Below are positions 1 to 64,000 of a DNA stretch of 64,000 nucleotides, piece after piece. This DNA is from Bacteroidota bacterium. Its GTDB lineage: Bacteria; Bacteroidota; Bacteroidia; Palsa-965. The DNA lies in contig PLYR01000145.1 of the NCBI GenBank assembly GCA_003153435.1, positions 20,034-84,033 on the forward strand, in the 5' to 3' direction. Under the pieces are notes generated by a model. The model had not been told where the DNA came from, made no database searches, and saw nothing but the letters and a program-made list of their open reading frames with translations. The first letter of the stretch is position 1; every line of letters begins with the position of its first letter. The position numbers were made by a program, and so were the translations under genes.

Positions 1-1
1 G

Positions 2-1165
2 CTTGGGTGCGTAGTGCTGATTCCTACCTATAATAATGAAGCGACACTGGAGCAGGTGATCAAGGGGGTGATGGCTTATACGAGTAAGATCATTGTAGTC
101 AATGACGGTTCAACAGATCATACAGTCGACATCCTTGCGAGCTTTCCGGGGCTTCAGATAATCAACCACGACCGAAACATCGGAAAGGGAATGGCCTTGA
201 GAAATGGATTTAAAGCCGCTCTGGAGGCCGGATACCGATATGTGATTACGATTGACAGCGACGGGCAGCATTTTCCATCCGACTTTCATCTCTTTCTGGA
301 TAAAATAACCCTAGAACCTGATTCGGTGATCATCGGGGCACGAAACATGACGGTGGATCATGTGCCCGGGAAGAGCACCTTCGGAAATAAATTCTCTAAT
401 TTCTGGTTCCTTGTTGAAACAGGAATCCGTCTTCCGGATACACAAAGCGGCTTCCGTCTATATCCGATTGAAAGGATGAAGAAGCTTCGTTTTTTTACCA
501 AACGTTTTGAATTCGAAATTGAAGTACTTGTAAAGGCTGCCTGGAACCAGATCCCGATCACTTCTGTTCCTGTAAATGTTTACTATGCAAAGGAAGGTGA
601 GCGGGTCTCTCATTTCCGGCCAGGGAAAGACTTCACTCGAATCAGCTTCCTCAATACATGGCTGGTTATCCTGGCCTACCTTTGGTATCGCCCGGTAGGC
701 ATTCTAAGAAACCTGAGCCCTTCACATATTCAGACTTTCCTGCAAAAAGCATTTCAAGACCCGGGTGAATCCATACTCCGTAAATCAGTGGCAGTGGGGG
801 TGGGGGTGTTCTTCGGAATACTTCCTATATGGGGATTTCAGCTTGCTGCGGCAATCTTTGCCGCTATCCTTCTTAAATTGAACAAAGCTATTGTAGCACT
901 AAGTGCCAACATCAGTGTTCCTCCCATGATCCCGCTCATCCTCTATGGAAGTCTGAAGACAGGAGAGTTGCTTACGGGTCGGGCAGTAAAACTTGAATTT
1001 AAAGGATTGAATATCGAGCTTCTCAAAGCCAATGCATATAATTTCTATGTATATATTTTCGGAGCAGTAGTATTGTCAGTGGCAGCTGCGGTGTTCTCCG
1101 GATTCTTAACTTACCTCTTACTCCGTATCTGGGGGCGAAAACCAACATCAGCTGCCCGTATATGA
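2..1165 (+). CDS. GT2 glycosyltransferase with a C-terminal DUF2062 membrane domain. It is 5'-partial: the ORF is open to the window edge.
   Basis: It has the IPTYNNE...VVNDGSTD...DSDGQ motifs of GT2 (DPM1/Bactoprenol-glucosyltransferase type). The C-terminus has hydrophobic DUF2062-like helices. The reading frame stays open upstream of the first GTG to base 2. The stop overlaps the next start (ATGA). Confidence 0.8.
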   Translation, partial: LGCVVLIPTYNNEATLEQVIKGVMAYTSKIIVVNDGSTDHTVDILASFPGLQIINHDRNIGKGMALRNGFKAALEAGYRYVITIDSDGQHFPSDFHLFLDKITLEPDSVIIGARNMTVDHVPGKSTFGNKFSNFWFLVETGIRLPDTQSGFRLYPIERMKKLRFFTKRFEFEIEVLVKAAWNQIPITSVPVNVYYAKEGERVSHFRPGKDFTRISFLNTWLVILAYLWYRPVGILRNLSPSHIQTFLQKAFQDPGESILRKSVAVGVGVFFGILPIWGFQLAAAIFAAILLKLNKAIVALSANISVPPMIPLILYGSLKTGELLTGRAVKLEFKGLNIELLKANAYNFYVYIFGAVVLSVAAAVFSGFLTYLLLRIWGRKPTSAARI

Positions 1166-4100
1166 ACCTATCCATCTCCCTCTTTCGTTTTTTAAGAAGA
1201 CATAAGCTCGTTTTTTTTATCGGGGTTATTTCGATCATGGTGGCTAGTGGCTATTTCGGTTCCAGGATTACTCTGGAAGAAGATATCACACGGTTTATCC
1301 CAAAGGATCCCAAAATTGATAAAATCAATTTTGTGCTGCAGAACCTTAAAATAAAAGATAAACTCATCATCAACATCTTTCAGGAAGACACTGCTGCTCC
1401 GGCATCCCCTTCTTCCCTGATGAGTATTGCTGATTCCGTTCACGAGGCCATTACGAAAGTGCTGGGTTCAGCTTATATCAAGGATTTTACCTACAAGGTT
1501 TCTGACGATTTAATGCTGCAGGTATATCATACTTTTTATGAAAACCTTCCTTTATTTCTGGATGAAAATAGTTACTCAAAAATTAACGGTATGCTTCCCG
1601 GAGATAGCATTGACCGTATCCTTAAGGCGGATTATAAGACACTTTTAAGTCCTTCCAGCATTGTCTTTTCCCGCTTTATAAAAAAAGATCCACTGAACAT
1701 TACGCTGCTGGCATTGAAGAAAATGCAGACCCTTCAGTTTGATGAAAATTTTGAGGTGAATGAGGGTTATATAATGACCAAGAACAGAAAGAACCTGCTC
1801 CTTTTTATCACACCGGCTTCTGCCTCTAACGAGACTGCAAAGAATGAACGCCTGATCACCTGTCTTGACAGCATTACTCAGAAAATATCTTCTTTGAATA
1901 AACATGCCGTGCAAGTCCAATATTACGGAGCTACGGCTGTTTCTGTTGGAAACGCCAGGCAGATTAAGAAAGATTCCATCTTTACTACTTTAATCGCTTT
2001 GTTTGGTATTGTATTGGTGTTAAGCCTGTTCTTCCGCAACAAATTGATCATTTTCCTGATTGTTTTGCCAGTAGCCTTTGGAGCTGTGTTCGCTCTGGCT
2101 ATCCTTTACCTCCTGAAAGGGCAGGTCAGTGCTATTGCTCTTGGTGCCGGATCAGTAATCCTTGGGATTGCAATTAATTATTCGATGCACTTCCTTACAC
2201 ATTTCAAGCGGGAGCGGTCGGTAGAAAATGTGATTCGTGATCTCACAGCCCCGATGCTCATTGGTTGTATCACAACTGTAGGTGCCTTTATCAGTCTGGT
2301 GTTTGTTAAATCAGAGGCTCTGCATGACTTCGGTCTATTTGCAGGTTTCAGCCTCGTAGGTTCTGTTCTGTTTACATTGATCGTTCTCCCACATCTTCTG
2401 AAATATGAAGAACCTAAGGAAGCTGGTGTAAGCGAAGAACCGAAGTTGAATTTTGTTGAACGTCTGGTTACCTATCGTCTCGATAAGAATAAATGGGTGC
2501 TGATGATTTCCTTTGCCCTTACCATTCTCTTTGCATATACCGCAAACAATGTAGGGTTCGAAAGTGACATGCTGAAAATCAATTACCAGGATGAAGCATT
2601 GAACAAAGCTCAAAAAAATCTGGATGAAGTAAATAATCTTTCCCTTCGTTCGGTGTACCTGGTTGCCAGCGGGAAGGACCTCAATTCAGCACTCCTGCAT
2701 AGTGAACAAAACATACCCAGGCTGGAGGAACTCAAAAAGCAGGGAATCGTAAAGAAGTATTCCTCTGTAAGCACGTTGTTAATCTCCGATTCTCTGCAGC
2801 ACGTCAGGGTTAGGAGATGGAATGCGTTCTGGACTCAGCAGAAAAAAGATAGCCTGAAAATGAAGCTGGTAACACTTGGCAGAAAATACAAATTCAAGGA
2901 TGAAGCATTCAGCGATTTCTATGCGCTGCTTGACCGCAGCTTCAGTACAAGCGGTGTCAACAGACTTGACACCCTGCGTAAGCTGGTTCTGAACGACTGG
3001 GTGACTGAAAATAAGGCACTTTCTACAGTGGTGACGATGGTGAAGGTGGACGGAAAGGACAAGCAAAAGATCTATGATGCATTTGCAAATAAGCCCGACT
3101 TGGTTGTCTTTGACAAACAGTTTATGACCTCTCAGTTTGTAGATGTCATCAGTTCGGATTTCATGCTGATTCTGGTTATGACCTCCTTACTCGTGCTGGG
3201 CTTTATGCTATTATCGCATGGAAGGATTGAACTTACCCTGATTAATTTCCTCCCCATGTTCATCAGCTGGCTTTGGATTCTGGGTTTGATGGGACTCATC
3301 GGATTGAAGTTTAATATCATCAATATTATTATCTCCACATTTATATTTGGTCTGGGTGATGACTATAGTATCTTCATTATGGACGGACTTCAGAATGAAT
3401 ATAAATACGGACGTAAAAACCTGGACTCCTACAAGACGGCTATTTTCATGTCGGCAGTTACAACCATTATCGGAATCGGCGTATTGATTTTTGCAAAGCA
3501 CCCGGCGCTGCAGTCCATTGCCATCATTACAATTATCGGGATGTTTACAGTCCTTTTTGTTTCCTTCATCACTCAGCCCTTACTCTATAATTTTCTAATC
3601 CTCGACCGGGCAAAACGGAAACTCCTCCCTTATACCGCTCTCAATCTTTTGATTACGTTCTGGGGCTTTCTGATGTTTACGCTCGGAAGTATCCTTGTTA
3701 ACCTGATTGGATTCGCTCTCTTCTTCCTCGTTCCTGCTCCGGTTTCAAAGAAGAAATTATTTTTTCACCGAATCATTCAATGGACCTGCAAAGGAATGAT
3801 CTATATGTTTGTGACCGTTCGGAAAAAAATAATCAATGAACATCATGAAGATTTCTCTAAACCAGCTATCATCATTGCCAATCACCAATCACATATTGAC
3901 CTCGGACTTACCCTGATGCTTCATCCGAAAATCATCGCTTTTACGAGCGACTGGGTATGGAAATCTCCATTTTATGGCAAGATTGCCCGTTTTGCTGATT
4001 ATTATCCTGCCTCGAGAGGGTATGAGACCGGTATTGCACAGGTAAAAGCAATGGTAGAAAAAGGATACTCTGTTCTTATTTTTCCCGAAGGAACACGCTC

Positions 4101-5025
4101 GAGAGATAACGAGATACACCGTTTTCATAAAGGCGCTTTCCTGTTGGCGGAGCAGCTGCAGATCGATATACTTCCTATACTCATCCATGGTGCCGGGGAT
4201 TGTGTGACTAAGGGAGATTTCCATTTCAAGGAGGGACGGCTTACAGTGAAGATCCTGGCTCGGATCAAGCCGGAAGACATGCGCTACGGAATCACCTATG
4301 CGGAGCGGACAAAAGGGATTTGCAGGGAGATGAGAAAAGAATATGCAGAGCTCCGTAAAGAGATTGAAACACCTGATTATTTCAGGGCCAGACTGATTAA
4401 GAACTTCATTTATAAAGGCCCGGTGCTTGAGTGGTACTGCCGGATCAAACTGTCATTGGAAGGCAACTATAAACTCTTTGATTCACTCTTACCAAAGAAA
4501 GGCGTGATTACTGACGTAGGTTGCGGATACGGATTCCTTCCTTACATGCTTTCTTTTACGGCACCTGAACGAATCATTCTAGGTGTTGATTACGATGATG
4601 AAAAAATCGCAGTAGCAGCGGCTTGTGTATCGAGAACAGAAAATTTGTCATTTCAGCAGGGAGATGTAACTTCCTATGATTTCCCGGAGAGTGATGCTTT
4701 CATTATCAGCGATGTTCTTCATTATCTGGAACAGTCTCAACAGGGGGAGCTGGTCAGACATTGTGCTTCAAAGCTCAAGCCCGGTGGAATGATGATCATA
4801 AGAGATGCAAACCGTGATCTGGAGAAACGTCATTGGGGAACACGCTATACCGAATTCTTTTCAACCAAGGTGCTGGGATTTAATAAAACTAGCACTAAAG
4901 GTCTCCACTTTATGTCGGCCCGGATAATGGAAGAGACGCTGAATGAAATTGGAAATGTGACCTATGAAATCATTGATAATACTAAATTGACCTCAAATAT
5001 TATCTTTGTAGTACGGCATAAATAA
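1162..5025 (+). CDS. Triple-fusion protein. Residues ~1-800 form an MMPL/RND-like predicted exporter with two sterol-sensing-type TM bundles. Residues ~830-1010 form a PlsC-type lysophospholipid acyltransferase. Residues ~1060-1287 form a class I SAM-dependent methyltransferase.
   Basis: There are two 6-TM blocks. The acyltransferase motifs NHQSHID (HX4D) and FPEGTR are present. Methyltransferase motif I is VTDVGCGYG, post-I is GVDYDD, and motif II is DAFIISDVLHYL. Translation starts with ATG at 1162 and is coupled to the upstream GT2 gene. Confidence 0.7.
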   Translation: MNLSISLFRFLRRHKLVFFIGVISIMVASGYFGSRITLEEDITRFIPKDPKIDKINFVLQNLKIKDKLIINIFQEDTAAPASPSSLMSIADSVHEAITKVLGSAYIKDFTYKVSDDLMLQVYHTFYENLPLFLDENSYSKINGMLPGDSIDRILKADYKTLLSPSSIVFSRFIKKDPLNITLLALKKMQTLQFDENFEVNEGYIMTKNRKNLLLFITPASASNETAKNERLITCLDSITQKISSLNKHAVQVQYYGATAVSVGNARQIKKDSIFTTLIALFGIVLVLSLFFRNKLIIFLIVLPVAFGAVFALAILYLLKGQVSAIALGAGSVILGIAINYSMHFLTHFKRERSVENVIRDLTAPMLIGCITTVGAFISLVFVKSEALHDFGLFAGFSLVGSVLFTLIVLPHLLKYEEPKEAGVSEEPKLNFVERLVTYRLDKNKWVLMISFALTILFAYTANNVGFESDMLKINYQDEALNKAQKNLDEVNNLSLRSVYLVASGKDLNSALLHSEQNIPRLEELKKQGIVKKYSSVSTLLISDSLQHVRVRRWNAFWTQQKKDSLKMKLVTLGRKYKFKDEAFSDFYALLDRSFSTSGVNRLDTLRKLVLNDWVTENKALSTVVTMVKVDGKDKQKIYDAFANKPDLVVFDKQFMTSQFVDVISSDFMLILVMTSLLVLGFMLLSHGRIELTLINFLPMFISWLWILGLMGLIGLKFNIINIIISTFIFGLGDDYSIFIMDGLQNEYKYGRKNLDSYKTAIFMSAVTTIIGIGVLIFAKHPALQSIAIITIIGMFTVLFVSFITQPLLYNFLILDRAKRKLLPYTALNLLITFWGFLMFTLGSILVNLIGFALFFLVPAPVSKKKLFFHRIIQWTCKGMIYMFVTVRKKIINEHHEDFSKPAIIIANHQSHIDLGLTLMLHPKIIAFTSDWVWKSPFYGKIARFADYYPASRGYETGIAQVKAMVEKGYSVLIFPEGTRSRDNEIHRFHKGAFLLAEQLQIDILPILIHGAGDCVTKGDFHFKEGRLTVKILARIKPEDMRYGITYAERTKGICREMRKEYAELRKEIETPDYFRARLIKNFIYKGPVLEWYCRIKLSLEGNYKLFDSLLPKKGVITDVGCGYGFLPYMLSFTAPERIILGVDYDDEKIAVAAACVSRTENLSFQQGDVTSYDFPESDAFIISDVLHYLEQSQQGELVRHCASKLKPGGMMIIRDANRDLEKRHWGTRYTEFFSTKVLGFNKTSTKGLHFMSARIMEETLNEIGNVTYEIIDNTKLTSNIIFVVRHK

Positions 5026-5051
5026 CTTCTGCACTCATCTGCACTCAATTC

Positions 5052-6575
5052 ATGGCTAAATACGATATTGTTATTGTGGGGAGTGGCCTAGGGGGGCTGT
5101 GCTGTGGATATATCCTCAGCAAGGAAGGCTTTAATGTTTGTATCCTCGAAAAAAACAGACAGCTTGGCGGGAGCCTGCAGATATTTTCCAGAGATAAAGC
5201 CCTCTTTGATACCGGCATTCATTATATCGGAGGTCTTGATGAAGGACAGAACCTAAACCGGTACTTTCAGTATTTTGGTTTGATGGACAAGCTCAAGCTC
5301 AAGCGAATGGATATGGATGCGTTTGATGTCATCACCTTTGAGGGAGACCCTAAGCAGTATCATCATGCTCAGGGTTATGATAATTTTGTGAATGTCCTGG
5401 CTCTTCAATTTCCTGGAGAAAGGGAAAATATACAAAGGTATGCGGATAGGGTCAGAGAGATCTGTGATTATTTTCCTCTATATCGTCTTAGAGAAGATAA
5501 TAAGGACCTGCTCACGAGCAGTAGCTTTCTGGAGACAGACACCAAGCAGTATATTGAATCCATAACCACCAACCCGAAACTTCGGAGTGTGTTGGCAGGT
5601 TCTAACCCCTTATATGCCGGGATCCCGAATCGTACTCCGCTTTATGTACATGCATTGGTTGTGAATACGTATATTGAAAGTTCTTGGAAGTGTATTGATG
5701 GTGGAGCTCAGATCAGTAAACATCTTTCTCAATCCATAAAGGGGATGGGAGGCACTATTCTCAATTACAGTGATGCGAAAAAGTTTCACTTCAACGGTTC
5801 TAACATTGAATCCGTTGAACTTGCGGATGGGTCAAGAGTGGAAGCCAAACATTTTATTTCCAATGCGGATCTTTCAAGGACTCTGGAGATGGTTGAAGGA
5901 AACCAGGTAAGACCCGCTTACCGGTCGCGGATTAATGGATTGGAGAACACGATTTCAGCATTTATAGTCAATATTGTTTTTAAAAAAGAGAGTTTCCCTT
6001 ACCTCAATTATAATTGTTACCACTTTGCGACTGATGATGTCTGGTGCGGCACCACTTATACCCAGGAAACATGGCCTGACGGATTGGCAATTTTTACTGC
6101 GCCGAATTCACGTACCGGTCAGTATGCCGATAGTATGACGGTGATGTGCTATATGCACTATGATGAAACCAAGCAATGGGCTGGTACCCGAAGCACGATT
6201 CCGAATCAAATTGAATTCCGTGGGGAAGGGTATGAAGCTTTCAAACAAGAGAAATCAGAAAAGATGATTGATCTCCTGGAAAAACGGTTTCCCGGAATAC
6301 GTTCAAGCATTCAATCCTACACGTCATCCAGCCCTCTTACCTACAGAGATTATATCGGCTCCCGGGATGGAACACTCTATGGAATTCAAAAAGATTATAG
6401 AGACCCTCTTAAAACATTTATTACTCCCAAAACAAAAATTCCAAACTTGTTACTGACTGGTCAGAACCTGAACTTGCATGGTGTGTTGGGAGTTACAGTG
6501 AGTTCTGTGGTAACCTGTGCAGAGCTTGTCGGACAGAAGGACCTGATCAGGAAAATCAGTGCCGCATCGAGTTAA
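5052..6575 (+). CDS. FAD/NAD(P)-binding oxidoreductase of the phytoene-desaturase (CrtI/COG1233) family
   Basis: The N-terminus has the dinucleotide-binding motif DIVIVGSGLGGLCCGYIL...LEKN..LGG. The length of about 507 aa fits the CrtI-like amine-oxidase fold. Confidence 0.65.
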   Translation: MAKYDIVIVGSGLGGLCCGYILSKEGFNVCILEKNRQLGGSLQIFSRDKALFDTGIHYIGGLDEGQNLNRYFQYFGLMDKLKLKRMDMDAFDVITFEGDPKQYHHAQGYDNFVNVLALQFPGERENIQRYADRVREICDYFPLYRLREDNKDLLTSSSFLETDTKQYIESITTNPKLRSVLAGSNPLYAGIPNRTPLYVHALVVNTYIESSWKCIDGGAQISKHLSQSIKGMGGTILNYSDAKKFHFNGSNIESVELADGSRVEAKHFISNADLSRTLEMVEGNQVRPAYRSRINGLENTISAFIVNIVFKKESFPYLNYNCYHFATDDVWCGTTYTQETWPDGLAIFTAPNSRTGQYADSMTVMCYMHYDETKQWAGTRSTIPNQIEFRGEGYEAFKQEKSEKMIDLLEKRFPGIRSSIQSYTSSSPLTYRDYIGSRDGTLYGIQKDYRDPLKTFITPKTKIPNLLLTGQNLNLHGVLGVTVSSVVTCAELVGQKDLIRKISAASS

Positions 6576-6590
6576 TACCTGACAACCTAT

Positions 6591-7334
6591 TTATAGATTT
6601 TCAAGCATCTTTATCACCTCTGGTCTTTTTCTAGAGGAAACAGGTACTTGGGTGCCGTCCTGCATAATGATGTAACCTCCCTCTGTTTTTACAAATTCCT
6701 TTATAAACCGGGTGTTAATAAGGTGGGAGTTGTGAACCCTGTAAAATCCATGGCCGGAAAGCATTTCTTCAAAATCCTTCATCGTACGAGTCACTACTAG
6801 TTTTTTACCGTTGGTAAAGAAGAATTCGGTATAATTTATGCTCGATTCGCATCGCTGTATCTCAGAAATACTCACTACATGAATTTTGTCCAGAGAATGG
6901 AGTGCTAATTTCTCCTGCTTTTTTTGCCCTCCGTCGATGGTCCTCTTCAGTAATTCCAGACTAAGTTCAGATCCATGCAACGTACCCGACGCTTTTTTGA
7001 CAGCCTGTTTAAGCTCCTCAGGATCGATGGGCTTGAGAAGGTAGTCGACCGCCGAAAACCTAAAAGCCTTGATTGCATGAGCATCAGAGGCGGTGGTAAA
7101 TATAATCCGGAAGGGAATATCTTTCAGGATATCCAACAGGTCAAACCCGCTTCCATCCTGCATCTGAATGTCCAGGAAAACAACATCCGGGTGGAGATTC
7201 TTTAATATTCTTGCGCCTTCTACAACGCCGCCTGCTTCTCCGATAATCTGAACTTCTGGACAAAGATTCTCCAGGTCCTTTCTCAGTGTTTTGCGGGCGT
7301 CTTCAATATCGTCTATAAGAATGGCTTTCAGCAT
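6591..7334 (-). CDS. Two-component response regulator with a CheY-like receiver domain and a LytTR DNA-binding domain
   Basis: It has the receiver motifs ILIDD...D(54)-like FLDIQM...KP. The C-terminus is a LytTR-type beta domain. It lies immediately downstream of the sensor kinase on the same strand. Confidence 0.8.
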   Translation of the reverse strand: MLKAILIDDIEDARKTLRKDLENLCPEVQIIGEAGGVVEGARILKNLHPDVVFLDIQMQDGSGFDLLDILKDIPFRIIFTTASDAHAIKAFRFSAVDYLLKPIDPEELKQAVKKASGTLHGSELSLELLKRTIDGGQKKQEKLALHSLDKIHVVSISEIQRCESSINYTEFFFTNGKKLVVTRTMKDFEEMLSGHGFYRVHNSHLINTRFIKEFVKTEGGYIIMQDGTQVPVSSRKRPEVIKMLENL

Positions 7335-7358
7335 GGGAGTTTTATCAAAGATAATTAC

Positions 7359-10300
7359 TTAATTCCTAATAGGGATCCTTATCAGGATCCGGGTTCCGGC
7401 GGGGTTGCCGGAATCGTCCATAAGGTCGGTGATTTCCAGTGTTCTGATTCCTGAATCGGTGTTCATCAGATCAAGCCTCTCTTGAGTAACCACCAACGCA
7501 GTTGATTTGTGCTGATGATCCTGCTGAGCCCTGTTAAGAGAAGCTGCTTTGACTTGTCCAATGCCATTATCGGTAACACTGCACTCCAGAAAATTTCCTT
7601 CTCTCCTAAAACAGATTGTAATTTTACCTCTGCTCTGAAGATGCCGGAGCCCATGAATGACAGCATTTTCGGCGAACGGTTGTATCATCATCGGTGGGAT
7701 TTGTTCTTCAGAAGGAACCAGGCCCTCTCCGCATATGATTTCGAAATCAAACCGGTTTCCGCTGCTAAACTTTTCGAGCGACAGGTAATTCTCTAGTGTA
7801 CTAATCTCTTCCTCCAGTGAGATATAGGTATTTCTGGAGTTTTCAAGGATCATTCGCATGAGTTTGGAGAACTGGGCCAGGTAGTGTCGGGCGGTTTGTT
7901 CATTATTATCTGTAATCTGCGCTTGTATAGAGTTCAGCGCATTGAAAATAAAATGAGGATTCATCTGCAGTCTCAAAGCCTTTTGTTCAAGCTCCAGGAT
8001 TGACTTTTCGGTCTCCAGAAGCTTCCTCTGGGAAGCTGATTTTTTTCGAATAGTTTGGATTCTTAACCTGAAACTAGCTAAGATCAGAAGTATGAGAAAG
8101 ATGAAACTAGAAACAAGAAACCAGGTTTTAAACCAGAAGGGTTTGAGAATAGTAAAGGGGATCAGGGAACTCTGGTCATTCCAGATACCATCTTCATTGC
8201 ACGACTTTACTTCAAAAATGTATTCTCCTGGAGGGAGGTTTGAATAGGTGGCATTTCTTTGCGATGAAGCCGGCGACCAATCCTTTTCCAAACCCTCTAG
8301 TCTCCAGCGGTATTTTACATTTTCAGGAGAACTGAGGTTAATCCCTGTAAATTCAAAACCAATGTGGTTTTGATTATAGGGAAGTAAGAGGGGATGGAGG
8401 AGTTCTGACCATTTGCCGAATACATCCTTGTACTCAGTCTTTTCTATAGGCTCATAGAAAAGGGTTAGCCCGCTAATATGTAACAGCGGAGGGAGTACAT
8501 TCTTTTTTCTGTTACCGGTACTCAGGGAAGTAAGGCCATTGACCGTGCCGAACCAAATTGTACCCTCAGCATCGGTATAAGCCGCATTCTGGCATGTTTC
8601 TATGCCGGAAAAGCCTTCCTTCTTTCCGAAATGATTGATCTCTGCAATATGTCTGCCTTCAGCAAAAACGATCTTGTCAAGTCCGGTTTCTGAGCCTACA
8701 AAAAGATTGTGCTGATTATCCTGTGCCAGCAAGTAAACATTTAGGGAGTTTAGTCCGTTTTGAAGATTTAAATTTTCGAACCTGAAATCAGGGTTCTTCA
8801 GGTTGAGACAGGAGACCCCTGAACCGGCAGTTCCGATCCAGAGATAACCGGCTTGATCATAACAAAGAGATCGAATCAGTTTGCTGTTTAATCCTTCTTT
8901 CTGTCCAAGACAGGCTTCCACATGATTGGTTCGGATATAGCCAATACCTCCTGTTTCTGCTCCGAACCAGATACGGCCTTGATTATCTTCTGCAAGGCAA
9001 TTGATGCGTTCAAGGCCCGGGAAGTCTGACTTTATATGCAGGACGCTGTATCTCTTCTTTGGGCTATCAGAAACGCTGATCTTATATATTCCGGAACCTG
9101 CTGTGGCAACCCACATGTTATGAAGGGAATCCCGCAAAATATACCGTATATATTTTCCGTGAAGTTCATGAATAGGGGTGAAGGCTTCTCCATCATAGGT
9201 ATAAACACCTTGTCCTTCGGTACCGATCCACAAGTCTCCGAAAGAATCTTCACTAATGGCCTTTACTTTTGTGTCTCTGAATCCGTTTTCTGCACCCAGA
9301 GGTCTGAATTGTTTTCCGTCATAAGTGCAAAGACCTTTATCACCCGTACCGATCCAAAGCAGGCCTTGACCGTCGCGGTAAACGCTATAAACAAAATTAC
9401 TGCTGAGGCCATTGTTCTTGTCATAATGATTGAAAGCCTGCCCCGAATATTCACTGACTCCACCTCCCGAAGTGCCAAACCACAGGTTGCTTCGGGTATC
9501 CTGAAGGATGCATCTCACATGATTATTACCAAGTCCGTCGCTTTCCCGTAGAAAATGACAAGTGCTGTCTTCGGGGTTCCAACGGCAAACACCGTCAGTT
9601 AACGTGGCCACCCAAAGGTTGGATAATTTATCAGCTTTGATGTCGAGCACGATCTCCTGGTCAAGCTCATGTTTGGATTTAAGCCTTGAGAAGGAACTGT
9701 TTTTATAGATGAATATGCCAAGTCCGTAAGTTCCGACCAACAAATGGTGTTTCCTGTCTTCCCCAATAGATTGAATGGCATTGGTGCCAAGGCCGCTTCC
9801 TTTGGAGAAGACTGTTACTGCCCTTCCGGAGGAGAGATCAATACGGCATAAACCACAATCACTACTCCCTGCCCAGATTTTGCCTTCACTGTCTTTAAAA
9901 ATGGAGAGTATATTATGGTGAGCAAAGCATTTTTTAAAAAGACTGAAGCTTTTCCCATCGAAAACATAAATTCCATTGTTGGTAGCCAACCATGCGGTTG
10001 AATGGTTCCCCATGGCAATGGCTTGTATATGAACGATACTGCTGTCTTTGTCGGGATAAAAGTTTGTGAATTTTTCTCCGTCAAACACACTCAGTCCGTT
10101 GCTGGTTCCTATCCAAAGCCGGTGTTCGGCGTCCTCTGAAATACAGGAAATGTAATTGCTGGGCAATCCGTCTCTGACGGTATATGTTTTGAAGTTCAAT
10201 CCATCATAGCGACAGACTCCCCCTCCACGGGTCCCCATCCATACATACCCGCGACTATCTTCAAAGAGGGCATAGACCTGGCTTTGAGCCACACCTTCTT

Positions 10301-10400
10301 CTACAGAAAAGTTTCTGAAATGGTATTGCTGGGATGAGCAAGATGCCGGTATGAGGCAGCAGGCTGCAAGAATGAGCGAAAAGTAAAGTAAGGTTTTCAC
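7359..10400 (-). CDS. Sensor histidine kinase, LytS-type. It has a signal peptide, a periplasmic two-component-regulator beta-propeller (Reg_prop repeats), a Y_Y_Y domain, one TM segment, then His_kinase (PF06580-like) and HATPase_c domains.
   Basis: Translation starts with GTG, and a signal peptide is present. About 12 repeated motifs of the type WIGT..GL..YDG are found. The Y_Y_Y signature (KYRWRLEG...W) is present. The LytS-type H-box is NPHFIFNALNSIQ. The ATPase N/G boxes are near the C-terminus. Confidence 0.75.
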   Translation of the reverse strand: MKTLLYFSLILAACCLIPASCSSQQYHFRNFSVEEGVAQSQVYALFEDSRGYVWMGTRGGGVCRYDGLNFKTYTVRDGLPSNYISCISEDAEHRLWIGTSNGLSVFDGEKFTNFYPDKDSSIVHIQAIAMGNHSTAWLATNNGIYVFDGKSFSLFKKCFAHHNILSIFKDSEGKIWAGSSDCGLCRIDLSSGRAVTVFSKGSGLGTNAIQSIGEDRKHHLLVGTYGLGIFIYKNSSFSRLKSKHELDQEIVLDIKADKLSNLWVATLTDGVCRWNPEDSTCHFLRESDGLGNNHVRCILQDTRSNLWFGTSGGGVSEYSGQAFNHYDKNNGLSSNFVYSVYRDGQGLLWIGTGDKGLCTYDGKQFRPLGAENGFRDTKVKAISEDSFGDLWIGTEGQGVYTYDGEAFTPIHELHGKYIRYILRDSLHNMWVATAGSGIYKISVSDSPKKRYSVLHIKSDFPGLERINCLAEDNQGRIWFGAETGGIGYIRTNHVEACLGQKEGLNSKLIRSLCYDQAGYLWIGTAGSGVSCLNLKNPDFRFENLNLQNGLNSLNVYLLAQDNQHNLFVGSETGLDKIVFAEGRHIAEINHFGKKEGFSGIETCQNAAYTDAEGTIWFGTVNGLTSLSTGNRKKNVLPPLLHISGLTLFYEPIEKTEYKDVFGKWSELLHPLLLPYNQNHIGFEFTGINLSSPENVKYRWRLEGLEKDWSPASSQRNATYSNLPPGEYIFEVKSCNEDGIWNDQSSLIPFTILKPFWFKTWFLVSSFIFLILLILASFRLRIQTIRKKSASQRKLLETEKSILELEQKALRLQMNPHFIFNALNSIQAQITDNNEQTARHYLAQFSKLMRMILENSRNTYISLEEEISTLENYLSLEKFSSGNRFDFEIICGEGLVPSEEQIPPMMIQPFAENAVIHGLRHLQSRGKITICFRREGNFLECSVTDNGIGQVKAASLNRAQQDHQHKSTALVVTQERLDLMNTDSGIRTLEITDLMDDSGNPAGTRILIRIPIRN

Positions 10401-10450
10401 AGACGGATTGTCAGAAAACCAAAGATAGTGAATGTTAAAACGAAAACGGG

Positions 10451-10738
10451 TTAAGACTTCGCGCCGGCCGAAAGATACTTCAAGATAAGGACCTTCTGTT
10501 CATCAGTGAACTGGTGTCCGCCTCTTTTGTTTTGCATTTTATCTACGATTGTTGTCCATTCTGCTGCGGTATGGCCACTTGGAGTCGCACGCTTAATGTT
10601 ATGGCACTTGCTGCAGGCAGTATGCCAGGCTCCTTCTTCAGGGGTGGCAGGGGTATAAGTAGAATCGGTAGCTCCTCCTTTTTTTCCGCAGGAGATGATA
10701 ACTAAGCTTATAATCGAAAGGATAAATAATTTTTTCAT
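10451..10738 (-). CDS. Small lipoprotein with a single CxxCH haem-binding motif (a mini c-type cytochrome). It is a paralogue of the gene at 35616-35900.
   Basis: The likely start is an ATG at 10738, giving MKKLFILSIISLVIISC, which is an SPII lipobox. The mature protein is about 75 aa and contains W..ACSKCHN. A Met candidate for the distal haem ligand (DKMQNK) follows. The longer ORF that starts at 10804 lacks a signal peptide. Confidence 0.5.
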   Translation of the reverse strand: MKKLFILSIISLVIISCGKKGGATDSTYTPATPEEGAWHTACSKCHNIKRATPSGHTAAEWTTIVDKMQNKRGGHQFTDEQKVLILKYLSAGAKS

Positions 10739-10834
10739 TCCTGATGTATTTGTTGTTGAATCAAACAGTGAATCAACACCAAAAATAAGCATTTTTTGAA
10801 GCAAGTCACCTTCTGGAGTGAAAATCAGTCAAGG

Positions 10835-11908
10835 TTAAACACTATGAAGATTTTCATGCAGGAGGAAATTGGAGATAAAGTCGCCTGTAGCAGTAGTTGA
10901 TCTCCCTCCTGAAGGGTTTAGATCTAGGGTCAGGGCTTCTGCTTGAATTGCTTCTTCCACAGCTCTGTGGATCCATGCACTCTCCAGTGGGAGCTGAAAC
11001 GAATATTCCAGCATCATTGCAGTAGAAAGAATTGCCCCGATAGGGTTAGCGATGTTCCGGCCTGCTGCTTCCGGCCAGGAACCATGGACGGGTTCATATA
11101 GAGATACTTTATTCCCTATGCTGGCGGAAGGCAGCATACCTAAGGAACCGGTAAGAACAGAAGCTTCATCACTCAGGATATCACCGAACATATTTTCGGT
11201 CAGAATAACATCAAACTGACGTGGGTTCTGTATGAGTTGCATAGCGGCATTGTCTACATACAAATAATCCACTTCCACACCTGGAAAATTGCCGGAGATT
11301 TCTCGTACCACTTCTCGCCAGAGCCTGGACGTCTCCAGGACGTTAGCCTTATCGACCAGGGTCAGCTTTTTCCTTCTTTGCATGGCTGCTTCAAAAGCCG
11401 GAATAGCGATGCGGATTATTTCTTCCCGGGTATAAAGGCAAAGGTCACTTGCTGAATCAGCACTTCTTTTCTTTTCACCGAAATACAACCCTCCTGTCAG
11501 CTCCCGGAAAATCACCAGATTAGCTCCAGCCAGTACTTGAGCTTTCAGCGGTGATCGGTTATAGAGACCAGGATAGCTCTTAACAGGACGGATATTTGCA
11601 TACAATCCCAATTCTTTTCTCATCCTTAACAAGCCTTGTTCAGGACTCATTCCCGATGGGTGGCGCTGATCAAAACGGGGATCCCCAACTGCTCCCAGAA
11701 GGATTGCATCGGAGGAGCGGCATAATTTCCCGGATTCTGGAGGGAATGGATCACCAACAGAGTCGATAGCTGCTGCACCAATCAGTGCTTCTGTAAAGGT
11801 GAATTTATGATTAAACCGGGTTGCTATTGCCTGGAGGATCTTAACAGCCTCCTTTGTGACCTCTTTTCCAATTCCATCGCCCGGAAGCAGTGCTATATTC
11901 TTTTTCAT
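10835..11908 (-). CDS. leuB: 3-isopropylmalate dehydrogenase
   Basis: It has LPGDGIGKEV and the IDH/IMDH fold motifs. It is 357 aa. The start overlaps the leuD stop by 4 bp. Confidence 0.9.
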   Translation of the reverse strand: MKKNIALLPGDGIGKEVTKEAVKILQAIATRFNHKFTFTEALIGAAAIDSVGDPFPPESGKLCRSSDAILLGAVGDPRFDQRHPSGMSPEQGLLRMRKELGLYANIRPVKSYPGLYNRSPLKAQVLAGANLVIFRELTGGLYFGEKKRSADSASDLCLYTREEIIRIAIPAFEAAMQRRKKLTLVDKANVLETSRLWREVVREISGNFPGVEVDYLYVDNAAMQLIQNPRQFDVILTENMFGDILSDEASVLTGSLGMLPSASIGNKVSLYEPVHGSWPEAAGRNIANPIGAILSTAMMLEYSFQLPLESAWIHRAVEEAIQAEALTLDLNPSGGRSTTATGDFISNFLLHENLHSV

Positions 11909-12522
11909 ATTCTGGAAAGGTTTTCAATAGAGGAAGCTTTTTTTTGCTCAAATAACGCGATCTGATCCCGTATCGAGAGAAGGTAATCTATATCGTCCAA
12001 CCCTTCCAGGAGACATAATTTTTTGTATGGGTTTATTACAAAAGGATAGGAGGTGGACTCACCATCGAAGAGTTCTACAAACTGATCTCTAAGATTAACA
12101 CCGATCTGAGTAGAAGGACTTTTCTTGCATTTTGCAAAGAGTTGTTTGAGGATGTTTTCAGGGAGTGTTATGGTAAGCAGACCGATATTAAGTGCGTTGT
12201 TTCGGAAAATGTCAGCAAAGCTTTCGGCAATGATAGCATCGAAGCCATAGTCTTGTATAGCCCATGCAGCATGCTCCCGACTGCTTCCACAGCCGAAATT
12301 TTTGCCTGTCATAAGAATTTTTCCATGAAAGGAGTCGTTGTTGAGGATGAACCCGGCCTTTTTCTTTCCGGAACTGTCGTACCGAAGATCCCGGAATAAA
12401 TTTTCTCCAAAGCCCGTTCTTCCGGTAGCTTTGAGGAACCGGGCCGGAATGATCTGGTCTGTGTCAATATTATCCGCTTCTAGCGGAACAACGGTGGATC
12501 TGAATGATTGAAATTTATTCAT
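11905..12522 (-). CDS. leuD: 3-isopropylmalate dehydratase small subunit
   Basis: It has the LeuD motifs (DNIDTDQIIPARFL, GCGSSREHAAWA). The start was reassigned to the internal ATG (MNKFQSF) at 12522. The listed 263-aa ORF is an upstream read-through that would overlap leuC. Confidence 0.85.
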   Translation of the reverse strand: MNKFQSFRSTVVPLEADNIDTDQIIPARFLKATGRTGFGENLFRDLRYDSSGKKKAGFILNNDSFHGKILMTGKNFGCGSSREHAAWAIQDYGFDAIIAESFADIFRNNALNIGLLTITLPENILKQLFAKCKKSPSTQIGVNLRDQFVELFDGESTSYPFVINPYKKLCLLEGLDDIDYLLSIRDQIALFEQKKASSIENLSRI

Positions 12523-12532
12523 CGTTTCTGAT

Positions 12533-13921
12533 TTAAGATGCCAACATTCGTATATCTGTGATATATCCATTGATGGCGCTTGCTGCCGCTGTTGCAGGGC
12601 TGGCAAGGATGGTTCTGGCACCAGGTCCTTGTCTTCCTTCAAAATTCCGGTTTGAAGTAGCCATACAATAAGAGAGCGGAGGAATCTTATCTTCATTCAT
12701 ACCCAGGCATGCAGAACATCCGGATTCTCTGAACTCAAATCCCGACTCCAGAAAGATATCTTCCAGACCTTCAGATTTGGCTTGTTGACGAACTCTTTGT
12801 GATCCTGGCACAATGAAGGCAATTACATCCTGTGAAACCTTTTTTCCTTTCACTACGGCTGCAACAATGCGCAGATCTTCGATCCTGGAATTGGTACAGC
12901 TTCCAATGAACACATAATCGAGTTTCTTCCCTGCTACTGGCTCCCCACCTTGCCATCCCATATACTCCAGGGCCTTTCTGTCTGACGGATTATTCAATAC
13001 CGGAATATTTGAATCAACGGCGATACCCATTCCAGGGTTAGTACCATAAGTCACCATTGGAGCAAGTCCTGTGATGTCGAAGTGAAGTTCCCTGGCAAAG
13101 AAGGCTCCTTCATCCGAATGTAATTCCTTCCACCTCTCAAGCGCTGCCTCTAATGCTTTTCCTTTGGGAGCGAAGGGCCTGTTTCGGATATACTCCAGGG
13201 TTTTGTCATCAGGTGCAATGATCCCACCACGGGCACCCATTTCTATACTCATATTGCATACGGTCATTCTTTCTTCAATGCTCAGAGCTGATATGGCACT
13301 TCCCATATATTCCACAAAGTGCCCTGTTGCAGCATCTGTTGAGGCCTGGGAGATAATGTATAAAATCAGATCCTTGGAACTTAACCAAGGACCCATTTCT
13401 CCCGTGACACAAATTTTCATTGCCGGGGGTCTCTCCTGAAGCAGGCACTGAGATGCAAAAACTTGCTCCACCTCTGTTGAACCAATCCCAAAAGCAAGGG
13501 CACCAAGTCCTCCGTGAGTGGAAGTATGACTGTCGCCACATACCATGGTCATTCCAGGGAGAGTTATTCCAAGCTCAGGGGCAATAACATGAACAATGCC
13601 TTGATTGGGATGACCAAGACCGAAGAGTTCGATTTCATGCTTCCTGCAGTTCTCCACTAACCGGCTTACCTGCAGTCGTGACATTTCTTCGCGAATAGGA
13701 AGATGTTGATTTATTGTAGGTACATTATGATCTGCAGTTGCCAGCGTTTGCTCTTTACGGAAAACAGAAATACCTCTTTTCTCCAGTCCGGCAAAGGCCT
13801 GAGGGCTAGTTACTTCATGAATGAGGTGTTTATCAATATAGAGCACATCCGGACCGCCTGGGATGCCTGTCACCTTGTGTTCATCCCAGATTTTATCAAA
13901 GAGTGTTTTAGCCTTCTTCAT
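12533..13921 (-). CDS. leuC: 3-isopropylmalate dehydratase large subunit (aconitase family)
   Basis: It has the aconitase-family Fe-S ligand regions (GDSHT, CTNSR, SCSACLG). It is 462 aa. There is a 4-bp overlap with the upstream leuA-like gene. Confidence 0.9.
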
Positions 13922-15078
13922 CCTTCTACAGCTTTGAACTCTTCAGCGAGTTTATGGAGGTGATCCTGTGTGATTGCTTTGGTAGTATCGGCAAGGATCA
14001 GGAACTGATTGTAAACCTTTGTTAGTTCTTCGGGACTGTATTCATAGCCCAGGGCTTTAAAATGGTGATTTAGGGCAGCTCTTCCACTCCTAGCGGATAG
14101 AACGATACGGGATGGATCAGCACCAACTGTAGAAGGATCAATGATCTCATAAGTCCCTGAATGCTTCAGGAAGCCATCCTGATGAATACCAGAAGAATGA
14201 GCGAATGCATTACTGCCAACGATAGCTTTATTGGGCTGTACAGTCATATTCATAAGCCGGGAGACCAGCTGGCTGAGAGAATAAATGCCGGTCGTTTCAA
14301 TGTTTGAATAAAGATTGAGTGAGGCGTGGCTTTTGAGTATCATAACCACTTCTTCAAGGGAGGTATTACCTGCCCGTTCACCGATTCCGTTGATGGTACA
14401 CTCAATTTGCCGTGCACCGTTTCTGACACCTGCTATGGAGTTGGCAGTGGCTAGCCCCAGATCATTATGGCAGTGACAGGACAAGAGAATGTTTTCTATC
14501 CCCTTTACATTTTCCATAAGATAAGCAATCAGAGCTCCATACTCCTCGGGAAGACAATAGCCAGTGGTATCGGGTATATTGATAACAGTAGCTCCGGCCT
14601 TGATTACCTCGCTAACCATTCTGGAAAGAAAAACTTTATCTGCTCTACCAGCATCCTCAGCGTAGAACTCTACATCCTCGCAAAACTTTTTGGCATACAA
14701 AACTGCTGACACCCCTTGTTCCAGCACTTTATCACGGGTACTTCTGAACTTATGGGCAATATGGATGTCAGAACTCCCGATTCCGGTATGAATCCTCTTT
14801 CGGGCAGCGTACCTTAGAGATTCTGCGGCACAATCGATATCTGCTTTCTGAGCTCTGGTAAGGGCACAAATGATAGGGGCACGGACAGCTTTTGATATTT
14901 CTACCACGGAACGGAAATCACCAGGGCTTGAAACCGGGAACCCCGCTTCGATAATATCCACTCCCAGTCTTTCAAGCCCCAGAGCAATTTGTATCTTTTC
15001 CGTGGTATTGAGCTGTGAACCCGGAACTTGCTCCCCGTCTCGGAGGGTTGTGTCAAAAATGAATACACGGTTGTCCAT
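13918..15078 (-). CDS. Short-form 2-isopropylmalate / (R)-citramalate synthase (LeuA/CimA/NifV family). It has the HMGL-like TIM barrel only and lacks the C-terminal LeuA regulatory domain.
   Basis: It begins [10 protein letters not shown], which is the DRE_TIM metallolyase start. It is 386 aa, compared with about 500 aa for long LeuA. It is the first gene of the leu operon. Confidence 0.75.
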
Positions 15079-15181
15079 GATTTAAATACATTTGTTATGT
15101 AAATGTAGTTCTATGAAATATCGTATTAAAAACTTAAATTGAACTTAAATACGATGCCCAAACCGAAATATCCTCATTTGG

Positions 15182-16786
15182 ATGGGTGTAAAAAGTCTAT
15201 TAACACTATACATTACGATGTCTAAAACAACTTCTGATGATTTGTTTCAATTGATTCATTCGCTAACCAAAAGCGAAAAGAGACATTTTAAGATATACGC
15301 ATCCAGAGTCAGCAGTGAAGAAGGAAAAAAATTCATTCATCTTTTTGATCTGATCCATGCACAGAAGAGGTATGATGAAGCGGCATTAAAAAAGGATTCG
15401 AAACTTAATCCAAGGCAGATCCCAAATCTTAAGGTACATCTCTATAAACAAATCCTCTTGTCCGTTAAAATGATTAATACTTCGGATTGTGTTGAAGTGG
15501 AAATCAGGAATCTTATTGATAGTGCGCAGTTGCTTTATAATAAATGTCTGTATAAACAGTGCATTGCAATGCTCGATAAAGCAAAGAAACTCGCAGTTCT
15601 CACCGACAGAGATGTACTGCATCTCGATATTCTGGAGCTTGAACGGACTGTTTTAAATCAAACGGTTTCTGCGAATAATGAAGATCGGGTGAAAGCGGTG
15701 GTGGCGGAAACGCGAGCTCTTTCGAAGAGCATCCGGAACATCAATATTTTTGCAAATCTTTCCTTGCGTTTGAATTCATTCTATGTGAAAATGGGATTCA
15801 TTCGTGGAGAGAGTGACCTCAAAAAGGTCAAGAAAATATTCATCCGTTATATGCCAGAATATGACGAAGCCAAGCTTTCTTTTTATGAGAAAGTCTATCT
15901 ATACTGTTGCTATACCCAGTATTATTATTTTATTCAAGATTTTCAGAATGTCAGGGTTTATGCTCTTCGATGGGTCGGACTTTTTGAAGCGGACCAGCAA
16001 AAAATCAGAAATAATCTGGAGAGTTATATACGAAGCTTGAATTACCTGCTTATGGCACAGAACAAACTGATGCTTTATGATGAATTCAGCGCCACTTTGA
16101 AAAAGCTCGTTGCTCTAAAGAGGGATAAGAGTATTAATCTGACGGAAAACATTAATCTGGTCATGTTCCGAACGATTTATGTTCATGAAATAAACAGACA
16201 TTTTATGCTTGGGGAGTTTACTTCCGGAACCCGCATCGTCACTCGTCTTGAACACGAGCTTAATGCATTAATTCCAAAACTGGATAAGCATTATCTCCTG
16301 ATCTTCTATTATAAAATAGCATGCCTGTATTTTGGAGCAGGGGAATACAAACGGGCCATTTTCTGGTTGAACAAAATAATCAATTTCCAGGAGGATGACG
16401 TAAGGGTTGATATCAGTTCTTTTGCCCGGATACTTTCACTGATCAGTCACTATGAGCTAAAGAACTATGATCTTTTGGAATATCAGATCAAATCGACCTA
16501 CAGGTTTCTTGCTAAAAACGGAAACCTGGGGCTTTATCAAAAAATCATTCTTGGTTTTATCAGAAAATTATCAGGAGGGATGAATGAGAAAGGCATTCGG
16601 ACTGAATTCATAAAACTTAAGAATTCTCTGGTCAAGCTTCAGGAAGACCCTTTTAACAGGAAGGCCTTTGTTTACTTCGACATCATTTCCTGGCTAGAGA
16701 GTAAAATTGAGTCCAGGCCTGTCCAGGAAATAATAAAAGAAAAAGTAAAAAATAAGCTGCTCTCTAAAAATCTGGTAGAGTTATAA
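15182..16786 (+). CDS. Hypothetical all-alpha (TPR-like) protein
   Basis: It is a long, uninterrupted ORF of 534 aa. It is rich in K/L/Y and has no recognisable catalytic motifs. An alternative ATG lies at 15221. It is divergent from the leu operon and convergent with the DUF4249 gene. Confidence 0.5.
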   Translation: MGVKSLLTLYITMSKTTSDDLFQLIHSLTKSEKRHFKIYASRVSSEEGKKFIHLFDLIHAQKRYDEAALKKDSKLNPRQIPNLKVHLYKQILLSVKMINTSDCVEVEIRNLIDSAQLLYNKCLYKQCIAMLDKAKKLAVLTDRDVLHLDILELERTVLNQTVSANNEDRVKAVVAETRALSKSIRNINIFANLSLRLNSFYVKMGFIRGESDLKKVKKIFIRYMPEYDEAKLSFYEKVYLYCCYTQYYYFIQDFQNVRVYALRWVGLFEADQQKIRNNLESYIRSLNYLLMAQNKLMLYDEFSATLKKLVALKRDKSINLTENINLVMFRTIYVHEINRHFMLGEFTSGTRIVTRLEHELNALIPKLDKHYLLIFYYKIACLYFGAGEYKRAIFWLNKIINFQEDDVRVDISSFARILSLISHYELKNYDLLEYQIKSTYRFLAKNGNLGLYQKIILGFIRKLSGGMNEKGIRTEFIKLKNSLVKLQEDPFNRKAFVYFDIISWLESKIESRPVQEIIKEKVKNKLLSKNLVEL

Positions 16787-16807
16787 CCACTCTTTACTTT
16801 GCAGTTC

Positions 16808-17608
16808 TTAAGGAAGCTGGATGGTTCTCTTTCGATAAGCATAAGCTCCGAAGGATCCCAGTCCCCCATTGCTAATATTCGTCACAGGATTGGCCGAAGG
16901 AGCTGAAAACGGACCACCGGCGGTAAGTGTTCCTTGCAAGGTATTATAGAAATCATAAGAATTTTTATCAAAACAAACCAGGTCCACCCTCACACTATCG
17001 CCGAAGAGCATTTCAGAATTTCGTAACCGTACATGCTGAGCGTTCCCGTTTATAAGCTTATCGCTGATTACCCTGTTATCGACGAGGTCGTTAAGCAGGA
17101 TTCCATTTCGGTAAAGACGAAAACCGTAATAATTTCCCAAGGCCGTTGGATCAGTAAAGGAGAGTGTTACCGAATAGCTTCCGATGTTTCCATTTCTCGG
17201 GGTGCCAGGTCGGTAAGCAGAACTGATAGAATCAATTGACACGGTATCAGGCATAGTGGAGATGGAAGTATAGACTTTTCCCGAGGAAGTCACACTCAGG
17301 GTATAGGTATTACCGATTGTGCCGACAAGCGTTGATGTCATGTAATTCCCGGGAGAGCTTTCATGAAGGGTTTCCGCATGACCAGCATTGTCAGAGATGA
17401 TGACTGTGGCTCCGGAGAGAGGATTAAACCCTGCTGCACCGAAATAATTCGTTGTAGTGCTCAGTTTTATAAGATAGGGGCCTGGATAATTATCTACATG
17501 CCCTTCAATGACCACCTTTGGGGAGACTGAATTCAGATCGATGGTTATCACTTCCTGGCAGGAAAAAAGGCCGCAGATCAAGATGAATAGTGGAATGAGC
17601 TTTTTCAT
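16808..17608 (-). CDS. DUF4249-family lipoprotein. This is the usual partner of non-SusC TonB-dependent receptors in Bacteroidota.
   Basis: The lipoprotein signal is MKKLIPLFILICGLFSC. It is 266 aa. It lies 2 bp downstream of the TonB-dependent receptor on the same strand. Confidence 0.45.
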   Translation of the reverse strand: MKKLIPLFILICGLFSCQEVITIDLNSVSPKVVIEGHVDNYPGPYLIKLSTTTNYFGAAGFNPLSGATVIISDNAGHAETLHESSPGNYMTSTLVGTIGNTYTLSVTSSGKVYTSISTMPDTVSIDSISSAYRPGTPRNGNIGSYSVTLSFTDPTALGNYYGFRLYRNGILLNDLVDNRVISDKLINGNAQHVRLRNSEMLFGDSVRVDLVCFDKNSYDFYNTLQGTLTAGGPFSAPSANPVTNISNGGLGSFGAYAYRKRTIQLP

Positions 17609-17610
17609 TA

Positions 17611-19938
17611 TTAGAACTTAAAATTATAAGTGACAGAAGGTATAACTCCGAAAAGCCAGGTCTTCACGGCTTGTGTTTGTGCAGGGTTGTTAGGATCCTG
17701 TTGGAACTGGATGGAATAAGCATTGTGCCGGTCATAGACATTGTAGACTGAAAAGTCCCACTCTCCTTCAAAATGTTTTCTCTTGGGCCGCTTCCAGGTG
17801 GCGGAGAGGTCAAGTCTGTGATATGCCGGCATACGATATCCATTCCGGTCACTATAATAAGAAACGGTATGGCCCTGGAACTGATATTGGGCAACAGGAA
17901 AAGTAACCGCATTACCGGTTGCATAAACCCATACGGCTCCAAAGCTCCATTTTTTACCGGCATTATACATCAGTACTGTGGATATGTCATGGGTACGGTC
18001 TTGTTTTGCGGGATACCAGGAGTCGTTATTGATATACTGGAATTGACGTTCCGTGCGAGATAAGGTGTAAGCCACCCATCCGGTAAACTTTCCGACATTC
18101 TTGCGAATCAGAAATTCAGCTCCATAGGATCTTCCTTTTCCAAAATAAAGCTGAGATTCCACCACAGGATTAAGTACAATATTAGCTCCGGGTTTATAAT
18201 CAATCTGGTTCTGCATGTCTTTATAATAGACTTCAACGGAAGTTTCAAACATGTTGTCTTTAAGGTTCCGGAAATAGCCTAAGGCATATTGATCACAGAG
18301 CTGTGGCTTAATGACGTTACTAGAAGGAACCCAGAGATCGGTTGGAGTTGACGCGGTAGTATTAGACAGAAGCTGGATAAACTGACTGGTACGGGTATAG
18401 GAGGCCTTTAAGGAACTGACTTTGTTCAGAACATACCTCGCTGAAATCCGTGGTTCAAGACTTCCGTATTGTTGAATAACCGTTGGTTTTTTGTAAACAG
18501 TAGTGTCGGTTATAGCCCCGGTGCTGTCATAGTGAAATACTTTCCCAGGCCCGAGCTGATCGTAGAGGACATAACGGAGTCCTGCAACAATGGTAAGTTT
18601 CGGGGTGATGGTAATCTCATCAGAAACATAGACCGCATCTTCAAGAGCATATTTCTGATCAATATTTAAGTCGTTGATCAATCTGGTGCCGTTGGTCGAG
18701 AGTGTACCAGGGGTGAAAACATGGTAGATTGACTGAAGTCCGAATTTGATTTTATTTTTATCGTTCGGATAATATTCGAACGCTTCTTTCAGAGAGTAAT
18801 CCCTTACGCCAGAGTTGATCGCAAAATTGCTCGAGCCTGCCGTTATGTTAATCGTGTATTGATAATCACTGACGATGGCAGAGGTGTTTAGGAATAACTT
18901 GTCGTTAAAGATATGGTTCCAGCGAAGGGTACCTGTTGCATTCCCCCAGTTGATACCGAAAAGTCCGGAAGCTCCGAACACATCTCTCCCGAAATAGCCT
19001 GAAAGAAAGAGCCTGTCTTTCTCCGTTACTTTATAATTCGCTTTTACATTAAGGTCATAAAAGTATAAGGATGAAGATCGAATAGCTGCGGAGCTGCCAA
19101 AAAGATGGAGGAACACATCCGCATAAGTCCTGCGTCCTGAAATAAGAAATGATCCCCGATCTTTGACAATAGGTCCTTCAATGGTTAGTCTGGAAGCGAT
19201 AAGTCCGATCCCTCCTTTTACGGTGTACTTTTTTTCGTTGCCTTCATTCATATGGACATCGAGGACAGAAGCAAGCCTGCCACCATAATCCGCAGGAATT
19301 CCACCTTTTATGAGGTTCATGTCTTTAACGGCATCCGCATTAAAAACTGAAAAGAACCCAAGAAGGTGTGAGGCATTATAAACGGTTGCATCATCAAGCA
19401 GAATCAGGTTTTGGTCAGAACCTCCTCCACGCACATAAAAGCCGGTATTCCCTTCACCTGCCGACATTACCCCTGGAAGCAGAGTGATTGTTTTCAGAAT
19501 ATCGGTCTCGCCAAATAGCACTGGAATAGCTTTGATGGTTTGCATATCCAGGTGATCTGTACTCATTGTTGTGGAGGTAACATTGTTATCTCTTTTCGTT
19601 GCCAGGATCTCCACACCTTGAAGGGCTACACTTTCATCACTCAATTCAACCGTAAGCTTTTCGTTTTTCTGCAGATCAATACTAAATGTCTTAGGTCTCC
19701 GTCCTACAAAACTGATCTCAATATTATATTTTCCCTGTGGAAGGGTGATGGAAAAAAAGCCATAAGCATTCGTTGTTGTACCTGTTTTCGCTTCCGGGAT
19801 TGCAATGCTTGCTCCGATTACTGTTTCCCCGGTTGCAGAATCTTTGACTATTCCGCTGATAGTAAATTTCTGTTGAGCACTGAGTAGTAAAGGACCTAAT
19901 AAAAAAAAGCTGAAAGCAAGGAAGCGTATCAATTTCAT
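17611..19938 (-). CDS. TonB-dependent outer-membrane receptor. It has an N-terminal carboxypeptidase-regulatory-like domain, a plug and a 22-strand barrel.
   Basis: It has a signal peptide. The CarbopepD_reg-like start is FTISGIVKD..TGE. A plug region is present. The barrel ends with the C-terminal motif ...YNFKF. Confidence 0.8.
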   Translation of the reverse strand: MKLIRFLAFSFFLLGPLLLSAQQKFTISGIVKDSATGETVIGASIAIPEAKTGTTTNAYGFFSITLPQGKYNIEISFVGRRPKTFSIDLQKNEKLTVELSDESVALQGVEILATKRDNNVTSTTMSTDHLDMQTIKAIPVLFGETDILKTITLLPGVMSAGEGNTGFYVRGGGSDQNLILLDDATVYNASHLLGFFSVFNADAVKDMNLIKGGIPADYGGRLASVLDVHMNEGNEKKYTVKGGIGLIASRLTIEGPIVKDRGSFLISGRRTYADVFLHLFGSSAAIRSSSLYFYDLNVKANYKVTEKDRLFLSGYFGRDVFGASGLFGINWGNATGTLRWNHIFNDKLFLNTSAIVSDYQYTINITAGSSNFAINSGVRDYSLKEAFEYYPNDKNKIKFGLQSIYHVFTPGTLSTNGTRLINDLNIDQKYALEDAVYVSDEITITPKLTIVAGLRYVLYDQLGPGKVFHYDSTGAITDTTVYKKPTVIQQYGSLEPRISARYVLNKVSSLKASYTRTSQFIQLLSNTTASTPTDLWVPSSNVIKPQLCDQYALGYFRNLKDNMFETSVEVYYKDMQNQIDYKPGANIVLNPVVESQLYFGKGRSYGAEFLIRKNVGKFTGWVAYTLSRTERQFQYINNDSWYPAKQDRTHDISTVLMYNAGKKWSFGAVWVYATGNAVTFPVAQYQFQGHTVSYYSDRNGYRMPAYHRLDLSATWKRPKRKHFEGEWDFSVYNVYDRHNAYSIQFQQDPNNPAQTQAVKTWLFGVIPSVTYNFKF

Positions 19939-20082
19939 AGTTAGATCGGAATAGTAAAATTTAGGCGGTCAAAGATACGAAAATGCAATAAGGGAAAAGT
20001 TAAGGGCCGATTGGGAAACCTCAAATGAGATCAAATGGGGAAGAAAGGAGATGAGAACTAGGATCAACAGGATCAAACTTAT

Positions 20083-20114
20083 ATAAAAAAGGACCCGTGA
20101 GGGTCCTTTTTTTG
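20083..20114. terminator. Rho-independent terminator, bidirectional in form
   Basis: The sequence is AAAAAA-GGACCC-GTGA-GGGTCC-TTTTTTT. It sits 19 bp downstream of the stop of the giant minus-strand gene. Confidence 0.75.
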
Positions 20115-20132
20115 TATTCAGGAAATATTTTT

Positions 20133-23100
20133 TTATTGGGTCCGAACGAGTGTGATAAATCCTTGCATATCATACACCACTCCATCGTCTCCCTTAGCAT
20201 GAATCACATAGAAGTAGGTGCCATTGGAGCAAACCTCACCAGCCATGGTGTGTCCGTCCCATGCTACACCAGGTGCTATGAGCTGAGCCATGGCTACTCC
20301 CCAACGGTCGTATATTTTGCAATCAAAGTAATCAATGCCGGCATAATTCACGTGCCAGTCGTCATTGATTCCGTCTCCGTTAGGTGTAAAAATGTTAGGT
20401 GCAGATATGAAAGATTTGATCTCTGATACATCAATGACTACACTATGGGTACTGGTACAGCCACTAGCATTGGTGACTGTAAGAAGTACGGTATAAGTTC
20501 CCGGAACGGTATAGAGATCATTCGCTCCGTTCTGTCCGTTTGCAGTGTTTCCGTCTCCGTAATTCCAGCTCCAGGTAGTTGCAGTGGCAGAACTGGAATC
20601 TGTAAATCCAACATAGAGTGGGGGAGTTCCGCTAAGGGTGCTCGGAATAAAGTTTGCGTTCACCGTGTTGACGGTTACGGGGAAGTTGGCACTGGCTGTG
20701 GTTCCGCATCCGTTAGTTGCGCTTACCGAATAGTTGCCTGTAGAATGAACCCAGATGGAGGCATTGCTCGATCCGGTACTCCACAGATATGGGCCTCCTC
20801 CATTTGCAGTTAACTGAACAGAATCTCCGTTACACATACCACTCTGACCGGTAATAGTAGGGGAGGGCTTCGGTAATACCGACATAGCGATGGTGGTAGA
20901 ATCTGTGCCGCATGCATTGGTTACATAAACCACATACACTCCGGCCGTATTAACTGTAATCGAGTCGCTGGTTGAGCCTGTGCTCCAGGAGTAAGTTCCT
21001 CCTCCACCGGCCGACAGGATAACATTGGTGCCTGCACAGAAGTTGGTGTTTCCTCCATTTGTAGAGATGGTAGGCACTGGTTTATTTCCGGTGTTCAATA
21101 TAGTTGTTGTTACAGATGCAGTACAGCCGTGAGCATCAATGACGTTGCAGGTATAGACTCCGGGTGTAAGCGTGGTAGCATTCGCTGTATTTCCTCCGGA
21201 AGGTAACCAGCTCCAGGTATAACCGGAAGTTCCTCCGCTAGGGGTGGCAGAAGCCGAACCGTCAGCTTGACCACATGTTGCTGCCGTAGGTGCAGCTGTT
21301 ACAGCAAGAACAGCAGGCTGGGTAACGGTAAATACCTGAGGAAGGGTACATCCATTCTGGTCAGTTACCGTGCAAGTATAGTTGCCAGCACTAAGCCCGC
21401 TTGCGGTTGCCCCTGAACCTCCTGATGGGGTCCAGTTATAGGTATAGATTGCTGTACCACCGCTTACAGTTGCAGTTCCACTGCCATTGGAGCTGCCGTT
21501 ACAACTTGCATTTGTTTGAGAAGAAACAATAGCGAGGGGGGTAGGCTGAGTGATGGTATAGATGTGTGAGGTCGTACAACCATTTGCATCTGTAACATTA
21601 CAGGTATAAGTACCTGCTGCAAGACCGCTTGCAGTCTGAGCACTTCCACCGGATGGTGTCCAGCTATAGGTATAAGCTGAAGTTCCACCGGCGACTGTAG
21701 CTGTGGCAGATCCTGTATTTCCACCGTTACAAAGGGCATTTGCCTGAGCCGAAGTGATTGAGAGTACGGCAGGCTGAGCAATGATTACAGATTGAGTGGA
21801 GACGCAGTTGCTGGCATCCGTTACAGTGCAGACATAAGTTCCGGCACAAAGAGACGAAGCTGTAGCAGCATTACCACCGCCTCCAGACCAGCTGTAAGCA
21901 AAAGGTGCAGTGCCACCGGTAGCGTTAACTGTAGCAGATCCGTTGCAGGATGCGTTACAAAGAGCCGCGTTATTAGAAGCAATACTCACACTAGGCGCAC
22001 CGGCAGAACTAATTGAAATGAGAGAGTCAAGGGTACAGCCATTAGCATCCTGAACAGTAACCGTATAACTTCCCGCAGCCAGACCAGTCACCGAATTGGT
22101 TCCTTGTCCACCACCTGGAGCAGGTGTCCAGTTATAAGTGTCAGCACCGGTTCCACCACTTGCAGTGACGGAAGCAGTACCGGTAGAGGTACCACAACCC
22201 GTTTGAGTACTTGCAGGTACCATGGAAAGCGAAGATATAGGTTGAGTTACAGAAACCGTGCTGGAGGTCGTACAACCGTTCGCATCAGTGATGTTACAAG
22301 TATAGGTGCCAGCCGCAAGACCTGTGGCAGTCACGGCGGTTTGTCCTCCGCCAATAACCCCGCCGGTCCAGTTATAAGTATATCCTATAGTGCCTCCGGA
22401 TACAGCTACGCTAGCTGTTCCTGAGGAACCACCTTTACAATTAACACTGGTTTGTGAAGGCGCAGCGCTTAGTACAGCAGGCGCAGCGATCGTTACTACC
22501 TGGCTTGTTACACAATTATTATTATCTGTCACGAAGCAGGTATAGCTGGTGTTTGCGCAAAGTGCGGTTGCCGTTGCAGCAGTTCCTCCAATGGGTGACC
22601 AAGAATAGGTATAAGTGCCGGCTCCTCCGCTTGCGGCAACTGTGGCCGATCCGTCACAGGAAGCGTTACACAGTGCAGGAGCTTGAGAAGCGATACTTGC
22701 TGAAGGTCCGCCAGCAGAGACAATATTATAAGTGGTAGACTGAGCACAATTATTTGCATCATTAACAGTTACGGTGTATGCACCTGAAGCAAGACCCGTG
22801 GCTGTTGGCGTTCCTTGTCCACCTCCAGGTGCAGGAGACCATGTATAGGTATCAGCACCTGTTCCGCCGGAAGCAGTAACTGTTGCAGTACCAGTGGCAA
22901 TTCCACAACCTGTATTGGTAGATGAAGGGGTAAGTGAAAGAGCACTCGCCGGTTCAGTTACAGCAATTGAGGCGGAAGTGGTACAACCGTTTGCATCGGT
23001 AATGTTACAGGTATAAGTTCCTGCGGCCAGTCCGGTTGCGGTAGAAGCAGTTTGTCCTCCTCCGATTACACCACCGGTCCAGGCGTAAGTATAGCCCGTT

Positions 23101-26100
23101 GTGCCACCCGATACCGTAACAGAAGCTGTTCCACTGGAACCACCGGTACAAAGTGCACTGGTTTGAGTTGGATTAGCGCTTAAAGCTACAGGGGCTCCGA
23201 TGGTTACATTCTGAGAGGTAACACAATTATTGGCATCGGTTATGGTACAAACATAAGTGGTATTCGCACAAAGTCCTGAAGCGGAGATTCCTGTTCCGCC
23301 TGAAGGTGACCAGGAATAGGTATACGCACCAGTACCACCGCTAGGTGCTACAGTAGCACTTCCATCGCAAGATGCACTACATTTTGCAGGAGCCTGAGAA
23401 GCAATAGATACAGAGGGTCCTCCAGCTGATGTTATGGTATAAAAGGATGTTTGAGGACAAGCATTCGCATCATGCACGGTCAATGTATATGTTCCTCCTC
23501 CAAGTCCTGTTGCAGTACTGGTTCCCTGTCCTCCTCCCGGTGCCGGTGCCCAGGTATAGGTGAAAGCACCGGTCCCGCCAGAGACAACCGCATTGGCTGT
23601 ACCGGTTGAAATTCCACATCCGGTGGTTGTGGAAGAAGGGGTGATTGAAATAACAGGTGGCTGAGTAATATTTATTACCTGAGGATGCGGGCAATTGTGT
23701 GAATCTGTTACTGTACAAGTATAGGTCCCTGCACTCAGGTTACTTGCTGTTGCAGAGTTTCCACCTGAAGGGGTCCACACATATATATACGCAGGTGTAC
23801 CTCCTGAAGGAGTAACGGTCGCGCTGGCTGTGCTGTTACCGCTACAAGATTCATTCAGCTGGGTGGCAGTGGTAGTTAAAGGCCCTGGCTGGACAATGTT
23901 AAAAGTGTGAGAGAGAGGACAACCATTTGCATCATGAATTGTGCAGGTATAGGTTGTTCCTCCAACAAGACCGTTGGCGGAATTAGTTCCTTGTCCACCA
24001 CCCGGTGCAGGAGCCCAGGTATAGGTAATAGCACCAGTACCGCCAGATGCGCTTGCAGTGGCTGTACCGTTGTTGTTTCCGTTACAGGTCACATTATTTT
24101 GAGAGGGAGCGATTGCTAAGGCACTTGGTTGTGTAATTGCAAAAGTTTGTGCAACCGGACAGTTGTTTGCGTCATGAACAGTACAGGTATAAGTAGTTGC
24201 ACCTACCAAGCCAGTAGCAGTGGCTGTGCCTTGTCCACCACCCGGAGCCGGAGCCCAGGTATAAGTATATCCTGCAGTACCACCGGAAGCAGTTGCCGTA
24301 GCGGTTCCATTATTGGAGCCATTACAATTCACATTTGCCTGGGTAGGAGTGATAGAAGGTGATGTACCGGGCTGAGTGATGGCAAAGGTTTGTGCTTTAG
24401 GGCAGCCATTCGCATCGTGAATGGTACAGGTATAGGTTGCGGGTCCGGAAAGTCCGGTCGCTGTGTTGGTTCCTTGTCCTCCTCCGGGTACAGGTGCCCA
24501 GGTGTAAGTGATTGCACCGGTACCGCCTGAAGAAGTTGCAGTGGCGGTTGCATTACTGCCCCCAAAACAACTTACGTTAGCCTGAGTAGGTACAATAGAT
24601 AAGGCGGATGGTTGTGTGATAGCAAAGGTTTGGGCCTTTGGACATCCATTTGCATCATGAATCGTACAAGTATAGGTGGTAGCTCCTGCTAATCCTGTTG
24701 CGGTGTTGGTTCCCTGACCACCACCCGGAGCGGGAGCCCAGGTATACGTTATAGCACCCGTTCCACCGGAGGCTGTTGCTGTTGCTGTTCCATTGGCAGA
24801 ACCGTTACAATTTACATTGGCTTGTGTTGGAGTAATCGATAATGCAGAGGGATTCGAAATTGTATACGTATGCGAAGCGGAGCAGCCGTTTGCTGTAGTT
24901 ACCGTACAAGTATAAGTGCCGGAGCCAAGTCCTGTTGCGGTTGCGGAGCCTTGCCCGCCTCCTCCATATCCAGCCCCAGTCCAATTATAGGTATAAGGGG
25001 CGTTTCCACCAGAAGCAGAAGCTGTAGCTGTTCCATTGCCGGAACCAACGCATGTAACATTAGAAGAGCTTGGTGTTATGGTTGCGGGTACAGCAAATGT
25101 AGCCAGCGTGCTGACGGTATAGCTACAACCATTTCCGGGAGTAACGGTAACCGTATAGGTACCACTTGCGTTGATAGTGATTACAGAGCCGGTAGTCGAT
25201 CCTACAATTCCGGGGCCGGTCCATGAAAAGGTTGTACCGGTCGGGCTTGGAGGAGCCGTAACAGTCATTGTGGAACCAATACAAGCTGCGGGCGTAGAAA
25301 CATTAAGTTGTTTAGGTCCGCAGGATCCATCGATATAAGCGTAACCGAAGTGACCACCGTGACTGCAGCCTGCAGCCGAAAAATAGATAGAGATCGTCTG
25401 ACCTGCAAACCCCGACAAGTCTAAAGTGTTTGACTGCCAGCCGGAAGAATAAACACCTGCGGCTACTGTGGAATATCCAGAAGGCGGTGATCCTGAAGTA
25501 CACTCCTGATAATATTGAAGACAAGGGATGACATGACCTGCTCCGTCGAAAACGTCCACCTCGAAATAAGGCATATCACCTAAGGGATGGCCTCCATCCT
25601 GCAGAATAACTGCATAGTTATAGGTGTAAAGGGCGTTGGTGGCATCCACAGTGAACTGTTGTTCGAGTAACTCTGCTCCGGCGTAAAAGCCTCCGCCTTG
25701 ACTAGCGGTAGTGGAGGTTTGTGCATAGGAATATGGAGGATAAATCCAGTACGGGGGCGTTGGAGAATAAGCTATATTCGGATCAATATACCCCCCACCA
25801 CACGAGCCTCCTTCAAGATTGAAATTATAGCCTCCAAGTCTGCAGGCATAGTTTCCACCACCCGGATCAACCATGGGTAAGCCTGAATAGGGGTCACTGC
25901 CTCCGCTGACAATGGTATGGGCATTACAGGATCCTACAGAGGCATTGGCTCCGCTTGGGCTGTATATTGTCCAGGAATTAACAAACATACTCAGGCCGTT
26001 CGGAATAGCACCTGCATTAAAACCATAGGCACCAGTCCAACCGGTGTAATCACCGGTTTCAAAGTCAGCATTATTACAACCAGCAAGAGGGTGTGGGTTC

Positions 26101-26450
26101 ACATGTGCAGCTCTTTGAGCTTTTACCTCAGCCTCCAGATCTTTGATGTGCTTGGCTTTATCGCGTTTAGGAGGAATGATATTATCGGGAATATGGTATT
26201 TGTCCTTCACGTAATGCGACTGAAGATGAAACATGTAATGCTTCTTCTCCGACTCCGCCATAGAGCCACGGAAGTTCATTGTATTCAATTCTGCTTGTGC
26301 CGCGGCGAAATCAAATCCGTTCAGACTATCACCTGCATAAAAATGATAGTCAACCTGATTCGAGGTAGGACCAATCGGGTTTCTTTCTTGTGCATAAGAA
26401 AAGGCGACAAGAAGGAAGAAGAAAAGTAAGGAGAGTAGTTTTTTATTCAT
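20133..26450 (-). CDS. Giant SprB-like cell-surface adhesin secreted by the T9SS. It has a signal peptide, an N-terminal domain of about 380 aa of unknown function, about 19 SprB-type repeats and PKD-like domains. It ends in a T9SS type-B CTD (gliding-motility-associated C-terminal domain).
   Basis: The start is placed at the ATG at 26450 (MNKKLLSLLFFFLLVAFSYAQ). The listed TTG at 26471 only adds 7 residues. The repeats have the form SGGTG.ITYTWAP.PGGGQGT.TATGL..GTYTCT..DANGC. The last roughly 85 residues match the type-B CTD (NIFTPNGDGINDDW...YDRWG). Confidence 0.8.
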   Translation of the reverse strand: MNKKLLSLLFFFLLVAFSYAQERNPIGPTSNQVDYHFYAGDSLNGFDFAAAQAELNTMNFRGSMAESEKKHYMFHLQSHYVKDKYHIPDNIIPPKRDKAKHIKDLEAEVKAQRAAHVNPHPLAGCNNADFETGDYTGWTGAYGFNAGAIPNGLSMFVNSWTIYSPSGANASVGSCNAHTIVSGGSDPYSGLPMVDPGGGNYACRLGGYNFNLEGGSCGGGYIDPNIAYSPTPPYWIYPPYSYAQTSTTASQGGGFYAGAELLEQQFTVDATNALYTYNYAVILQDGGHPLGDMPYFEVDVFDGAGHVIPCLQYYQECTSGSPPSGYSTVAAGVYSSGWQSNTLDLSGFAGQTISIYFSAAGCSHGGHFGYAYIDGSCGPKQLNVSTPAACIGSTMTVTAPPSPTGTTFSWTGPGIVGSTTGSVITINASGTYTVTVTPGNGCSYTVSTLATFAVPATITPSSSNVTCVGSGNGTATASASGGNAPYTYNWTGAGYGGGGQGSATATGLGSGTYTCTVTTANGCSASHTYTISNPSALSITPTQANVNCNGSANGTATATASGGTGAITYTWAPAPGGGQGTNTATGLAGATTYTCTIHDANGCPKAQTFAITQPSALSIVPTQANVSCFGGSNATATATSSGGTGAITYTWAPVPGGGQGTNTATGLSGPATYTCTIHDANGCPKAQTFAITQPGTSPSITPTQANVNCNGSNNGTATATASGGTAGYTYTWAPAPGGGQGTATATGLVGATTYTCTVHDANNCPVAQTFAITQPSALAIAPSQNNVTCNGNNNGTATASASGGTGAITYTWAPAPGGGQGTNSANGLVGGTTYTCTIHDANGCPLSHTFNIVQPGPLTTTATQLNESCSGNSTASATVTPSGGTPAYIYVWTPSGGNSATASNLSAGTYTCTVTDSHNCPHPQVINITQPPVISITPSSTTTGCGISTGTANAVVSGGTGAFTYTWAPAPGGGQGTSTATGLGGGTYTLTVHDANACPQTSFYTITSAGGPSVSIASQAPAKCSASCDGSATVAPSGGTGAYTYSWSPSGGTGISASGLCANTTYVCTITDANNCVTSQNVTIGAPVALSANPTQTSALCTGGSSGTASVTVSGGTTGYTYAWTGGVIGGGQTASTATGLAAGTYTCNITDANGCTTSASIAVTEPASALSLTPSSTNTGCGIATGTATVTASGGTGADTYTWSPAPGGGQGTPTATGLASGAYTVTVNDANNCAQSTTYNIVSAGGPSASIASQAPALCNASCDGSATVAASGGAGTYTYSWSPIGGTAATATALCANTSYTCFVTDNNNCVTSQVVTIAAPAVLSAAPSQTSVNCKGGSSGTASVAVSGGTIGYTYNWTGGVIGGGQTAVTATGLAAGTYTCNITDANGCTTSSTVSVTQPISSLSMVPASTQTGCGTSTGTASVTASGGTGADTYNWTPAPGGGQGTNSVTGLAAGSYTVTVQDANGCTLDSLISISSAGAPSVSIASNNAALCNASCNGSATVNATGGTAPFAYSWSGGGGNAATASSLCAGTYVCTVTDASNCVSTQSVIIAQPAVLSITSAQANALCNGGNTGSATATVAGGTSAYTYSWTPSGGSAQTASGLAAGTYTCNVTDANGCTTSHIYTITQPTPLAIVSSQTNASCNGSSNGSGTATVSGGTAIYTYNWTPSGGSGATASGLSAGNYTCTVTDQNGCTLPQVFTVTQPAVLAVTAAPTAATCGQADGSASATPSGGTSGYTWSWLPSGGNTANATTLTPGVYTCNVIDAHGCTASVTTTILNTGNKPVPTISTNGGNTNFCAGTNVILSAGGGGTYSWSTGSTSDSITVNTAGVYVVYVTNACGTDSTTIAMSVLPKPSPTITGQSGMCNGDSVQLTANGGGPYLWSTGSSNASIWVHSTGNYSVSATNGCGTTASANFPVTVNTVNANFIPSTLSGTPPLYVGFTDSSSATATTWSWNYGDGNTANGQNGANDLYTVPGTYTVLLTVTNASGCTSTHSVVIDVSEIKSFISAPNIFTPNGDGINDDWHVNYAGIDYFDCKIYDRWGVAMAQLIAPGVAWDGHTMAGEVCSNGTYFYVIHAKGDDGVVYDMQGFITLVRTQ
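20900..25270 (-). repeat. Intragenic tandem array of about 240-bp (about 80-aa) diverged SprB-repeat units, with roughly 17-19 copies
   Basis: The translated product shows periodic recurrence of the TYTW/AP.PGGGQGT and DANGC motifs. The region is Gly/Thr/Ala-rich and high in GC. This generates many spurious open frames on the plus strand. Confidence 0.7.
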
Positions 26451-26988
26451 CGTTGTGTTAATGATTATCAAAGGTTAAATCATAACATTGTAAAGCGTAT
26501 CCAATTCGCAATACACGAATCAAATTAATCCGGCCAAATAACAGATTGGACGATGGAATTACTCTTTTGTACGGAAGATTTCAAGAATAGATATACTTTT
26601 CTTAAAATAAACCTCAAAAACAATAATTATATTTGTAATCAGATCAATATTATAGGATTCCCTAAGCCTTATATTATTGATTAGTAGTGAGTTCTGCAGT
26701 GTGGTTCTTGGCTTTAAATTTCCGAAAAATTCCCGAAACCAGACAGGATAATTTGATAACATTCGACCAAAAGTATTTTATTGTCGACAAATATTATTAA
26801 ATATTCGACTAATATACTAAAAATAACTACTAACTAAAGTTTTTAGGCACATAAATTAGGCTTTTGACTGTATAAAATGGCCTTTCATCCAAAAAATAAT
26901 TTCGGAATTCAAGCGCAGACCTTGTAAGATTTCGGCAGGAAATTGTGATCGACAGGCAGGCCGATTTATGGGAAGAAATGCTAATTTA

Positions 26989-27372
26989 TTAAAGCTTTGA
27001 AAGACTCATTCCTTCTTTATTCTGTTGTTCAAGGCTCCATTTATCAGTGGTGGTAATACTTAACCATTCCTTTCCTGATTTGCGATAGAATCTTACGTTT
27101 AAGCCGAAAACATCTCTGAAATCCTGTTCAAGTTCTGAACTGCTCATTTCAGGAGATATGGTAACAGTACCTTTATTATGCATTATTCTTACCTCCCCAA
27201 GCTTTTGACTATTGCTGGCTACGGATTTGGGGGAGGGAGAAGCCATTGCACCCGAAGCTTTTCCCAAAAATTCAATTTTCAGATAAGGAAACAAATTATT
27301 GAATTCTTCCTGTAATGCATGAATTTTGCGATGGTCATTGATTATGATTTTCATGGAAATTAGAATTTGCAT
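26989..27372 (-). CDS. Hypothetical small protein
   Basis: It is a 127-aa ORF with no recognisable motif. It lies between the AT-rich promoter region of the giant adhesin gene and the REC-CRP regulator gene. Confidence 0.35.
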   Translation of the reverse strand: MQILISMKIIINDHRKIHALQEEFNNLFPYLKIEFLGKASGAMASPSPKSVASNSQKLGEVRIMHNKGTVTISPEMSSSELEQDFRDVFGLNVRFYRKSGKEWLSITTTDKWSLEQQNKEGMSLSKL

Positions 27373-27479
27373 TTAAAATCGAATTTTCATCTTCGATATT
27401 TATCACACAAAAATATCCTGAAATGTTGCGAAAGGAAATGACCTGTGTTGAAAAGGGGATGATTTTAATCAGGCAGGGG

Positions 27480-28541
27480 TTAATTCTTTACACATGAAAG
27501 TTTGTCGTAGTCGAGTACACTTATAAGCCGGCCTTTAATCTCGATAAGCTTTTCATCTTTCAAGTCGCTTAACATCCTGATGGCTGTTTCAGGCGCTGTT
27601 CCGGCCAGGTTTGCCAAATCTTCTCTCGAGATGCTGATACTGAAATTAGCTTCTCCATCTTTCTTGTACCTGTTGTAAAGTGTGACAAGCGCTTCCGCCA
27701 CCCGTTTACGAACGGAATTGTAGGCAAGTTTGAGGAGTTGGTCTTCTTTGTCAATTAAATCATTGGAAAGCATCTTGATAAATTTCTTTGAAACATCAGC
27801 ACTTTTATAAATCAGGGAGAAAAAATTATCTTTCGGAATCATGCAGATTTCAGAGTCTTCCAAAGTCATCGCCTCCTCTGTGTATTTGCTTTCTTCAAGC
27901 AAGGATAAGTGACCGAAAAATTCACCTTCCTTATAAAGACCATTGATGAATTCTTTCCCGAATTCATTTGTTTTAAAGGTTTTCACCTTTCCTTTAATAA
28001 CGAAATAAATTCCTTTAGGGTATCCTCCTGAGCTATATATTGATTCTTTCTTGCGGTAGTGATGAATATCCCGGTCTTCAGAAAGTTTTTTAAGGGTATC
28101 CAACCCTCCTGTTTCATTCATAAAGTCCTGAAGCCCTTCCAGACTTCTTTCGAATTTCTTCTTGAGATTATCAGCCTTTTTCAGTCTGCTGTCAATAGCA
28201 TTTAGCAGTTCCATATCGTCGAAAGGTTTGGTGATATAATCATCGGCTCCCATTTCCATTCCTTTTCTGAAATCATTCCTTTCGGTTTTGGCGGTAAGGA
28301 ATATAAAGGGGATATTGGAAGTTTCAGGGTTTTTGCCAAGCATATGCAATACGCCATAGCCATCCAGATGAGGCATCATGATATCACAAATAATTAAATC
28401 AGGCATTTCCGCAGAAACCATTTCCATACCTTCTTTTCCATTTGAAGCAGCCCTTACCTTATATCTGGCAAGTTCAAGCATTTCAGTCGTATTTTCCCGA
28501 AGTTCCGTGTTATCTTCGATTAAGAGGATTTTTTTGTGCAT
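27480..28541 (-). CDS. Fusion regulator with a CheY-like receiver domain, a cNMP-binding (CRP/FNR effector) domain and a Crp-type HTH
   Basis: The receiver motifs are LLIEDN...DLIICDIMMP...LTAK. A cNMP beta-roll with G-rich motifs follows. The C-terminal HTH is REDLANLAGTAPETAIRML. The start is placed at the ATG at 28541, 6 bp inside the listed TTG. It is a paralogue of the gene at 39439-40500. Confidence 0.75.
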   Translation of the reverse strand: MHKKILLIEDNTELRENTTEMLELARYKVRAASNGKEGMEMVSAEMPDLIICDIMMPHLDGYGVLHMLGKNPETSNIPFIFLTAKTERNDFRKGMEMGADDYITKPFDDMELLNAIDSRLKKADNLKKKFERSLEGLQDFMNETGGLDTLKKLSEDRDIHHYRKKESIYSSGGYPKGIYFVIKGKVKTFKTNEFGKEFINGLYKEGEFFGHLSLLEESKYTEEAMTLEDSEICMIPKDNFFSLIYKSADVSKKFIKMLSNDLIDKEDQLLKLAYNSVRKRVAEALVTLYNRYKKDGEANFSISISREDLANLAGTAPETAIRMLSDLKDEKLIEIKGRLISVLDYDKLSCVKN

Positions 28542-28637
28542 ATTCAAGTTGTTAATTATGATTGGCTCCTCTTTAAATTAAACAAATGTTAAGAATTCTT
28601 GCGATACCAAAATTAGGGAATGGATCCTTGGTAAACA

Positions 28638-28649
28638 TGATGAATATCA
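28638..28649. promoter_or_regulatory. Candidate CRP/FNR-type operator, the palindrome TGAT-GAAT-ATCA
   Basis: It is a perfect 4-4-4 inverted repeat in the divergent intergenic region. It lies about 80 bp upstream of the terB-like operon and about 100 bp upstream of the divergent REC-CRP gene. Confidence 0.3.
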
Positions 28650-28728
28650 GTTAATCTCTGGATATAGGTCATTCCAGGAAAACAATAGGCGAATTAGATT
28701 TGTCTTGTAATCAACTAATACCATAAAA

Positions 28729-29151
28729 ATGTCTGATATGAACCCTCTTCAAAACCTACATTACGCCCTCGGTGAATTGGCCTATTCGATAGCCCGGGCA
28801 GATGGAAAAGTACAGGAATCGGAAAAAAAACGTTTTCATAGCATTGTGGCCGCCGAACTTCGTTTGGGAAACTATGACTTCGACCTCAGCGATATCATAT
28901 TTCAGATTATGGACAAGGAGCATATTGATACGGAAACTTCCTACCATTGGGCCATGAATGAGATTCGTCTAAACAGCCATTATCTGAGCCCGGAACTAAA
29001 GCAAACATTCATCCGGGTGATGGAAAAGGTGGCCAGAGCCTACCCACCGGTTACCATTCAGGAAAAAGAATTATTGGATAAATTTAAAACGGATATTGCA
29101 ACCATTAATGGTGATCCTGTTTTTTATGAAAAACATAATAAACGCGTCTGA
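28729..29151 (+). CDS. TerB-like (tellurite-resistance / DjlA-N-like) domain protein
   Basis: It has LGELAYSIARADGKVQESEKKRF, which is typical of the TerB helical bundle. It is 140 aa and cytoplasmic. Confidence 0.45.
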   Translation: MSDMNPLQNLHYALGELAYSIARADGKVQESEKKRFHSIVAAELRLGNYDFDLSDIIFQIMDKEHIDTETSYHWAMNEIRLNSHYLSPELKQTFIRVMEKVARAYPPVTIQEKELLDKFKTDIATINGDPVFYEKHNKRV

Positions 29152-29196
29152 GGACGATTAAGAAACGGAATTAGTAAATAGTAAATAAAAATAGCG

Positions 29197-29739
29197 ATGT
29201 TAAATTATAATCCTGTTAACTTTAAGGAAATGAGCCCTTCTGAGCTTTGTGATTACATTGCTAAAAGGCACCATAAATATGTAAGGGAAGAATTTGGGAA
29301 GATCTCAGACCATCTGAAAACAGCTCTGAATGTGGATGTTAATTCAGGCCCCGAGCTGAGAGCAATCATCAAGCTCTTTCATGAATTGCATGACGAACTT
29401 GAGCAACATTTCAATAAGGAGGAGGAAATTCTTTTTCCTTTAGTTCAACAACTGATTATATCTGAGGAGACTGAGCGCGCCAAGAAGAATTTATCTGTAA
29501 GTATCATTGATAAGCCTTTGGAAGAAATGAACAAGGATCATAAAAAGATTGAACGAATTCTCTCTGAGATACGCCGGCTGAGTCATGATTATTTTCTGGA
29601 TCCGATGAGTTCGCCTACTCATAAATTGTGTTTAAATGAATTATTCGCACTGGAAGATGATCTTCACAAACAGTTTTACCTGGAAGAAAATATATTGACA
29701 CCGAAGCTGATTACCTGGGAACAAACCATATTATCATGA
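29197..29739 (+). CDS. Hemerythrin-like HHE cation-binding domain protein
   Basis: It has H/E-rich helices (HHKYVREEF, HELHDELEQHFNKEEEILFP). It is 180 aa. It overlaps the next gene by 4 bp (ATGA). Confidence 0.45.
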   Translation: MLNYNPVNFKEMSPSELCDYIAKRHHKYVREEFGKISDHLKTALNVDVNSGPELRAIIKLFHELHDELEQHFNKEEEILFPLVQQLIISEETERAKKNLSVSIIDKPLEEMNKDHKKIERILSEIRRLSHDYFLDPMSSPTHKLCLNELFALEDDLHKQFYLEENILTPKLITWEQTILS

Positions 29740-30179
29740 TAGCCACACATTCTTATATTGCCGCAGAAGCATTTACCCGGATTTCTCTGGGGATTATCTT
29801 CTTCTCTCAGGGTTATGATAAGGTTTTCAACCTTGGAATTCCCAGTGTCATTAATAATTTTGAATACCCGGTGAGATTGAAGCATCTCCCCAGGTTTCCC
29901 CTTGTTTTTGCAGCATACTTTACATCCATTGTCGAACTCATCGGAGGATTTCTGCTGATTCTCGGCTTCATGAAGTATTATGCCCTCTATTTTTTAGGAA
30001 TAGACCTCCTTATAGTGGTTGCATCGCTCTCTATGCTTGAACCCCTGTGGGATATGAAGCATGTATTTCCAAGAATGCTCCTCCTTGTTATTTTGTTGAT
30101 TATGCCTTCTTCGTGGGGAGTCGTTTCAGTTGATTACCTTTGGTCCATCATACGATTTATACGACATTTCCTATCCTAA
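29736..30179 (+). CDS. DoxX-family integral membrane protein
   Basis: It has four predicted TM helices. The DoxX-like start is RISLGIIFFSQGYDKV. It is 147 aa. Confidence 0.6.
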   Translation: MIATHSYIAAEAFTRISLGIIFFSQGYDKVFNLGIPSVINNFEYPVRLKHLPRFPLVFAAYFTSIVELIGGFLLILGFMKYYALYFLGIDLLIVVASLSMLEPLWDMKHVFPRMLLLVILLIMPSSWGVVSVDYLWSIIRFIRHFLS

Positions 30180-30190
30180 AATATAGTATC

Positions 30191-31021
30191 ATGAAGAGCC
30201 CTCAAATCCTTGTCCCTACTGATTTCTCTGACTCATCTAATAACGCTGCGGAGTATGCATGGTCCCTTGCAAAGGTGATGAAAGCTTCATTGCTCCTTTA
30301 TCACGCCTATCACATCCCAATTCCGACCACAGAAATGCCAATGATGATCGTTTCCTTAGAGCAGCTGGAAAAGGAGAATATCGATCGCCTCCATTCTTAC
30401 CGTGCACAATTGAGAAAAAAATTGGGTAACGATATTACTATAGATTGCATTGCAAGTCCCGGTTTTGCAGTCGAAGAAATTGCAGCACTGGTGAAGGACA
30501 AACAAATTGATTTTGTGATTATGGGAATATCCGGAGCAGGAAAGATTTCCCAAGCTCTCCTGGGTAGTGTTACTACCGGAGTGTTGAATGAAGTAAAGGT
30601 GCCTTTGCTGATTGTTCCGGAAGGTGCGAAGTTCCGTCCACTGACTAAGGTTGGCCTTGCTTACGACTATCAGAGTGAGATCAGTCCCAAAATTGTGGCA
30701 GAACTTAAAGCGGTTACTGCCTTGTTTAAATCCAAGCTCTTTATTATTGATGTAGAATCTCCGAAAGAAAAAGTGAATATCTCCAAGGCTGTAAGCGGAA
30801 TCAAGCTTGAGCAGGCCCTTGAAAGTATAGAACATACCCTTCATTTTCCTAAGAACAGTGATATCGTAACAGGGCTTATTGAATTTGATGAAAATCACAA
30901 AGTGGATCTCCTCATCATGATTCCAAAGAGGCATTCTCTGCTGTCGAGAATCTTCAATGCGAGCAGCACCAAACGGATGGCTTTTCATTCTCATACTCCT
31001 ATACTGGCCCTCCACGAATAA
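30191..31021 (+). CDS. Universal stress protein with tandem UspA domains
   Basis: The start is at the ATG at 30191 (MKSPQILVPTDFSDSS). There are two Usp repeats with G..G(9x)G(S/T)-like ATP motifs (VIMGISGAG). The stop overlaps the next start by 1 nt. Confidence 0.65.
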   Translation: MKSPQILVPTDFSDSSNNAAEYAWSLAKVMKASLLLYHAYHIPIPTTEMPMMIVSLEQLEKENIDRLHSYRAQLRKKLGNDITIDCIASPGFAVEEIAALVKDKQIDFVIMGISGAGKISQALLGSVTTGVLNEVKVPLLIVPEGAKFRPLTKVGLAYDYQSEISPKIVAELKAVTALFKSKLFIIDVESPKEKVNISKAVSGIKLEQALESIEHTLHFPKNSDIVTGLIEFDENHKVDLLIMIPKRHSLLSRIFNASSTKRMAFHSHTPILALHE

Positions 31022-32286
31022 TGGCGGTCATAAAAAGTAAGGAGAAAAAAGTGTGGAGTTTCACTAGGTTCTGGAAATCACTCGGTCCAGGATTAGTTAC
31101 CGGGGCCAGTGATGACGATCCTTCTGGTATCGCCACATATTCTCAGGCTGGAGCGGCTTTTGGCCTGTCTACACTTTGGACTGCTCTGATCACCTTTCCA
31201 TTGATGGCAGCTATTCAGGGTATGTGCGCCAGAATTGGTTTGGTTACTTCCAATGGCCTTACCTATACCTTAAAGAAGCACTATTCGAAACCCCTGCTGT
31301 ATGTCATGGTCCTTATTTCCCTCCCTGCTATTATCCTTAACATCGGGGCAGATATTGCAGGAATGGGTGCTGTTGCCAATCTGCTAGTTCCTTCTGTACC
31401 CGCTATTGTATTTGCTCTTTTGCTGGTATTCTTTCTGATCGTCAGCCTTATTTATTTTCCTTATCGAAAAATTGCCGCTGTTCTCAAATGGCTTTGCCTG
31501 ACTCTGCTGCTTTATGCAATCGTGCCTTTTCTGGTCAAGAACGACTGGTGGGAAGTGGCGAAAGCCTCCGTCATTCCTCAAATCCACTTTTCAAAAACAT
31601 ACCTCACCATCCTGGTTGGGATTCTTGGAACCACTATTTCTCCCTATCTCTTTTTCTGGCAGGCTTCCATGGAAAAGGAGGATCAGGAAAGTAAGAAAAG
31701 AACTATCATGGTAGGCTCCAAAGACCTTAGTGAAATGAAGGTTGATGTGAATGTCGGCATGTTTTTTTCAAACATTGTGATGTACTTTATTATCCTTACC
31801 ACTGGAAGTGTTCTTTTCAGAAACGGAGTCACCAATATCAATACTGTGCAGGAAGCGGCATCTGCCTTAAAACCTCTGGCAGGAAATTCAGCGTATCTTC
31901 TTTTTGCAATTGGAGTGATCGGAACAGGTTTTCTGGCTATTCCCGTACTGGCAGGTTCAGCATCTTATATCCTTTCAGAAACTCTGGGTTGGAAAGAAGG
32001 TCTGAATAAAAAGTGGAGTGAAGCCAAAGGCTTTTATTTAATTATAGCAGTTTCAATTATTATCGGCTTCCTGATAAACCTTCTGAACATAAATCCCATC
32101 AAAGCTCTTCTCTTCACTGCTGTTGCCTATGGTATTACCGCACCTGTGTTGATAGGTATGATCCTGCATATCTGCAACAATAAGAAGATTATGGGGGAAC
32201 ATACCAATACCCGGCTTTCCAATGTGCTGGGCTGGTTTGCCTTATTGCTGATGGCATTTGCGGCAGTGGCTTTGTTTATTATCTGA
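31021..32286 (+). CDS. NRAMP-family divalent metal (Mn2+/Fe2+) transporter
   Basis: It has GPGLVTGASDDDPSGIATYSQAGA, the NRAMP DPGN-type motif region. It has about 11 TM segments and is 421 aa. Confidence 0.75.
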   Translation: MAVIKSKEKKVWSFTRFWKSLGPGLVTGASDDDPSGIATYSQAGAAFGLSTLWTALITFPLMAAIQGMCARIGLVTSNGLTYTLKKHYSKPLLYVMVLISLPAIILNIGADIAGMGAVANLLVPSVPAIVFALLLVFFLIVSLIYFPYRKIAAVLKWLCLTLLLYAIVPFLVKNDWWEVAKASVIPQIHFSKTYLTILVGILGTTISPYLFFWQASMEKEDQESKKRTIMVGSKDLSEMKVDVNVGMFFSNIVMYFIILTTGSVLFRNGVTNINTVQEAASALKPLAGNSAYLLFAIGVIGTGFLAIPVLAGSASYILSETLGWKEGLNKKWSEAKGFYLIIAVSIIIGFLINLLNINPIKALLFTAVAYGITAPVLIGMILHICNNKKIMGEHTNTRLSNVLGWFALLLMAFAAVALFII

Positions 32287-32333
32287 AGAAGATTCAATTA
32301 TCCGCGGTTATTGACAATTGTTATTTTATGCAT

Positions 32334-33425
32334 TCATGGATTAGCCGTCTGAAATGGAATTGTAAAGTAAAGGGTACTACCAAAACCTATTCGGCTCTCC
32401 ACCCAGATCCTGCCACGAGCCTTCTCGACAATTTTCCTCACTATGGAAAGGCCCACTCCTGTACTTTCCACATCTTTCCGGTGGTGGGCCTTCACAAAGA
32501 CGTCAAATATTTTTTCAAAATAGCGTTCTTCTATCCCCATTCCGTTATCCTCTACAAAGAACATCCATTCATTCCCTTTCTTGTCCCACCCAATCTTTAT
32601 TACTCCATCCGGTTTGTCCATGAATTTTACGGCATTCCCAATCAGGTTTTCAAAAACCTCTCTAAGGTGCGTCTTATTGAAAAGCACAGTTGGAAACCGT
32701 TCGGATAAAATGAATTTGATCTTAATCCTGCTGGTATAGCGCTTTGCAATTTCATCCAGCAAATCATTTAAGTTAATCGTTTCAGCCTCCTCCTGGTTGT
32801 TCCCCACCCTGAAATACTCCAGGAGGTCAACGATAAGTGCATTCATGTAGTTGGCTTCCTTTTGTGCTAAATGAAACAGGGTTATAAATTCTTCATCCAT
32901 TTGAGCGGAATATTTTGCAAGACTCAGGTCAAGCACGCCTTTGATTCCATTCAAAGGGTTTTTGAGATCATGAGCTGCAACCCTGGTCAACATTTCCAAT
33001 TCCTTGTTGGCTCTTTCAAGATCCTCCACCAATTGCTTAAGCTGCTCCTCATACCTGATTCGTTCGGTGATATCCTTACCGGATGAGACAAAATGAGTGA
33101 TCTCCCCGGTATCATCACATACCGGAGTAATAGTCTTTTCTTCGAAATAGATCTCTCCGTTCTTTTTTTTGTTACAAACTACTGCGCGAAAGGGTTTCTT
33201 GGCTAGGATCGTCTCCCACATACCTCGGTAGTAATCTTTAGTAGCCCTGCCTGACTGAAGGAATCGTGGATTCTTCCCTAATACCTCCTCAGAAGTATAT
33301 CCTGTTATGGTCTCAAAAGCAGGATTTACGTAGGTTATAGCTCCATCTTTGGTTGTAAAAAATATATTATCGGAGGTGATCTTAATCGCAGAGTCAAACC
33401 CAATGGGGACTGTACTGATATTCAT
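32334..33425 (-). CDS. PAS-domain sensor histidine kinase (cytoplasmic)
   Basis: The PAS motifs are ITYVNPAFETITGY, EEVLGKNPRFLQS. The HisKA H-box is AAHDLKNPLNGI. The HATPase_c boxes N (LIGNAVKF) and G1/G2 (DNGMGI, GVGLSI) are present. Confidence 0.75.
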   Translation of the reverse strand: MNISTVPIGFDSAIKITSDNIFFTTKDGAITYVNPAFETITGYTSEEVLGKNPRFLQSGRATKDYYRGMWETILAKKPFRAVVCNKKKNGEIYFEEKTITPVCDDTGEITHFVSSGKDITERIRYEEQLKQLVEDLERANKELEMLTRVAAHDLKNPLNGIKGVLDLSLAKYSAQMDEEFITLFHLAQKEANYMNALIVDLLEYFRVGNNQEEAETINLNDLLDEIAKRYTSRIKIKFILSERFPTVLFNKTHLREVFENLIGNAVKFMDKPDGVIKIGWDKKGNEWMFFVEDNGMGIEERYFEKIFDVFVKAHHRKDVESTGVGLSIVRKIVEKARGRIWVESRIGFGSTLYFTIPFQTANP

Positions 33426-33466
33426 TTTCTTGTTGTTTATAAAAATGAAAAGTCAGAAACACACAC

Positions 33467-34009
33467 CTATTTTCGAACGCTTGACATCAATTTTAGCGTT
33501 GAACAAAGAACATAGATTACTACAACCATAAATATTAGGGCTGCAAACAAAAGGTATTCAGACATGCTGAACTGATTCAAAATGGAAGCGCTCTGGATTT
33601 TTGGTTCAGCCGAATTTATTGAAGCAGAGCTTACGGGTGTCTCCGTAGGGACGGGCTTAACGGCTTGTGCTGCACCTTCTACCTGAATGAAAGCCAATAC
33701 AGATTTTATCTCTGAATCCTTCAAAGGCTGGTCGGTCATTGGCATTCCATTGTTTTCATTGAATAGACGTACAGCTTCCGGATCACCTGCCTGAACCATC
33801 TTCTGGGATGATTTTATCCATTTTAATGACCAGCTCTCCGGATGCCGGTCATTCACTCCTAAAAGATCCGGACCAACCAATTTGCCTTTGCCGATGGTGT
33901 GACAAGCTCCGCAATTGGCTTTGAATAAAGTTCCTCCATCCTGTCCGGATGAAAGCTGGGCGTAATGCAGAAGGAAAATTGTTGCGATAAATGTGAGTTT
34001 GGTTTTCAT
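33467..34009 (-). CDS. Class I c-type cytochrome with a C-terminal membrane anchor
   Basis: It has a signal peptide. The haem-binding motif is CGACH, and a Met-rich distal region (NGMPM) follows. The C-terminus has a hydrophobic helix (YLLFAALIFMVVVIYVL). Confidence 0.65.
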   Translation of the reverse strand: MKTKLTFIATIFLLHYAQLSSGQDGGTLFKANCGACHTIGKGKLVGPDLLGVNDRHPESWSLKWIKSSQKMVQAGDPEAVRLFNENNGMPMTDQPLKDSEIKSVLAFIQVEGAAQAVKPVPTETPVSSASINSAEPKIQSASILNQFSMSEYLLFAALIFMVVVIYVLCSTLKLMSSVRK

Positions 34010-34153
34010 ACTTGTGTTGATTTAATATGTCTCGAAAGTATTGTGAATACGCAGGGTCGGGAATGACATTTGGCAGATCCCGGGATGATAATTATCAGTG
34101 ATTCGCATTTTAGGGTCTTAAGCCTCCCGAGGTGACATGAATCATGCTCCCAT

Positions 34154-34166
34154 TTGACGTTGATCA
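34154..34166. promoter_or_regulatory. Candidate FNR-type box TTGAC-GTTG-ATCA
   Basis: It matches TTGAT-N4-ATCAA at 8 of 10 positions. It lies in the 360-bp divergent intergenic region between the anchored cytochrome c gene and the porin-like gene. Confidence 0.25.
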
Positions 34167-34368
34167 TTAAGGTAAGACTTGGTTCGGTGCATATTTGTGC
34201 AATCTTAATTCCGAACAATACCAAAACCAAGCAAGATGAAAAAGACAAGAAAAGTTCACTTATCTGGAAGATTACCAACGGACGGCCTCCCAGGGTTGGA
34301 TATACCAAAGTATACAGTGGTTAACGGAAATAAATTGTCAATCAATTAACGAGTTAAAAGTCAAAAAA

Positions 34369-35595
34369 ATGAAAACAGGATACAAAGCACAAACGATGAT
34401 CGTCTTAGGTGGATTGCTGCTACAATCATTATGCACCATTCCCCTTCATGCACAATCAGATTCAACCGGAACGGCTCCAAGTGAAATCCCCAACAAAGCC
34501 AAAGGGGGAGGTACGAAATTTCTTTTGGCAGGAAAAGCGCAGCAGTCGTGGACAAATACCAAAGTAGATGGAAGTCCTAATTCTCATACCTTCTATCCGG
34601 ATGCATTAATGCTGATGCCTTTGGTAAAGTTGAACGATCGGCTCTTTTTAGATGCACAAATCGAGGTGGACCCCAACACTACCGGAGGGGCGGCCATCAA
34701 TCTGAACGAAATGATCGTGTATTTCCGTGCCACCAATTGCCTAAATATCTTCGCCGGAGATTTCAGTCCGAAGTACGGAATGTACATGGGTGTTTTGGAT
34801 GATTTTACAAACCGTTATGCTACTAACCCGATAGGAATGAACAGGGGGCCTGGTACTCAAACAGGAATCGGGGTTCAAGGAGGCATTCAAGCAGGGACCA
34901 CAAAGCTAAATTACCAGTTCTATCTTGCTAATGGTCCTCAGTTATTGGTTGACAGCACGACCCAGGGTAATTCTAACCCAACGGGGCAGCTTAGTTATGG
35001 AAATTACGCGGATAACAACAACAACAAAGCAATTGGAGGATCTATCGGTTTTCTTCCATTATCCAACTCCAATCTGCAGATTGATATATCTGGACAAGTA
35101 GCCGCTAAAACGGGAAATCTGGGAACGATGTATGAAAATGTAAGCAGCACCTCCTGGGCAGCGGATCTTAACTATTATCACTTGTTTAATCCTCTTATGG
35201 TCAGGGTACAAGCTGAATATAACAGCACCGTTACCCAAAATAAGACCTATCCCTGGAAGTCAACGGCAGACAGCACTAAATCACTGGTTCCTGCATTTAA
35301 CAATCAACTCAGTGGCTGGTTTGTGGGTGCCACACTTCGTCTTGCAGGTGTAAAAAGTGTCATCCTTAGCAATTTTGAATTAGGAGCACGGGTTGGTGGG
35401 TATACCCCTCCACAGTATACAGGACTTGGAACTACTCCTGCCGTGTGGGGTGAGAATCCGGAACAGCAAACCACTATATGTCTTACCTATTGGTTCACCT
35501 GGAAAACGCCGCTCAACTTTGCTTATGATGTATTGAAAACAACCGGCGGACCTACGATAACCACCTACACTGCACGATTAATTTATTTCTTCTAA
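34369..35595 (+). CDS. Outer-membrane beta-barrel (porin-like) protein
   Basis: It has a signal peptide. Amphipathic beta-strand periodicity runs throughout. The C-terminus ends ...ARLIYFF with a terminal Phe. A small cytochrome c gene follows after 20 bp. Confidence 0.45.
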   Translation: MKTGYKAQTMIVLGGLLLQSLCTIPLHAQSDSTGTAPSEIPNKAKGGGTKFLLAGKAQQSWTNTKVDGSPNSHTFYPDALMLMPLVKLNDRLFLDAQIEVDPNTTGGAAINLNEMIVYFRATNCLNIFAGDFSPKYGMYMGVLDDFTNRYATNPIGMNRGPGTQTGIGVQGGIQAGTTKLNYQFYLANGPQLLVDSTTQGNSNPTGQLSYGNYADNNNNKAIGGSIGFLPLSNSNLQIDISGQVAAKTGNLGTMYENVSSTSWAADLNYYHLFNPLMVRVQAEYNSTVTQNKTYPWKSTADSTKSLVPAFNNQLSGWFVGATLRLAGVKSVILSNFELGARVGGYTPPQYTGLGTTPAVWGENPEQQTTICLTYWFTWKTPLNFAYDVLKTTGGPTITTYTARLIYFF

Positions 35596-35615
35596 CCCTC
35601 CATAAAAACATACTT

Positions 35616-35900
35616 ATGAAAAATATCAGAGTTCCGAAAACATTCACAATTATCATGATACTTTCAATCACGATCGTCTCTTTTGTAATGATGGATGGTT
35701 GCAAAGTTCCTGAATCTATAACCAGCAAGTCTGGCGCTCAATTGTGGGGCGAGAACTGTATCCGTTGTCACAACTCACCTGATCCAAAAGGATACAGCGA
35801 CGATCAGTGGGATGCTGCTGCAGAGCATATGCGCCAAAAAGCGATTTTAACAAATCTGGAAATAACCAAAATCAGGGATTTCCTGAAGTCTGCGAATTAA
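35616..35900 (+). CDS. Small lipoprotein with a CxxCH motif (mini cytochrome c). It is a paralogue of the gene at 10451-10738.
   Basis: The lipobox is ...VMMDGC. The haem motif is W.ENCIRCHN. The motif order W-x2-C-x2-CHN...W...M..K...L..YL is shared with the 10451-10738 protein. Confidence 0.5.
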   Translation: MKNIRVPKTFTIIMILSITIVSFVMMDGCKVPESITSKSGAQLWGENCIRCHNSPDPKGYSDDQWDAAAEHMRQKAILTNLEITKIRDFLKSAN

Positions 35901-35949
35901 AAGGTATTGTTATTGCGTATCGAGATTAAACTTTAAGATTCAGACCGAG

Positions 35950-35985
35950 CGGTTGAATAGTGCTATCACAGGCAATATTCAACCG
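35950..35985. terminator. Stem-loop (10-bp stem, 16-nt loop) followed by a T-tract. It is a candidate terminator for the small cytochrome c operon.
   Basis: The sequence is CGGTTGAATA...TATTCAACCG followed by CAATAGTTTT. Confidence 0.35.
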
Positions 35986-36007
35986 CAATAGTTTTAAAGA
36001 TCTTCAC

Positions 36008-36050
36008 AAAAGGGGAGGTGAACATACAGCGTCTCACCTCCCTTTTCATT
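36008..36050. terminator. Rho-independent terminator, usable in both directions
   Basis: The sequence is AAAGGGGAGGTGA-(loop)-TCACCTCCCTTTT. It lies between convergent genes (35616-35900 on + and 36196-37596 on -). Confidence 0.65.
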
Positions 36051-36195
36051 TGATAGTCGAAAGGTGTTATTTGTTCCCTGTTTCCAATTTTCGGGACAAG
36101 GTTAAAGCTCCAATAAGGAATGGTGGGGTATAGGTTTATTTTAGACCCGGAACATGGTATGTAGTGAAGAGAGTGGATGAGATCGAGTCTCAATC

Positions 36196-37596
36196 CTATT
36201 TGATAATTCTGGACTTGCTTTCAATTGTTTCCACTAAAGATGGCATTTCCTTCTTTACCTGGGCTATTCCACCTCTCACGTTAGCAACATTCGTAAATCC
36301 TTTTCCTTTTAGTATAGAGGCGGCAATCATCGACCGGTACCCTCCCGCACAATAGATAAGATATTTGGATGCGGAATTGAGTTGGGCTAGCTGCTGTGGC
36401 AATACCTCAAGCGGAATATTAAGCGAGTGCTTTATTCTATTTTCTGATGCCTCTGCGGCGGTCCTTACATCCAACGGTATGTAACCCTCATCCAAGTAGA
36501 GTTCAAGTTGATGTTCGGAGATCGTTTCAACATGGTCGAGGGTATATTGTGCTTTAATCCAACCCATCAGATTATCTTTCTGATATCCTTTAACATTATC
36601 AAATCCAATTCTTGCCAGCCGTATAACTGCATCCCGTTCTTTCTGTTCATTTACAACCAGTACAATTGGTTTGTCGGCAGGAATCAGGTTCCCTACCCAT
36701 ACGGCAAAAGCACCATCGAGTCCGATGTTCAATGATCCTTTGATGAAACCAATACCAAATTCCGTAGAGTTTCTAACATCCAGAACCACAGCCCCTTTAT
36801 TCATTTCTGCACGAAAGTCCTCCAAATTCAGAGGCATTATCGCTTTTTGAATCACAGTTTCAAGCATTTCATAACCATTTTTATTAGCATTTACATCATG
36901 AGAGAAATAAGGAGGAGGTGCAGGCAAATCTTCAATAACCTTTTTAATAAACAGTTCTCTGTTCATCGGTTGCAGTGCGTAATTTTTGTTCTTCTGCACG
37001 CCGACAGTCGACCAAGTTTCTTTCCCTAGACTTTTCCCGCATGCTGAACCAGCCCCATGACCGGGGTATATGATCACACTATCGGGCAACCCGCTTATCA
37101 ATTTGTTTAGAGAATCGTAAAGCATGGAAGCCAATGCTTCTTTTCCAAGGTTTCCGCTTCCCAGATCAGGTCGGCCGACATCCCCGACAAAAAGGGTATC
37201 TCCCGTAAATACTACGTATGGATGATCTTCCTCATTATAAGCCAGAAAACAAGATGACTCCAAGGTGTGCCCAGGAGTGTGAATCAGTTTAATTTTTATT
37301 TTTCCAAGATTAACGGTATTTCCATCCTTCGCCACCATAGCTTTGAAAGCGGGCTTAGCAGTAGGGCCAAAAATGATGACGGCACCGGTTTTTTCTGCCA
37401 GTTCCAGATGGCCGGAAACAAAGTCAGCATGAAAATGAGTTTCAAGCACGTATTGAATAGTTGCGTTTCTTTCCTTAGCCAACTTTAAGTAGACCTCCGT
37501 ATCTCGTATAGGATCAATAACAGCAGCGACCCCTTGAGATTCTATGAAATAGGAGGCTTGAGAAATGGAGGACGTATATATTTGCTTGATGTACAT
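36196..37596 (-). CDS. Persulfide dioxygenase-rhodanese fusion (ETHE1-like MBL-fold hydrolase plus two rhodanese domains, CstB/PRF type)
   Basis: The MBL motif is ETHFHADFVSG. Two rhodanese modules follow. The second carries the catalytic Cys loop (LIYCAGGYRS). Confidence 0.7.
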   Translation of the reverse strand: MYIKQIYTSSISQASYFIESQGVAAVIDPIRDTEVYLKLAKERNATIQYVLETHFHADFVSGHLELAEKTGAVIIFGPTAKPAFKAMVAKDGNTVNLGKIKIKLIHTPGHTLESSCFLAYNEEDHPYVVFTGDTLFVGDVGRPDLGSGNLGKEALASMLYDSLNKLISGLPDSVIIYPGHGAGSACGKSLGKETWSTVGVQKNKNYALQPMNRELFIKKVIEDLPAPPPYFSHDVNANKNGYEMLETVIQKAIMPLNLEDFRAEMNKGAVVLDVRNSTEFGIGFIKGSLNIGLDGAFAVWVGNLIPADKPIVLVVNEQKERDAVIRLARIGFDNVKGYQKDNLMGWIKAQYTLDHVETISEHQLELYLDEGYIPLDVRTAAEASENRIKHSLNIPLEVLPQQLAQLNSASKYLIYCAGGYRSMIAASILKGKGFTNVANVRGGIAQVKKEMPSLVETIESKSRIIK

Positions 37597-37624
37597 TCTA
37601 TATTGTAATTGGTTTTTTATGCTG

Positions 37625-37855
37625 TTAAGCCGCCTCTTTGCGGTTCTGATCTTTTGCCGTTTCGACAGTCATTTCAACTTTCTTCTTACTATCACCTGAA
37701 AGAAGCGCCCCAAATATTGCACAACCAACTAACGTCAAAAGGAAGTAGATAAGACTCAAGTGAAACGATTCCGGTTGATTGACATAAGCAAGTCGAAAAG
37801 GAAACAAAATGGTCAAAACAATGATGATGAAGGCGGCAATTTTACGTGGTGTCAT
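37625..37855 (-). CDS. Small two-TM membrane protein, probably co-transcribed with the persulfide dioxygenase gene
   Basis: It is 76 aa with two hydrophobic helices. It lies 28 bp upstream of the PDO-rhodanese gene on the same strand. Confidence 0.4.
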   Translation of the reverse strand: MTPRKIAAFIIIVLTILFPFRLAYVNQPESFHLSLIYFLLTLVGCAIFGALLSGDSKKKVEMTVETAKDQNRKEAA

Positions 37856-37876
37856 AATTTTAAGTTTTGAGGGTGA

Positions 37877-37891
37877 ATTGATATGACATCA
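37877..37891. promoter_or_regulatory. CRP/FNR-like inverted repeat TTGAT-ATGAC-ATCAA with a 5-nt spacer
   Basis: The 5-bp arms are perfect. It lies 22 bp upstream of the start codon of 37625-37855. It also lies in the upstream region of the divergent HK/REC-CRP pair. Confidence 0.3.
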
Positions 37892-38142
37892 AAAGTAAAT
37901 GACCTCCTGTTTGTCATGAATGACTTTTGTCAGGCATTGAGGTGAGCTTTGGTCCCAGGTGGTAAATTCCCTGTAGCCAGTTAGAATATGCATAATTCAG
38001 GGTGTAATTAAAGAAAATGTATTTGAGGCAAGAGCCTCTGATAATCAGGCCAAAGGGCCATATATGTCACCCCTGGACATGATAAAAGTCAGTATTTAAG
38101 AACGGGAAAGCTCTCATTTTTGCTAAGTCACTGATATCCATA

Positions 38143-39414
38143 ATGCAACACGTATCACTCTTATTCCATAAATTAGCTGGTAAAATAGACCAGTATATGA
38201 TCAAGAATCTTGAAAGTAATGACATTTTCAAAATATTGTTCGATTCAGCCGGAGAAGGCTTAGTGCTTGCAGACAAGAAAGGAACGATGTTGATGGTCAA
38301 TACCAGGATGGAGGAGATGTTTGGATATGGAAAGGATGAGCTTATCGGTCAACAAGTAGAAGTTTTGATTCCCGAATCTCTTCATTCCCGGCACACTGCC
38401 CATCGGGAAAACTATAATAAACAGCCCAAAAAACGTTCAATGGGTGAAGGCATGGATCTGGTCGGCTGCCGGAAAGACAAAACGACATTACCGATAGAGA
38501 TCAGCCTTAACTATTTCTATTCCGGAGATGAAATGGTTGTGATGGGACTTGTCACCGATATTACCGAAAGAAAAAATACTCAAACACAATTGCTCCAGTT
38601 GAATACGGATCTTGAACAAAGAGTAACGGAACGGACCCAAATGCTAGCCGGTGCCATCAAGGAGTTGGAATATTCAAATAAAAGTCTGGAGAAAGCAGAA
38701 GAAGACCTGAAAAAAGCCCTGGAAGTTGAAAAAGAATTGGGTGAGCTGAAATCCCGATTTGTGTCTACCGCTTCCCATGAATTCCGGACTCCCCTCGCAA
38801 CGATTTTATCATCCGTTTCTCTGATTGCCAGATACGACAAACCAGAAGATAACGAAAAACGACAAAGGCATATTGAGCAGATTAAATTATCGGTAAGTGA
38901 ACTTCGGGAGATCTTAGATGATTTCCTCTCATTGAGTAAACTGGAGGAAGGCAAGATGAGAAATTCCCCGGATACTTTTGAGCTGACCGCTTTTTGCAAA
39001 AATATTGCTGGCGAAATGCAGATGCATGCAAAGTCAGATCAAAAAATTGAATACGTGCATGAAGGTCCAACGGAGATCCATCTCGACCATCAATTACTCA
39101 AAAATGTATTGGTCAATCTGCTTTCCAATGCCATTAAGTTCTCCGGAGAAGGATTGGAAATAACTATAACTTCGATTGTAAAAAATGGAATGCTTGAGAT
39201 TGCAGTGAAGGATAAGGGGCTCGGTATGTCAACGGAAGACCAAAAGCATTTATTTGAGCGTTTCTTCCGGGGGAAAAATGTAGCCGCGATCCAGGGAACT
39301 GGCCTGGGCCTCAATATTGTAAAAAAGTATGTGGAGTTGATGGAAGGCGAAATAAACTTTCAAAGCGAAATTAACAAAGGAACTACCTTTACAGTGTCAT
39401 TTAAATTAGCCTAA
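38143..39414 (+). CDS. PAS-domain sensor histidine kinase (cytoplasmic)
   Basis: It has a PAS domain (GTMLMVNTRMEEMFGYGKDELIGQ), a coiled-coil linker and an H-box (ASHEFRTPLATI). The HATPase_c N/G boxes are present. A REC-CRP regulator gene follows after 24 bp. Confidence 0.75.
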   Translation: MQHVSLLFHKLAGKIDQYMIKNLESNDIFKILFDSAGEGLVLADKKGTMLMVNTRMEEMFGYGKDELIGQQVEVLIPESLHSRHTAHRENYNKQPKKRSMGEGMDLVGCRKDKTTLPIEISLNYFYSGDEMVVMGLVTDITERKNTQTQLLQLNTDLEQRVTERTQMLAGAIKELEYSNKSLEKAEEDLKKALEVEKELGELKSRFVSTASHEFRTPLATILSSVSLIARYDKPEDNEKRQRHIEQIKLSVSELREILDDFLSLSKLEEGKMRNSPDTFELTAFCKNIAGEMQMHAKSDQKIEYVHEGPTEIHLDHQLLKNVLVNLLSNAIKFSGEGLEITITSIVKNGMLEIAVKDKGLGMSTEDQKHLFERFFRGKNVAAIQGTGLGLNIVKKYVELMEGEINFQSEINKGTTFTVSFKLA

Positions 39415-39438
39415 TAAAAACCTAATAATTCTAAACAC

Positions 39439-40500
39439 ATGTCAAGCACCATTTTACTCATTGAGGACAACACGGCTATGCGGAATAATATTTCAGAAAT
39501 ATTAGAGCTGGCTGGGTATAAGGTATTTCTTGCAGAAAATGGCAAGGTTGGTGTTGATTTAGCTAAAAAGGAAAAGCCGGATTTGATTGTTTGTGATATC
39601 TCCATGCCAGAGTTAGATGGTTATGGCGTTTTGCATATCCTGGGAAAGACTGCCGAGACCTCGGGTATTCCATTCATTTTCCTGACGGCAAAAACCGAGA
39701 AAGCTGATTTTCGAAAGGGTATGACCTTGGGTGCAGATGATTACCTGACTAAACCTTTCGACGATGTGGAACTGTTGGATGTGGTGGCCATTCGATTAAA
39801 AAAAGCATCCCTGCTTAAAAAGGAGTTTGAGAAAACTGCCAAAGGACTCAATGAGTTTATTGATAATGTGAGTGAAAGTCAGGGAATAAGCACCTTTACA
39901 AACAGTCGGAGCCTTAAAACACATAAGAAGAAAGAACTTGTTTTTTCGGAAGGGAATTACCCGATTGGAATCTACCTGGTTAATAAAGGAAAAGTTAAGA
40001 CGTTCAAATCGAATGAAGCCGGAAAAGAACTGATTACCGGTATTCACAAAGAAGGTGATTTTCTAGGCTATGTTCCGCTCTTGGAGGACATTGCTTACAA
40101 TGAATCTGCTGAGGTGCTGGAGGATGCAGAAATTTACATGATTCCCAAACAGGATTTCTTTACTTTGGTTTATAACAATAAAGAAGTATCAAGAAAATTT
40201 ATTCAGTTACTATCCAACAATCTTTCTGAACGAGAAGACCGGCTCATCAAACTGGCTTATAACTCCGTACGAAAAAGAGTGGCAGAAGCCCTGGTCATGC
40301 TTCATGACCGGTACCAGAGTACAAACTCAGCCAAAACCCCAATCTCCATTAATCGTGAAGACCTGGCAGGAATTGTTGGAACGGCTACAGAATCGGTCAT
40401 CCGTACCTTAGGTGATTTTAAAGATGAAAAGCTGATTGAAATTCAAAAAGGAGATATATCTGTTCTGAATATCGATAAATTAACAAAGCTGAAAAATTAA
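39439..40500 (+). CDS. Receiver / cNMP-binding / Crp-HTH fusion regulator. It is a paralogue of the gene at 27480-28541.
   Basis: It has the same three-domain order. The receiver motifs are LLIEDN, DLIVCDISMP, LTAK. The HTH is REDLAGIVGTATESVIRTL. It shares about 55-60% identity with the other copy by eye. Confidence 0.75.
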   Translation: MSSTILLIEDNTAMRNNISEILELAGYKVFLAENGKVGVDLAKKEKPDLIVCDISMPELDGYGVLHILGKTAETSGIPFIFLTAKTEKADFRKGMTLGADDYLTKPFDDVELLDVVAIRLKKASLLKKEFEKTAKGLNEFIDNVSESQGISTFTNSRSLKTHKKKELVFSEGNYPIGIYLVNKGKVKTFKSNEAGKELITGIHKEGDFLGYVPLLEDIAYNESAEVLEDAEIYMIPKQDFFTLVYNNKEVSRKFIQLLSNNLSEREDRLIKLAYNSVRKRVAEALVMLHDRYQSTNSAKTPISINREDLAGIVGTATESVIRTLGDFKDEKLIEIQKGDISVLNIDKLTKLKN

Positions 40501-40512
40501 CTCGATAATGGA

Positions 40513-40545
40513 TTCGGAACTCTGAATAGCACTTAGAGTACCGAA
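40513..40545. terminator. Stem-loop terminator candidate
   Basis: The sequence is TTCGGAACTCT-(11 nt)-AGAGTACCGAA, followed by a T-rich tract (TTGCTTATATTCTTT). It lies 13 bp after the stop of 39439-40500. Confidence 0.45.
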
Positions 40546-40695
40546 TTGCTTATATTCTTTGATTCTATCTCTCTCCTGATTTATCCTGCTTTAAATCATA
40601 CTTATCAATGAGTCCGGTCATTTTACCAGATTGACAATGGAACTAGATTTGTTTAGTTAACAAATTTATGTTTCACATTGATTAAGTATATAAAA

Positions 40696-40962
40696 ATGAA
40701 AACAAGGCAACTTTTATTAAGAGTTCTATTCAGCGCGATACTCATCAATTTTGTCAGTTGTAAAGCCCTTAAGGATTCGCCAAGTACTATGGCCGTTGAT
40801 CCTTTGTGTCCTGTATGTCATATGAAGGTTAGCACCTCAGAGGGATTTAAGTGGAAATATAATGGGCAAACCTATTATTTTGATTCTTACTCTTGCAGGG
40901 AGTCCTTTAAAATGGATCCTGAAAGCATCCTGAAGAAAAATAATTGCGACGTGAAGAAGTAG
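40696..40962 (+). CDS. YHS/TRASH-type metal-binding domain lipoprotein
   Basis: The lipoprotein signal is ...NFVSC. It has DPLCPVCHMKV...YYFDSYSC, which matches the YHS motif (DPVCGM.V...YYFCS..C). The start is placed at the ATG at 40696 rather than the upstream TTG. Confidence 0.55.
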   Translation: MKTRQLLLRVLFSAILINFVSCKALKDSPSTMAVDPLCPVCHMKVSTSEGFKWKYNGQTYYFDSYSCRESFKMDPESILKKNNCDVKK

Positions 40963-41028
40963 GTTGAAAAAACAAGAGAGTTAAAAAGAATCTGTTACTC
41001 CTTTAATTGCAACAGGATAAATAAGAGG

Positions 41029-42306
41029 CTAAGCATTTATCAAGCCGAAAATTTCAGCCGACAACTTTTCCCGAAAATCAGGATGAGCAATTTGGATGAG
41101 TTCCTTTGCCCGGTCTCTCATAGCCTTTCCATACAGATTGGCAATTCCGTATTCGGTAACGACGTAATGAACATGGGCCCGGGTAGTGACAATTCCTGAG
41201 CCGGGCTTGAGCAAGCTTACAATCCTTGACATACCTTTGGAAGTGGTAGCATGAAGGGCGATAATAGGCCTTCCTCCCTCCGATAAAGAGGCGGCACGGA
41301 TAAAATCCATCTGTCCTCCAACACCAGAATACATCCTCGTGCCTATGCTGTCGGCACACACTTGTCCGCTGAGATCAACTTCCAGTGCACTGTTTATGGC
41401 CACCACTTTGGGATTTTGCCGGATGATGTGCGTGTCATTTACATAGGCAGCATCTTCCATTTGGATGAGGGGGTTATCATCTACAAAGTCATATAGCTTG
41501 CGGCTGCCCAGCAGGAACCCGGCCACAATTTTTCCCGGATGTTTTTTCTTCAATTCCCCGGTTATAACCCCTCTTTCTACAAGATCAATAACTCCATCAG
41601 AAATCATCTCGCTGTGAATGCCCAGTTGTTTATGATTTTTGAGTTCTCCCAGAACAGCATCGGGAATTTTCCCGATACCCATCTGAAGAGTAGAGCCATT
41701 TTCAATAAGGCTGGCTATGTATTGGGCAATGCGCTTGTCTTTTTCGTTCGGTTTGGAGGAAGGGCCTTCCGGAATGTCGTCGTTTGATTCTACCAGATGC
41801 TTGAAACGGGAAATGTGTAGCATGCCGGCACCATGTGTTCGCGGCATTTTGGGGTTTATCTGAGCGATCAGACACTTGGCGGTTTCGGCAGCAGCCACAC
41901 CAATATCAATGGATGTTCCCATGCTGCAGTATCCATGTTTGTCGGGAGGAGAAACATGCAGTAAGGCAATATCCAGAGGAATCACCTTTTTCCTGAAGAG
42001 TGACGGCACTTCACTTAAGAAGACGGGAATATAATCTGCCATTCCATTGCTTACGGCCACCCGCATATTGCTGCCAATAAAAAAACAATAGGTCTTAAAA
42101 TGACCTCGGTACTGCTCATCAGCATAGGGGGCATCTCCTTCGGTGTGCATATGATAAATGCTGATGTTTTCAAGTCCTTTGCCTTTTTCAACCATGGCAC
42201 GGATCAGTTGCGATGGAGCCGCCGCGGCCGACTGAATAAAAACACGGGATCCCGATTTCAGTTCGGAAAGGGCCTCTTCTGCCGAGGAGAAAGATGTGTT
42301 ATTCAT
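41029..42306 (-). CDS. Acetyl-CoA hydrolase/transferase family protein (succinyl-CoA:acetate / 4-hydroxybutyrate CoA-transferase-like)
   Basis: It shows family-wide similarity. The N-terminus is SAEEALSELKSGSRVF. The C-terminal region is GGQMDFIRAAS. The start is placed at the ATG at 42306 to limit overlap with the upstream gene. Confidence 0.7.
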   Translation of the reverse strand: MNNTSFSSAEEALSELKSGSRVFIQSAAAAPSQLIRAMVEKGKGLENISIYHMHTEGDAPYADEQYRGHFKTYCFFIGSNMRVAVSNGMADYIPVFLSEVPSLFRKKVIPLDIALLHVSPPDKHGYCSMGTSIDIGVAAAETAKCLIAQINPKMPRTHGAGMLHISRFKHLVESNDDIPEGPSSKPNEKDKRIAQYIASLIENGSTLQMGIGKIPDAVLGELKNHKQLGIHSEMISDGVIDLVERGVITGELKKKHPGKIVAGFLLGSRKLYDFVDDNPLIQMEDAAYVNDTHIIRQNPKVVAINSALEVDLSGQVCADSIGTRMYSGVGGQMDFIRAASLSEGGRPIIALHATTSKGMSRIVSLLKPGSGIVTTRAHVHYVVTEYGIANLYGKAMRDRAKELIQIAHPDFREKLSAEIFGLINA

Positions 42307-43333
42307 TGGATGGATTCTTTGATTCATCTGGATGCATATACCCGGTTTCGTACATCATGACCAACAGGATAAAATAAGACAGCAAAAGAGGGCCGATAAC
42401 AAGCCCCAATAATCCAAAGATCGGAACACCAATAACTACCCCAATAATAGTTATAAGGGGATGTGTATGGGCAATTTTCTTAGAAATATAGGACCTCAAA
42501 AAATTATCAACTACCACTACCAGAGCCAGTCCCCAGATCATGATCCCAACCCCAGCTACGGTATGGCCATAAGCAAGCTCAATAATTCCAGCTGGAATAA
42601 GAATGATGGGGGCGCCAACTACCGGAAGAAAACAAACAAAAATAGAAATGATGCTCCAGAAAAAAGGGTCAGGAATGCTAAAGATTTCAAAACCAATCCC
42701 AACAATGAGTCCCTGACAAACGGCAATCAAACTTTGTCCCAGTACATTCGAATAGGTTACATTTTTCAGCTCTTTGCTGAAGCGTTTGCTCTGTTCAGGG
42801 GAAAATGGAAGATATTTTATGAGTGTATTTTCAAATTCGCGATGTGATACAAGCATAAAGTATAGAAGAAAATAGAGAATTGTTAACATGATAAATAAAT
42901 TAAAGGATTCATTTATCACCGAAGTAAAAGAGCCCAGCGCCCAATCAGAGATATTTTCAAGCCCTTTTTGAATTAGATCCAGCTTGCCGAAATTTGCTCC
43001 CGAATAAGCATTTATCTTGTTTACGATAGCTGCAATTCCGGAAGGATCCTTTTGAAAGAGAATTATTTTACTGAATAACATATACATGAGCAACAGTAGA
43101 GGTAAAATAATCATCAGAAATGAAAGCAGGATGATAATGGCTCCTCCAATTGATTTTCGGATTCGGTGGCGTTCGGTTAGCCAAATAAACATCGGCTTGA
43201 AAAGCGTATATAAAATAACAGCTCCAAGAATGGCTGTAAAAGTGCCTTTTAGGGAGTACAGCAGAAATACTCCAAGAATCAGGATCAGGGCAAAGAAAAG
43301 GTTTTTACGTTGTATGGTGTTGTAAAGAGGCAT
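42299..43333 (-). CDS. AI-2E family (UPF0118/PerM-like) membrane transporter
   Basis: It has eight predicted TM helices. The family motifs are GLALVVVVDNFL..ISKK. The start is placed at the ATG at 43333 (MPLYNT), downstream of the listed GTG. Confidence 0.65.
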   Translation of the reverse strand: MPLYNTIQRKNLFFALILILGVFLLYSLKGTFTAILGAVILYTLFKPMFIWLTERHRIRKSIGGAIIILLSFLMIILPLLLLMYMLFSKIILFQKDPSGIAAIVNKINAYSGANFGKLDLIQKGLENISDWALGSFTSVINESFNLFIMLTILYFLLYFMLVSHREFENTLIKYLPFSPEQSKRFSKELKNVTYSNVLGQSLIAVCQGLIVGIGFEIFSIPDPFFWSIISIFVCFLPVVGAPIILIPAGIIELAYGHTVAGVGIMIWGLALVVVVDNFLRSYISKKIAHTHPLITIIGVVIGVPIFGLLGLVIGPLLLSYFILLVMMYETGYMHPDESKNPSNE

Positions 43334-43529
43334 CGCCTTATTTAAGATTTTTGTTCCCCGCACTTAGGAAGCACAGGAACAAATATATGGTTTACACGGC
43401 ATTCCAGGTATGAGGATAATCAGAATATGGATGATTAATATCATAATTCCCCATATAGTAATTGAAGACATTTATAAGGATTTAAAAAGCATCAATAATT
43501 GAAAACATTTAATTAGCAATCGTGAACCC

Positions 43530-44279
43530 TTGAGCACATTCGAAAAATACAGTCATGCTTGTTTTAAAAGGCTAGACGGACAGCTAAAAAAATACGCCTA
43601 TTCAGATGAACAGGAAGTTTTGCATAGCATTCGTATAGAGCTTAAAAAAATAAAAATGCTGTTTTACTTAATAGCATTTTGTGTTCAGGAATTTGACGCC
43701 CGCAAAAAGTACAAATCCTTTCGAAAAGTGTTTCTGAAAGCCGCCCCAATACGGAAATTGGACGTGATCCATAAACTGCTTATTCAGTTTAATGTGAAAG
43801 ATCCTGATCATATCATTTCAGGAATAAATGGAAAGCAGAAATTGGTTAAAAAGTTCAGGAAGAATATTGGACCATACCGGAAGACCATTCGCAGGACTGA
43901 TGAAAAAATGAAATTGTATTATCGTAAAATAAAAGCAGGTTGTTTTCAAAAATACAGACGCCTGAAAGAATCTGAATTGCGTAAAGAGTTATCCTTAGAT
44001 TTGAGGCAGGATCAATTACACAATATGCGGAAAATGTGTAAGGAAGTGATTTATCTTTCCAATCTGAAAAAGAACGCTGGTTTGAAAAGTGGGAATTATG
44101 ACAAACTTCAGAAACTCATTGGCGATTGGCATGATAAGCAACTGGTTCTTAAAATTCTAAATCCGAAGAGCGGTAATTTCGAATCCAGCGTGACTAAGAA
44201 ATTAAAACGGGTAGCCACCTGGGACGTTAAAAATATACGTAACTTACTAGTGGAGATCAGAAAGAATGGAGACGGGTGA
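43530..44279 (+). CDS. CHAD-domain (conserved histidine alpha-helical domain) protein
   Basis: It is all-alpha and rich in K/R. The conserved His-containing helices are LHSIRIELKKIKMLFYL, IGDWHDKQLVLK. It is 249 aa. Confidence 0.4.
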   Translation: MSTFEKYSHACFKRLDGQLKKYAYSDEQEVLHSIRIELKKIKMLFYLIAFCVQEFDARKKYKSFRKVFLKAAPIRKLDVIHKLLIQFNVKDPDHIISGINGKQKLVKKFRKNIGPYRKTIRRTDEKMKLYYRKIKAGCFQKYRRLKESELRKELSLDLRQDQLHNMRKMCKEVIYLSNLKKNAGLKSGNYDKLQKLIGDWHDKQLVLKILNPKSGNFESSVTKKLKRVATWDVKNIRNLLVEIRKNGDG

Positions 44280-44418
44280 CAAGGACCTTATTCCTTCATG
44301 ACTATTATCATGAGATCAGAAAAAGAAGTATAGGATATTTGTTTAACACCAATATAGTTTAGAATAATTATAAAGCAATTGTACTCAAATCATCAACATC
44401 TTAAAGACCAAAGTAGCT

Positions 44419-45090
44419 ATGGAACAAGAAGAATCTCATTTACATGACATTACCCAAAAAGCGAATGAATATCTCAATTCAAAGTTGGAGTTGGGCCGAT
44501 TGCAGGCTATAGAATACACTTCTATTGCATATGGAACCATAATAAGCAAACTGGTTTTGTTGGGAATCGGTTTTTTGGTTCTTCTCTTTTTAAGCCTTGG
44601 CTTAGCAGCTCTGATTTCGATGTATTCAGGAATAGCCTGGTTAGGTTATATGGTTATCACAGGGACCTATCTGCTTATTTTCATCATCCTTTATACTAGC
44701 CACAAAAGAGGGCTCTTTGCTCGTTTCACGAATCAGTTTATTCAGAATTTTAATGAAAATAAGGATTCTGATATAGACAGTTTACCAAGGTTAAAGAAAC
44801 GGATTTTGGAGTCGGAATCACAAGCGGAGGCGGGACAAGCAGCACTTCAATTGGCTGTGGGGAAATTTGCGGAGAGCCTGAAACCTGAGAATATCATCTT
44901 TAGTATGGTGAGCAATATGATCAGCCGTTTCCTTCATAAGCATCATAAAGAAGAGGAGAAGCACACTTCAGAAGAAAAAAACCGCTCTGAATTCAAGGAT
45001 TCGCTATTGGAACTCTTAACAAAACTTTCTTCTCAGGCTATTTCCAAAGGAGTTGACTTGTTATCGAAAAAAGTATTCAAGAAGGAGTAG
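44419..45090 (+). CDS. Membrane protein with a central TM hairpin (holin-X / DUF1469-like)
   Basis: An N-terminal amphipathic helix is followed by two adjacent TM helices (LVLLGIGFLVLLFLSLGLAALI, GYMVITGTYLLIFIILY). The C-terminal tail is charged. Confidence 0.3.
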   Translation: MEQEESHLHDITQKANEYLNSKLELGRLQAIEYTSIAYGTIISKLVLLGIGFLVLLFLSLGLAALISMYSGIAWLGYMVITGTYLLIFIILYTSHKRGLFARFTNQFIQNFNENKDSDIDSLPRLKKRILESESQAEAGQAALQLAVGKFAESLKPENIIFSMVSNMISRFLHKHHKEEEKHTSEEKNRSEFKDSLLELLTKLSSQAISKGVDLLSKKVFKKE

Positions 45091-45152
45091 GAGTATCATC
45101 TAGATATTTCGAACGGAGATAAATCCCGTGTGCTTCATGCAAGCATAAAATG

Positions 45153-45190
45153 ATAAAGCCCATTGCTTAGATGGGCTTTATCATTTTCGG
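45153..45190. terminator. Bidirectional rho-independent terminator
   Basis: The sequence is ATAAAGCCCAT-TGCTTAG-ATGGGCTTTAT followed by CATTTT. It lies between convergent genes (44419-45090 on + and 45214-46200 on -). Confidence 0.7.
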
Positions 45191-45213
45191 TTTCTGCGAA
45201 TAAGATATTTAGT

Positions 45214-46200
45214 TCACTTATTGGATTTGTCTGAACTGGATTTATTTTCTTTCTCTTGTCTGCGAAAGTAACCCCTTAGAAGGAAATTATGCTTCAATGC
45301 CACCATGCTTGTATCGAAATTGGCAGCACCACTATTAAACTCTATTATAGCCTGGTCTACCTTGTGAACAAGGTTCGTATCCTCAATAAGTGTTTTTATA
45401 CTGCCATTTCCCCGAACGAGTTTGTCTGACATTTCACTTAAATCCCCACTTATATGTGCAAGTTGTTTTCCCGTTGTCCGGATGTCGATGGCAGCATGCT
45501 GCAAATTGCCAGAGAAAGACGTGTCACGGAGGAGTAAGCCAATGCTCCCTTCTCCATTATTAATCCCCCCAACTATTTTATTCAAATTCTTTGTCAACAC
45601 TACCGTATTGTTAGCGGTAAGGCTGATGCTAGTTAATGCCTGTTTTACATTACCAGCAACACTGGTGTCCATTAAAACACTCCAAAGTGAGTTTTTAGAG
45701 CTAATCCGGTTCATCACTATTCTGGCATCTTCAGAAATTACTTCCAGATTATCATTTGTTTTATTCACGGTCCTCATTGCATTGTCAAGTTCAACGAGGG
45801 GCAAGGTTTTAATAACACCCCCTTCTTTAAGGGAAGTTCCTTCCCTGTTTCCTGGAGCAATATTTACAATTTTGTTTCCCATCAGGCCATCTGTTCCGAT
45901 AGAAGCGATCGAGGTAGAAGTAATATAGTTAGCCGACTTATGATCGATTGAAAATTCAGCTCTGATGGCCGTATCTGAAATAATCTCAATTCTGGAAACA
46001 GTACCGATATCGATTCCTCCAAATCTGACGTTATTACCTGCCAGCAAGCCATTGACATTTTTGAAAATGGCACTGAGTTTTACGGTAGATTCGAATACCC
46101 GTCGTTTGCCACCAATGTTATACAAACCGACGATGAAAAAGAGTAATGTTACAATAACAAATACCCCTGTTTTGATGTGCTTTCCTGTTGTAGCTTCCAT
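45214..46200 (-). CDS. mlaD: MCE-family (MlaD-like) lipid-transport substrate-binding protein
   Basis: An N-terminal TM anchor is followed by an MCE domain (VKLSAIFKNVNGLLAGNNVRFGGIDIGTV). It is the last gene of the mlaE-mlaF-mlaD-like operon. Confidence 0.75.
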   Translation of the reverse strand: MEATTGKHIKTGVFVIVTLLFFIVGLYNIGGKRRVFESTVKLSAIFKNVNGLLAGNNVRFGGIDIGTVSRIEIISDTAIRAEFSIDHKSANYITSTSIASIGTDGLMGNKIVNIAPGNREGTSLKEGGVIKTLPLVELDNAMRTVNKTNDNLEVISEDARIVMNRISSKNSLWSVLMDTSVAGNVKQALTSISLTANNTVVLTKNLNKIVGGINNGEGSIGLLLRDTSFSGNLQHAAIDIRTTGKQLAHISGDLSEMSDKLVRGNGSIKTLIEDTNLVHKVDQAIIEFNSGAANFDTSMVALKHNFLLRGYFRRQEKENKSSSDKSNK

Positions 46201-46203
46201 AGT

Positions 46204-46956
46204 TTAATCAAAAAATTGTTTCACATTTTTGTCCTGACTTTGTTTTAATTCGGCATAGGTACCTTCCGCATAACATTTCCCTCCAATAAGTACGACGATC
46301 CTGTTTGCGGTCATCCGCGCACAGTTCATGTCATGAGAGATGATGATAGAAGAGGTATTAAATTTTTCCTGGACATCCAGTATAAGATGATTGATTTCTC
46401 TGGCGGTCACAGGGTCCAGTCCGGTGGTGGGTTCATCATAAAGCATCACTTCGGGGTTAAGAATCAGCGTGCGGGCAATACCTATCCTTTTACGCATACC
46501 CCCTGACAACTCAGCGGGTGACATTTTCTGAGTGCCATTCAGGCCAACGCTTTCGAGGGCATCACTCACCAATTTGTTGACATCGTAGTGCATGTTTTTT
46601 TTCCGGTGTCTTCGAAGTGGAAACTCAAGATTTTCTCCTACGGTCATGGAGTCGTATAGTGCACTGCTTTGGAAAAGAAAACCAATTTTAGACCGCATCG
46701 CATCCAAAGCATCGCGCTTAAGACTTGGTATATCTGTTCCCAGTACTTGAATGGAGCCTCTATCTGCATCAACCAACCTGACGATGCATTTAATAAGTAC
46801 CGATTTACCGGTACCCGACCTGCCCAGAACCACCACATTTTCACCTTTGTTAACGGTCAGGTTAAATCCAGTAAGCACATGATTTTCCCCAAAAGATTTA
46901 CTGACATCTTTGATGATGATCACTGGTGAATTTGTATTTGATGAACCTGTATTCAT
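46204..46956 (-). CDS. mlaF: ABC transporter ATP-binding protein (MlaF-like)
   Basis: The Walker A is GRSGTGKS. The signature is LSGGMRKR. The Walker B is LYDEPTTGLD. The H-loop is present. Confidence 0.8.
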   Translation of the reverse strand: MNTGSSNTNSPVIIIKDVSKSFGENHVLTGFNLTVNKGENVVVLGRSGTGKSVLIKCIVRLVDADRGSIQVLGTDIPSLKRDALDAMRSKIGFLFQSSALYDSMTVGENLEFPLRRHRKKNMHYDVNKLVSDALESVGLNGTQKMSPAELSGGMRKRIGIARTLILNPEVMLYDEPTTGLDPVTAREINHLILDVQEKFNTSSIIISHDMNCARMTANRIVVLIGGKCYAEGTYAELKQSQDKNVKQFFD

Positions 46957-47729
46957 GTAAGATGGAGTAAGTCGGCAATCTGGGCTGCCAGAAGGTCGAC
47001 GATGAAAATAACAAAGGAGGATATGACCACAGCCGCATTGGCCGATCGGCCTACCCCTTCGGTTCCGTTGGTTGTAGTATAACCCTTATAGGAACCTATA
47101 ATTCCAATAACGAAACCGAAAAAAACAGATTTAATAACGGAAGGGAAAACGTCGCCAAAAGTCAATTTGTTAAACACCTGGGTCCAGAACAAATGCATGC
47201 TGGTCACTCCTTTCATATTAACACCTAGATACCCTCCATAGAGTGCAACTACATCACCGAAAATAACAAGCAGGGGAAGCATCAGCGTTGTAGAAAGGAC
47301 CCGGGTGGCTACCAGAAATTTAAAAGGATTTGTGCCGGAAACTTCCATTGCATCAATCTGCTCCGTTACTTTCATGGAACCAATCTCCGCACCAATACTC
47401 GATCCAACCTTTCCTGCGCAGATCAGAGCCGTGATAACGGGGGTAATCTCTCTGACAAGCGATTCGGAAACAATGGAAGGCAGCCATGATTCTGCTCCGA
47501 ACACTTCCAGGGCGGGATGTGATTGGATGGTAATTACAAGTCCCATGATAAATGCTGTAAAAGCAACCAATGGAATAGAGCGGTATCCTATTTCAAAGGA
47601 TTGCCTTAATAACTCTCCATATTCATAGGGAGGCTTAAAGCCTTCCTTTAGAAATCTCCATGAGAACATGGAGATTTCTCCTGCTTCATTCAGGAAATTC
47701 CTAATCGGACGAGTGAACACATTTTCCAT
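46953..47729 (-). CDS. mlaE: ABC transporter permease (MlaE-like)
   Basis: It has an MlaE/Ttg2B-like TM topology. It is 258 aa. There is a 4-bp overlap with the ATPase gene. Confidence 0.75.
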   Translation of the reverse strand: MENVFTRPIRNFLNEAGEISMFSWRFLKEGFKPPYEYGELLRQSFEIGYRSIPLVAFTAFIMGLVITIQSHPALEVFGAESWLPSIVSESLVREITPVITALICAGKVGSSIGAEIGSMKVTEQIDAMEVSGTNPFKFLVATRVLSTTLMLPLLVIFGDVVALYGGYLGVNMKGVTSMHLFWTQVFNKLTFGDVFPSVIKSVFFGFVIGIIGSYKGYTTTNGTEGVGRSANAAVVISSFVIFIVDLLAAQIADLLHLT

Positions 47730-47769
47730 TCCAATGAATCCTTTAATTTTTAAACCAATACCAGGACGG

Positions 47770-48123
47770 CTATTCCAGCCCTGTGGCTTGGTTTTTCAAT
47801 AGTTCAATCTGCTTTCTGGCAACATTTGGGTTTGCGGCACTCCCATTGAGACAAACCATCTGAAATGCAAGGACCGATAGCTTCCAGTCGTAAATGATTC
47901 CTTTATAGGAACATTTATAAACACGTTTGAAGTTCATGTCGAGCGGTATCCCGGCATGCAAACAAAGCTCCATTGCCCGTTTCACAGCTTCATGAAACTC
48001 TTCTATGTCTTCAAAATCCATTTTAGCCGCAGCCTCCGAGGCAAAAAAAACCAAATTGTGTTCCCGGACCTGTTCTCGAAGAAAATCTTCCTGGTTTGAT
48101 AGATATAACTGAATCTCCTCCAT
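47770..48123 (-). CDS. Hypothetical protein at the head of the mla-like operon
   Basis: It is a 117-aa ORF with no recognisable motif. It lies 40 bp upstream of mlaE on the same strand. Confidence 0.4.
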   Translation of the reverse strand: MEEIQLYLSNQEDFLREQVREHNLVFFASEAAAKMDFEDIEEFHEAVKRAMELCLHAGIPLDMNFKRVYKCSYKGIIYDWKLSVLAFQMVCLNGSAANPNVARKQIELLKNQATGLE

Positions 48124-48360
48124 GTTGTTGGGGTTTTAGGTTTCCTGTAATATAATTTTCACCATGCATCATAAAGTGATCGCATGTTTTTAAGGTTTTT
48201 TTGTTTACGAAACAAAGGTATCTGCCTGATTTTGACCTGAAATGATCTTACACGGTAATCTGACTGACCTTCGTCATACTTATATTCAAACAAAAAAATA
48301 CCTAATACAGCTGAAAACAGGGAGGGTATCTTTATTATTTTAATTATAGAATGATAACGC

Positions 48361-48409
48361 TCTTTGAAAAACGGAACCCAATCAATCTGATTGGGTTCCG
48401 TTTTTCAAA
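48361..48409. terminator. Perfect 23-bp-stem hairpin with a 3-nt loop. It is probably the relic terminator of a decayed hsp20 gene.
   Basis: The sequence is CTTTGAAAAACGGAACCCAATCA-ATC-TGATTGGGTTCCGTTTTTCAAAG. The stop codon of the Hsp20 remnant lies inside the stem. Confidence 0.5.
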
Positions 48410-48519
48410 GACACTTGAATTTCTTTCTCGGAAAGAACTTTGCTGATTTCTTTCTTGGGAATTGTTAGGTGCAGGACACCATCCGTGTATTTAGCGTCAA
48501 TTTTATCGGCATTTACAGT
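48381..48519 (-). pseudogene. Remnant of a small heat-shock protein (Hsp20/alpha-crystallin family). Only the C-terminal roughly 45 codons are left, with no start codon.
   Basis: The minus-strand translation is TVNADKIDAKYTDGVLHLTIPKKEISKVLSEKEIQVSLKNGTQSD*. This matches the conserved sHSP C-terminus (..A.Y.DGVL.LT.PKKE..). An in-frame TAA sits immediately upstream, and all frames are closed beyond it. Confidence 0.45.
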
Positions 48520-48711
48520 TTATAGAACAAAACTACTTCACCTGTTAGCTATTCAAAGGGCTGGTCTCAATGCTCAGGATGATTGTTGTCAGAATTGACA
48601 ATTGGCCCAATAAAAGTGCCAGAATGACAGCCTGATTTCTTGCTCAATCTTTAAATAAGACTTCTAATAAAGGATAAAGAGCAAAGGTCCGCCAGAGTTT
48701 GCACTTTCAAC

Positions 48712-49160
48712 TTGATTACGTGTACTCCTACAATACTCGGAGTAACTATTACAAGAGTAGGAGTAACTATTACAATACTCGGAGTAACTATTACAAGAGT
48801 AAAAGTAACTCTTACAAGAGTAGGAGTTACTATTACTAGACTCGGAGTAACAATTACAAGAGTAAAAGTAACTTTTATAAGAGTAAAAGTAACTCTTACA
48901 ATTGTAGGAGTGACTTTTACAAGAGTAAGAGTAACTATTACTACACTCGGAGTAACAATTACAAGAGTAAAAGTAACTTTTACAGTAGTAAGGTGTACTC
49001 CTACAATACTCGGAGTAACTTTTACTATTGTAGGAGTAACTCCTACTACACTCGGAGTAACTATTACTATTGTAGGAGTACACCTTATTACTTCCGAAGT
49101 CACTTTTACAACATCGGAAGGTACTCTTACGAGCTTCGGAGCATCTCCGAAGCTACCCGG
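48712..49160. repeat. Tandem array of about 21 copies of a 21-bp unit. The consensus is approximately TAACTATTACAAGAGTAGGAG, with variable 3' heptamers CTCGGAG, GTAGGAG and GTAAAAG.
   Basis: The period is directly visible. Two frames on each strand are free of stops. This yields heptad translations VTITRVG (+) or TPTLVIV / YSYNSKS (-). It accounts for four overlapping predicted ORFs at 48651-49505. Confidence 0.8.
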
Positions 49161-49234
49161 AAGGAGTCTATTCGAAAAATGATGCGCTCCTGGTCTATAA
49201 GTTTGATTACCAATAAAGAAGAGAGGAACTTCTA

Positions 49235-49444
49235 CTACATTTTCTTTAAAAAGCAGGTTTTCAACACCATATGTGTTTTCTCAACCCGTCCTTCAATCTC
49301 TTCTTCACTGTCGGTAAGTTTGATGTTCTTAACCACTGTCCCACGTTTGATGATACCGGAACCACCCTTGACCTTTAAATCTTTAATAACCGATACTGAA
49401 TCGCCCTCGCTGAGAAGGGTTCCGTTGCTGTCTTTTACATCCAT
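49235..49444 (-). CDS. PhnA/YjdC C-terminal domain protein, lacking the Zn-ribbon
   Basis: VKDSNGTLLSEGDSVSVIKDLKVKGGSGIIKRGTVVKNIKL aligns with the C-terminal half of E. coli PhnA (YjdC) (VKDANGN.L.DGDSVT.IKDLKVKGSS...G.KVKNIRL). Confidence 0.6.
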   Translation of the reverse strand: MDVKDSNGTLLSEGDSVSVIKDLKVKGGSGIIKRGTVVKNIKLTDSEEEIEGRVEKTHMVLKTCFLKKM

Positions 49445-49538
49445 GAGTTGGGGTGCTTTTGAATTATTAGATTGTAAATATACTTTTTTACACGTTTCAT
49501 CCTAAATACACTATTAGGAAGCAATTGATTTTCGACCC

Positions 49539-50978
49539 CTATTTCTGAACCACACTGAGCTTCAGGACCTGGTTATGGCCATCATGGGTTAGCAGTACAA
49601 AATAAACACCGCTGGCCTGATCGGACATTTGCAGTAAGATTGTATCGGATCCTCTGGCTATATAAGCAGAAATAGATTCGCCCAGGCAATTGTATATCCT
49701 GACTTCATCTAATGGATTTGTATTTCTGATCTGAAAACTCCCATCAACTGAAGGGTTCGGGAAAATGAAAACTTGCTTAATTGAAGTCATCTCCAGAATT
49801 CCTGTATTCAGAGGTTGCGATTTGAACTGAATTTCATCAATTTTCAGATCAGAGCCTACATAGGTGAGAGAAGAATCCTGCCAGGATGAGGAGCCAATCT
49901 GAACAATAACAGAATCCGGGGTTTGGCCAAGCTGCAGTGGTATTTCAACATAAGTGTAACTTGCTGAAGCATGCAGGTTTTTCCCCATACTGAAAATCGA
50001 AGAGCCATTTTTCTTAAACTGGAGACTCAGGTTTGCGCTGTCATTTCCTGAAGGAATATATTTATAGTAAAAGGACAATGTATCTGTCATATTTGTGAAA
50101 GGATAACCGCCTTTCCATATGCAGTTGTTTCCACTACAAAAGCCTGTACTTACCTGACCGGGTGCTGCCACAACAGTATTATTGTTATTACCCAAATAGG
50201 TTTTCAATTCCAATGCGTAATTGCCTTTTGCAGCATCGGTAGTCCGATAAATGCCATCACCCTGATCGTCGGTATTGAGATACCAGCTGTTGGGGCTATT
50301 AATTGTTTTGCTCTGCCAGAGTTCGAAATCCCCATTCATGAGTGCTGGTTGCGAAGTTACTCCGGTGAAGGAAACACTGTCTATCTGCAGCATGCTTCCA
50401 TTCAAGGGGAGGTTCTTGTTCATAAAATCGCTTGAAGCTGCGGCAAAGATTACCGTATCGGGAGTTACGGTGAGTGCCGGACTAAACGTGAAGGCAAAAG
50501 GGGTATAAGATCCGTGTGTACCGTATAGGGCGAAAACATATGCCCCAATTGGATGTCCGCCTGATTTGAAATAAGCCAGAATCCTGGCTGTATCGCCTGC
50601 AGGCACTGTCGATTTATAATAACCCCTGATACCATGTGGTTTTTGGGTGTAAGGCATGCCGCCTGGCCAAAAGGAGGTGGGACTGCCATTCGGAAATCCG
50701 CTGATGAAATAGCCTGTGCATGCATTATTTCCGGAACCTATCGTAGTTAGTTTTACCGCGGTTGCACCGTGGTAAGCATCGGTAGTCTTCACACAATTAA
50801 ATCCCGAATTACATCTAATTACTGCCGAAGGATTTGAGGTGGTTGGATAATTTTGTGGATAATCAAAAACTGCCGTATTCCAGTTTTCGAAACTCCCGTT
50901 AGGGATCGCATTTTGCGATAATGCCAGGTTGCTGAGTAAACAGCAGGAAGCCGCGAGTAAGTATAGATTTGTTTTCAT
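49539..50978 (-). CDS. Secreted protein with a T9SS type-A C-terminal sorting domain. The N-terminal roughly 390 aa have no known function.
   Basis: It has a signal peptide. The C-terminal roughly 80 aa match the Por_Secre_tail pattern (FPNPS...Y.L.G......QAS.GVYFV..T.DG......KL...). There is no catalytic motif. Confidence 0.65.
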   Translation of the reverse strand: MKTNLYLLAASCCLLSNLALSQNAIPNGSFENWNTAVFDYPQNYPTTSNPSAVIRCNSGFNCVKTTDAYHGATAVKLTTIGSGNNACTGYFISGFPNGSPTSFWPGGMPYTQKPHGIRGYYKSTVPAGDTARILAYFKSGGHPIGAYVFALYGTHGSYTPFAFTFSPALTVTPDTVIFAAASSDFMNKNLPLNGSMLQIDSVSFTGVTSQPALMNGDFELWQSKTINSPNSWYLNTDDQGDGIYRTTDAAKGNYALELKTYLGNNNNTVVAAPGQVSTGFCSGNNCIWKGGYPFTNMTDTLSFYYKYIPSGNDSANLSLQFKKNGSSIFSMGKNLHASASYTYVEIPLQLGQTPDSVIVQIGSSSWQDSSLTYVGSDLKIDEIQFKSQPLNTGILEMTSIKQVFIFPNPSVDGSFQIRNTNPLDEVRIYNCLGESISAYIARGSDTILLQMSDQASGVYFVLLTHDGHNQVLKLSVVQK

Positions 50979-51263
50979 GTTTGGAGTTTTAATTGCGAAT
51001 GAGCAAAAGTGAGACTAACCAATCAATGAAACAATGATTGGGCTTAGTGTACCATCTGATTTTTGTCACCCGGGCCTTTTCGCGTTCTCCTTTGGAGTTA
51101 GGTAATCTGGTAAATGTCATTTTCAGATCTGATTTTGATCATCAATTTTGAGCTATAAATCCTGTTGATTTGCCTTATAAATGAATTCCGAAAGACGAAA
51201 GCAACAAAATCATCAATGTCCGAAGTTGTTTTTCCAAAGTATAGAGTTACATAATCAGGTTAA

Positions 51264-52676
<1,413 letters not shown>

Positions 52677-52842
52677 GTAATCAGCAGAAATATTTCAATT
52701 TAAGAACGATTTGTGTGCAACTATGACTAAAATCAGTATTTAGTAAGCAAAAAGAAGATAGTTTTGTCACCATAATAAAACAGAGGTTTAGATCTCTTTT
52801 AATCCAATGTTCTGTTTTTAGAAATGAAAACAATTTAATTAT

Positions 52843-53304
52843 ATGAAAACTATAAACCTACAGTTCGCGCTTAAGAGTCTTCTCGTTATTGGTGGAGCCA
52901 TAGTTCTGGGATCAGCGACCCTTAACACTGAGATAAAATCCAAGTCGATCGTATCCCCCGTAACAGGAGAATGGATAGCCCCCGCATCTGCTGATACGAT
53001 TAAGAACCCTTTGAAAGGTAATGCGGCTTCTATAGATGACGGAAAAAAACTATACGCAAAATTTTGTGTAGTCTGTCATGGAGAGAAGGGGAAAGGAGAT
53101 GGAGTTGCTGCTGCGGGTCTGACTCCTCGACCGGCAGACCACTCGTCGGAAAAAATTCAAAAGCAATCGGATGGAGCTCTTTTTTGGAAACTTACTACCG
53201 GACGTGCACCAATGGCCTCCTATAAACAATTCAGTGCCGAACAACGATGGGCTCTAGTTAACTTTATGCGTACTCTAAAAGCACCTGTTAAATCAAAAAA
53301 ATAA
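52843..53304 (+). CDS. Class I cytochrome c (periplasmic)
   Basis: It has a signal peptide. The haem motif is CVVCHGEKGKGDG. A Met ligand region (RAPMASY) follows. Confidence 0.6.
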   Translation: MKTINLQFALKSLLVIGGAIVLGSATLNTEIKSKSIVSPVTGEWIAPASADTIKNPLKGNAASIDDGKKLYAKFCVVCHGEKGKGDGVAAAGLTPRPADHSSEKIQKQSDGALFWKLTTGRAPMASYKQFSAEQRWALVNFMRTLKAPVKSKK

Positions 53305-53345
53305 AATTTCAGATCAGTTTAAATTTTATATCAAAGCACTTAATT

Positions 53346-53846
53346 ATGAATAAGAAAACATTCCTTCTGCTGGCAACCTTTTCGGTTTTATTGACTTTCG
53401 GTTGCTCTAATAATAATGGAACGGTTAATAAGGAAACTGTTAATACGGAAGCAGCACCAGATGTCAAACCTAAGACAGATTCATTAGTTGTTTCACCTGG
53501 TAACGCCAGCAAAGGTATCGGACGGTTTAAAGATGTTCAGTTGTCGCACCCAATTGATGCGGCAATGGCTTCTAAGGGACAATCAATTTTTGATGCAAAA
53601 TGTATGGCTTGCCATAAAACGGATGATGAAAAATTAGTCGGTCCAGGGTGGAAAGGTGTTACAGACAGGCATTCGCCAGAATGGCTAATGAATTTTATTA
53701 CAAATACCCAGGTAATGCTTGATAAGGATCTTACAGCCCAGCAGGAACTTGCTGTGTGTGTGGTCAGAATGCCGAATCAGGATCTAACCGATGAACAGGC
53801 ACGACAGATTTTGGAGTTTATGCGCCAAAATGATGGGAAAAAATAG
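53346..53846 (+). CDS. Cytochrome c lipoprotein
   Basis: The lipobox is LLTFGC. The haem motif is CMACHKTDDEKLVGP. It lies 40 bp downstream of the preceding cytochrome gene. Confidence 0.6.
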   Translation: MNKKTFLLLATFSVLLTFGCSNNNGTVNKETVNTEAAPDVKPKTDSLVVSPGNASKGIGRFKDVQLSHPIDAAMASKGQSIFDAKCMACHKTDDEKLVGPGWKGVTDRHSPEWLMNFITNTQVMLDKDLTAQQELAVCVVRMPNQDLTDEQARQILEFMRQNDGKK

Positions 53847-53860
53847 GAATACCTTGTTCT

Positions 53861-55222
53861 TTAAATGGTTTGACTCAATCGAACTTTATTGGATTCATTG
53901 TTCCGCATTCTTGCATCAAATGCCATGCAGATATTCCTGATAAAAGGTAAACCATTTTGAAGTATTTGAACACCATATTTCTCGGTTCTCAATAAACCAT
54001 CTTTTTCAAATTCCTTTAGTTCTTGAACAGTTCTTTCGAGAGTCTCAAACTGTTCATGTTCTTGTTCCCACGAAGTATAGCCATAGCACATAATGTTCAG
54101 AATGTGTTTCCGGAGAATAGTATCCTCTTTAGAAAGAAGATGCCCCTTGAAGAAAGGAAGGGTATTTTCATCGACTCTTTTGTAATAATCTTCTACTTTC
54201 TTCTCATTTTGTATAAATGCTGTCCACGAGTCGCTGATAGAGGAGACTCCCAGTCCGATAAGTAAACGGGTTGAATGGGAGTTATATCCCATAAAGTTCC
54301 GGTGAAGATGTTTCTCTATTTTGGCATGGTAGAGGCTATCCGTAGGCAGTGCAAAATGATCCATCCCAATTTCCTCGTACCCTTTCAGAGCAAGCATTTG
54401 CCGCCCTGTTTCATATAATTCAAGCTTCTCCTCATTTGCAGGAAGATCAGCTTCAGTAAATTTTCTTTGCCCGGGTTTTATCCAGGGTATGTGAGCGTAG
54501 CTGTAAAATGCAATTCTATCGGGTAGCAAAGTACTGACCTTCTCTATGGTTGTAATAATGCCAGCTTTCGTTTGTTTTGGAAGACCATAGATCAGATCAA
54601 AGTTAATAGATGTAAAACCTATTTTACGGCTCCAGTCGGTTAATCGTTTTACATGTTCAAAAGGTTGTACCCTGTTTACTATTTCCTGCACAACAGGATC
54701 AAAATCCTGAACACCAATACTTATTCTCTTAAAGCCAAGTGCATATAATGTTTTCAAATGTTCTTCCGTAGTATTATTTGGATGTGCCTCAAAGCTAAAT
54801 TCACTTTCAGGGCATCTGGTAGCGGATGAAAGGATGCTATGGATAAGCATTTGCAGATTTTCAGGGCTGAAAAACGTCGGAGTTCCACCACCCAGATGAA
54901 GTTCTTTTATCCGCGGTTTTTCCTCAAACAGTTCAAGATATAGCGCCCATTCTTTAAGAACAGCATTAATATACATCTTCTCTACTGCATGGTTCACTGT
55001 GATACGGGTATTACAGCCACAATACGTACAAAGACTCTCGCAAAAGGGCAAATGAATATATATACTAATACCTTCCTTACTGTTTGTTTTCTGGAAAGTA
55101 AATTTTACTTCATTTTCCCATTCACTTTTGGAAGGAGGTTCGGTCCAAAATGGAACCGTTGGGTAACTGGTATACCTAGGCCCTGGAATATTGTATTTGG
55201 AAAAAAGATTTTTTACTGGCAT
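53861..55222 (-). CDS. hemN: Oxygen-independent coproporphyrinogen III oxidase (radical SAM)
   Basis: It has the radical-SAM CxxxCxYC motif (CESLCTYCGC). The HemN N- and C-domains are present. It is 453 aa. Confidence 0.8.
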   Translation of the reverse strand: MPVKNLFSKYNIPGPRYTSYPTVPFWTEPPSKSEWENEVKFTFQKTNSKEGISIYIHLPFCESLCTYCGCNTRITVNHAVEKMYINAVLKEWALYLELFEEKPRIKELHLGGGTPTFFSPENLQMLIHSILSSATRCPESEFSFEAHPNNTTEEHLKTLYALGFKRISIGVQDFDPVVQEIVNRVQPFEHVKRLTDWSRKIGFTSINFDLIYGLPKQTKAGIITTIEKVSTLLPDRIAFYSYAHIPWIKPGQRKFTEADLPANEEKLELYETGRQMLALKGYEEIGMDHFALPTDSLYHAKIEKHLHRNFMGYNSHSTRLLIGLGVSSISDSWTAFIQNEKKVEDYYKRVDENTLPFFKGHLLSKEDTILRKHILNIMCYGYTSWEQEHEQFETLERTVQELKEFEKDGLLRTEKYGVQILQNGLPFIRNICMAFDARMRNNESNKVRLSQTI

Positions 55223-55256
55223 AGATACAAAAGTATGGTGAGCTTAGAAGAGCATT

Positions 55257-55272
55257 CATGACTTTTGTCATG
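55257..55272. promoter_or_regulatory. Perfect 16-bp palindrome CATGAC-TTTT-GTCATG (TGAC-N4-GTCA core). It is a CRP/FNR/Dnr-type site upstream of hemN.
   Basis: Its centre is about 42 bp upstream of the hemN start codon. Both arms are fully complementary. Confidence 0.35.
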
Positions 55273-55363
55273 AGCTCACATGACCTTGAAGATCATAGCA
55301 ATGTCGGTTGCCATATGAATCGGGGTGGAAGGGTACTAGTATACGCAAATAAGATGTAGCCTT

Positions 55364-55987
55364 CTAAGCAATTTCTCTTCCAGGAGTAAACAGGATTTCA
55401 AAATCCTTTTGAAGGGAGATTCCTTTATCTTGCGAATACCAAAGATGAAGGTTATTGAGAAATTCCTCATGTAAAACATCCGGTTTCTTTGCTTTAAACT
55501 CTTTTACCAATTGTTGAATAAGAGAAGATCTCGGGCCCCAGCTGGCTATCTGGCGACCAGACTCCCTTTCAATACAGATCAATTTTGGAATTGAACGTGA
55601 GCCGTTGGTTAAATAGTTATCCATTAGATCCAAATTTTGATCTCTGAGCAGGATCCGGAGTTCAATATTTTTAGAATAAGAGGCAATATTTGCAATTATG
55701 GGAATATTTTGCGCCCCATCTCCGCACCAGGATTCCGCGAAAAGCACCCATACTTGAGGAGTGCTTATGGCGCTAATATTTCTGATTAGTTTCTGATTTG
55801 AAATCCCTTGTTTTGAAATACGCTTCATGCGTGTTGCGTTTAATCTTGTGGCTGCAATCCGTTCTACGGGTTGGTCTTTACCTGTTGTCAGTCCATATTC
55901 GGCGCACATCACTACAAGATCGCTGTATTCCTCATAAGGGTAGGAAATTTTATTTTCAATTTTATTTAAAGTTGCGGATGGGCTCAT
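55364..55987 (-). CDS. Thioredoxin-fold protein with a WCGDG (CxxC-like) motif
   Basis: It has VLFAESWCGDGAQN. The start is placed at the internal ATG (MSPSATL) at 55987. It is 208 aa. Confidence 0.45.
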   Translation of the reverse strand: MSPSATLNKIENKISYPYEEYSDLVVMCAEYGLTTGKDQPVERIAATRLNATRMKRISKQGISNQKLIRNISAISTPQVWVLFAESWCGDGAQNIPIIANIASYSKNIELRILLRDQNLDLMDNYLTNGSRSIPKLICIERESGRQIASWGPRSSLIQQLVKEFKAKKPDVLHEEFLNNLHLWYSQDKGISLQKDFEILFTPGREIA

Positions 55988-56066
55988 GTCGAATAGATTA
56001 TTTAGACAAATGAACTCAAAAGACAGCCTCCATACTATGAGGATGCTCATAGTATGGAACTATTTG

Positions 56067-56831
56067 CTAATCGGTCAGATTTGCAATTTCGATTAACTCC
56101 TGAAGATTGATGATTTTTATTTTTTTCCCTATAAGGTCAATGTATTTTCTTTTTTTGAGGTCCGAAAGGGTACGAATAGCTGTTTCAGTAGTTGTTCCTG
56201 CAATGTTTGCTATGTTTTCCCGGGTGATTTTAGAATTTAGGGTGCAACCATCTGCTTCACACCCAAAAAAATCTTTCAACATTAGAATTGTTTCAGCAAT
56301 TCTTTCATGAACATTTTTTTGGGCAAGGTCCATCGCTTTCTGCTCCGCTGATTTCAGATCAGATGACAATAATCGCATGATTTGCGATATGACCAGTGGA
56401 TTTGTTACAATCAGGTTTTGATAAGTCGCTTTAGGAAAGAAACAAATAGTGGAGTCCTCCAGGGCAGTTGCAGAAGCATGATAGCAATCATCGCTTAGGA
56501 GGGCTCTATAACCTATTACCTGACCTTTTTTAGCAAGCCTTAATATCTGATCTTTCCCGTCATGGCCAAGTTTGTGTATTTTTACCTTTCCCGAGTAGAT
56601 ACAATGCAATCCGAGGGGATGATTGCGTTCAAAAAATATGACTTGGCCTTTTTTATAGGTATTGAACGATTTTGAGTGAGAAAGTTCTTGTAAATCAAGT
56701 TTGCTCAAGGCACAGAAAATAGAATCTTTGGCGCTATCACACTTCTCACACGGTGTAGCTTCGTAAAGTGTTCTTGATGAAATGTTCATGGTGTTTGAAA
56801 TAGGTTGAGTGAAGATCCAACTATTGCTCAT
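56067..56831 (-). CDS. CRP/FNR-family transcription regulator with an N-terminal Cys cluster (FNR-like, putative Fe-S oxygen sensor)
   Basis: The N-terminus is ..TPCEKCDSAKDSIFC.. The cNMP-like beta-roll follows. The C-terminal HTH is RENIANIAGTTTETAIRTL. An alternative ATG lies at 56789. Confidence 0.7.
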   Translation of the reverse strand: MSNSWIFTQPISNTMNISSRTLYEATPCEKCDSAKDSIFCALSKLDLQELSHSKSFNTYKKGQVIFFERNHPLGLHCIYSGKVKIHKLGHDGKDQILRLAKKGQVIGYRALLSDDCYHASATALEDSTICFFPKATYQNLIVTNPLVISQIMRLLSSDLKSAEQKAMDLAQKNVHERIAETILMLKDFFGCEADGCTLNSKITRENIANIAGTTTETAIRTLSDLKKRKYIDLIGKKIKIINLQELIEIANLTD

Positions 56832-56840
56832 ACTATTAAA

Positions 56841-56852
56841 TGACGAAGATCA
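56841..56852. promoter_or_regulatory. Candidate FNR box TGAC-GAAG-ATCA in the fnr / nnrS-like divergent intergenic region
   Basis: It matches TTGAT-N4-ATCAA with one arm mismatch. It lies 49 bp upstream of the ATG at 56901. Confidence 0.3.
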
Positions 56853-56900
56853 TATTGAGAACTGAGGTTTTCAGCATATTTGTGGAAGATTTGAAAGAAA

Positions 56901-58154
56901 TTGTTCTGTATGGCAGATAAGGAGATAAGGAGAAGGAAAAACTTTTGGCTTGCGATAGTCCTGTTTAATCTGGTTGTCGTGGCATTGTTAGGCGCTCTTT
57001 TAAGAAGTAAGAGCCTCTTTCCAATAAAATTTCTTAACTATAAGAACATTCTAAATGCGCACTCCAATTTTGCTTTCGCCGGTTGGCTCACATTAGTCAT
57101 ATTTGTTCTTCTCGTTTATGAGGTTCTTCCCAAAGAGAAAGCAGGAAAATTAATTTACCAACGACTGTTTGGAGGAATCTTAATTTGCGCATCTGGGATG
57201 CTTTTAAGTTTTCCTTTTCAAGGGTATGGTTTTTATTCCATATTATTTTCCACGTTATTTATCCTTGTGACTTATGTGTTTTGTTATGTGTTTATCAAGG
57301 ATGTATTGGCTGTCAAACCTGGTAAGGCTGTTACAATTCTAGTTGTGGGTGCTTTACTTTGTTTAGCCCTTTCTTCACTTGGAGCTTTTAATATCGTATA
57401 CCTTATTCGATCACATTCAAAAGATACATTCTTATATCAGGATTCTGTTTACACGTATCTACATCTACAGTACAATGGATTTTTCAGCCTTTCTGTTTTT
57501 GGGTTAATGGTTAACAAATATGTTCGGAATATCAAAACCGATATCAATAATAAAGATGTCCGTTTTGCGAGAATGGCTGTAATTGCAGTTCTGCCTACTA
57601 TGTTTCTAACATTTCTCTGGCATTACCCAAACCCATTCGTGCATATTGTTGCAAGTGCGGGATGGATCTGTCTATTACTTTCTCTTTTTTGGTTGATCGG
57701 TTTGTTGCGTAGCCTCAAAGAACAAATATTGGGTTTACCGCGAATTATAAAGATACTTCTGTTATTTTCTCTGCTTTCTTTCGGAATTAAAGTGATCATG
57801 CAGGGTGGATTAGCCATATCGACTGTTGGTGATATGGTTTTTTCTGACCGGCCAATTATTATTGGCTATCTACACCTGGTTTTACTGGGATTTGTGTCAT
57901 TGTATCTGCTCAGTCACGTATGCGCTTCCGATTCAGCAAACGTTAAAAGTAGGTTATCTAAAAGCGCAATTCTTGTGTTTTTGTTTGCAGTCATAATCAA
58001 CGAGGCCATTCTTATTACACAAGGAATATGTGCTTTCTTTGTGTTTGGAAGCTCCATATTTCAGTGGTTATTATGGGGCGCTGCGATTTGTCTCTTTGTT
58101 GGAGCCCTGCTGATGTTTGTTTCATTTATTAGGTCCCGTGACCGTTTAGTATAA
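56901..58154 (+). CDS. Polytopic membrane protein (about 12 TM), possibly NnrS-family (NO-response haem-copper membrane protein)
   Basis: It is 417 aa with about 12 hydrophobic helices. Conserved His sit in the TM segments. It is next to the FNR-like gene and hemN. The family assignment is by context and is weak. Confidence 0.35.
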   Translation: MFCMADKEIRRRKNFWLAIVLFNLVVVALLGALLRSKSLFPIKFLNYKNILNAHSNFAFAGWLTLVIFVLLVYEVLPKEKAGKLIYQRLFGGILICASGMLLSFPFQGYGFYSILFSTLFILVTYVFCYVFIKDVLAVKPGKAVTILVVGALLCLALSSLGAFNIVYLIRSHSKDTFLYQDSVYTYLHLQYNGFFSLSVFGLMVNKYVRNIKTDINNKDVRFARMAVIAVLPTMFLTFLWHYPNPFVHIVASAGWICLLLSLFWLIGLLRSLKEQILGLPRIIKILLLFSLLSFGIKVIMQGGLAISTVGDMVFSDRPIIIGYLHLVLLGFVSLYLLSHVCASDSANVKSRLSKSAILVFLFAVIINEAILITQGICAFFVFGSSIFQWLLWGAAICLFVGALLMFVSFIRSRDRLV

Positions 58155-58392
58155 AAGAGATTGTTAAACGGGAATATGGACCGGCTTTCGGGAATTATAT
58201 GAAAGAAATAGCAAAAGCAAGCATTGCAATGCCGCATAGGAAGGAGAAGAAAATAAGGCGAAAGGCAAATACATAACTTGACTGAGCATTCATATGGATG
58301 CTTCTGATCAGCGAAACAATGAATAAGGCAGCCAAGAGCCATACTATTAGGAAGAAAACAGTCAATGTATTATGATTTACTTAAAGTAGTAC

Positions 58393-60207
58393 TTAAGAAG
58401 CTACAATAGGGCTCGAAAATTCCATCTCCAGAATAGAGCTTTTTAATGCTTCTAGTTGTTCCTGCATTTTGGCCATCTTGTCATCCCATTCTAATCCCAT
58501 CCTATTAATTAAGGTTTTGTAATAACTAATACCATCTATCAGATTAGTTTGAAAAGCATTGAAATAGGTTAATTGCTTATTAGAAACATTCCTGGAACAC
58601 TTTTGCATCTGATCACGCAGGTAATCAGCATACATTTTTAGCTCATTTACAAACACATGGGGTCGGTAAACACTATTGGAAAGATTTTGTTTTCCATAAA
58701 TATGACCCACCATTTCTTTAAGAGAAGAGATTTTTGAAAAATAAGCCAGATTTGGTCCCGGACATATGTTAACGGCCTTTAGTTTGTGAGGGTCAGGAAT
58801 ATGATTTTGAAGTAACACACTGACAGAAAGCCCCTCACAAAGGCAGTCTTTCCCGGTTATCTTTTCAAATTCTTCGCTGTATTCTTCTTTTGTCAAGTCG
58901 CGCTTACCAAGTTGCTTTAGTTTCTTTTCTTGGTATTCACGTGAAGAAACGCAGATGGGTTGTTTTGTAAACTCTGTATTGGAGGATAAAAATTTCAGAT
59001 AACACGGGCTTCCTGCTCTGTTTTTTGCTATCCTGTTTTTTCTTTGAGTTTCTGAAGAGCTTTTTCTGAAATTGTTAAAGGGTGTCTCCAATGGGGAAGC
59101 ATCACTCAAAAAATAATCTTCCTGCTTAGCCTGTGATAGGGCTAACAGCGTTTCCTTATCTACATTCGTAACTTCTGGAACAAGAAGAAAAGGACTTCCC
59201 CAGCCAGTGCCATCCAGGTTGTAATAATTCCTTAAAAATTGATCTTCTTTGAAAGTACCAATACCTCCTTGGACGGTAATTCTGATTTGTTTTTGTTTGC
59301 TTGGATGATGGTTTTTTTTGCTAATTAAAGCATTTGAGTACAAGTCATGCATTTCAGTTTGTAGGGCTTCCTTCCTGAGCTTGAATTCTTCCAAAATCGG
59401 ACCCAGAAGGTATCCCTGTGTTGGAAAGGCATGCCCGCCACAATTTAAGCCAGATTCCACCCGGAACTCAGAGACCCACAATCCCTTTTTAGCAAGAAAC
59501 TTACCTTGAATAAAGGCGGAGCGGAAGTCGCTTACTTTTAAAATAATGTTCTTTTTAATATGACCATTTGAGTCGGGATAGAAATCGGGGAACTCCTCTA
59601 AGAATGAATATAACCGCGGATTCAAACCAGCAGAAAAGATAATGGAAGACATCAGATTACTTTTTGCATAGCCTCTAAGTGCAGAAACAGCATCATCGTA
59701 TTCCATCGGCAGCATTTCTCCTTCAGCAGTATAATTGCTGTTATTTAATTTGGTCATAATATTTACATCGATAGACCCTGGGCAAATAAGTTTTCGTAAT
59801 TCATTTTGCATGATTTCCTTCTGGTGCCCAACTGACCGTGTCATTTGAAGATATAACCGTTTTAAGGGAGCGGAATCAGGTAATAAGTGAAAATATTTAT
59901 CAAGTTCATTTCCTTCTTCAAAAGGCAATGTTTTTAATTCTTCCATCTGTTTGTTAACAATCCGTTGTACCAAATTCAGATAAGCGGTAATTCTTTTTGC
60001 TCTGTGGTCTATATCCCGCGAAGAAATTGGGATATATTCCTCTCCACTCTTGTGGCAATGAAAAGCCCTGATCTGTTCAATGAGATGATCCTGGATGATC
60101 GAAATGACGGAAGAAATCCCAAAGCGCGCTACTTTGACAGGGGTATCGATTGTGTAGCCCAACCCCATAACGGGAATGTGGAAAGTGTGTCCTGAGGAAT
60201 TATTCAT
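58393..60207 (-). CDS. Hypothetical 604-aa protein with Gly-rich motifs reminiscent of an FMN TIM barrel (PVMGLGYT, LNCGGHAFP, VQGGIGT)
   Basis: It is a long ORF. The start is placed at the ATG at 60207 (MNNSSGHTF) rather than the listed TTG. No confident family is assigned. Confidence 0.5.
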   Translation of the reverse strand: MNNSSGHTFHIPVMGLGYTIDTPVKVARFGISSVISIIQDHLIEQIRAFHCHKSGEEYIPISSRDIDHRAKRITAYLNLVQRIVNKQMEELKTLPFEEGNELDKYFHLLPDSAPLKRLYLQMTRSVGHQKEIMQNELRKLICPGSIDVNIMTKLNNSNYTAEGEMLPMEYDDAVSALRGYAKSNLMSSIIFSAGLNPRLYSFLEEFPDFYPDSNGHIKKNIILKVSDFRSAFIQGKFLAKKGLWVSEFRVESGLNCGGHAFPTQGYLLGPILEEFKLRKEALQTEMHDLYSNALISKKNHHPSKQKQIRITVQGGIGTFKEDQFLRNYYNLDGTGWGSPFLLVPEVTNVDKETLLALSQAKQEDYFLSDASPLETPFNNFRKSSSETQRKNRIAKNRAGSPCYLKFLSSNTEFTKQPICVSSREYQEKKLKQLGKRDLTKEEYSEEFEKITGKDCLCEGLSVSVLLQNHIPDPHKLKAVNICPGPNLAYFSKISSLKEMVGHIYGKQNLSNSVYRPHVFVNELKMYADYLRDQMQKCSRNVSNKQLTYFNAFQTNLIDGISYYKTLINRMGLEWDDKMAKMQEQLEALKSSILEMEFSSPIVAS

Positions 60208-60327
60208 GTAAAATAGCTTGGAGTGATGAACATTGACTAATCTTTCTGTCAAATTTTACACGAAATTAAATTTAATGGTCATAACAAACTATGATGCCGC
60301 TCATTGTTTCCGGTGTTTAAAGTGAGC

Positions 60328-62898
60328 CTAACCGCATTTTGCGTCACCACAATTTTTGCATTTAATACAACCTTCTTCAAATATCAAACCATCAGGACTT
60401 CCACATTCCAGGCATTTATGATCGACAGGTTGTGTGCCATCCGGGATATATTTTTTAAGCGCACGTTCTACACCCGCTCTCCAGGTATTGATACTCTCGT
60501 TGTGTAGGTTCAGGTTTTCAATAAGGTTGACTACGTGTGGAAGGGGCATTCCATGCCGAAGAACTCCGGAAATCAGTTTCGCGTAATTCCAGTATTCCTT
60601 ATTGAATGAGCGTGATAATCCCTCAATGCTGACTCTATAACCTTCCCTATCCATATATTGGAAATCATATCTTTTTGTACCGATATCGGTCCGATTTTTT
60701 ATGACCCAACCTTTTTCAACCCATTTGGGAATATTGAATGAATCTTCGGCCCGGCCAGTAAATACTTCGTAAGGTTTCCCATTCAATAAGCCTACGACTG
60801 CAATCCATTTTTCTTCATGATTTACAAAACGTACCACTTCTGCCTCTAAAGTCTGAGGTCTTTTGGGAGGGCGGGATTCAATTATTTCACTGGCTTCTTT
60901 CTTCTCATTTACAGCGACCAATACTCCTGTTCTGGAACCGTCACGATAAACGGTAATTCCTTTCAAACCCTTTTTCCAGGCTTCGAGGTAGATAAGGCCG
61001 ACGCTGTCAATCGAGACAGCATTGGCAAGGTTAATGGTAGAGCTGATGGAGTGTGTTGTATATTTTTGAACGATGGCTTGTAAATCAATGCGCTTACTCC
61101 AGTCAATTTCAGAGGCTGTTGAGCCTGCATAAGGGCTCTTTGTTATATCTGTTTTTCCAGTAACATCCATCCATGTTTTTAATTTAGGATGATAAACAGT
61201 AAACTCCTGCCAGGAATCTCCTTGTGGGTCGACGAAATCAACACGTGCGTTTTTGTCCTGAGGATTTACTTTTCTTCTTCTTTTGTAGGATAGCATAAAT
61301 ACAGGCTCTAATCCGGATGAGGATTGTGCCAGCATGCTCAAGGTTCCTGTGGGAGCAACCGTACTGATGGATATGTTGCGTCTTCCATGACGCATCATGC
61401 GGGAGTACACCTGTGGCAAATCTGTTTCTAGCATTTGAATAAACTCTGAGGAGTTTTCGATTTTGGGATTGAATCCTAAAAACTTACCTCGTTCAATGGC
61501 CATGTCTATGGAACTGTCAAACTCAGCTTCACATTTACATTTCATAATAGCTTCAACCTCTTTAAGAGCTTCAGGGGAATCGAATTTATGACCCAGCCCG
61601 GCCAGAGTATCTCCCAATGCTGTAAAACCCAGGCCTGTCCTTCTGCCTTTCTTACCAGTGTCATAAAGAAGTTTCCAGGTTTTTAATTCAACCTCCTTGA
61701 TATAATCAGGCTCTGCATCTTCTTTTATTTTTCCCAGAATGCGCTCAATAGCTTCTAGTTCCAGGTCTACCAGATCGTCCATAAGCCTTTGAGCTTCATA
61801 AGTTACTTCGTAGAATTTTTTAAAATCAAACTTTGCTTGGGGAGTGAAAGCATTATCGATGAAATTGAATAAGTTTAGAGCAATTAGTCTGCAGCTGTCC
61901 CCACCTTGCATGGCAATTTCTGAGCATGGATTTGTTGAAACATTTTTGAATCCGGGATAAAGGGAGGAAGTGGAGTGCAGATGTTGTCTATCCCAGAAAA
62001 TGAGCCCAGGCTCAGCAGTCTGGTGCGCGCATTTAATAATTGTATTCCATAATTCACTTGCTTTGACAACTTTTGAATATTTTGGTTCTGATGAATCAAT
62101 AGGCCATTTCAGAGTAAATTCCGAATCGCTGATTACAGCTTTCATGAATTGATCTGTGAGACGGATTGAGATATTCGCTCCAGTGATGCGGGACAAGTCC
62201 TGTTTGCTGGAAATAAATTGTTCAATATCCGGATGCGTAATATCGAGTGTAATCATTAAAGCTCCTCTTCTTCCATTTTGAGCCACCTCGCGTGTGGTAT
62301 TAGAGAACCTATCCATAAAAGAAACAGCCCCGGTTGTCGTACCTGCAGCATTTGAAACGGATGTGCCTGCGGGTCTTAATGAAGAAATATCAATCCCGAC
62401 CCCGCATCTTCTTTTAAATAGCTGCGCCAATTGCTGATCGGTGTAAAATATCCCACTATAAGAATCATATATTTCAGGAAGTACAATGCAGTTAGATAAT
62501 GAAGCAATCAAATTGGGATTACCCAGAGTGGACATTACGCTTCCCTGAGGAATGATATATTTAAAATCTTTGAAATAACTGAATATTTTAGATTCATCCA
62601 GAAAATCTCGTTTCTGGCCATATGTGGAAAGAAATCTAAAACTGCCATTCAGATGGGATTTAGCTCTATATTCTTTTTCTTTTCTCGCGAATTGATGTGC
62701 CATCCGGTGATGCATGTCATCAGGAGATAGCTCAAGTAATTGCCCCTTCTTGTTTTTCATTGCATATTTATTTATCCAGCTGGAAGCTGCAAGGTCATCT
62801 CCATGAAAATATTCTATGCACTTCTTTAGCACTGTGTCGTAAGAGAAATGGTCGGCTACCTTCTTTTTGGTTGTTTCTAATGGTTGCAGGGTTTTCAT
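60328..62898 (-). CDS. nrdJ: Ribonucleotide reductase catalytic subunit, class II-like (adenosylcobalamin-dependent), with a C-terminal CxxC...CxxC zinc ribbon
   Basis: It has the RNR active-site motif TNPCSEI. It is 856 aa and single-chain. No nrdB/nrdF is adjacent. The C-terminus is CLECGSPDGLIFEEGCIKCKNCG. Confidence 0.6.
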   Translation of the reverse strand: MKTLQPLETTKKKVADHFSYDTVLKKCIEYFHGDDLAASSWINKYAMKNKKGQLLELSPDDMHHRMAHQFARKEKEYRAKSHLNGSFRFLSTYGQKRDFLDESKIFSYFKDFKYIIPQGSVMSTLGNPNLIASLSNCIVLPEIYDSYSGIFYTDQQLAQLFKRRCGVGIDISSLRPAGTSVSNAAGTTTGAVSFMDRFSNTTREVAQNGRRGALMITLDITHPDIEQFISSKQDLSRITGANISIRLTDQFMKAVISDSEFTLKWPIDSSEPKYSKVVKASELWNTIIKCAHQTAEPGLIFWDRQHLHSTSSLYPGFKNVSTNPCSEIAMQGGDSCRLIALNLFNFIDNAFTPQAKFDFKKFYEVTYEAQRLMDDLVDLELEAIERILGKIKEDAEPDYIKEVELKTWKLLYDTGKKGRRTGLGFTALGDTLAGLGHKFDSPEALKEVEAIMKCKCEAEFDSSIDMAIERGKFLGFNPKIENSSEFIQMLETDLPQVYSRMMRHGRRNISISTVAPTGTLSMLAQSSSGLEPVFMLSYKRRRKVNPQDKNARVDFVDPQGDSWQEFTVYHPKLKTWMDVTGKTDITKSPYAGSTASEIDWSKRIDLQAIVQKYTTHSISSTINLANAVSIDSVGLIYLEAWKKGLKGITVYRDGSRTGVLVAVNEKKEASEIIESRPPKRPQTLEAEVVRFVNHEEKWIAVVGLLNGKPYEVFTGRAEDSFNIPKWVEKGWVIKNRTDIGTKRYDFQYMDREGYRVSIEGLSRSFNKEYWNYAKLISGVLRHGMPLPHVVNLIENLNLHNESINTWRAGVERALKKYIPDGTQPVDHKCLECGSPDGLIFEEGCIKCKNCGDAKCG

Positions 62899-63108
62899 GA
62901 TTCTTTTTTATTTGTTTTTAAGATATCGGTGAATTTCGGATGCAAGGTATAGATGGAAATTCCAGTTCCGAATTTCAATTTTTAACATTCCATTCTACTT
63001 GTAAACAAAAGTATTTTTGCTCATAAAAAAGTATGAGCAGAGTCATGTTATTTTCATAAGGCATGTGTTTGGATTTTGTGAACTTGATTCTAATGGAAAA
63101 TAAAAATC

Positions 63109-64000
63109 TCAAGCTTCAAGCAAACGGGATTGTTCGCGTCTTTTTCTTTCTTCAGTTAACATGCTCAATTCACGTCCAATCTGGCCTTCGATGGATGTAT
63201 TTTCCTGAGCTCTTCGGATGAGGTAGGGGATAACGGATTTAATGGGACCGTAGGGAAGATATTTTGTTACGTTATAACCAGCATCAGCTAGGTTAAAGGT
63301 AATGTGATCACTCATTCCATAGAGTTGTGAAAAATAAACATGTGGGTGATCCGGCGGAATAGATAACTCTCGCATTCTTTTGATGACATACAGAGTGCTT
63401 GCTTCATTATGGGTTCCTGCGCAAAGTGTCACCATTTCAATATTCTCCAAGCAGAGGTCTATTGCCGAATCAAAGTCTCTGTCAGTATCTTCTTTTCGAA
63501 TGTGAATGGGAGATGTATAACTCAGTTTGATTGCACGGGCATTTTCTTTTTCCAGATATGCACCACGGACTAATTTGATACCTATAAGAAAATGTCTCTC
63601 TTTAGCCTTTTGGATCAACTTGCTTAGATAATCCAGTTTGTCGCGCCTGTACATTTGAAGAGTGGTTAAGACAATGGCATTTTCTTTGTTATATTTTTCC
63701 ATTAGTTCCTCACTTAAAATGTCGATGATATTTTGCACCCAGGTTTCTTCGGCATCAAAATAAATTGGAACGATTTTGTTCATTGCAGCTTTACAAATGG
63801 AGTCTAGTCGGGCATAAAACCACGCATACTCAACTTCCTCTGAAATGGTTAATGGGGAGAATCCTCCTTTTTTTTCAAGGAGTTCACTACGACCAATTCC
63901 GGTTAACTTTAGACTAGTATATGGAATAGCCTTATTTCCAGAAGCAATGGAAATAATTTTAATAAGTTCATCTTTACAGTGTTCAAAATCTTCCTCGTTC
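63109..64000 (-). CDS. Proline dehydrogenase. It is 5'-truncated by the window edge: the frame is open to base 64000.
   Basis: It has LYGMSDHITFNLADAGYNVTKYLPYGPIKSVIPYLIRRAQEN, the PRODH C-terminal signature. The ORF continues upstream of the listed Met through to the window end. Confidence 0.75.
   Translation of the reverse strand, partial: NEEDFEHCKDELIKIISIASGNKAIPYTSLKLTGIGRSELLEKKGGFSPLTISEEVEYAWFYARLDSICKAAMNKIVPIYFDAEETWVQNIIDILSEELMEKYNKENAIVLTTLQMYRRDKLDYLSKLIQKAKERHFLIGIKLVRGAYLEKENARAIKLSYTSPIHIRKEDTDRDFDSAIDLCLENIEMVTLCAGTHNEASTLYVIKRMRELSIPPDHPHVYFSQLYGMSDHITFNLADAGYNVTKYLPYGPIKSVIPYLIRRAQENTSIEGQIGRELSMLTEERKRREQSRLLEA

Follow-up and report, generated by a model that had tools for sequence, protein, structure and literature searches.

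Probable Flexirubin-Type Cluster Genes flxT–flxU–flxV from an Uncultured Bacteroidia Bacterium

Introduction

Flexirubin clusters are among the commonest biosynthetic gene clusters in Bacteroidota. The 64,000-nucleotide stretch of DNA analysed here (the window, from contig PLYR01000145.1) begins with a glycosyltransferase gene, a single reading frame that joins an exporter to two enzymes, and a flavoprotein gene. The questions raised by this locus were which pathway the three genes belong to and whether the three-part frame is a genuine and rare protein. The best explanation, which was held with high confidence, was that positions 2–6575 carry flxT–flxU–flxV, the distal end of a flexirubin-type cluster, with roles assigned by homology. 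The features of this segment were as follows.

2–1165, plus strand: homologue of flxT, encoding a GT2 glycosyltransferase that ends in a DUF2062 membrane domain
1162–1165, plus strand: ATGA start/stop overlap of flxT and flxU (ATG 1162–1164, TGA 1163–1165)
1162–5025, plus strand: flxU, whole ORF, 1287 aa, MMPL/RND transporter, PlsC-type acyltransferase and class I methyltransferase
1162–3603, plus strand: FlxU residues 1–814, MMPL/RND (HAE3/HpnN-like) transporter module
3604–4296, plus strand: FlxU residues 815–1045, PlsC-type (LPLAT) acyltransferase, anchored in the membrane by two N-terminal helices
4297–5025, plus strand: FlxU residues 1046–1287 and stop codon, helical linker and class I SAM-dependent methyltransferase
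5052–6575, plus strand: homologue of flxV, encoding an FAD-dependent oxidoreductase (CrtI/CrtISO/RetSat superfamily)

Genomic Context of the Locus

The upstream neighbourhood was read on the source contig (loci L001 and L087, 19 kb upstream). The start of the cluster had been expected outside the window, and PKS, DarB, LolA2 and LolB2 genes were found there. The type II PKS set of the two loci comprised four KS, two CLF-like proteins and two ACPs, and there were also genes for two dehydratases (ApeP-like and ApeI-like) and for a 4HBT thioesterase. The upstream features are listed below.

flxC, flxD and flxE-like genes, upstream: KS, ACP and LpxL-like acyltransferase, respectively
L087 5602–6741: darB, DarB model NF053539, 569.1 bits (cut-off 550)
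After darB, in order: ApeP-like dehydratase, 4HBT thioesterase, KS, FlxL-like protein, ACP
After this ACP, in order: KS, CLF, polysaccharide deacetylase, LolA2, LolB2 and, last, the ApeI-like dehydratase
LolA2_flexi: NF053544, 219.8 bits (cut-off 125)
LolB2_flexi: NF053540, 83.4 bits (cut-off 60)

DarB, LolA2 and LolB2 all scored above NCBI's flexirubin-specific cut-offs, and LolA2 and LolB2 are always present in flexirubin loci (PMC11885536). The three genes of the window were identified as flxT, flxU and flxV because of this upstream context and the flxH–flxV order of Chitinophaga pinensis. In that species, FlxT–FlxU–FlxV are encoded by Cpin_1872–1874, arranged identically and likewise closing the block at its distal end, and the syntenic block shared with the present locus consisted of flxH, I, L, M, N, O, P, Q, R, S, T, U and V. 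Compared by gene order and annotation, the same trio was found in Flavobacterium johnsoniae (Fjoh_1079–1077). In the published clusters, FlxT is annotated as a GT2 enzyme and FlxV as a retinol-reductase/phytoene-desaturase-like flavoprotein (PMC3992019). The position of flxU between flxT and flxV was seen in the window, was common to about 35 related loci and agreed with the published order. The location of darB inside the cluster was also as in F. johnsoniae. Unlike C. pinensis, the present locus had neither flxJ (a separate methyltransferase) nor flxK (halogenase) between flxI and flxL, contained two unrelated minus-strand genes between flxS and flxT, and showed no flxW, flxX or flxY after flxV.

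The dialkylresorcinol branch was represented by DarB and by a 310-aa ORF directly upstream of darB, which is a positional candidate for DarA; this ORF and three other small ORFs upstream of darB matched no Pfam or NCBIfam family above threshold. Moreover, neither the 19 kb upstream nor the sequence downstream of flxV showed flxA (TAL), flxB (KR), flxW or flxY, so the cluster was incomplete as viewed. Among these, FlxA (tyrosine ammonia-lyase) and FlxY (4-coumarate-CoA ligase) are the starter-unit enzymes; the ENA contig ends about 2.3 kb past L087. Flexirubin clusters are split in some genomes, and darAB lies apart from the remainder in C. pinensis (Schöner et al., 2014, PMC3992019).

A scan of positions 1–7400 gave 15 sigma-70 promoter matches, compared with 13.3 in shuffled sequences and with a tool whose coverage does not extend to Bacteroidota promoters; seven intrinsic terminators were predicted in the same interval, compared with 6.8 in the shuffles, and neither count thus differed from the shuffled background. 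The pigment type of the cluster would be aryl-polyene/dialkylresorcinol, and the host is an uncultured Bacteroidia bacterium represented by a MAG.

FlxT and the flxT/flxU Junction

The first 16 codons of flxT lie outside the window, and the full gene encodes 403 aa (L001 8793–10004). The product had been described as a GT2 enzyme with a DUF2062 tail, and both Pfam domains were recovered above the gathering cut-offs (Glycos_transf_2, residues 5–119, E = 1e-23; DUF2062, residues 262–380, E = 1e-16). Hydrophobic segments were located at residues 274–331 and 361–392, and the GT2–DUF2062 combination was present in all of the best 120 FlxT homologues. The best NCBIfam similarities were to lipid-phosphate sugar transferases (AglJ, PpgS and dolichyl-P hexose transferase), all below cut-off. 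FlxT also aligned with the GT2 half of E. coli ApeJ (34% identity, E = 1e-34). The preliminary description had spoken of translational coupling through ATGA overlaps; a single overlap was present, at the flxT/flxU junction. The two genes were adjacent in relatives as well, but the overlap was not constant, being replaced by a 3-nt gap in L002 and L003.

Domain Composition of FlxU

The proposed combination of exporter, acyltransferase and methyltransferase in one 1287-aa ORF was borne out by three Pfam domains above the gathering cut-offs. MMPL was matched in two stretches (E = 6e-17, 62 bits vs. a gathering value of 20.5), the middle segment was identified as Acyltransferase PF01553 (residues 899–1008, E = 2.5e-21), and the C-terminal segment as Methyltransf_25 (residues 1116–1209, E = 2.6e-13), with Methyltransf_25, 11, 31 and 12 all above their cut-offs. 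An open frame of 1287 codons with three independent domain matches is far beyond chance. The domain order in the single polypeptide was MMPL, PF01553 and methyltransferase. The HX4D, FPEGTR and GCGYG motifs reported earlier were located at residues 908–913 (HQSHID), 974–979 and within 1116–1124 (ITDVGCGYG), respectively, and the RND motif GLGDDY was found at 730–735. The NCBIfam library contained no FlxU-specific model and gave sub-threshold generic matches only.

The hydropathy profile of the transporter module displayed about 12 TM segments and two large periplasmic loops. GLGDDY, which holds the charged relay residues of TM10, was invariant in FlxU homologues. The Pfam score, the TM layout and the TM10 relay residues placed the module in the RND superfamily as an MMPL/HAE3-type protein. 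The NCBIfam matches to HAE3 (TIGR00921, E = 9e-39, 133 bits vs. a cut-off of 352) and HpnN (TIGR03480, E = 2e-35, 122 vs. 752) were both below cut-off; by sequence, the module is related to these equivalogs and is a member of neither. Residues 142–806 aligned with residues 121–765 of ApeM (772 aa) at 20% identity (E = 2e-13), and the closest solved structure was Burkholderia HpnN 5khn (E = 4e-12).

For residues 815–1287, the AF2 model (pLDDT 83, pTM 0.80) had a PlsC-like fold that included the two-helix anchor. T. maritima PlsC 5kym matched the acyltransferase by sequence (E = 1e-12, 24% identity) and, according to Foldseek, matched the predicted FlxU model by fold (TM 0.78 over the whole chain, 241 residues). 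HX4D and FPEGTR were invariant in 12 and in 35 homologues. The two motifs, the PF01553 match above cut-off and the PlsC fold assigned the domain to the LPLAT/PlsC acyltransferases; its identity to ApeD was 31% (E = 4e-14).

The C-terminal domain was classified as a class I SAM-dependent methyltransferase from motif I, the fold and the Pfam families above cut-off. Motif I (D1118-G1120-C-G-Y-G1124) was invariant in homologues, and the modelled fold resembled the small-molecule methyltransferases MM_2633, CysG/BelI and SgvM (TM of about 0.7). The domain shared 26% identity with ApeB over 133 aa. This similarity was weak (E = 0.004), so that the domain was not a clear ApeB orthologue and was not assigned to that family.

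Comparison with Related Systems

The aryl-polyene lipid (APEL) clusters of E. coli CFT073 and Xenorhabdus doucetiae provided counterparts module by module in ApeM, ApeD and ApeJ. FlxT matched the N-terminal half of ApeJ, whereas the FlxE-like protein matched its C-terminal half (E = 2e-29). LolA-like and LolB-like proteins, a thioesterase, two ACPs and two dehydratases were common to the flx and ape systems. The pattern of fusion differed between the two. In Proteobacteria, ApeM, ApeD and ApeB are separate genes and the GT2 domain is fused to an LpxL-like acyltransferase (ApeJ), whereas in Bacteroidota the RND, LPLAT and methyltransferase parts are fused and the GT2 domain is joined to DUF2062. 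Furthermore, the CrtI-like flavoprotein, polysaccharide deacetylase and DarB, all present here, are absent from ape clusters. The roles of ApeD, ApeJ, ApeB and ApeM have been proposed from genetics (10.1101/2020.12.19.423268, PMC8253772).

The hopanoid RND transporter HpnN (5khn/6wu0) likewise has 12 TM segments and two periplasmic loops and moves lipid from the inner towards the outer membrane, but it carries no fused enzymes. The first-half relay motif was N339-Y340 in FlxU, vs. Asp in HpnN/HAE3-type transporters. T. maritima PlsC (5kym) has HX4D, FPEGTR and the two-helix anchor in common with the FlxU acyltransferase. Unlike PlsC, the FlxU domain scored below the AGP_acyltrn cut-off (66 vs. 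103), shares one chain with a transporter and a methyltransferase, and probably uses a polyenoyl-ACP of the cluster as acyl donor. In mycobacteria, an MmpL7–PpsE interaction for PDIM was reportedly described by Jain and Cox in 2005. An MMPL-type exporter would there be physically linked to the last lipid-assembling enzyme, as is proposed for FlxU; the mycobacterial link is a protein–protein interaction, whereas that of FlxU is a covalent fusion.

Proposed Function of FlxT and FlxU

The likely role, as judged from homology to the Xenorhabdus/E. coli ape system, PlsC and HpnN, is the acylation of a membrane lipid coupled to its export towards LolA2 and LolB2. FlxU would be an inner-membrane protein whose acyltransferase and methyltransferase domains face the cytoplasm directly after TM12. 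The PlsC-like domain, as the equivalent of ApeD, would transfer an ACP-bound polyenoyl or conjugated acyl chain to a membrane-embedded acceptor. The invariance of the phosphate-binding Arg in FPEGTR makes a phosphorylated, lysophospholipid-like acceptor probable. FlxT, corresponding to the GT2 half of ApeJ, would add hexosamine to the phosphate of the acceptor lipid, and the methyltransferase domain would add a methyl group to the product or to the aryl head group. The RND module, as the counterpart of ApeM, would then extract the finished lipid from the inner membrane and deliver it to periplasmic LolA2, from which it would be handed to LolB2 and inserted into the outer membrane. The fusion would hence couple the last synthetic steps to export. 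To our knowledge, classical flexirubin contains no sugar, glycerol or phosphate, and the lysophospholipid acceptor is thus only an analogy with the ape lipids. The searchable literature on FlxT, FlxU, FlxV, Cpin_1873 and Fjoh_1078 yielded Schöner et al. (2014) alone and no experiment, and a search on the APPE family contributed nothing further.

The same gene identities could also accommodate a different chemistry, in which the FlxU acyltransferase forms the flexirubin ester itself: the phenolic OH of a membrane-embedded dialkylresorcinol would receive the aryl-polyenoyl chain carried by ACP, and the RND module would export flexirubin directly, with no glycolipid involved. DarB is encoded in the same cluster, PlsC-type enzymes acylate the hydroxyls of membrane amphiphiles with acyl-ACP, and fusion to an exporter suits an enzyme of the last step. 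Moreover, Schöner et al. offered FlxW as ester-forming enzyme only as a speculation, and flxW does not adjoin flxV here. However, the invariant phosphate-binding Arg and the action of the homologue ApeD on a lysophospholipid oppose this chemistry, in which, moreover, FlxT (GT2), FlxE (LpxL-like) and the polysaccharide deacetylase would have no function despite their one-to-one conservation with the ape system. Direct ester formation was considered unlikely on balance, while retaining an appreciable chance.

Fusions outside Flexirubin Clusters

In about 40 related species-level loci, the intact fusion was surrounded by housekeeping genes and the 10 kb around it contained no flx gene; the role of FlxU may therefore not be strictly tied to pigment. 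FlxU-type fusions might have a broader envelope-lipid function, for example in remodelling and exporting a phospholipid or glycolipid of the outer membrane, and flexirubin clusters would be one context of it. These stand-alone loci favour such a function, as does the fact that HpnN, the closest solved transporter, moves bulk membrane lipids (hopanoids). In the window, however, flxU lies inside a flexirubin cluster and overlaps flxT. Furthermore, the separation of darAB in C. pinensis demonstrates that these clusters can be split, and the genomes with a stand-alone fusion may accordingly hold the remaining flx genes elsewhere. A pigment-independent function in general was judged quite improbable.

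FlxV and the Carotenoid Pathway

The preliminary description had placed a phytoene-desaturase-family flavoprotein 27 bp after the fusion; a CrtI-superfamily ORF does follow, across a spacer of 26 nt. Directly 3' of the fusion, a flavoprotein gene was also present in about 35 related loci. NAD_binding_8 and Amino_oxidase were detected in FlxV above the Pfam gathering cut-offs. The best NCBIfam matches were far below cut-off (carotenoid isomerase, 99 bits vs. 587; CrtD, 91 vs. 550), crtI_fam TIGR02734 reached 74 bits vs. 238, and the CrtI structure 4dgk matched with E = 5e-7. Judged by these scores, FlxV is related to CrtI/phytoene desaturase at the superfamily level only and lies outside the family. 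In the proposed flexirubin-type pathway, FlxV may act on a polyene double bond by reduction or isomerisation, which is the weakest of the functional assignments.

The earlier pathway proposal had two parts. The aryl-polyene/flexirubin part was upheld by the PKS, DarB and Lol genes and the flx order. The other part, in which the trio would be the half of a CruC/CruD-type pathway that tailors and exports carotenoid glycoside esters and the flavoprotein would be a carotenoid desaturase, was highly improbable. The superfamily of the flavoprotein agrees with this reading, and the pairing of a glycosyltransferase with an acyltransferase superficially recalls CruC/CruD. Nevertheless, the neighbours are type II PKS genes with DarB, LolA2 and LolB2, the crtI_fam score is far too low, and the acyltransferase is of the PlsC type and homologous to ApeD. 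A scan of the window ORFs as far as about 47.7 kb and of the 19 kb upstream revealed no phytoene synthase, cyclase or other crt gene, and the assignment to CruC/CruD was rejected from the PKS context, the PlsC/ApeD-like acyltransferase and the lack of crt genes in the scanned stretch.

Conservation of the Fusion

The trifunctional FlxU is a conserved single polypeptide and the dominant architecture of its family in Bacteroidota. The open frame was compared in 85 loci (80 species loci and five others), all but two of which were labelled Bacteroidota. At least 1250 codons were kept open in 75 of the 85; most of the remaining 10 were cut by contig ends, and a few were slightly shorter variants of 1237–1249 codons. 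A representative library was searched with the AT-MT half of FlxU, and 115 of the 150 best AT-MT representatives had a length of 1228–1301 aa. More than 120 full-length FlxU homologues were obtained. The domain junctions were conserved, with no indel-rich linker. As the nearest proxies for Cpin_1873 and Fjoh_1078, Chitinophagales, Chitinophagaceae and Flavobacteriales MAG loci had 43–45% identity over the full length. The same architecture was present in Aurantibacillus circumpalustris, whose genome is complete. That separate genes for an exporter, an acyltransferase and a methyltransferase were joined artificially by misassembly or a frameshift, for which nothing speaks beyond the metagenomic source of the assembly, has practically no likelihood and was ruled out by the recurrence of the full-length frame, with its conserved junctions, in independent assemblies including this complete genome.

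The triple fusion had been regarded as unusual, and these counts contradict that view. FlxU was already annotated as exporter, acyltransferase and methyltransferase in 2014 (Schöner et al., PMC3992019), and the gene table of a 2026 paper calls the product "trifunctional", in a wording that resembles NCBI annotation. Both the triple fusion and the gene trio are already known, standard parts of flexirubin clusters.

Implications

As a discovery, the locus carries little weight, since the trio and the fusion are catalogued flexirubin parts. Its residual value lies in the roles of FlxT, FlxU and FlxV and in the route of flexirubin, or of a larger lipid conjugate, to the outer membrane. Concrete testable hypotheses follow from the gene-by-gene match to the ape system and from the different pattern of domain fusion. 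Two further propositions are conceivable, though rather unlikely. In the first, the flexirubin clusters of Bacteroidota also make an unrecognised APEL-like hexosamine-phospho-glycerolipid; FlxU would then be a covalent "synthesise-and-export" machine, in which acylation and methylation on the cytoplasmic face feed its own RND channel and then LolA2 and LolB2. In the second, the approximately 40 species with an intact stand-alone fusion among housekeeping genes would use this machine for an outer-membrane lipid that has no relation to pigment.

Three Genes at the Window Start

Three genes in the same direction were confirmed at the start of the window from the ORF list and the translations. The Pfam domains listed all scored above the gathering scores.

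window edge to 1165, + strand: flxT, open frame; Glycos_transf_2 and DUF2062
1162–5025, + strand: flxU, 1287 codons; MMPL (two stretches), Acyltransferase PF01553 (residues 899–1008) and several class I methyltransferase families (residues 1116–1209)
5052–6575, + strand: flxV, 507 codons; NAD_binding_8 and Amino_oxidase

The motifs named in the preliminary description were found in FlxU (HQSHID, 908–913; FPEGTR, 974–979; DVGCGYG, 1118–1124), and an RND-type GLGDDY at residues 730–735 was additional to them. The ATGA coupling described for flxT and flxU exists as one overlap (1162–1165), not several, and the short spacer before flxV is present but measures 26 nt rather than 27 bp.

Identity of the Cluster

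A 117-kb ENA contig encodes the exact FlxU protein, as does a 151-kb contig from NCBI. In L001 and L087, the source-contig stretches spanning the trio and the region further upstream, the gene order 5′ of the trio was as follows.

KS, ACP, LpxL-like acyltransferase
four small unassigned ORFs, KAS III-type enzyme, ApeP-like dehydratase
SLT gene (opposite strand)
4HBT thioesterase, KS, 220-aa KS-like protein, ACP, KS, CLF
polysaccharide deacetylase, LolA, 215-aa protein, ApeI-like dehydratase
thioredoxin-like and DUF4421 genes (opposite strand), then flxT–flxU–flxV

The flexirubin cluster flxA–flxY of C. pinensis is listed in Table S4 of Schöner et al. (2014; PMC3992019), and its block flxH, I, L, M, N, O, P, Q, R, S, T, U, V is ordered as in the present locus. 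FlxT of C. pinensis is a family 2 glycosyltransferase, and the F. johnsoniae homologues of flxT, flxU and flxV are Fjoh_1079, Fjoh_1078 and Fjoh_1077 (PMC3992019). The published order and protein descriptions match the locus; hence, the trio is flxT–flxU–flxV. Three neighbours exceeded the cut-offs of curated flexirubin-specific NCBIfam models, namely DarB (569 bits vs. 550), LolA2_flexi (220 vs. 125) and LolB2_flexi (83 vs. 60). This gene order and these scores establish the aryl-polyene/flexirubin alternative of the preliminary description as correct. The carotenoid-glycoside-ester (CruC/CruD-type) pathway proposed alongside it fails because a scan of the window ORFs to ~47.7 kb and of the 19 kb upstream detected no crt genes, and FlxV scored far under every carotenoid family cut-off.

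Directly upstream of the window start (L001 6518–8684, minus strand), flxS is separated from flxT by two genes, one for a 357-aa double thioredoxin-like (DsbH-type) protein and one for a 345-aa DUF4421 protein. In five related loci (L002, L003, L012, L018 and L030), flxS and flxT are adjacent. Four ORFs (165, 312, 89 and 310 aa) occupy L087 2511–5554, between the LpxL-like acyltransferase gene and darB; a Pfam/NCBIfam search of them gave no family above threshold. From its position immediately 5′ of darB, the 310-aa ORF is a DarA candidate.

Distribution of the Fusion

The best 120 of 1142 FlxU homologues were all ~1281–1307 aa long and had all three of the Pfam signatures, and the complete genome of Aurantibacillus circumpalustris was among those with the full fusion. 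Among GTDB species genomes, 137 relatives were detected. Of the 80 best, nearly all carried a Bacteroidota label (Bacteroidia MAGs, Sphingobacteriaceae, Chitinophagales, Cyclobacteriaceae, Roseivirgaceae, Flavobacteriales and Draconibacterium), and two labels seem to reflect binning or unclassified entries. Their identity to FlxU was 40–77%, mostly across residues ~2–1287, with some matches cut by contig ends or stopping near residue 1215. When these 80 were pooled with five further loci, a frame of at least 1250 codons was open in 75 of the 85; most of the others were truncated at a contig edge, and the rest included some slightly shorter variant forms. The acyltransferase–methyltransferase half alone was also searched against 1.84 billion cluster representatives, with 562 matches at E ≤ 1e-30. 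Among the best 150, 115 were 1228–1301 aa long and matched at the C-terminus, and the shorter proteins appeared to be mostly N-terminally truncated fragments. In the FlxU alignments, the catalytic residues were invariant and the domain junctions were conserved without gaps. An assembly or frameshift artefact is refuted by the retention of the fusion across many genomes, the open frames and the conserved junctions. The full-length form is widespread in Bacteroidota, where calling it unusual was wrong. The triple fusion, recorded as early as 2014, is a known, annotated architecture; a product name of "trifunctional" appears in the gene table of a 2026 paper, the wording apparently being NCBI annotation.

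In about 40 of the 85 loci, each from a different species, the fusion was intact without any flx gene within 10 kb (L004, L005, L019–L023, L025–L029, L031–L036, L038–L054, L056, L058, L059, L077 and L086; fusion at ~10001–13850 in most). These proteins were 54–56% identical to the window FlxU, with intact catalytic motifs in the aligned members, and two housekeeping contexts recurred (DUF900/Pth/VitK2 ... peptidase M42/GH3 and thrS-infC-rplT/TauE/BadF-like ... peptidase M3). A Chitinophagales/Draconibacterium subgroup (L075, L078–L081 and L085) had a shortened, divergent methyltransferase domain in the C-terminal ~200 residues, without the conserved DVLHYL and RDA...RHxGTRYTEFFST...GFNKT block. 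Motif I was kept in the Chitinophagales loci and degenerate in L085, and these loci usually lacked a GT2 gene directly upstream. This form is possibly a paralogue whose methyltransferase function has changed or been lost.

Downstream Genes

The genes 3′ of the trio are unrelated to it: a LytTR response regulator in convergent orientation, a Y_Y_Y histidine kinase and leu genes.

6591–7334, − strand: LytTR response regulator, converging on the flxV end (stop codons 15 nt apart)
7359–10400, − strand: Reg_prop/Y_Y_Y/His_kinase hybrid sensor, likewise converging on the flxV end
20133–26471, − strand: 2112-aa protein; 13 SprB repeats, PKD domain, CHU_C type IX secretion signal
27480–28547, − strand, and 39439–40500, + strand: two paralogous fusions of receiver, cNMP-binding domain and Crp-type HTH
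32334–33425, − strand, and 38143–39414, + strand: PAS-HisKA-HATPase kinases, the second directly upstream of the regulator at 39439–40500

No evidence was found for regulation of the pigment genes by the LytTR regulator or hybrid sensor. The 2112-aa protein resembles cell-surface proteins of the gliding-motility or adhesin type. Between the regulator and kinase genes lie those for hemerythrin, Usp, Nramp and rhodanese/beta-lactamase proteins. An inositol-monophosphatase-family gene came next after flxV, overlapping or adjacent, in Aurantibacillus and in one Sphingobacteriaceae genome (L002 15388–16173; L003 15392–16180); the window has none at this position.

Comparison with the ape Genes and Proposed Function

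The modules were compared with the aryl-polyene (ape) cluster of E. coli CFT073. FlxU residues 142–806 (RND part) aligned with ApeM 121–765 (E 2e-13), and its acyltransferase with ApeD (31% identity, E 4e-14). The N-terminal half of ApeJ matched the GT2 domain of FlxT (34% identity, E 1e-34), and its C-terminal half matched a separate LpxL-like FlxE homologue (E 2e-29). The similarity between ApeB and the FlxU methyltransferase was only marginal (E 0.004). For Xenorhabdus, roles were proposed from genetics and structure elucidation, in which ApeD transfers a conjugated fatty acyl chain to sn-2 of a lysophospholipid, ApeJ glycosylates the phosphate with GalNAc and next links the aryl-polyene to this sugar, ApeB is the ring methyltransferase, and ApeM exports the lipid with LolA-like and LolB-like proteins (10.1101/2020.12.19.423268; PMC8253772).

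The closest solved structures were HpnN, PlsC and CrtI. The AlphaFold model of FlxU residues 815–1287 (pLDDT 83, pTM 0.80) matched PlsC (TM 0.78) along the entire PlsC chain, two-helix interfacial anchor included, and also generic small-molecule methyltransferases. The hydropathy order of FlxU was TM1, periplasmic loop, TM2–6, TM7, second loop, TM8–12 and then the PlsC anchor. From this order, the acyltransferase and methyltransferase domains should both lie on the cytoplasmic face beside the transporter. The best family similarities of FlxT were to lipid-phosphate sugar transferases (e.g., AglJ and PpgS), which fits sugar transfer onto a lipid phosphate. By homology, FlxU would acylate a membrane lipid intermediate, the candidate acceptors being the dialkylresorcinol itself or, by analogy with ApeD, a lysophospholipid. 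It would perhaps also methylate this intermediate, and would export the finished product, with LolA2/LolB2 receiving it (PMC11885536).

Follow-up and report, generated by a model that had tools for sequence, protein, structure and literature searches.

The locus lies in the genome of a soil member of the Bacteroidia and was analysed within a window of 64,000 nucleotides, whose numbering is used throughout. Three genes have been confirmed on the minus strand, encoding a 95-amino-acid lipoprotein, a 1013-amino-acid sensor kinase and a 247-amino-acid LytTR regulator, with the gene for the small, putatively haem-binding lipoprotein placed directly upstream of the kinase and regulator. Apart from the start of the small gene, these reading frames are present as the earlier note had them, and so are the 50 nucleotides between the stop of the small gene (10451) and the GTG start of the kinase (10400). 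The features are as follows.

10780..10787, minus strand: TATTTTTG, Bacteroidetes-type -7 box (TAnnTTTG), a putative promoter by inferred function
10451..10738, minus strand: gene for a predicted monohaem c-type cytochrome lipoprotein, 95 aa; open reading frame with the start reassigned from homologues
10688..10690, minus strand: codon of the lipobox Cys17 (I-I-S-C), predicted lipidation site, invariant in all aligned homologues
10601..10615, minus strand: CSKCH, a CxxCH motif for haem c attachment (residues 42-46); C42, C45 and H46 invariant
10535..10537, minus strand: codon of Met68, candidate sixth haem ligand, invariant and inside a predicted helix (58-69)
10420..10427, minus strand: TATCTTTG, a -7-type box in the 50-nt spacer between cytochrome and kinase genes, 19 nt before the kinase GTG; putative function
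7359..10400, minus strand: sensor histidine kinase, 1013 aa, from Pfam, PDB sequence matches, topology and family search
8067..8132, minus strand: single internal transmembrane helix of the kinase, about residues 757-778, from the hydropathy scan
7346..7353, minus strand: TATCTTTG box in the 24-nt gap between kinase and regulator, of uncertain significance
6591..7334, minus strand: LytTR-family response regulator, 247 aa, with Pfam Response_reg (receiver) and LytTR domains

The TTG at 10804, which had been taken as the start of the small gene, is most likely wrong, and the ATG at 10738 (MKKLF...) is preferred because all 17 of 17 homologues start at the equivalent MKK. The protein so defined has a signal peptide with a lipobox leading to Cys17, a linker of about 15 residues and a domain of about 60 residues predicted to carry the haem. 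C17, C42, C45, H46 and M68 are invariant among 22 aligned family members, the lipobox Cys, CxxCH and Met68 remain so across 18 distinct cytochrome lineages, and in the family the Met lies about 22 residues downstream of CxxCH. The AF2 model of the protein is all-helical (mean pLDDT 71.8), and its best four PDB fold matches in Foldseek are all c-type cytochromes, namely DHC (3u99, 2fw5/2fwt) and SorB (2blf_B), with probabilities of 0.87-0.99 and weak E-values of 0.2-0.5. The window protein itself falls under every Pfam and NCBIfam cutoff (PF13442, 15.6 bits against 27; SorB, 21.8 against 93). The family profile search recovered 979 representatives at E<=1e-3, and many of these are tandem-repeat multihaem proteins which have CxxCH in each repeat and pass the thresholds of PF13442 (Cytochrome_CBB3) and PF09098; a single-domain relative of 98 aa (P0130) also passes PF13442. 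The invariant motifs, the fold matches and the relatives passing Pfam thus bear out the earlier identification of a lipoprotein cytochrome, and the sequence and model convincingly point to a class I c-type cytochrome. It belongs to a small clade of its own, with a few dozen sequences seen in uncultured Bacteroidia from soil metagenomes, and the members are annotated as 'hypothetical protein' or left unnamed.

In the kinase, an N-terminal signal or anchor is followed by periplasmic Reg_prop beta-propellers, a Y_Y_Y domain, one transmembrane helix, a LytS-type phosphoacceptor domain (PF06580) and an ATPase domain, and the GTG start is backed by orthologues sharing the N-terminal signal sequence. 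Pfam analysis has given nine significant Reg_prop stretches (E 2.9e-61), along with Y_Y_Y (3.9e-20) and His_kinase PF06580 (4e-22, residues 805-884); the HATPase models matched below threshold. The earlier count of about 12 repeats is approximate. The motif NPHFIFNALNSI is found at residue 814. Only residues 1-22 and about 757-778 are hydrophobic in the hydropathy scan, which places residues ~24-755 outside the cytoplasm and makes the internal helix the divide between periplasmic sensor and cytoplasmic kinase core. The sensor region also matches the Bacteroides HTCS sensor domains 4A2L (7.4e-71), 3V9F and 3OTT in the PDB sequence search. Pfam and topology therefore agree with the earlier description of a wholly periplasmic propeller/Y_Y_Y sensor on a LytS-type core, partnered by a LytTR regulator. 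The suggestion that this architecture is unusual does not hold. At least 7,850 kinase homologues were found in the database, the top 120 of which are full-length, carry Reg_prop, Y_Y_Y and PF06580 in the identical architecture and are 45-63% identical to the window kinase, which is an ordinary member of a very large Bacteroidota family. The regulator begins 24 nt past the kinase stop. Its best NCBIfam match is BtsR (E 3.9e-39), at 134 bits against an equivalog cutoff of 246, and its assignment as a BtsR or LytR orthologue was rejected on this ground. Orthologous kinase-regulator pairs were found in lineages L011, L012, L036 and L037.

TAnnTTTG boxes occur three times in 170 nt of spacer, one upstream of each gene, compared with 60 in 128,000 strand-positions. 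The TATTTTTG box lies 41 nt upstream of the cytochrome ATG (match start 49 nt upstream) and is preceded by an A-tract, and this arrangement is conserved in L022, L008, L017 and L014. A TAnnTTTG box before the kinase is also present in L015 and L014, while L008 and L011 keep the block CACTATCTTTGGT.TTCTGAC. The box at 7346..7353 is of uncertain significance as it is just 11 nt from the regulator ATG. In L008, L011, L015 and L014 a strong hairpin is found 3' of the cytochrome gene (z -2.8 to -4.0), accompanied in L008 and L011 by T-runs. No hairpin was detected in the spacer of about 50 nt in the window (z +1.1) or in its 91% relative L022 (z +0.3), and with so short a spacer read-through co-transcription is possible in these two. 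The putative own-promoter boxes and the hairpins in relatives nevertheless argue against an obligate cytochrome-kinase operon.

Gene context was surveyed in the 18 cytochrome lineages, a set that does not extend to remoter lipoprotein relatives with a single domain (P0139, P0143, P0145 and others). The cytochrome gene precedes the kinase on the same strand in seven lineages and is divergent from it in one; in another the two are separated by 6.6 kb holding five genes that run in both directions, and in the other nine no kinase is found in the flanks. These nine have unrelated neighbours; one group has genes for a YfhO-like protein, SWIB and a TonB-dependent receptor near the cytochrome gene, and another has a T9SS metallophosphoesterase gene there. 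In the neighbour-joining tree the adjacency (8 of 18 lineages) is confined to two sister clades which share a leuB-cytochrome-kinase block, and it is never seen in two other clades (C and D). Within the sister clades the kinase adjoins the cytochrome in 8 of 11 lineages and leuB does so in six, so that the two adjacencies are about equally kept, and the former is at least as well kept as that between kinase and regulator; in clade B no regulator adjoins the kinase. A seven-gene block (522-aa gene, leuACDB, cytochrome, kinase) in L019 is collinear with the window, which indicates a high background conservation of gene order. The adjacency has outlasted three rearrangements, namely one in which a paralogous kinase-regulator pair was inserted upstream (L014/L021), one in which other genes took the place of those downstream (L015) and an inversion to the divergent arrangement (L028). 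It has also been broken three times inside the sister clades, with the cytochrome retained every time; in L017 it stands between leuB and an FAD oxidoreductase, kinase and regulator being gone, and L010/L016 are similar. The distant orthologues L012, L036 and L037 (46-58% kinase identity) keep the kinase-regulator pair, and no cytochrome homologue or CxxCH reading frame was found within 5 kb of them. With two clades only, three breaks and three orthologues lacking it, the cytochrome does not accompany the kinase as a conserved partner.

The best reading, which we consider probable, is an independent periplasmic electron-carrier cytochrome adjoining a propeller LytS/LytTR system of the ordinary kind. 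The two seem to be paired through inheritance of gene order and not as a new sensing device, since the kinase type is very common, most kinase relatives are without such a neighbour and half of the cytochrome relatives are elsewhere. Of the earlier interpretation, the lipoprotein cytochrome, propeller kinase and LytTR partner have thus been retained; an unusual combination and a conserved partnership of cytochrome and kinase are not supported. The small gene, probably transcribed from its own promoter, would encode a monohaem cytochrome c of class I with His/Met ligation, anchored by lipid and facing the periplasm. Most likely the protein passes electrons between redox enzymes of the membrane or periplasm, an ordinary role like that of other small lipoprotein cytochromes c. 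No redox partner was identified in any gene context examined, and no respiratory or cytochrome-maturation genes suggesting a dedicated pathway were present among the window reading frames scanned against Pfam. The double-propeller/Y_Y_Y domain of the kinase, having the fold of the Bacteroides glycan-binding HTCS sensors, would bind a periplasmic ligand and thereby control the LytS-type kinase, which would phosphorylate the LytTR regulator. The adjacency may go back to a single event in the common ancestor of the two soil Bacteroidia sister clades, inside a conserved leuACDB-cytochrome-kinase block, and would persist by inheritance, not through the cytochrome being a part of the sensor.

A cytochrome outside the sensor and yet tied to it, either as a gene that the LytTR regulator controls or as part of the pathway processing the kinase's signal, with adjacency mildly selected in some lineages, is considered unlikely. 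The partial conservation of the adjacency is consistent with it, LytTR systems often control an adjoining gene (for example LytSR-lrgAB), and sites for the regulator could lie in the cytochrome's own putative promoter region. The cytochrome 5' leader of the window and L022 does contain a GATTCA direct repeat, but it is not conserved beyond this closest relative. We know of no LytTR binding motif for the regulator's family, and both the missing regulator in clade B and the nine lineages with unrelated neighbours speak against such a tie.

A three-component system, in which the haem lipoprotein would be an accessory periplasmic co-sensor that attaches to the propeller/Y_Y_Y domain and signals redox state or a haem ligand (O2, NO, sulfide) to the kinase, is rather improbable. 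The same-strand placement with a hairpin-free spacer in the window and L022, the persistence of the adjacency past inversion and flank replacement, and the common periplasmic orientation of cytochrome and kinase sensor would fit such a role, and a precedent is available in the apo-TorC cytochrome, which binds to TorS in its periplasmic region and inhibits this kinase (review PMC8534201). Against this, the kinase family runs to thousands of members and the cytochrome clade to a few dozen sequences, kinase orthologues exist without the cytochrome, and the cytochrome outlives kinase and regulator at the L017 and L010/L016 loci and has neither beside it in clades C and D. In relatives, moreover, a hairpin and then a promoter box separate the two genes. 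The invariant Met68 would imply a six-coordinate His/Met haem, which is typical of electron carriers rather than of gas or ligand sensors. That the small protein is no haem protein at all, its CxxCH being a metal-binding or disulfide motif in a helical lipoprotein of other function, is very improbable, as the scores below all curated cutoffs and the weak Foldseek E-values which favour it are set against the invariant CxxCH-Met spacing, the tandem-repeat relatives passing PF13442/PF09098 and four top fold matches that are all cytochromes c.

Among known systems, a co-sensor would resemble only those with accessory periplasmic proteins (TorT-TorS, CpxP-CpxA and apo-TorC-TorS). TorC is a pentahaem respiratory subunit acting in its apo form, whereas the window cytochrome is predicted to be monohaem and is not conserved with the kinase family. 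The HTCS sensors of Bacteroides thetaiotaomicron (PDB 4A2L/4A2M, 3V9F, 3OTT/3VA6) have in common with the window kinase the Reg_prop propellers, Y_Y_Y and then one transmembrane helix. Their single chain goes on to HisKA/HATPase, a fused receiver and a DNA-binding domain of AraC type, whereas the window has a PF06580 kinase and a separate LytTR regulator. In this respect the pair is like LytS/LytR and BtsS/BtsR (YehU/YehT), with PF06580 bearing the NPHF motif and a regulator of receiver plus LytTR; however, the sensory parts of those kinases are multi-pass membrane domains (5TM-Lyt, GAF), and that of the window kinase is a periplasmic propeller domain of ~730 aa. The same domain order is found in the Bacteroidota family annotated as 'two-component regulator propeller domain-containing protein' or 'ligand-binding sensor domain-containing histidine kinase', from which the window kinase shows no architectural difference and whose distant members also have the adjacent 247-aa LytTR regulator; no characterised member was apparent in the literature searched. 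The cytochrome is comparable to SorB of the SorAB sulfite dehydrogenase (2BLF_B) and the N-terminal domain of DHC (2FW5, 3U99) in its single CxxCH, downstream Met and short helical fold, and Cytochrome_CBB3 and Dehyd-heme_bind are among its best Pfam profile matches, below curated thresholds. It differs from SorB, DHC and these families in its very short putative haem domain, in having no adjacent redox enzyme and in forming its own small clade. Its predicted lipid anchor is shared with other membrane-tethered carriers, CccB of Bacillus being likewise a lipoprotein cytochrome c.

On the minus strand of the window the gene order is leuA, leuC, leuD and leuB (ending at 10835), followed by a small ORF, a 1013-aa ORF (10400-7359) and a 247-aa ORF (7334-6591). 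The last three are the genes considered here:

10451-10738, minus strand, small lipoprotein cytochrome gene
7359-10400, minus strand, propeller kinase gene, with a GTG start codon at 10400
6591-7334, minus strand, LytTR regulator gene

The small ORF was mechanically listed from a TTG codon at 10804. Its reading as a small lipoprotein gene in the earlier note stands, and the TTG start had to be given up since every homologue begins at the equivalent of ATG 10738 (MKKLF...), the product being 95 aa. The gap between leuB and the cytochrome gene is 96 nt, and the spacer between the cytochrome and kinase genes is 50 nt, the same figure as noted earlier. A mechanical leuD ORF (11905-12696, minus strand, 263 aa) shares 164 nt with leuC, and gene callers on the identical contig give a leuD of 205 aa starting after leuC; the extra length probably comes from applying the first-start rule.

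The small protein was found to have a signal peptide closed by the lipobox IIS-C17 (MKKLFILSIISLVIIS-C17), which follows the bacterial lipoprotein pattern [LVI][ASTVI][GAS]C and whose Cys is invariant among the homologues. The residues behind this Cys are non-acidic (G-K-K), which, judged by published Bacteroidetes export signals, suggests periplasmic rather than surface exposure. The haem motif is C42-S-K-C-H46, and the lipobox Cys, C42, C45, H46 and Met68 are invariant in 22 aligned family members; the earlier description of a lipoprotein with a single CxxCH and a candidate Met ligand is thus borne out (C17, CSKCH 42-46 and Met68). The AF2 model, built on an 8-sequence alignment, has helices at 33-41, 58-69 and 79-91 with a mean pLDDT of 71.8 and an average above 83 across the C-terminal 45 residues. 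In a Foldseek search of the PDB, c-type cytochromes take the first four places, namely DHC (3u99, 2fw5, 2fwt) and SorB (2blf_B), with probabilities of 0.87-0.99 and E-values of only 0.2-0.5, such weak E-values being expected with about 60 residues. The invariant Met68, the model and these matches together give the candidate Met sixth ligand and the predicted helical fold of a class I c-type cytochrome.

Family searches point in the same direction. The window protein lies below every curated family threshold scanned (Pfam, NCBIfam), scoring 15.6 bits against PF13442 (cutoff 27), whereas P0130, a 98-aa single-domain relative found by family profile search, passes the same model with 30.3 bits and multihaem relatives score 51-93 bits, passing Pfam Cytochrome_CBB3 and Dehyd-heme_bind (PF13442, PF09098). 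The profile search with the cytochrome family, run over 1.84 billion representatives, gave 979 proteins at E<=1e-3, of which 64 reach E<=1e-10. In many of the proteins found the same domain is repeated in tandem, with a CxxCH in each copy. A PDB sequence search gave only a marginal match to ScyA (E 0.69). Identity with SorB was considered and rejected (NCBIfam 21.8 bits vs cutoff 93), and a SorA-like molybdoenzyme gene adjoins the cytochrome gene in none of the contexts examined. We conclude from sequence and model that the protein is a putative class I cytochrome c of minimal size, anchored by lipid and with His/Met ligation and haem attachment predicted; the class is assigned because the family evidence is strong despite the sub-threshold single score. 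Its clade is small, and the members are annotated as 'hypothetical protein' or are unnamed. MAG titles and sample names place them in uncultured Bacteroidia, and some of the names (palsa, BW) point to soils; the BW labels presumably stand for Barre Woods forest soil.

In the kinase, Pfam identified nine significant Reg_prop stretches (E 2.9e-61, 195.9 bits), Y_Y_Y (E 3.9e-20, 72 bits) and His_kinase PF06580 at residues 805-884 (E 4e-22, 78.7 bits vs cutoff 25.2), while matches to HATPase models were weak and below threshold. An NPHF motif is present at residue 814, and PDB entry 6SWJ is matched. The domain with its conserved His and the ATPase domain, weak as the HATPase matches are, make this a LytS-type (PF06580) kinase. 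Residues 1-22 and a stretch at about 757-778 are the only hydrophobic parts in a hydropathy scan, so that some 730 residues are predicted to be extracytoplasmic. The regulator has Response_reg (66.7 bits) and LytTR (62.3 bits), each above its Pfam cutoff, as in a LytTR regulator. Pfam and hydropathy hence confirm a periplasmic propeller/Y_Y_Y kinase with a LytS-type core and a LytTR regulator. The sensor had also been likened to glycan-type propeller/Y_Y_Y sensors, and aptly so, as the periplasmic region matches at sequence level the sensor structures of the Bacteroides hybrid two-component systems (HTCS) 4A2L (E 7.4e-71), 3V9F and 3OTT. A weak similarity to PorZ was found as well.

On the other hand, the view that a LytS core with LytTR output is unusual for a propeller sensor did not hold. 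The propeller/Y_Y_Y plus PF06580 family gave at least 7,850 matches at E<=1e-10 among 8,000 scored candidates, and the best 120 homologues are all of about 1000 aa, 45-63% identical and provided with Reg_prop, Y_Y_Y and PF06580. They come from Bacteroidia and Flavobacteriales MAGs under source names such as 'two-component regulator propeller domain-containing protein' and 'ligand-binding sensor domain-containing protein', and a 247-aa LytTR regulator adjoins the kinase in distant orthologues too. Judged by sequence, the kinase-regulator pair of the window is an ordinary member of an abundant propeller-LytS family, for which no experimentally characterised member was found in the literature searched.

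The linkage of the cytochrome and kinase genes was compared across loci from relatives carrying orthologues of either or both (L001, L008 and so on; L022 is a 91% relative). A first word-indexed search gave 8 cytochrome homologues and missed true ones at 51-56% identity; unannotated small genes upstream of the kinase orthologues in L015 and L014 proved to be clear homologues, and the idea that adjacency is confined to three near relatives was dropped once these were found. Further loci were obtained by alignment scans (14-sequence alignment) of species genomes and metagenomes, leaving 18 cytochrome lineages after duplicate removal.

Arrangement of cytochrome and kinase genes in the 18 lineages
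Cytochrome then kinase, adjacent on the same strand: window/L007, L022, L011, L008, L015/L019, L014, L021 (7/18)
Adjacent but divergent: L028 (1/18)
Orthologous kinase 6.6 kb from the cytochrome, with five mixed-orientation genes in between: L001 (1/18)
No kinase flanking the cytochrome: L010/L016, L017, L004/L018, L006, L027, L020, L029, L030, L031 (9/18)

Four clades were resolved in a neighbour-joining tree of the cytochromes.

Clades of the cytochrome tree and adjacency to the kinase
Clade A: window, L022, L011, L008, L001, L010, with L017 basal; adjacent in 4/7
Clade B: L015, L028, L014, L021; adjacent in 4/4
Clade C: L004, L006, L027; adjacent in 0/3
Clade D: L020, L029, L030, L031; adjacent in 0/4

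All the lineages with kinase adjacency (8/18) fall within clades A and B, and as these are sisters a single origin suffices. There the adjacency has outlasted three rearrangements. In L014/L021 a paralogous pair of kinase and regulator genes was inserted between leuB and the cytochrome gene, in L015 other genes took the place of those downstream and the adjacent regulator was lost, and in L028 an inversion occurred. The adjacency of leuB and the cytochrome gene is about as frequent in A and B (6 lineages, against 8 for cytochrome and kinase), and in L019 the 522-aa gene, leuA, leuC, leuD, leuB, cytochrome and kinase are collinear with the window. The leuB linkage is comparably kept, yet nobody would infer from it a role of the cytochrome in leucine synthesis.

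Where the block is broken, the cytochrome has not moved with the kinase. In L017 it lies between leuB and the FAD oxidoreductase gene with kinase and regulator gone, L010/L016 being similar, and in L012 the kinase-regulator pair directly follows DUF4249 without a cytochrome. No cytochrome homologue was found near the kinase orthologues of L012/L013, L036 and L037 (the best tblastn match, at E 0.022, falls within another gene), and CxxCH-bearing ORFs within 5 kb of them were antisense frames only. In clade C the cytochrome gene is flanked by genes for a YfhO-like membrane protein and SWIB/TonB-dependent-receptor genes, and in clade D it adjoins a gene for a T9SS-secreted metallophosphoesterase. 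None of the gene contexts examined suggested a redox partner.

Several further features of these loci were recorded. The clade D neighbour (L020 6303-7781 and its equivalents in L029, L030 and L031) encodes a conserved protein of about 492-510 aa divergently paired with all four cytochromes; the copy compared with Pfam, that of L020, contains Metallophos and Por_Secre_tail, and this gene is the only recurrent cytochrome neighbour outside the kinase clades. In L014 (620-8087) and L021 (about 557-8095) the cytochrome is directly preceded by a second propeller/Y_Y_Y/PF06580 kinase, distant at 22-24% identity, and the LytTR regulator belonging to that kinase, giving the order second kinase, second regulator, cytochrome, kinase; the orthologous kinase there has no adjacent regulator of its own. 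Comparison of window 16808-19938 (minus strand) with L001 and L012 reveals a rearrangement hot spot downstream of a TonB-dependent receptor/DUF4249 pair, in which DUF4249 is followed by the 522-aa gene with leuACDB, the cytochrome and the kinase-regulator pair (window), by the cytochrome, five genes and the kinase (L001), or by the kinase-regulator pair (L012).

On the relevant strand neither a sigma-70 promoter scan nor a simple terminator scan rose above the shuffled sequences. A search with the Bacteroidetes -7 consensus TAnnTTTG gave one consensus match before each of the three genes:

10780-10787, minus strand, putative box before the cytochrome gene
10420-10427, minus strand, putative box before the kinase gene
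7346-7353, minus strand, putative box before the regulator gene

Over the whole window the motif shows no enrichment, with 60 occurrences against an expected 58, and the three short spacers hold 3 boxes in 170 nt vs about 0.08 predicted from the window-wide density. The box before the cytochrome gene is kept together with an A-tract in L022, L008, L017 and L014, and that before the kinase gene belongs to a block kept in L008 and L011, L015 and L014 also having the box. A strong hairpin (z -2.8 to -4.0) lies in the cytochrome-kinase spacer of L008, L011, L015 and L014, and in L008 and L011 a T-run comes after it. The arrangement looks like a putative terminator and then a promoter. The window and L022 have a short spacer without a hairpin (z +1.1 and +0.3), and read-through from cytochrome to kinase is possible in the window genome. 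In L014 the spacer (4870-5000) forms a long imperfect palindrome in which GAAGTCAGAAGGAA-like units recur (-42.6 kcal/mol, z -2.96), and its structure is more complex than that of a simple terminator. A GATTCA direct repeat with 11-12 nt spacing was seen in the presumed cytochrome 5' leader (window 10739-10779, minus strand; L022 upstream of 3041); it was rejected as a regulator-type site, being common to the window and its 91% relative only and not to more distant ones.

Taken together, we consider it probable that the cytochrome is an independent electron carrier beside a propeller kinase which senses a periplasmic ligand and signals to the LytTR regulator. The cytochrome would be tethered to a membrane and carry electrons in the periplasm on its own account. 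The propellers may bind a periplasmic ligand, most plausibly a glycan or an envelope component by analogy with the HTCS sensors and PorZ, and the kinase would then signal to the regulator.

The persistence of the adjacency in A and B through three rearrangements keeps a lineage-specific link between the two genes in consideration. A looser functional tie, for instance regulation of the cytochrome by the kinase-regulator system, is unlikely. The earlier proposal of a co-sensor, by which the cytochrome was recruited in one soil Bacteroidia lineage as a redox-reporting accessory subunit of the propeller/Y_Y_Y LytS-type kinase, seems distinctly improbable. It can draw on the same persistence and on a precedent for cytochrome-kinase contact, the binding of apo-TorC to TorS (PMC8534201), but the comparative evidence disfavours it: the linkage expected of three components is confined to two sister clades, none of the three kinase orthologues checked has a cytochrome nearby, and the cytochrome persists where the kinase is lost. 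No cytochrome co-sensor of this kind was found in the literature searched. That the small protein is no haem protein at all is hardly credible with a haem motif kept in all 22 aligned family members, its own low score notwithstanding.

If the co-sensor proposal were true, the state of periplasmic electron transport would be coupled to a LytTR regulon through a haem-based third component, in a sensor class hitherto linked only to glycan binding; it would provide the first testable input for a large orphan family and a new example of a cytochrome as kinase accessory protein. With an independent carrier the benefit lies mainly in housekeeping: minimal lipoprotein cytochromes c of uncultured soil Bacteroidia are delimited as a small clade that lacks annotation and is missed by every curated model at threshold, and propeller/Y_Y_Y with LytS/LytTR becomes a very large, still uncharacterised sensor family and no oddity.

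The remaining features of the window lie apart from this question. Rfam and tRNA scans of the window gave nothing. Two paralogous regulators of the uncommon output architecture REC-cNMP_binding-HTH_Crp_2 were seen, one (39439-40500, plus strand) directly downstream of a soluble PAS-HisKA kinase (38143-39414, plus strand) and the other (27480-28547, minus strand) separated by about 4 kb from another kinase of this type (32334-33425, minus strand). SprB repeats and a CHU_C type IX secretion domain occur in a 2112-aa protein (20133-26471, minus strand), the region of which has a clearly raised G+C of 0.49-0.505, vs about 0.42 around and 0.37 just after it. The genes at 14-6575 (plus strand), convergent with the regulator gene, encode a GT2-DUF2062 protein, a 1287-aa MMPL-acyltransferase-methyltransferase fusion and an FAD-dependent oxidoreductase (amino-oxidase/phytoene-desaturase-like) and resemble a partial aryl-polyene/flexirubin-type pigment cluster; in L011 the same two genes of this set flank the pair of kinase and regulator genes, in L017 they adjoin the cytochrome gene directly, and L012 has ApeI/ApeP-like genes in the vicinity of its kinase gene. 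A 522-534-aa protein without Pfam match (15182-16786, plus strand), divergent from leuA, is kept in the same position at 61-80% identity in L008, L017 and L019.

Overall, the cytochrome, the kinase and the regulator belong to known kinds. The cytochrome shares motif and fold features with the class I cytochromes c without reaching the threshold of any curated family. The kinase shares periplasmic Reg_prop propellers and Y_Y_Y with the HTCS, but was rejected as one of them, as the HisKA, Response_reg and HTH_18 (AraC-type) domains of that single chain are absent from its 1013 aa in Pfam; on the outside it is like an HTCS sensor, whereas on the inside it is like LytS/BtsS.

Follow-up and report, generated by a model that had tools for sequence, protein, structure and literature searches.

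The Fe(II) oxidase Cyc2, known from Acidithiobacillus, Zetaproteobacteria, Gallionellaceae and Chlorobi, is a cytochrome-porin fusion that combines a small monohaem c-type module with an outer-membrane barrel in one polypeptide. Its porin part was modelled on OprP (2O4V) with 16 strands, and its cytochrome part carries the motif AxPxFAR[Q/K][T/Y] before the CxxCH and PxL after it (PMC8406198). Conduits of the Pcc/MtrAB type thread cytochromes with 8-10 haems through barrels of 20-26 strands. Among small cytochromes, the lipoprotein PgcA of Geobacter sulfurreducens is built from domains of about 60-90 residues, in which three short helices surround one haem (PMC11520253); structures of its monohaem domains are available (PDB 8QJ6, 8QJG and 8QK0), as are structures of the DHC dihaem cytochromes (PF09626; 3u99 and 2fwt). 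SorB of the SorAB sulfite dehydrogenase (NF052246; 2blf_B) is a monohaem cytochrome of 81 aa with His/Met ligation.

Here, a stretch of 64,000 nucleotides from a Bacteroidota bacterium (the window) was analysed, which encodes two small proteins, A and B, predicted to be cytochromes of this minimal kind. The overall reading that we favour, with modest confidence, is that B serves as the redox subunit in a porin-cytochrome module split over two genes and that A is a free carrier. The features on which this reading is built are the following:

10451-10738, minus strand: gene A, encoding a predicted 95-aa lipoprotein monohaem cytochrome c; intact ORF with an ATG start
34369-35595, plus strand: gene of the partner outer-membrane porin, 408 aa, directly upstream of B
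35616-35900, plus strand: gene B, encoding a predicted 94-aa lipoprotein monohaem cytochrome c; second gene of the porin-cytochrome operon
35949-35987, plus strand: hairpin GCGGUUGAAUA...UAUUCAACCGC followed by a U-rich tail, about 50 nt past the stop codon of B

Class I cytochromes c are characterised by a proximal His, a Pro near it, a Trp and a distal Met. A and B both show an export signal, a single CxxCH near the mature N-terminus and, after it, the Pro, the Trp and a Met suited as distal ligand, suggesting that both are minimal monohaem c-type cytochromes with His/Met ligation. In A, the N-terminus MKKLFILSIISLVIISC with the lipobox IISC is followed by GKK, the haem motif is CSKCH and the predicted distal ligand is Met68; C17, the CxxCH, P53, W61 and M68 are invariant in eight homologues, and the lipobox Cys is thus kept in 8/8. 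In B, the sequence FVMMDGC, ending with the lipobox Cys29, is followed by KVPE, the haem motif is CIRCH and a His precedes the putative distal Met (H71-M72). Its family has 16 invariant columns in 51 homologues, including this His71 beside Met72, and the H-M pair is almost invariant in distant B-like members. The lipobox Cys is kept in 51/51 B homologues and in at least 90% of the distant B-like proteins. The residue at position -2 of the B lipobox (D/N) is atypical and that at -1 is always small (G/A/S). Both proteins are predicted to be exported by Sec/SPII and lipid-anchored, which would leave mature domains of about 79 aa in A and 66 aa in B. The AF2 model of B (pLDDT 88.6) consists of short helices beyond the signal peptide. 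Seven ORFs of the window contain a CxxCH: A, B, three class I cytochromes, one YHS-type metal-binding domain and one spurious ORF.

A and B are related beyond chance, as had been noticed in a sequence-only reading of the window. Pairwise BLASTP gives 24% identity (E 1e-6), and hhalign aligns the two family profiles over 52 columns with a probability of 96.8% (E 2.5e-10). Searched against the 676 stop-to-stop ORFs of the window, each profile matches its own gene and the other one (E about 5e-6) and nothing else. The lipoboxes and the CxxCH described in that reading lie in intact ORFs, and a shared W..C..CH..P..W..M core coincides with invariant columns: in a joint alignment of 36 sequences W44, C48, C51, H52, P57, W65 and M72 (B numbering) do not vary. 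What had been taken for a two-member family, however, is a pair of distant subfamilies within a very large superfamily. At E<=1e-3, this superfamily of minimal monohaem modules of cytochrome c comprises 4,748 cluster representatives, among them lipoproteins carrying two to eight tandem copies of the module. A and B are best read as distant paralogues in this large uncurated superfamily, which is captured by no Pfam or NCBIfam model. The expectation that these predicted haem c lipoproteins would not be claimed by any well-known cytochrome family was borne out, since all Pfam and NCBIfam matches lie far below their cut-offs. The two proteins give 15.6 and 18.0 bits with Cytochrome_CBB3, where the cut-off is 27, and 17.3 with Cytochrom_C, where it is 21.3, and neither protein reaches the class I gathering threshold (PF00034/PF13442). 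Among 36 superfamily members, weak matches are seen to Cytochrome_CBB3 (36/36, below threshold), Cytochrom_C (28) and DHC (23). The top PDB sequence matches are DHC 3u99 (E 0.012), the haem domains of QH-amine dehydrogenase, SorB 2blf_B and PgcA domain II (8qjg, E 0.16), none of which is significant.

In the porin encoded 20 nt before B, a neighbour already recognised as porin-like from the sequence, a signal peptide and a disordered linker (residues 25-46) precede a 16-strand beta-barrel, and the C-terminal residue is Phe. The AF2 model of the porin (pLDDT 85.6, 16 main strands) resembles OmpT, PorB and OprP/OprO in Foldseek (E 1e-13 to 1e-10), with E 1.5e-10 and a TM score of 0.57 for OprP 2o4v_A and E about 1e-10 for 4rjw. 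The window porin has no Pfam match at E<=1 and no NCBIfam match, and its family profile finds no match among PDB sequences; 5/57 family members reach Porin_O_P (PF07396) weakly (best E 3.8e-5). The porin lies directly upstream of B on the same strand in 78/78 evaluable species genomes, mostly with gaps of 8-50 nt, and these genomes span Bacteroidota, Melioribacteraceae and Chlorobiota. The pair is also present in 72/73 evaluable loci from distant, higher-GC metagenomes, found in a scan built on a 12-sequence alignment, and at L099. Altogether it occurs in at least 263 species-level genomes and in many soil, peat and lake metagenomes, and in L007/L033 it is duplicated as a unit. The mean column identity is higher for B (55%) than for the porin (47%). 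A fusion of both parts was not found among the loci, the porin itself having no CxxCH; two apparent exceptions (L120 and L173) are ORF-calling artefacts. A plasmid search gave no porin match; distant B-like domains do occur on Alteromonas, Glaciecola and Legionella plasmids in other contexts, and superfamily members without the porin are found on the Alteromonas and Legionella plasmids and at L154. We consider it likely that B works physically together with the porin in electron transfer, and the proposal of a dedicated small carrier family holds for B with respect to the porin.

The operon probably ends at the hairpin 35949-35987. The RNA of positions 35898-36010 folds with -29.8 kcal/mol (z -4.0), and none of 200 shuffled sequences folds as well; the consensus terminator scan did not detect this hairpin. 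Consensus promoter and terminator scans around A and B, which do not model Bacteroidota promoters, gave nothing informative. The Fnr/Crp box TTGAT-N4-ATCAA with one mismatch allowed was matched five times against 5.6 expected, with no match upstream of the operon.

Further genes of the window have relatives that recur beside the pair:

33467-34009, minus strand: class I cytochrome c of 180 aa with a C-terminal hydrophobic anchor (PF00034, E 8.6e-10)
52843-53304, plus strand: class I cytochrome c of 153 aa (PF00034, E 1e-13)
53346-53846, plus strand: predicted lipoprotein class I cytochrome c of 166 aa with the lipobox LLTFGC
56901-58154, plus strand: polytopic membrane protein of 417 aa with about 10-12 transmembrane segments and no family assignment

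In 67/80 genomes, the porin is directly preceded by a cytochrome of the 52843-53304 type, for which phmmer gives a median distance of -1597 nt to B; in the window the orthologue is displaced by about 17 kb from the porin, and the distant metagenome group has no upstream class I cytochrome. Against the model 'cytochrome 579', this protein scores weakly, with 42.8 bits where the cut-off is 280. The lipoprotein 53346-53846 has relatives just downstream of B in 20/80 genomes. The anchored cytochrome 33467-34009, whose gene diverges from that of the porin, is paralogous to the cytochrome that follows B in about 20/80 genomes; phmmer located its type at 19 loci, with a median distance of +490 nt to B. 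The polytopic protein 56901-58154, in which H54, H188 and H325 are near-invariant, has a homologue downstream of the module in 15/80 genomes and may possibly be an inner-membrane partner of it. The idea that it is a second porin paralogue was rejected, as it is unrelated to the porin and a polytopic inner-membrane protein.

Heavy-metal or copper genes are present within 8 kb in 20/80 genome loci under strict thresholds and were not found in the other three quarters. They encode P-type ATPases with HMA and HMBD domains, multicopper oxidases, CusB-like/RND efflux components and Met-rich or His-rich proteins, and are usually co-directional with the triad of class I cytochrome, porin and B. The window has neither a copper ATPase nor a multicopper oxidase. 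Among the recurrent neighbours of the module, in the window too, are Crp/cNMP regulators, PAS kinases, Usp, DoxX and HemN; where the metal islands are missing, the triad stands next to Crp/PAS/Usp stress regulators. The cluster contains no conserved catalytic enzyme, which is consistent with a direct metal oxidation without being proof of it.

For A, no conserved partner gene was found across the contexts examined, and its surroundings vary. In the window it is flanked by leuB and by a sensor with Reg_prop, Y_Y_Y and His_kinase domains. A link to TonB-dependent receptor and DUF4249 genes was considered, since receptors lie within 7 kb in 5/6 contexts, and was rejected as evidence because the five contexts collapse to two independent syntenic groups and because Bacteroidota carry receptors of this kind in great number. 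A is best read as a free-standing lipid-anchored carrier of the same fold type as B without a fixed partner.

Taking B as the redox subunit of the split module, a linker of about eight residues would tether it to the periplasmic face of the outer membrane, presumably at the porin, where electrons would move between B and a small redox-active solute taking the route through the pore. B would then pass the electrons to the soluble class I cytochrome c (52843-53304 in the window), which as its usual operon partner would link the module to the respiratory chain. Judged from the gene context, the likeliest solutes would be Cu(I) or Fe(II) as metal ions of the envelope, and their oxidation would take place under stress by copper or by low oxygen; that the substrate is a metal ion at all is a tentative assignment. 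Going one step further, porin, B and upstream class I cytochrome might together form a widespread oxidase of metal ions at the outer membrane that has so far escaped recognition, a functional counterpart of Cyc2 in split form, although we regard this full version as rather doubtful. In that case, oxidation of Cu(I) and/or Fe(II) at the envelope, with the electrons entering respiration, would be within the reach of ordinary heterotrophs among the Bacteroidota, Ignavibacteriota and Chlorobiota and of further bacteria from soil, peat and lakes. A literature search on modules of a porin and a monohaem lipoprotein cytochrome (covering Bacteroidota, Acidobacteria and copper resistance) found no description of such a unit in the papers covered.

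Should the pairing reflect a working complex, it would represent a second, genetically split route to the task of Cyc2, with one haem at a 16-strand pore. Cu(I) is most toxic at low oxygen. The link to copper-resistance islands suggests a cytochrome-based handling of Cu(I) that is independent of multicopper oxidase and, for this reason, would still run when oxygen is scarce, making it relevant to metal tolerance at low oxygen. Marker-gene tools for iron and metal redox would miss the porin-B unit, since FeGenie drops porins lacking a haem motif (PMC8406198). The family is uncurated in Pfam and NCBIfam, and several cultured carriers exist, so that the hypothesis is directly testable; among these carriers are Segetibacter koreensis DSM 18137, Lewinella cohaerens DSM 23179, Flavihumibacter profundi KCTC 62290, Ferruginibacter paludis CECT 8366 and Ginsengibacter hankyongi BR5-29.

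Several other explanations have to be weighed. A and B might be ordinary periplasmic respiratory shuttles like the cytochromes c551, c553 and c6, connecting a quinol oxidoreductase with a terminal oxidase, and the porin might simply be co-regulated; A and B would then be ordinary small cytochromes of local interest only. The class I signatures of both proteins fit this explanation, as do the other class I cytochromes and HemN encoded nearby and the neighbouring Crp/Fnr-like regulators, which suggest a respiratory remodelling at low oxygen. However, the adjacency of B to one specific porin family in 150/151 evaluable loci of distant lineages and the duplication of the pair are unexpected for a generic shuttle, no oxidase or bc/ACIII genes are conserved beside the pair, and a quarter of the loci lie in metal-resistance islands. 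We hold this explanation to be unlikely.

It is distinctly improbable that A and B are SorB-like acceptors for a periplasmic dehydrogenase (for sulfite, PQQ-dependent or for amines) encoded elsewhere, as far as both proteins are concerned; for A such an acceptor role is possible. SorB is the best NCBIfam match of both A (21.8 bits, E 1.4e-4) and B (19.5 bits, E 7.8e-4) and stands, together with the QH-amine dehydrogenase haem domains, among the top PDB matches; these SorB scores of 19.5-22 bits are nevertheless far from the cut-off of 93. At L154, a B-like gene without a lipobox follows a PQQ-dehydrogenase-like gene, but no dehydrogenase is conserved beside B in 160 loci. A SorA-type molybdopterin gene was found neither beside A or B in the window nor among the conserved neighbours of these loci. 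The MBL-fold/rhodanese gene that adjoins B in the window recurs in just 4/80 loci. A role in sulfur oxidation, for which the SorB hint, the MBL-rhodanese gene and DoxX had been considered, was rejected because the latter neighbours recur too rarely (4/80 and 1/80 in genomes; DoxX in 15/80 in metagenomes).

Even less probable is that the haem would serve as a redox or gas sensor, reporting the periplasmic redox state to the kinase in the case of A or gating the porin in the case of B. The sequence-only reading had raised a sensor role, and the sensor kinase gene is indeed located beside A: in the window and in one 76%-identical relative, L098, the kinase and a LytTR regulator lie 50 nt downstream. 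This adjacency is lost in 4/6 contexts (L012, L015, L096 and L097), and the kinase link was therefore given up. B is found among PAS kinases and Crp-type regulators, and its invariant His71 beside Met72 could permit ligand switching; yet the regulators beside B are not conserved, and the distal Met, invariant across the superfamily, predicts a closed, six-coordinate electron-transfer haem instead of a ligand-binding one, which speaks against ligand sensing. Finally, that A and B are no haem proteins at all, the CxxCH being a metal-binding or thiol motif like the CPVCH of the YHS-type ORF in the window, which is not a cytochrome, or the ORFs being annotation artefacts, is hardly credible, as intact ORFs of both families are conserved in many genomes, the class I Pro, Trp and Met are invariant alongside the CxxCH and all members give cytochrome-clan HMM matches.

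Compared with the described systems, the partner porin of B is similar to the phosphate-selective porins OprP and OprO (PF07396) in its 16-strand barrel, a similarity of fold alone, whereas OprP and OprO have no cytochrome partner. With the Pcc, MtrAB, MtoAB and PioAB conduits the module shares the adjacency of beta-barrel and c-type cytochrome genes in one operon and a presumed part in outer-membrane electron movement. In contrast to their multihaem cytochromes and larger barrels, B has one CxxCH and the porin 16 strands, and one haem with a 16-strand porin cannot alone span the membrane electrically. The tandem lipoproteins of the superfamily recall the multidomain PgcA, but A and B are single-domain proteins, their PgcA and DHC matches are non-significant, and PgcA, which has no porin partner, reaches the cell surface by secretion. 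SorB, the best cytochrome match in Foldseek, is similar in size, in the C..CH ... W ... M layout and in its monohaem His/Met ligation, which is predicted for A and B; unlike SorB, A and B are predicted lipoproteins and B is paired with a porin.

The closest parallel is provided by Cyc2. Both systems combine one small monohaem c-type module with a 16-strand OprP-like barrel, in both the cytochrome part shows the higher conservation, for Cyc2 according to published work on its domains, and in both a periplasmic class I cytochrome is encoded nearby. Cyc2, however, is an N-terminal fusion of at least 365 aa, whereas here two genes are found and the putatively lipid-anchored cytochrome is encoded after the porin. 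Moreover, B reads KSGAQLWGEN-CxRCH-NxPxP, which has no AxPxFAR[Q/K][T/Y] and, of the PxL, retains the Pro without the Leu, and the gene context points to copper as much as to iron. The absence of the Cyc2 motifs and the reversed gene order argue for B being an analogue of Cyc2 and not the product of a simple gene fission. Compared by published motifs and by fold, the porin-B module thus resembles a split counterpart of Cyc2 in its architecture.

Synteny between a porin gene and gene B, one of two small CxxCH lipoprotein genes of the window, is the strongest result of the analysis. The features concerned are:

10451-10738, minus strand: gene A, ATG start, 95 aa, N-terminus MKKLFILSIISLVIISC followed by GKK, haem motif CSKCH
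27480-40500: dense island of the stress/low-oxygen type, holding the porin-B pair
33467-34009, minus strand: class I cytochrome c
34369-35595, plus strand: porin, 408 aa, directly before B
35616-35900, plus strand: gene B, 94 aa, FVMMDGC followed by KVPE, haem motif CIRCH
52843-53304, plus strand: class I cytochrome c
53346-53846, plus strand: class I cytochrome c
56901-58154, plus strand: polytopic membrane protein, 417 aa, about 10-12 transmembrane segments, near-invariant H54, H188 and H325

With one genome per species, 263 genomes carried B, and the best 80 of these 263 loci were taken. All 78 genome loci with upstream sequence have a porin immediately upstream of B on the same strand, mostly with gaps of 8-50 nt. 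Carriers of the pair belong to Chitinophagales, Saprospiraceae, Lewinellaceae, Flavobacteriales, Cyclobacteriaceae, Bacteroidales, Melioribacteraceae and Chlorobiota, and B was found in the cultured Segetibacter koreensis, Lewinella cohaerens, Flavihumibacter profundi, Ferruginibacter paludis and Ginsengibacter hankyongi. A second scan, with distant B-like proteins, gave 80 metagenome loci (median GC 54%); the pairing is present in 70 of the 73 evaluable ones, and two of the three apparent exceptions are ORF-calling artefacts. The only real exception (locus L154, 1-875) encodes a B-like cytochrome without the lipobox cysteine after a PQQ-dehydrogenase-like gene, the product of which resembles a soluble PQQ-dependent dehydrogenase. 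Moreover, one Chitinophagales MAG (L007, 4019-8697; L033) holds two tandem porin-B pairs (395 + 90 aa and 388 + 89 aa); a third porin without cytochrome follows them and a HemN-like radical SAM gene adjoins. About 50 nt past B the window has a strong hairpin (z -4.0) that carries a U-rich tail, and this together with the adjacency makes porin and B look like a bicistronic operon. Mean column identity is 55% for B, with 16 invariant columns, versus 47% for the porin.

The 408-aa porin has no match in Pfam or NCBIfam, and among its relatives Pfam Porin_O_P matches weakly in only 5 of 57. Its AF2 model (pLDDT 85.6) shows a signal peptide, a disordered stretch at 25-46, a 16-strand barrel and a terminal Phe, and Foldseek retrieved the general and specific porins OmpT, PorB, OprP (2o4v, E 1.5e-10) and OprO.

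Both lipoprotein ORFs were found where the sequence-only reading had placed them and as it had described them. The ordered motif set that it had proposed for A and B is the same as the invariant columns when 28 B-type and 8 A-type proteins are aligned together (W44, C48, C51, H52, P57, W65 and M72 in B numbering), and the SPII lipobox holds, its cysteine being present in all 51 B homologues and all 8 A homologues. In B the lipobox has an unusual position -2 (Asp or Asn), and position -1 holds Gly, Ala or Ser throughout. The resemblance of A and B is beyond chance: pairwise BLASTP gives 24% identity (E 1e-6), hhalign of the family alignments gives a probability of 96.8% over 52 columns (E 2.5e-10), and each family profile, searched against all 676 stop-to-stop ORFs in the window, matches its own gene and the other one only (E ~5e-6). 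A further ORF with a CPVCH motif (40657-40959, plus strand) was rejected as a cytochrome and carries a weak YHS-type metal-binding domain; a YHS protein near the module also occurs in locus L003.

No curated family claims A or B. An assignment to a well-known cytochrome family of established role, which would have spoken against the earlier reading, was looked for and not obtained: the Pfam matches to Cytochrome_CBB3, Cytochrom_C, DHC and Dehyd-heme_bind all lie far under the cut-off, as does the best NCBIfam match, SorB, the cytochrome c subunit of sulfite dehydrogenase. These sub-threshold Pfam matches are consistent among the 36 members tested (Cytochrome_CBB3 in 36, Cytochrom_C in 28, DHC in 23), and some family members are labeled simply "cytochrome c" by NCBI. 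Profile searches of PDB sequences gave non-significant matches only, all to small cytochromes, i.e., DHC (3u99, E 0.012), the haem domains of quinohaemoprotein amine dehydrogenase and SorB (2blf_B). The AF2 model of B is confident (pLDDT 88.6), with a signal-peptide helix followed by short helices at 33-36, 40-51, 62-76 and 80-92, and structure searches with this apo model returned noise-level matches. Class I cytochromes show a pattern of CxxCH, Pro, Trp and distal Met, and A and B have it in miniature, with the Pro 5 residues and the Met about 20 residues past the His and a Trp in between. Based on this pattern we conclude that A and B are minimal His/Met monohaem c-type cytochromes with predicted haem attachment. 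Their mature sizes (A ~79 aa, B ~66 aa) are at the low end for known cytochromes c, yet precedented, as SorB has only 81 aa and the domains of the Geobacter sulfurreducens lipoprotein PgcA only 8.9-10.5 kDa (PMC11520253). The B profile matches haem domain II of PgcA (8qjg), a monohaem domain of a lipoprotein (PMC11520253), at a non-significant E of 0.16.

The two genes had been regarded as a two-member family, which is wrong. At E<=1e-3 an exhaustive profile search yielded 4,748 cluster representatives, of which 762 reach E<=1e-10, the top matches being mostly B-like lipoproteins of 85-125 aa from many lineages, as judged from sequence composition. Other representatives, which the A profile scores better, are lipoproteins of 200-786 aa with 2-8 tandem copies of the module. 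A-type single-domain proteins are rare, with 8 found by word-seeded search and only one (P0124) among the top 150 representatives. This breadth and the rarity of the A type show that A and B are two distant subfamilies of one large uncurated module superfamily. Examples of tandem-module lipoproteins are P0240, P0251, P0271, P0318, P0378 and the six-haem P0304 (L180, 7001-8281), after which come four Paired_CXXCH multihaem cytochromes; several dihaem members have Met-rich stretches at their start, which hints at Cu(I) binding. Distant plasmid copies (~43% identity over 56 aa) with no listed porin occur on Alteromonas macleodii pAM1A3 (L181, 8923-9447) and on a Legionella anisa plasmid (L182, 8887-9522). 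On pAM1A3 the match covers two short annotated ORFs; CopC/CopD lie some 6 kb off, and downstream there is a hydrogenase cluster.

The sensor reading is unsupported. For A, contexts were compared among six relatives, and the order leuB-A-kinase of the window recurs in L098 only. Elsewhere A homologues follow DUF4249 or UDP-glucose dehydrogenase genes or precede small unknown proteins, and with contexts this varied A can only be called a putative free-standing lipid-anchored electron carrier. The mechanically called leuD ORF of the window (11905-12696, minus strand, 263 aa) overlaps leuC (12533-13921, minus strand) by ~160 nt; leuD of the L098 relative has 208 aa, so the true start probably lies further downstream. 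A gene for a 2112-aa protein (20133-26471, minus strand) lies upstream of those for a CarboxypepD_reg TonB-dependent receptor and a DUF4249 protein, and these three genes stand in the same order before the A homologue in L012.

The porin-B pair has further candidate partners. A class I cytochrome c of ~144 aa is encoded directly upstream of the porin in 67/80 genomes, and in ~20/80 a second cytochrome, resembling those at 53346-53846 and 33467-34009, follows B. A homologue of the 417-aa membrane protein, which has no Pfam or NCBIfam match, lies just downstream of the module in 15/80 genomes and may serve at the inner membrane as a partner that binds haem or metal. The window orthologue of the upstream cytochrome type is the gene at 52843-53304, ~17 kb away; with its orthologue types dispersed, the system in this genome occupies two sites, 33.4-35.9 kb and 52.8-58.2 kb, of which the second also holds HemN (TIGR00538, 453 bits) and a Crp-family regulator.

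Two neighbourhoods of the module recur, one with stress/low-oxygen regulators and one in heavy-metal islands. The window belongs to the first: 27480-40500 encodes two response-regulator/cNMP/Crp fusions, three PAS histidine kinases, TerB, a RIC-like hemerythrin, DoxX, tandem Usp, Nramp and an MBL-fold + double-rhodanese protein. Related loci again have PAS-HK, RR-Crp, TerB, DoxX and Usp, or Crp/Fnr-type regulators, or HemN, and in the distant metagenome group a Crp-like protein and DoxX each occur in 15/80 loci. For the second neighbourhood, the kinds counted were HMA/HMBD P-type ATPases, three-domain multicopper oxidases (MCO), CusB-like fusions with HMBD + DUF3347, RND pumps and Met-rich or His-rich small proteins. 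At strict thresholds, 20/80 genome loci have at least one kind within 8 kb and 12/80 at least two kinds; loose thresholds give heavy-metal genes in 29/80. If such islands take up perhaps 1-2% of a genome, a rough background estimate, the enrichment would be large; the loci are also phylogenetically non-independent. The triad of upstream cytochrome, porin and B is co-directional within heavy-metal/copper strings in L043, L044, L047, L051, L055, L060, L070, L080, L082, L085 and L093, as in the L043 order P-ATPase > MCO > AraC > ... > cytochrome > porin > B > Met-rich > ... > NDH-2 > MCO > P-ATPase. These strings also hold SHOCT, DUF5676 and NDH-2. The cluster has no conserved catalytic enzyme, so if the module has its own chemistry, the cytochromes must be the reactive parts, which suggests that they react directly with metal ions in redox steps.

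The proposal of a dedicated small electron carrier appears right for B in view of its pairing with the porin, where we infer all functional steps past the gene linkage. Exported and lipidated, B would reside at the periplasmic face of the outer membrane; its start after the cysteine, K-[VAT]-P-[EDQ], appears unlike the acidic surface-export signal of Bacteroidota lipoproteins. A short tether of ~8 residues may keep it at the porin, where it could draw electrons from a reduced solute, Cu(I) or Fe(II) being the likeliest, that crosses the pore or lodges in it, and pass them via the soluble class I cytochrome to an oxidase. Full-text literature searches gave no description of this porin-cytochrome pair, the synteny of which is striking and the family of which is widespread, uncurated and testable in cultured strains. 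Among known systems, Cyc2, the fused cytochrome-porin Fe(II) oxidase, likewise combines an OprP-like barrel of 16 strands with a single small haem domain that is highly conserved (PMC8406198). Here, however, the cytochrome is encoded by a gene of its own downstream of the porin, its product is lipid-anchored and B lacks the Cyc2 sequence motif, making porin-B an analogue of Cyc2 and not a demonstrable homologue. We class it with the porin-cytochrome modules, among which Cyc2 is the nearest.

Follow-up and report, generated by a model that had tools for sequence, protein, structure and literature searches.

An intact SprB-repeat adhesin gene with a type-B T9SS sorting domain, a predicted jelly-roll head and no PorP/SprF gene in its neighbourhood

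Gene and domain architecture

The open reading frame at 20133-26450, on the minus strand of the 64-kb window (the whole stretch of DNA that was analysed), has an ATG start and encodes 2105 aa followed by a stop codon. A separate gene call, made on the corresponding ENA contig k141_668470, picked the same ATG; read from stop to stop, the frame also holds an alternative TTG start at 26471, which would give 2112 aa. The product is an intact Bacteroidota surface adhesin with a lectin-like head on a stalk of SprB repeats. Read from the N-terminus, a signal-peptide-like segment, a helical segment, a predicted jelly-roll head and a degenerate Ig unit precede an array of 17 SprB-type units; two Ig-like units and a PKD domain then lead to a type-B C-terminal sorting domain (CTD). 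Features are given below with coordinates, strand and, where not described in the text, the basis of assignment.

20133..26450 (-), whole adhesin gene (ORF list and translation; Pfam and NCBIfam domain matches)
26388..26450 (-), putative Sec-type signal peptide, aa 1-21
26097..26333 (-), helical pre-domain, aa ~40-118 (AF2 model and alignment A1)
25281..26081 (-), conserved head domain, aa ~124-390, predicted CBM/MAM-like beta jelly roll
25695..25817 (-), Gly/Tyr/Pro-rich loop insertion in the head, aa ~212-252 (alignment A1, pLDDT, composition)
25095..25280 (-), degenerate Ig-like linker unit, aa ~391-452 (self-profile; equivalent in homologues)
21090..25088 (-), 17 SprB-type units of 75-80 aa, aa 455-1787 (PF13573, self-profile, DNA repeats)
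24531..24770 (-), second SprB unit, region of aa 561-640; site of an extra unit in another assembly
20631..21083 (-), two units, aa ~1790-1940, taken as Ig-like from sequence and Cys positions
20427..20624 (-), PKD domain, aa 1943-2008 (PF18911, E 3e-13; PF00801, E 1e-5)
20136..20405 (-), type-B T9SS C-terminal sorting domain, aa 2016-2105 (TIGR04131, PF13585)
20085..20112 (-), intrinsic terminator hairpin just past the stop codon (RNA folding)

The putative signal peptide, MNKKLLSLLFFFLLVAFSYAQ, was recognised by eye: its N-region is basic, its core is hydrophobic and its last residues, SYAQ, are A-x-A-like; residues 3-20 were modelled as a helix by AF2. The pre-domain that follows contains three modelled helices (aa 48-61, 66-84 and 98-115; pLDDT about 70-84) and is conserved in part of the homologues only, its motifs YxFYxGDxLxGFD ... 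KYH(I/L) being present in P0002-P0004 and P0007-P0009 (alignment A1).

The stalk agrees with the initial annotation of a SprB-repeat adhesin: PF13573 (SprB repeats, Pfam) was found in 14 passing stretches with E 6e-101, and segmentation with a self-profile (jackhmmer) gave the 17 units, among them a 3 x 3-unit super-repeat of 237 aa. At the DNA level, a gapless repeat finder returned repeats spaced by 240 and 711 nt, with 60-77% identity; Tandem Repeats Finder reported no array in this region, because the units are only that similar. The self-profile also matched aa 375-452 (E 4e-20), the Ig-like linker, for which homologues carry an equivalent 'CxGxxxxLTAPxG..Y.W' unit directly after the head domain. 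Beyond the array, the two Ig-like units have one Cys pair apiece (1805/1847 and 1873/1915) and no Pfam match at E<=0.01, and the PKD match in the Pfam scan spans aa 1945-2007.

The GC content of the gene is raised (0.50, versus about 0.42) because GC2 is high (0.63-0.70), the protein being rich in Thr, Gly, Ala and Ser. Horizontal transfer as the source was rejected, GC3 (0.33-0.37) not being raised. Among named relatives, 'Bacteroidia bacterium' MAGs come closest, and the best match among GTDB representatives has 42% identity. A 2207-aa homologue from another Bacteroidia MAG has the same architecture, with 37% identity over ~1900 aa and no PorP match.

Flanking genes and terminator

A strong terminator followed by a TonB-dependent receptor gene had been described downstream, and both were recovered, by RNA folding and Pfam, respectively. 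The 12-bp hairpin (AAAAAAGGACCC-UCAC-GGGUCCUUUUUU) has a folding energy of -17.4 kcal/mol (z -5.0; 0/200 shuffles as stable), so that the adhesin gene is monocistronic at its 3' end. The hairpin was missed by a simple consensus terminator scan, probably because its A/U-extended stem absorbs the T tract, and was confirmed by direct folding. Past it lie the TonB-dependent receptor gene (17611-19938) and a DUF4249 gene (16808-17608); upstream of the adhesin gene are a 127-aa ORF and a REC-cNMP-Crp regulator.

C-terminal sorting domain

The CTD is type B and occupies the extreme C-terminus, as first annotated: TIGR04131 (type-B CTD, NCBIfam) matched aa 2016-2103 of 2105 with 50.4 bits (cutoff 35), and PF13585 (CHU_C, Pfam) matched aa 2016-2101 with 59.8 bits (cutoff 27), both above the curated cutoffs. 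A type-A assignment, which would have overturned that annotation, is not borne out, since in the NCBIfam scan the type-A model TIGR04183 reached only 23.4 bits, at internal residues 1822-1852, with no passing stretch. The domain retains the signature PN.FTPNGDG.ND ... I..RWG ... WDG ... G.Y.Y ... G.ITL.R, common to 85 other type-B CTDs. Its identity is 35-46% to the CTDs of orphan cargo proteins versus 20-30% to those of four PorP-adjacent cargo proteins; these differences are small and taken from pairwise identities, so that CTD similarity as a predictor of shuttle type is only suggestive.

PorP/SprF genes around the adhesin gene and in related loci

The initial annotation found no PorP/SprF-type gene on either side of the adhesin gene, and this holds across the whole window. 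PF11751 was absent from a Pfam scan of nearly all plausible gene-sized ORFs of at least 120 aa, in which unassigned ORFs were scanned at E<=1; the ORFs at 52843-53304, 53346-53846, 63109-63783 and 32328-32708, with a few overlapping shadow ORFs, were covered by our own PorP HMM only. That HMM was run on every six-frame stop-to-stop ORF of the window down to a length of 60 aa, and its top match, at E 3.9, is noise. Precomputed Pfam labels of the source contig likewise contain no PorP/SprF gene in the 10 kb beyond each window end, where a partner just outside the neighbourhood would have changed the picture.

A survey was made of proteins that share the N-terminal domain of the adhesin. Related loci were searched with A2, a trimmed six-sequence alignment of the head domain, and 80 loci from GTDB genomes yielded 78 evaluable type-B cargo genes. 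A PorP/SprF gene lies within 2.5 kb downstream in four of these 78 (about 5%); PF11751 was matched by 4/65 downstream neighbour ORFs, and was absent from all three homologue loci that carry precomputed Pfam labels. With only 4/78 linked, the orphan state is the norm for the head-domain family.

In F. johnsoniae, 9 of 12 type-B substrates adjoin a cognate PorP/SprF-family gene, a feature that is thus frequent and not obligatory; the other three (Fjoh_1123, Fjoh_1720, Fjoh_4934), all orphans, are secreted via an unlinked SprF-like shuttle, Fjoh_1677, and shuttle crosstalk was also found (PMC12618676). The initial annotation implied that the missing partner is anomalous, for which there is no support: orphan type-B adhesins have been described before, and in this family most members are of that kind. 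As an unlinked type-B substrate is already explained, the locus poses no challenge to the T9SS model. The survey suggests that tight linkage of cargo and shuttle, generalised from F. johnsoniae, is rare at least among one large group of type-B adhesins, which bears on the prediction of cargo-shuttle pairs from synteny.

Proposed secretion and function

We consider it probable that the protein is a type-B adhesin secreted via an unlinked PorP/SprF-family shuttle, with a long stalk that presents a ligand-binding head. Following the established behaviour of type-B substrates, from which the Sec, translocon and shuttle steps are taken, the adhesin would be exported by Sec into the periplasm, its type-B CTD would then be recognised at the SprA/Sov translocon, and the protein would be extracted by an outer-membrane shuttle of the PorP/SprF family whose gene lies in another part of the genome. 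The protein would probably stay on the surface, held non-covalently via the uncleaved CTD, and roughly 20 tandem Ig-like modules would form a long stalk that keeps the CBM/MAM-like head at a distance from the cell, in a position to bind a ligand, most likely a glycan. The unlinked shuttle is an inference, the part of the genome inspected amounting to about 84 kb. These 84 kb contain no core T9SS genes; the organism probably has a T9SS, because genes for type-A CTD cargo lie on the same contig (49539-50978 in the window, and an 882-aa protein just outside it).

A route without a PorP/SprF shuttle, in which PorV or another FadL-like barrel collects the adhesin or the protein is released into the medium, would make the absent partner gene a mechanistic difference of this cargo class. 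It would fit the lack of any PorP/SprF gene in the 84 kb around the adhesin gene and the about 95% of surveyed type-B cargo genes without a linked one, although missing linkage is uninformative on absence from the genome. In C. hutchinsonii, deletion of porV alters the localisation of type-B CTD proteins, shifting their distribution (PMC8564354), so the need for a PorP-type shuttle may not be general. Against this, all experimentally tested type-B substrates needed a PorP/SprF-family protein (PMC12618676; review PMC10202324), including the three orphans that use Fjoh_1677, and the conserved type-B signature is retained in the adhesin. We regard the shuttle-free route as unlikely, and secretion through an unlinked shuttle is preferred.

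N-terminal head domain

The N-terminal region had been annotated as lacking a recognisable family, and no Pfam or NCBIfam match was obtained for the head domain even when it was searched in isolation at E<=10 (six isolated domains tried); no sequence match to any PDB chain was found either. Structure prediction, proposed at the outset, was carried out. The fold predicted by AF2 is a CBM/MAM-like beta-sandwich that groups with jelly rolls; the overall pLDDT of the model is only 72.9, the insertion and linkers being unreliable. Its best structural matches are non-catalytic CBMs and MAM domains. Identity is 10-17% to the porphyran-binding CBM of a T9SS protein (PDB 8xmz), TmCBM61 (PDB 2xom), CBM4-2 and the RPTPmu MAM domain. 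Compared with a minimal CBM, the head is about twice the size, with large insertions and conserved Cys residues, and unlike beta-jelly-roll CBMs and MAM domains it has its own GGHFGYAY motif, which forms part of the signature CNNxDFETGDxTGW ... GH ... PYF ... GGHFGYAYxD-C.

The same region had been called rich in Gly, Tyr and Pro. A patch of this composition is real at aa ~212-252 (6 G, 6 Y and 6 P in 41 residues), and the description does not extend to the conserved domain. The patch is a loop with pLDDT below 50; in A1 only the window protein and P0001, its closest homologue, have it, while the remaining sequences show a gap. By this alignment it is a lineage-specific insertion.

Because the CTD end is cell-proximal, the distal end of the adhesin, plausibly its binding head, is formed by the N-terminal domain, a module that probably binds glycans at the tips of T9SS adhesins. 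That it is instead an enzyme (a GH16-like glycanase or a protease-associated module), making the protein a surface-tethered enzyme, seems improbable: the best structural matches are those non-catalytic modules, no enzyme family appeared in Pfam or NCBIfam at E<=10, and no GH16-type E-x-D-x-x-E motif occurs in the conserved columns of A1 or A2. The head does have invariant acidic residues in its first and last strands (FE.G ... AY.D), which we liken to the structural Ca2+ site that CBM folds commonly have, and this too speaks against an enzyme.

The putative family defined by the head has at least 192 loci, spread over Flavobacteriales, Chitinophagales, Sphingobacteriales and Saprospirales-like MAGs, and is combined mainly with type-B CTDs. 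A profile search of representatives with A1 gave 199,135 matches and was not used for sizing the family, since the profile kept Ig, PKD and CTD columns and giant repeat proteins dominate, leaving it uninformative for the head. With confidence just short of even, we suggest that the head represents an undescribed, phylum-wide jelly-roll family, carried mostly with type-B CTDs by genes almost never linked to porP/sprF (about 5%). If so, a whole class of type-B adhesins would depend on generalist, unlinked shuttles, and the textbook view of type-B substrates as usually clustered with their PorP/SprF genes would reflect a Flavobacterium-centred bias. Widespread and unannotated, the domain could merit a family description.

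The match P0006 is 479 aa long, the same length as the type-A cargo protein encoded at 49539-50978, which raised the question of a head paralogue in the window. This candidate was rejected, as only the type-A CTDs are alike.

Repeat number in a second assembly

Exact look-up of the 2105-aa protein gave no match, the public contig having a 2185-aa version; this copy of the locus (L001, ENA k141_668470) was found via the neighbouring TonB receptor. The two proteins are identical except for one 80-aa in-frame indel after residue 560. Unit 2 of the window protein is a hybrid of L001 units 2 and 3 (91% and 89% nt identity), which have an exact word of 47 nt in common. This difference of exactly one unit between the assemblies, the hybrid unit and the common word fit short-read collapse or recombination alike. 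They would suggest that the repeat gene is decaying or misassembled, with its partner lost, possibly non-functional or with a length that is an assembly artefact. That reading is very improbable: in both versions the 6.3-kb frame is uninterrupted, and there are zero aa differences outside the indel; most of the array assembles unambiguously because its units are diverged (60-77% nt identity); the terminal modules (putative signal peptide, head, and CTD above curated cutoffs) are all intact; and homologues of the same architecture exist.

Relation to known systems

The intact adhesin resembles the three F. johnsoniae orphans (Fjoh_1123, Fjoh_1720, Fjoh_4934) in being a putative adhesin with a TIGR04131/PF13585 CTD and no adjoining porP/sprF-like gene, a likeness that rests on their description (PMC12618676), not on sequence comparison; unlike them, it has its own passenger, built from 17 SprB units and a new head domain. 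The CHU_C-type large surface proteins of C. hutchinsonii and other 'gliding motility-associated C-terminal domain' proteins likewise have large passengers of multiple Ig and PKD modules that end in PF13585, and are many per genome and scattered; the adhesin is likened to them by family naming and general background, not by protein comparison.

With SprB of F. johnsoniae the protein shares a composition of mostly PF13573 repeats, a type-B CTD and the presumed nature of a filamentous surface adhesin. It may be static or, like SprB, driven along a gliding track. Unlike SprB, encoded in the sprCDBF operon, it lacks a sprC/sprD/sprF-type context and has a distinct N-terminal head. Orthology with SprB was rejected, sprF not lying downstream nor sprC/sprD upstream. 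At 2105 aa the adhesin is about one third the length of SprB, which we take to be about 6500 aa.

Gene and domain architecture of the adhesin

According to ORF listing and translation, the frame of the adhesin is open on the minus strand from 26471 (TTG) to 20133; the ATG at 26450, which is also the start called independently on the public contig that matches, gives a product of 2105 aa, the N-terminus of which (MNKKLLSLLFFFLLVAFSYAQ) has the typical look of a signal peptide on reading of the sequence.

Features of the adhesin (minus strand, 20133–26450; residues of the 2105-aa product)
aa 375–452, degenerate Ig-like unit, one copy (self-profile)
aa 455–1787, 17 SprB-type units of 75–80 aa each (self-profile)
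Inside the SprB array, threefold super-repeat of three units each, 237 aa (self-profile)
14 passing stretches, SprB repeats, PF13573 (Pfam, E 6e-101)
aa 1945–2007, PKD domain (Pfam)
aa 2016–2101, CHU_C, PF13585 (Pfam, 59.8 bits, cutoff 27)
aa 2016–2103, type-B sorting domain, TIGR04131 (NCBIfam, 50.4 bits, cutoff 35)

The C-terminal domain (CTD) is of type B, as in the initial annotation, because TIGR04131 and PF13585 both exceed their cutoffs and the type-A model of NCBIfam gives no passing stretch on the adhesin (maximum 23.4 bits, at an internal position). The protein has the sequence features that define type-B T9SS cargo and is classed as an orphan type-B adhesin. It has only the repeat type and the CTD class in common with SprB, does not sit in an sprCDBF context and reaches about one third of the size of SprB; it should not be named an SprB orthologue.

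At the DNA level the SprB units are old, being 60–77% identical, with periods of 240 and 711 nt. The GC content of the gene is 0.50 (vs. about 0.42); it was ruled out as a transfer signal because the surplus comes from second codon positions (GC2 0.63–0.70), not from GC3. The same locus in a second assembly (L001:3249–9806; ENA ERZ27254241, contig k141_668470) encodes 2185 aa, the sole difference being one more SprB unit, of 80 aa, that follows residue 560. Unit 2 in the window (~24531–24770, aa 561–640 region) is a hybrid of units 2 and 3 of L001, which have a 47-nt exact word in common; the difference would reflect either unit-length recombination or short-read assembly collapse. A decaying or misassembled adhesin gene is not favoured by the data.

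Flanking region and search for a linked PorP/SprF gene

Features flanking the adhesin gene
20 nt past the adhesin stop, 12-bp terminator hairpin, GGACCC-UCAC-GGGUCC with A/U pairs lengthening the stem (free energy −17.4 kcal/mol, z −5.0)
Within 16808–19938, minus strand, TonB-dependent receptor with N-terminal CarboxypepD_reg and Plug, downstream of the adhesin past the terminator
Within 16808–19938, minus strand, DUF4249 gene, paired with the TonB-dependent receptor, downstream of the adhesin
Upstream of the adhesin, 540-nt AT-rich spacer, 127-aa ORF without family, and REC-cNMP-Crp regulator

The receptor/DUF4249 pair has no evident tie to the adhesin. PorP/SprF was found neither by Pfam scans of the 64-kb window, which took in nearly every plausible ORF of gene size (120 aa or more), nor among the Pfam-unassigned window ORFs re-scanned at E ≤ 1, nor in precomputed Pfam labels for 10 kb past each window end (ENA ERZ27254241, k141_668470, 117.3 kb). 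All stop-to-stop ORFs of 60 aa or more in the six frames of the window, among them a few small ORFs outside the Pfam scans, were also searched with a PorP/SprF HMM made from Pfam-verified sequences; the best E was 3.9, which is noise. No porP thus lies within ~30 kb on one side of the adhesin or ~47 kb on the other, as first proposed for its immediate neighbourhood, and a copy just outside that neighbourhood is ruled out over these distances.

Linkage of cargo and shuttle genes among relatives

With a trimmed alignment of the N-terminal (head) domain (A2), at least 192 loci were confirmed among the GTDB species-representative genomes; the 80 best of these loci were taken with flanks of up to 8 kb. 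In these 80 loci local HMMs placed the head domain in 93 ORFs, always N-terminal, in proteins of 350–2200 aa; a type-B CTD closes 71 of them, contig ends truncate 15, and in 7 the small local HMMs detect no CTD. Type-B cargo ORFs number 85 in all in the same best 80 loci. The biggest homologous group among cargo-gene neighbours has five members only, three of them Pfam-confirmed PorP_SprF, and an HMM from this group, iterated to convergence, recovers just seven PorP/SprF ORFs across the best 80 loci. As an independent check with a curated model, PF11751 matches exactly 4 of 65 non-shadow ORFs of 200–480 aa lying ≤2.5 kb downstream of type-B cargo genes. Where the sequence runs on for 1.2 kb or more downstream of the cargo gene, at loci picked by head domain rather than across all type-B cargo and with simple ORF calling, a PorP/SprF gene follows within 2.5 kb for 4/78 cargo genes (5%), or 4/67 for head-domain carriers. 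PorP/SprF is likewise missing from the precomputed Pfam annotation of another three homologue loci, and was not found at the locus of a 2207-aa homologue of the same overall architecture (37% identical across about 1900 aa). The orphan state is therefore normal for the head-domain family; this weak cargo-shuttle linkage is mildly new.

Type-B substrates and PorP/SprF genes are described as "usually clustered" in a 2023 review (PMC10202324). In F. johnsoniae 9 of the 12 type-B substrates adjoin an sprF-like gene, and each of the orphans (Fjoh_1123, Fjoh_1720, Fjoh_4934) is collected by an SprF-like orphan shuttle encoded elsewhere, Fjoh_1677; non-cognate crosstalk has been demonstrated as well (PMC12618676). 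An absent partner gene is not unusual, and the apparent anomaly is explained by this published work and is the rule among relatives: the type-B adhesin without linked porP noted at first is real, and its reading as an anomaly falls to the F. johnsoniae orphans and the 4/78 count.

For an adhesin with the architecture, CTD type, terminator and head fold class shown here, and with no linked shuttle gene, published T9SS biology would predict Sec export into the periplasm and then a passage through the SprA/Sov translocon that depends on the CTD. An unlinked PorP/SprF-family protein would extract the adhesin and retain it at the surface, where about 20 Ig-like modules would make up a stalk bearing the lectin-like head outwards. 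A shuttle-independent or PorV-dependent export route is not favoured by the data.

Two further cargo genes with type-A CTD lie on the contig, at window 49539–50978 (minus strand; 479 aa, no other recognisable domain) and just past the right window end (L089:2570–5218; 882 aa), and speak indirectly for a T9SS in the organism.

N-terminal head domain

Residues 1–400 have no Pfam or NCBIfam match, six head domains searched in isolation have no hit at E ≤ 10 either, and the head-domain profile matches no PDB sequence, which bears out the initial annotation that the domain has no family. Sequence search with the N-terminal region found 23 homologues in Bacteroidia MAGs, in which the domain is joined to SprB repeats, PKD domains, and type-A or type-B CTDs; a widespread head-domain family without annotation is mildly new. 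Alignment (A1, full homologues; A2) defines the head core as aa ~124–390, with the invariant or near-invariant motifs CNNxDFETGDxTGW, HT, DPY, RLG, YAVxL, GH (H288), PYF, W, DC and GGHFGYAYxD. The Gly/Tyr/Pro richness first ascribed to the head is real at aa ~212–252 (pLDDT <50), as an insertion limited to the adhesin and its closest homologue.

AlphaFold2 on A1 (mean pLDDT 72.9) predicts three helices at aa 48–115, then a beta-sandwich core with pLDDT of about 90 in its C-terminal half. By predicted fold the head is a CBM/MAM-class jelly roll, like the described CBM/MAM families in fold but not in sequence; an enzymatic head is not favoured by the data. The head would stand at the distal tip, because the CTD end is the end held at the cell surface; together with the predicted jelly roll, this backs the presumed "ligand-binding tip" as a plausible role.

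Two head-domain genes stand in tandem at 9 of the 80 loci (L015, L017, L027, L032, L045, L048, L052, L060, L080), which suggests that the family grows by local duplication. P0004 (L002:8001–9749, L003:252–2000), of 582 aa, has an N-terminal helical segment and head domain as in the adhesin and an end resembling a truncated type-A CTD motif (FPNPASGFVTIEY...). It occurs in metagenome samples ERZ27254241 and ERZ28653421, both also holding the contig of the window, and is probably a paralogue of the adhesin in the same genome.

Other contents of the window

There is no tRNA gene or Rfam match in the whole window. No Pfam family was found at E ≤ 1 for ORFs 34369–35595 (+), 56901–58154 (+), 58393–60252 (−) and 26989–27372 (−), nor, beyond weak TPR-like hints, for 15182–16786 (+). 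An aryl-polyene/flexirubin-like lipid cluster has its edge at 14–6575 and runs on into the left flank (L088:1–10000); the part in the window holds a GT2-DUF2062 gene, an amine-oxidase-like flavoenzyme and a 1287-aa protein of unusual make-up (1162–5025) in which MMPL, acyltransferase and SAM-methyltransferase are fused, with ketosynthase, ACP, LolA-like, ApeI-like and polysaccharide deacetylase genes just past the window end.

Paralogous regulators with receiver domain, cNMP-binding domain and Crp-type HTH lie at 27480–28547 (−) and 39439–40500 (+), each near a PAS histidine kinase (32334–33425; 38143–39414); a plain Crp-family protein is encoded at 56067–56831 (−). Their neighbours (hemerythrin, TerB, DoxX, tandem USP, Nramp, cytochromes c, rhodanese-MBL), with cbb3-maturation genes past the right window end, suggest an oxygen/redox-stress island.
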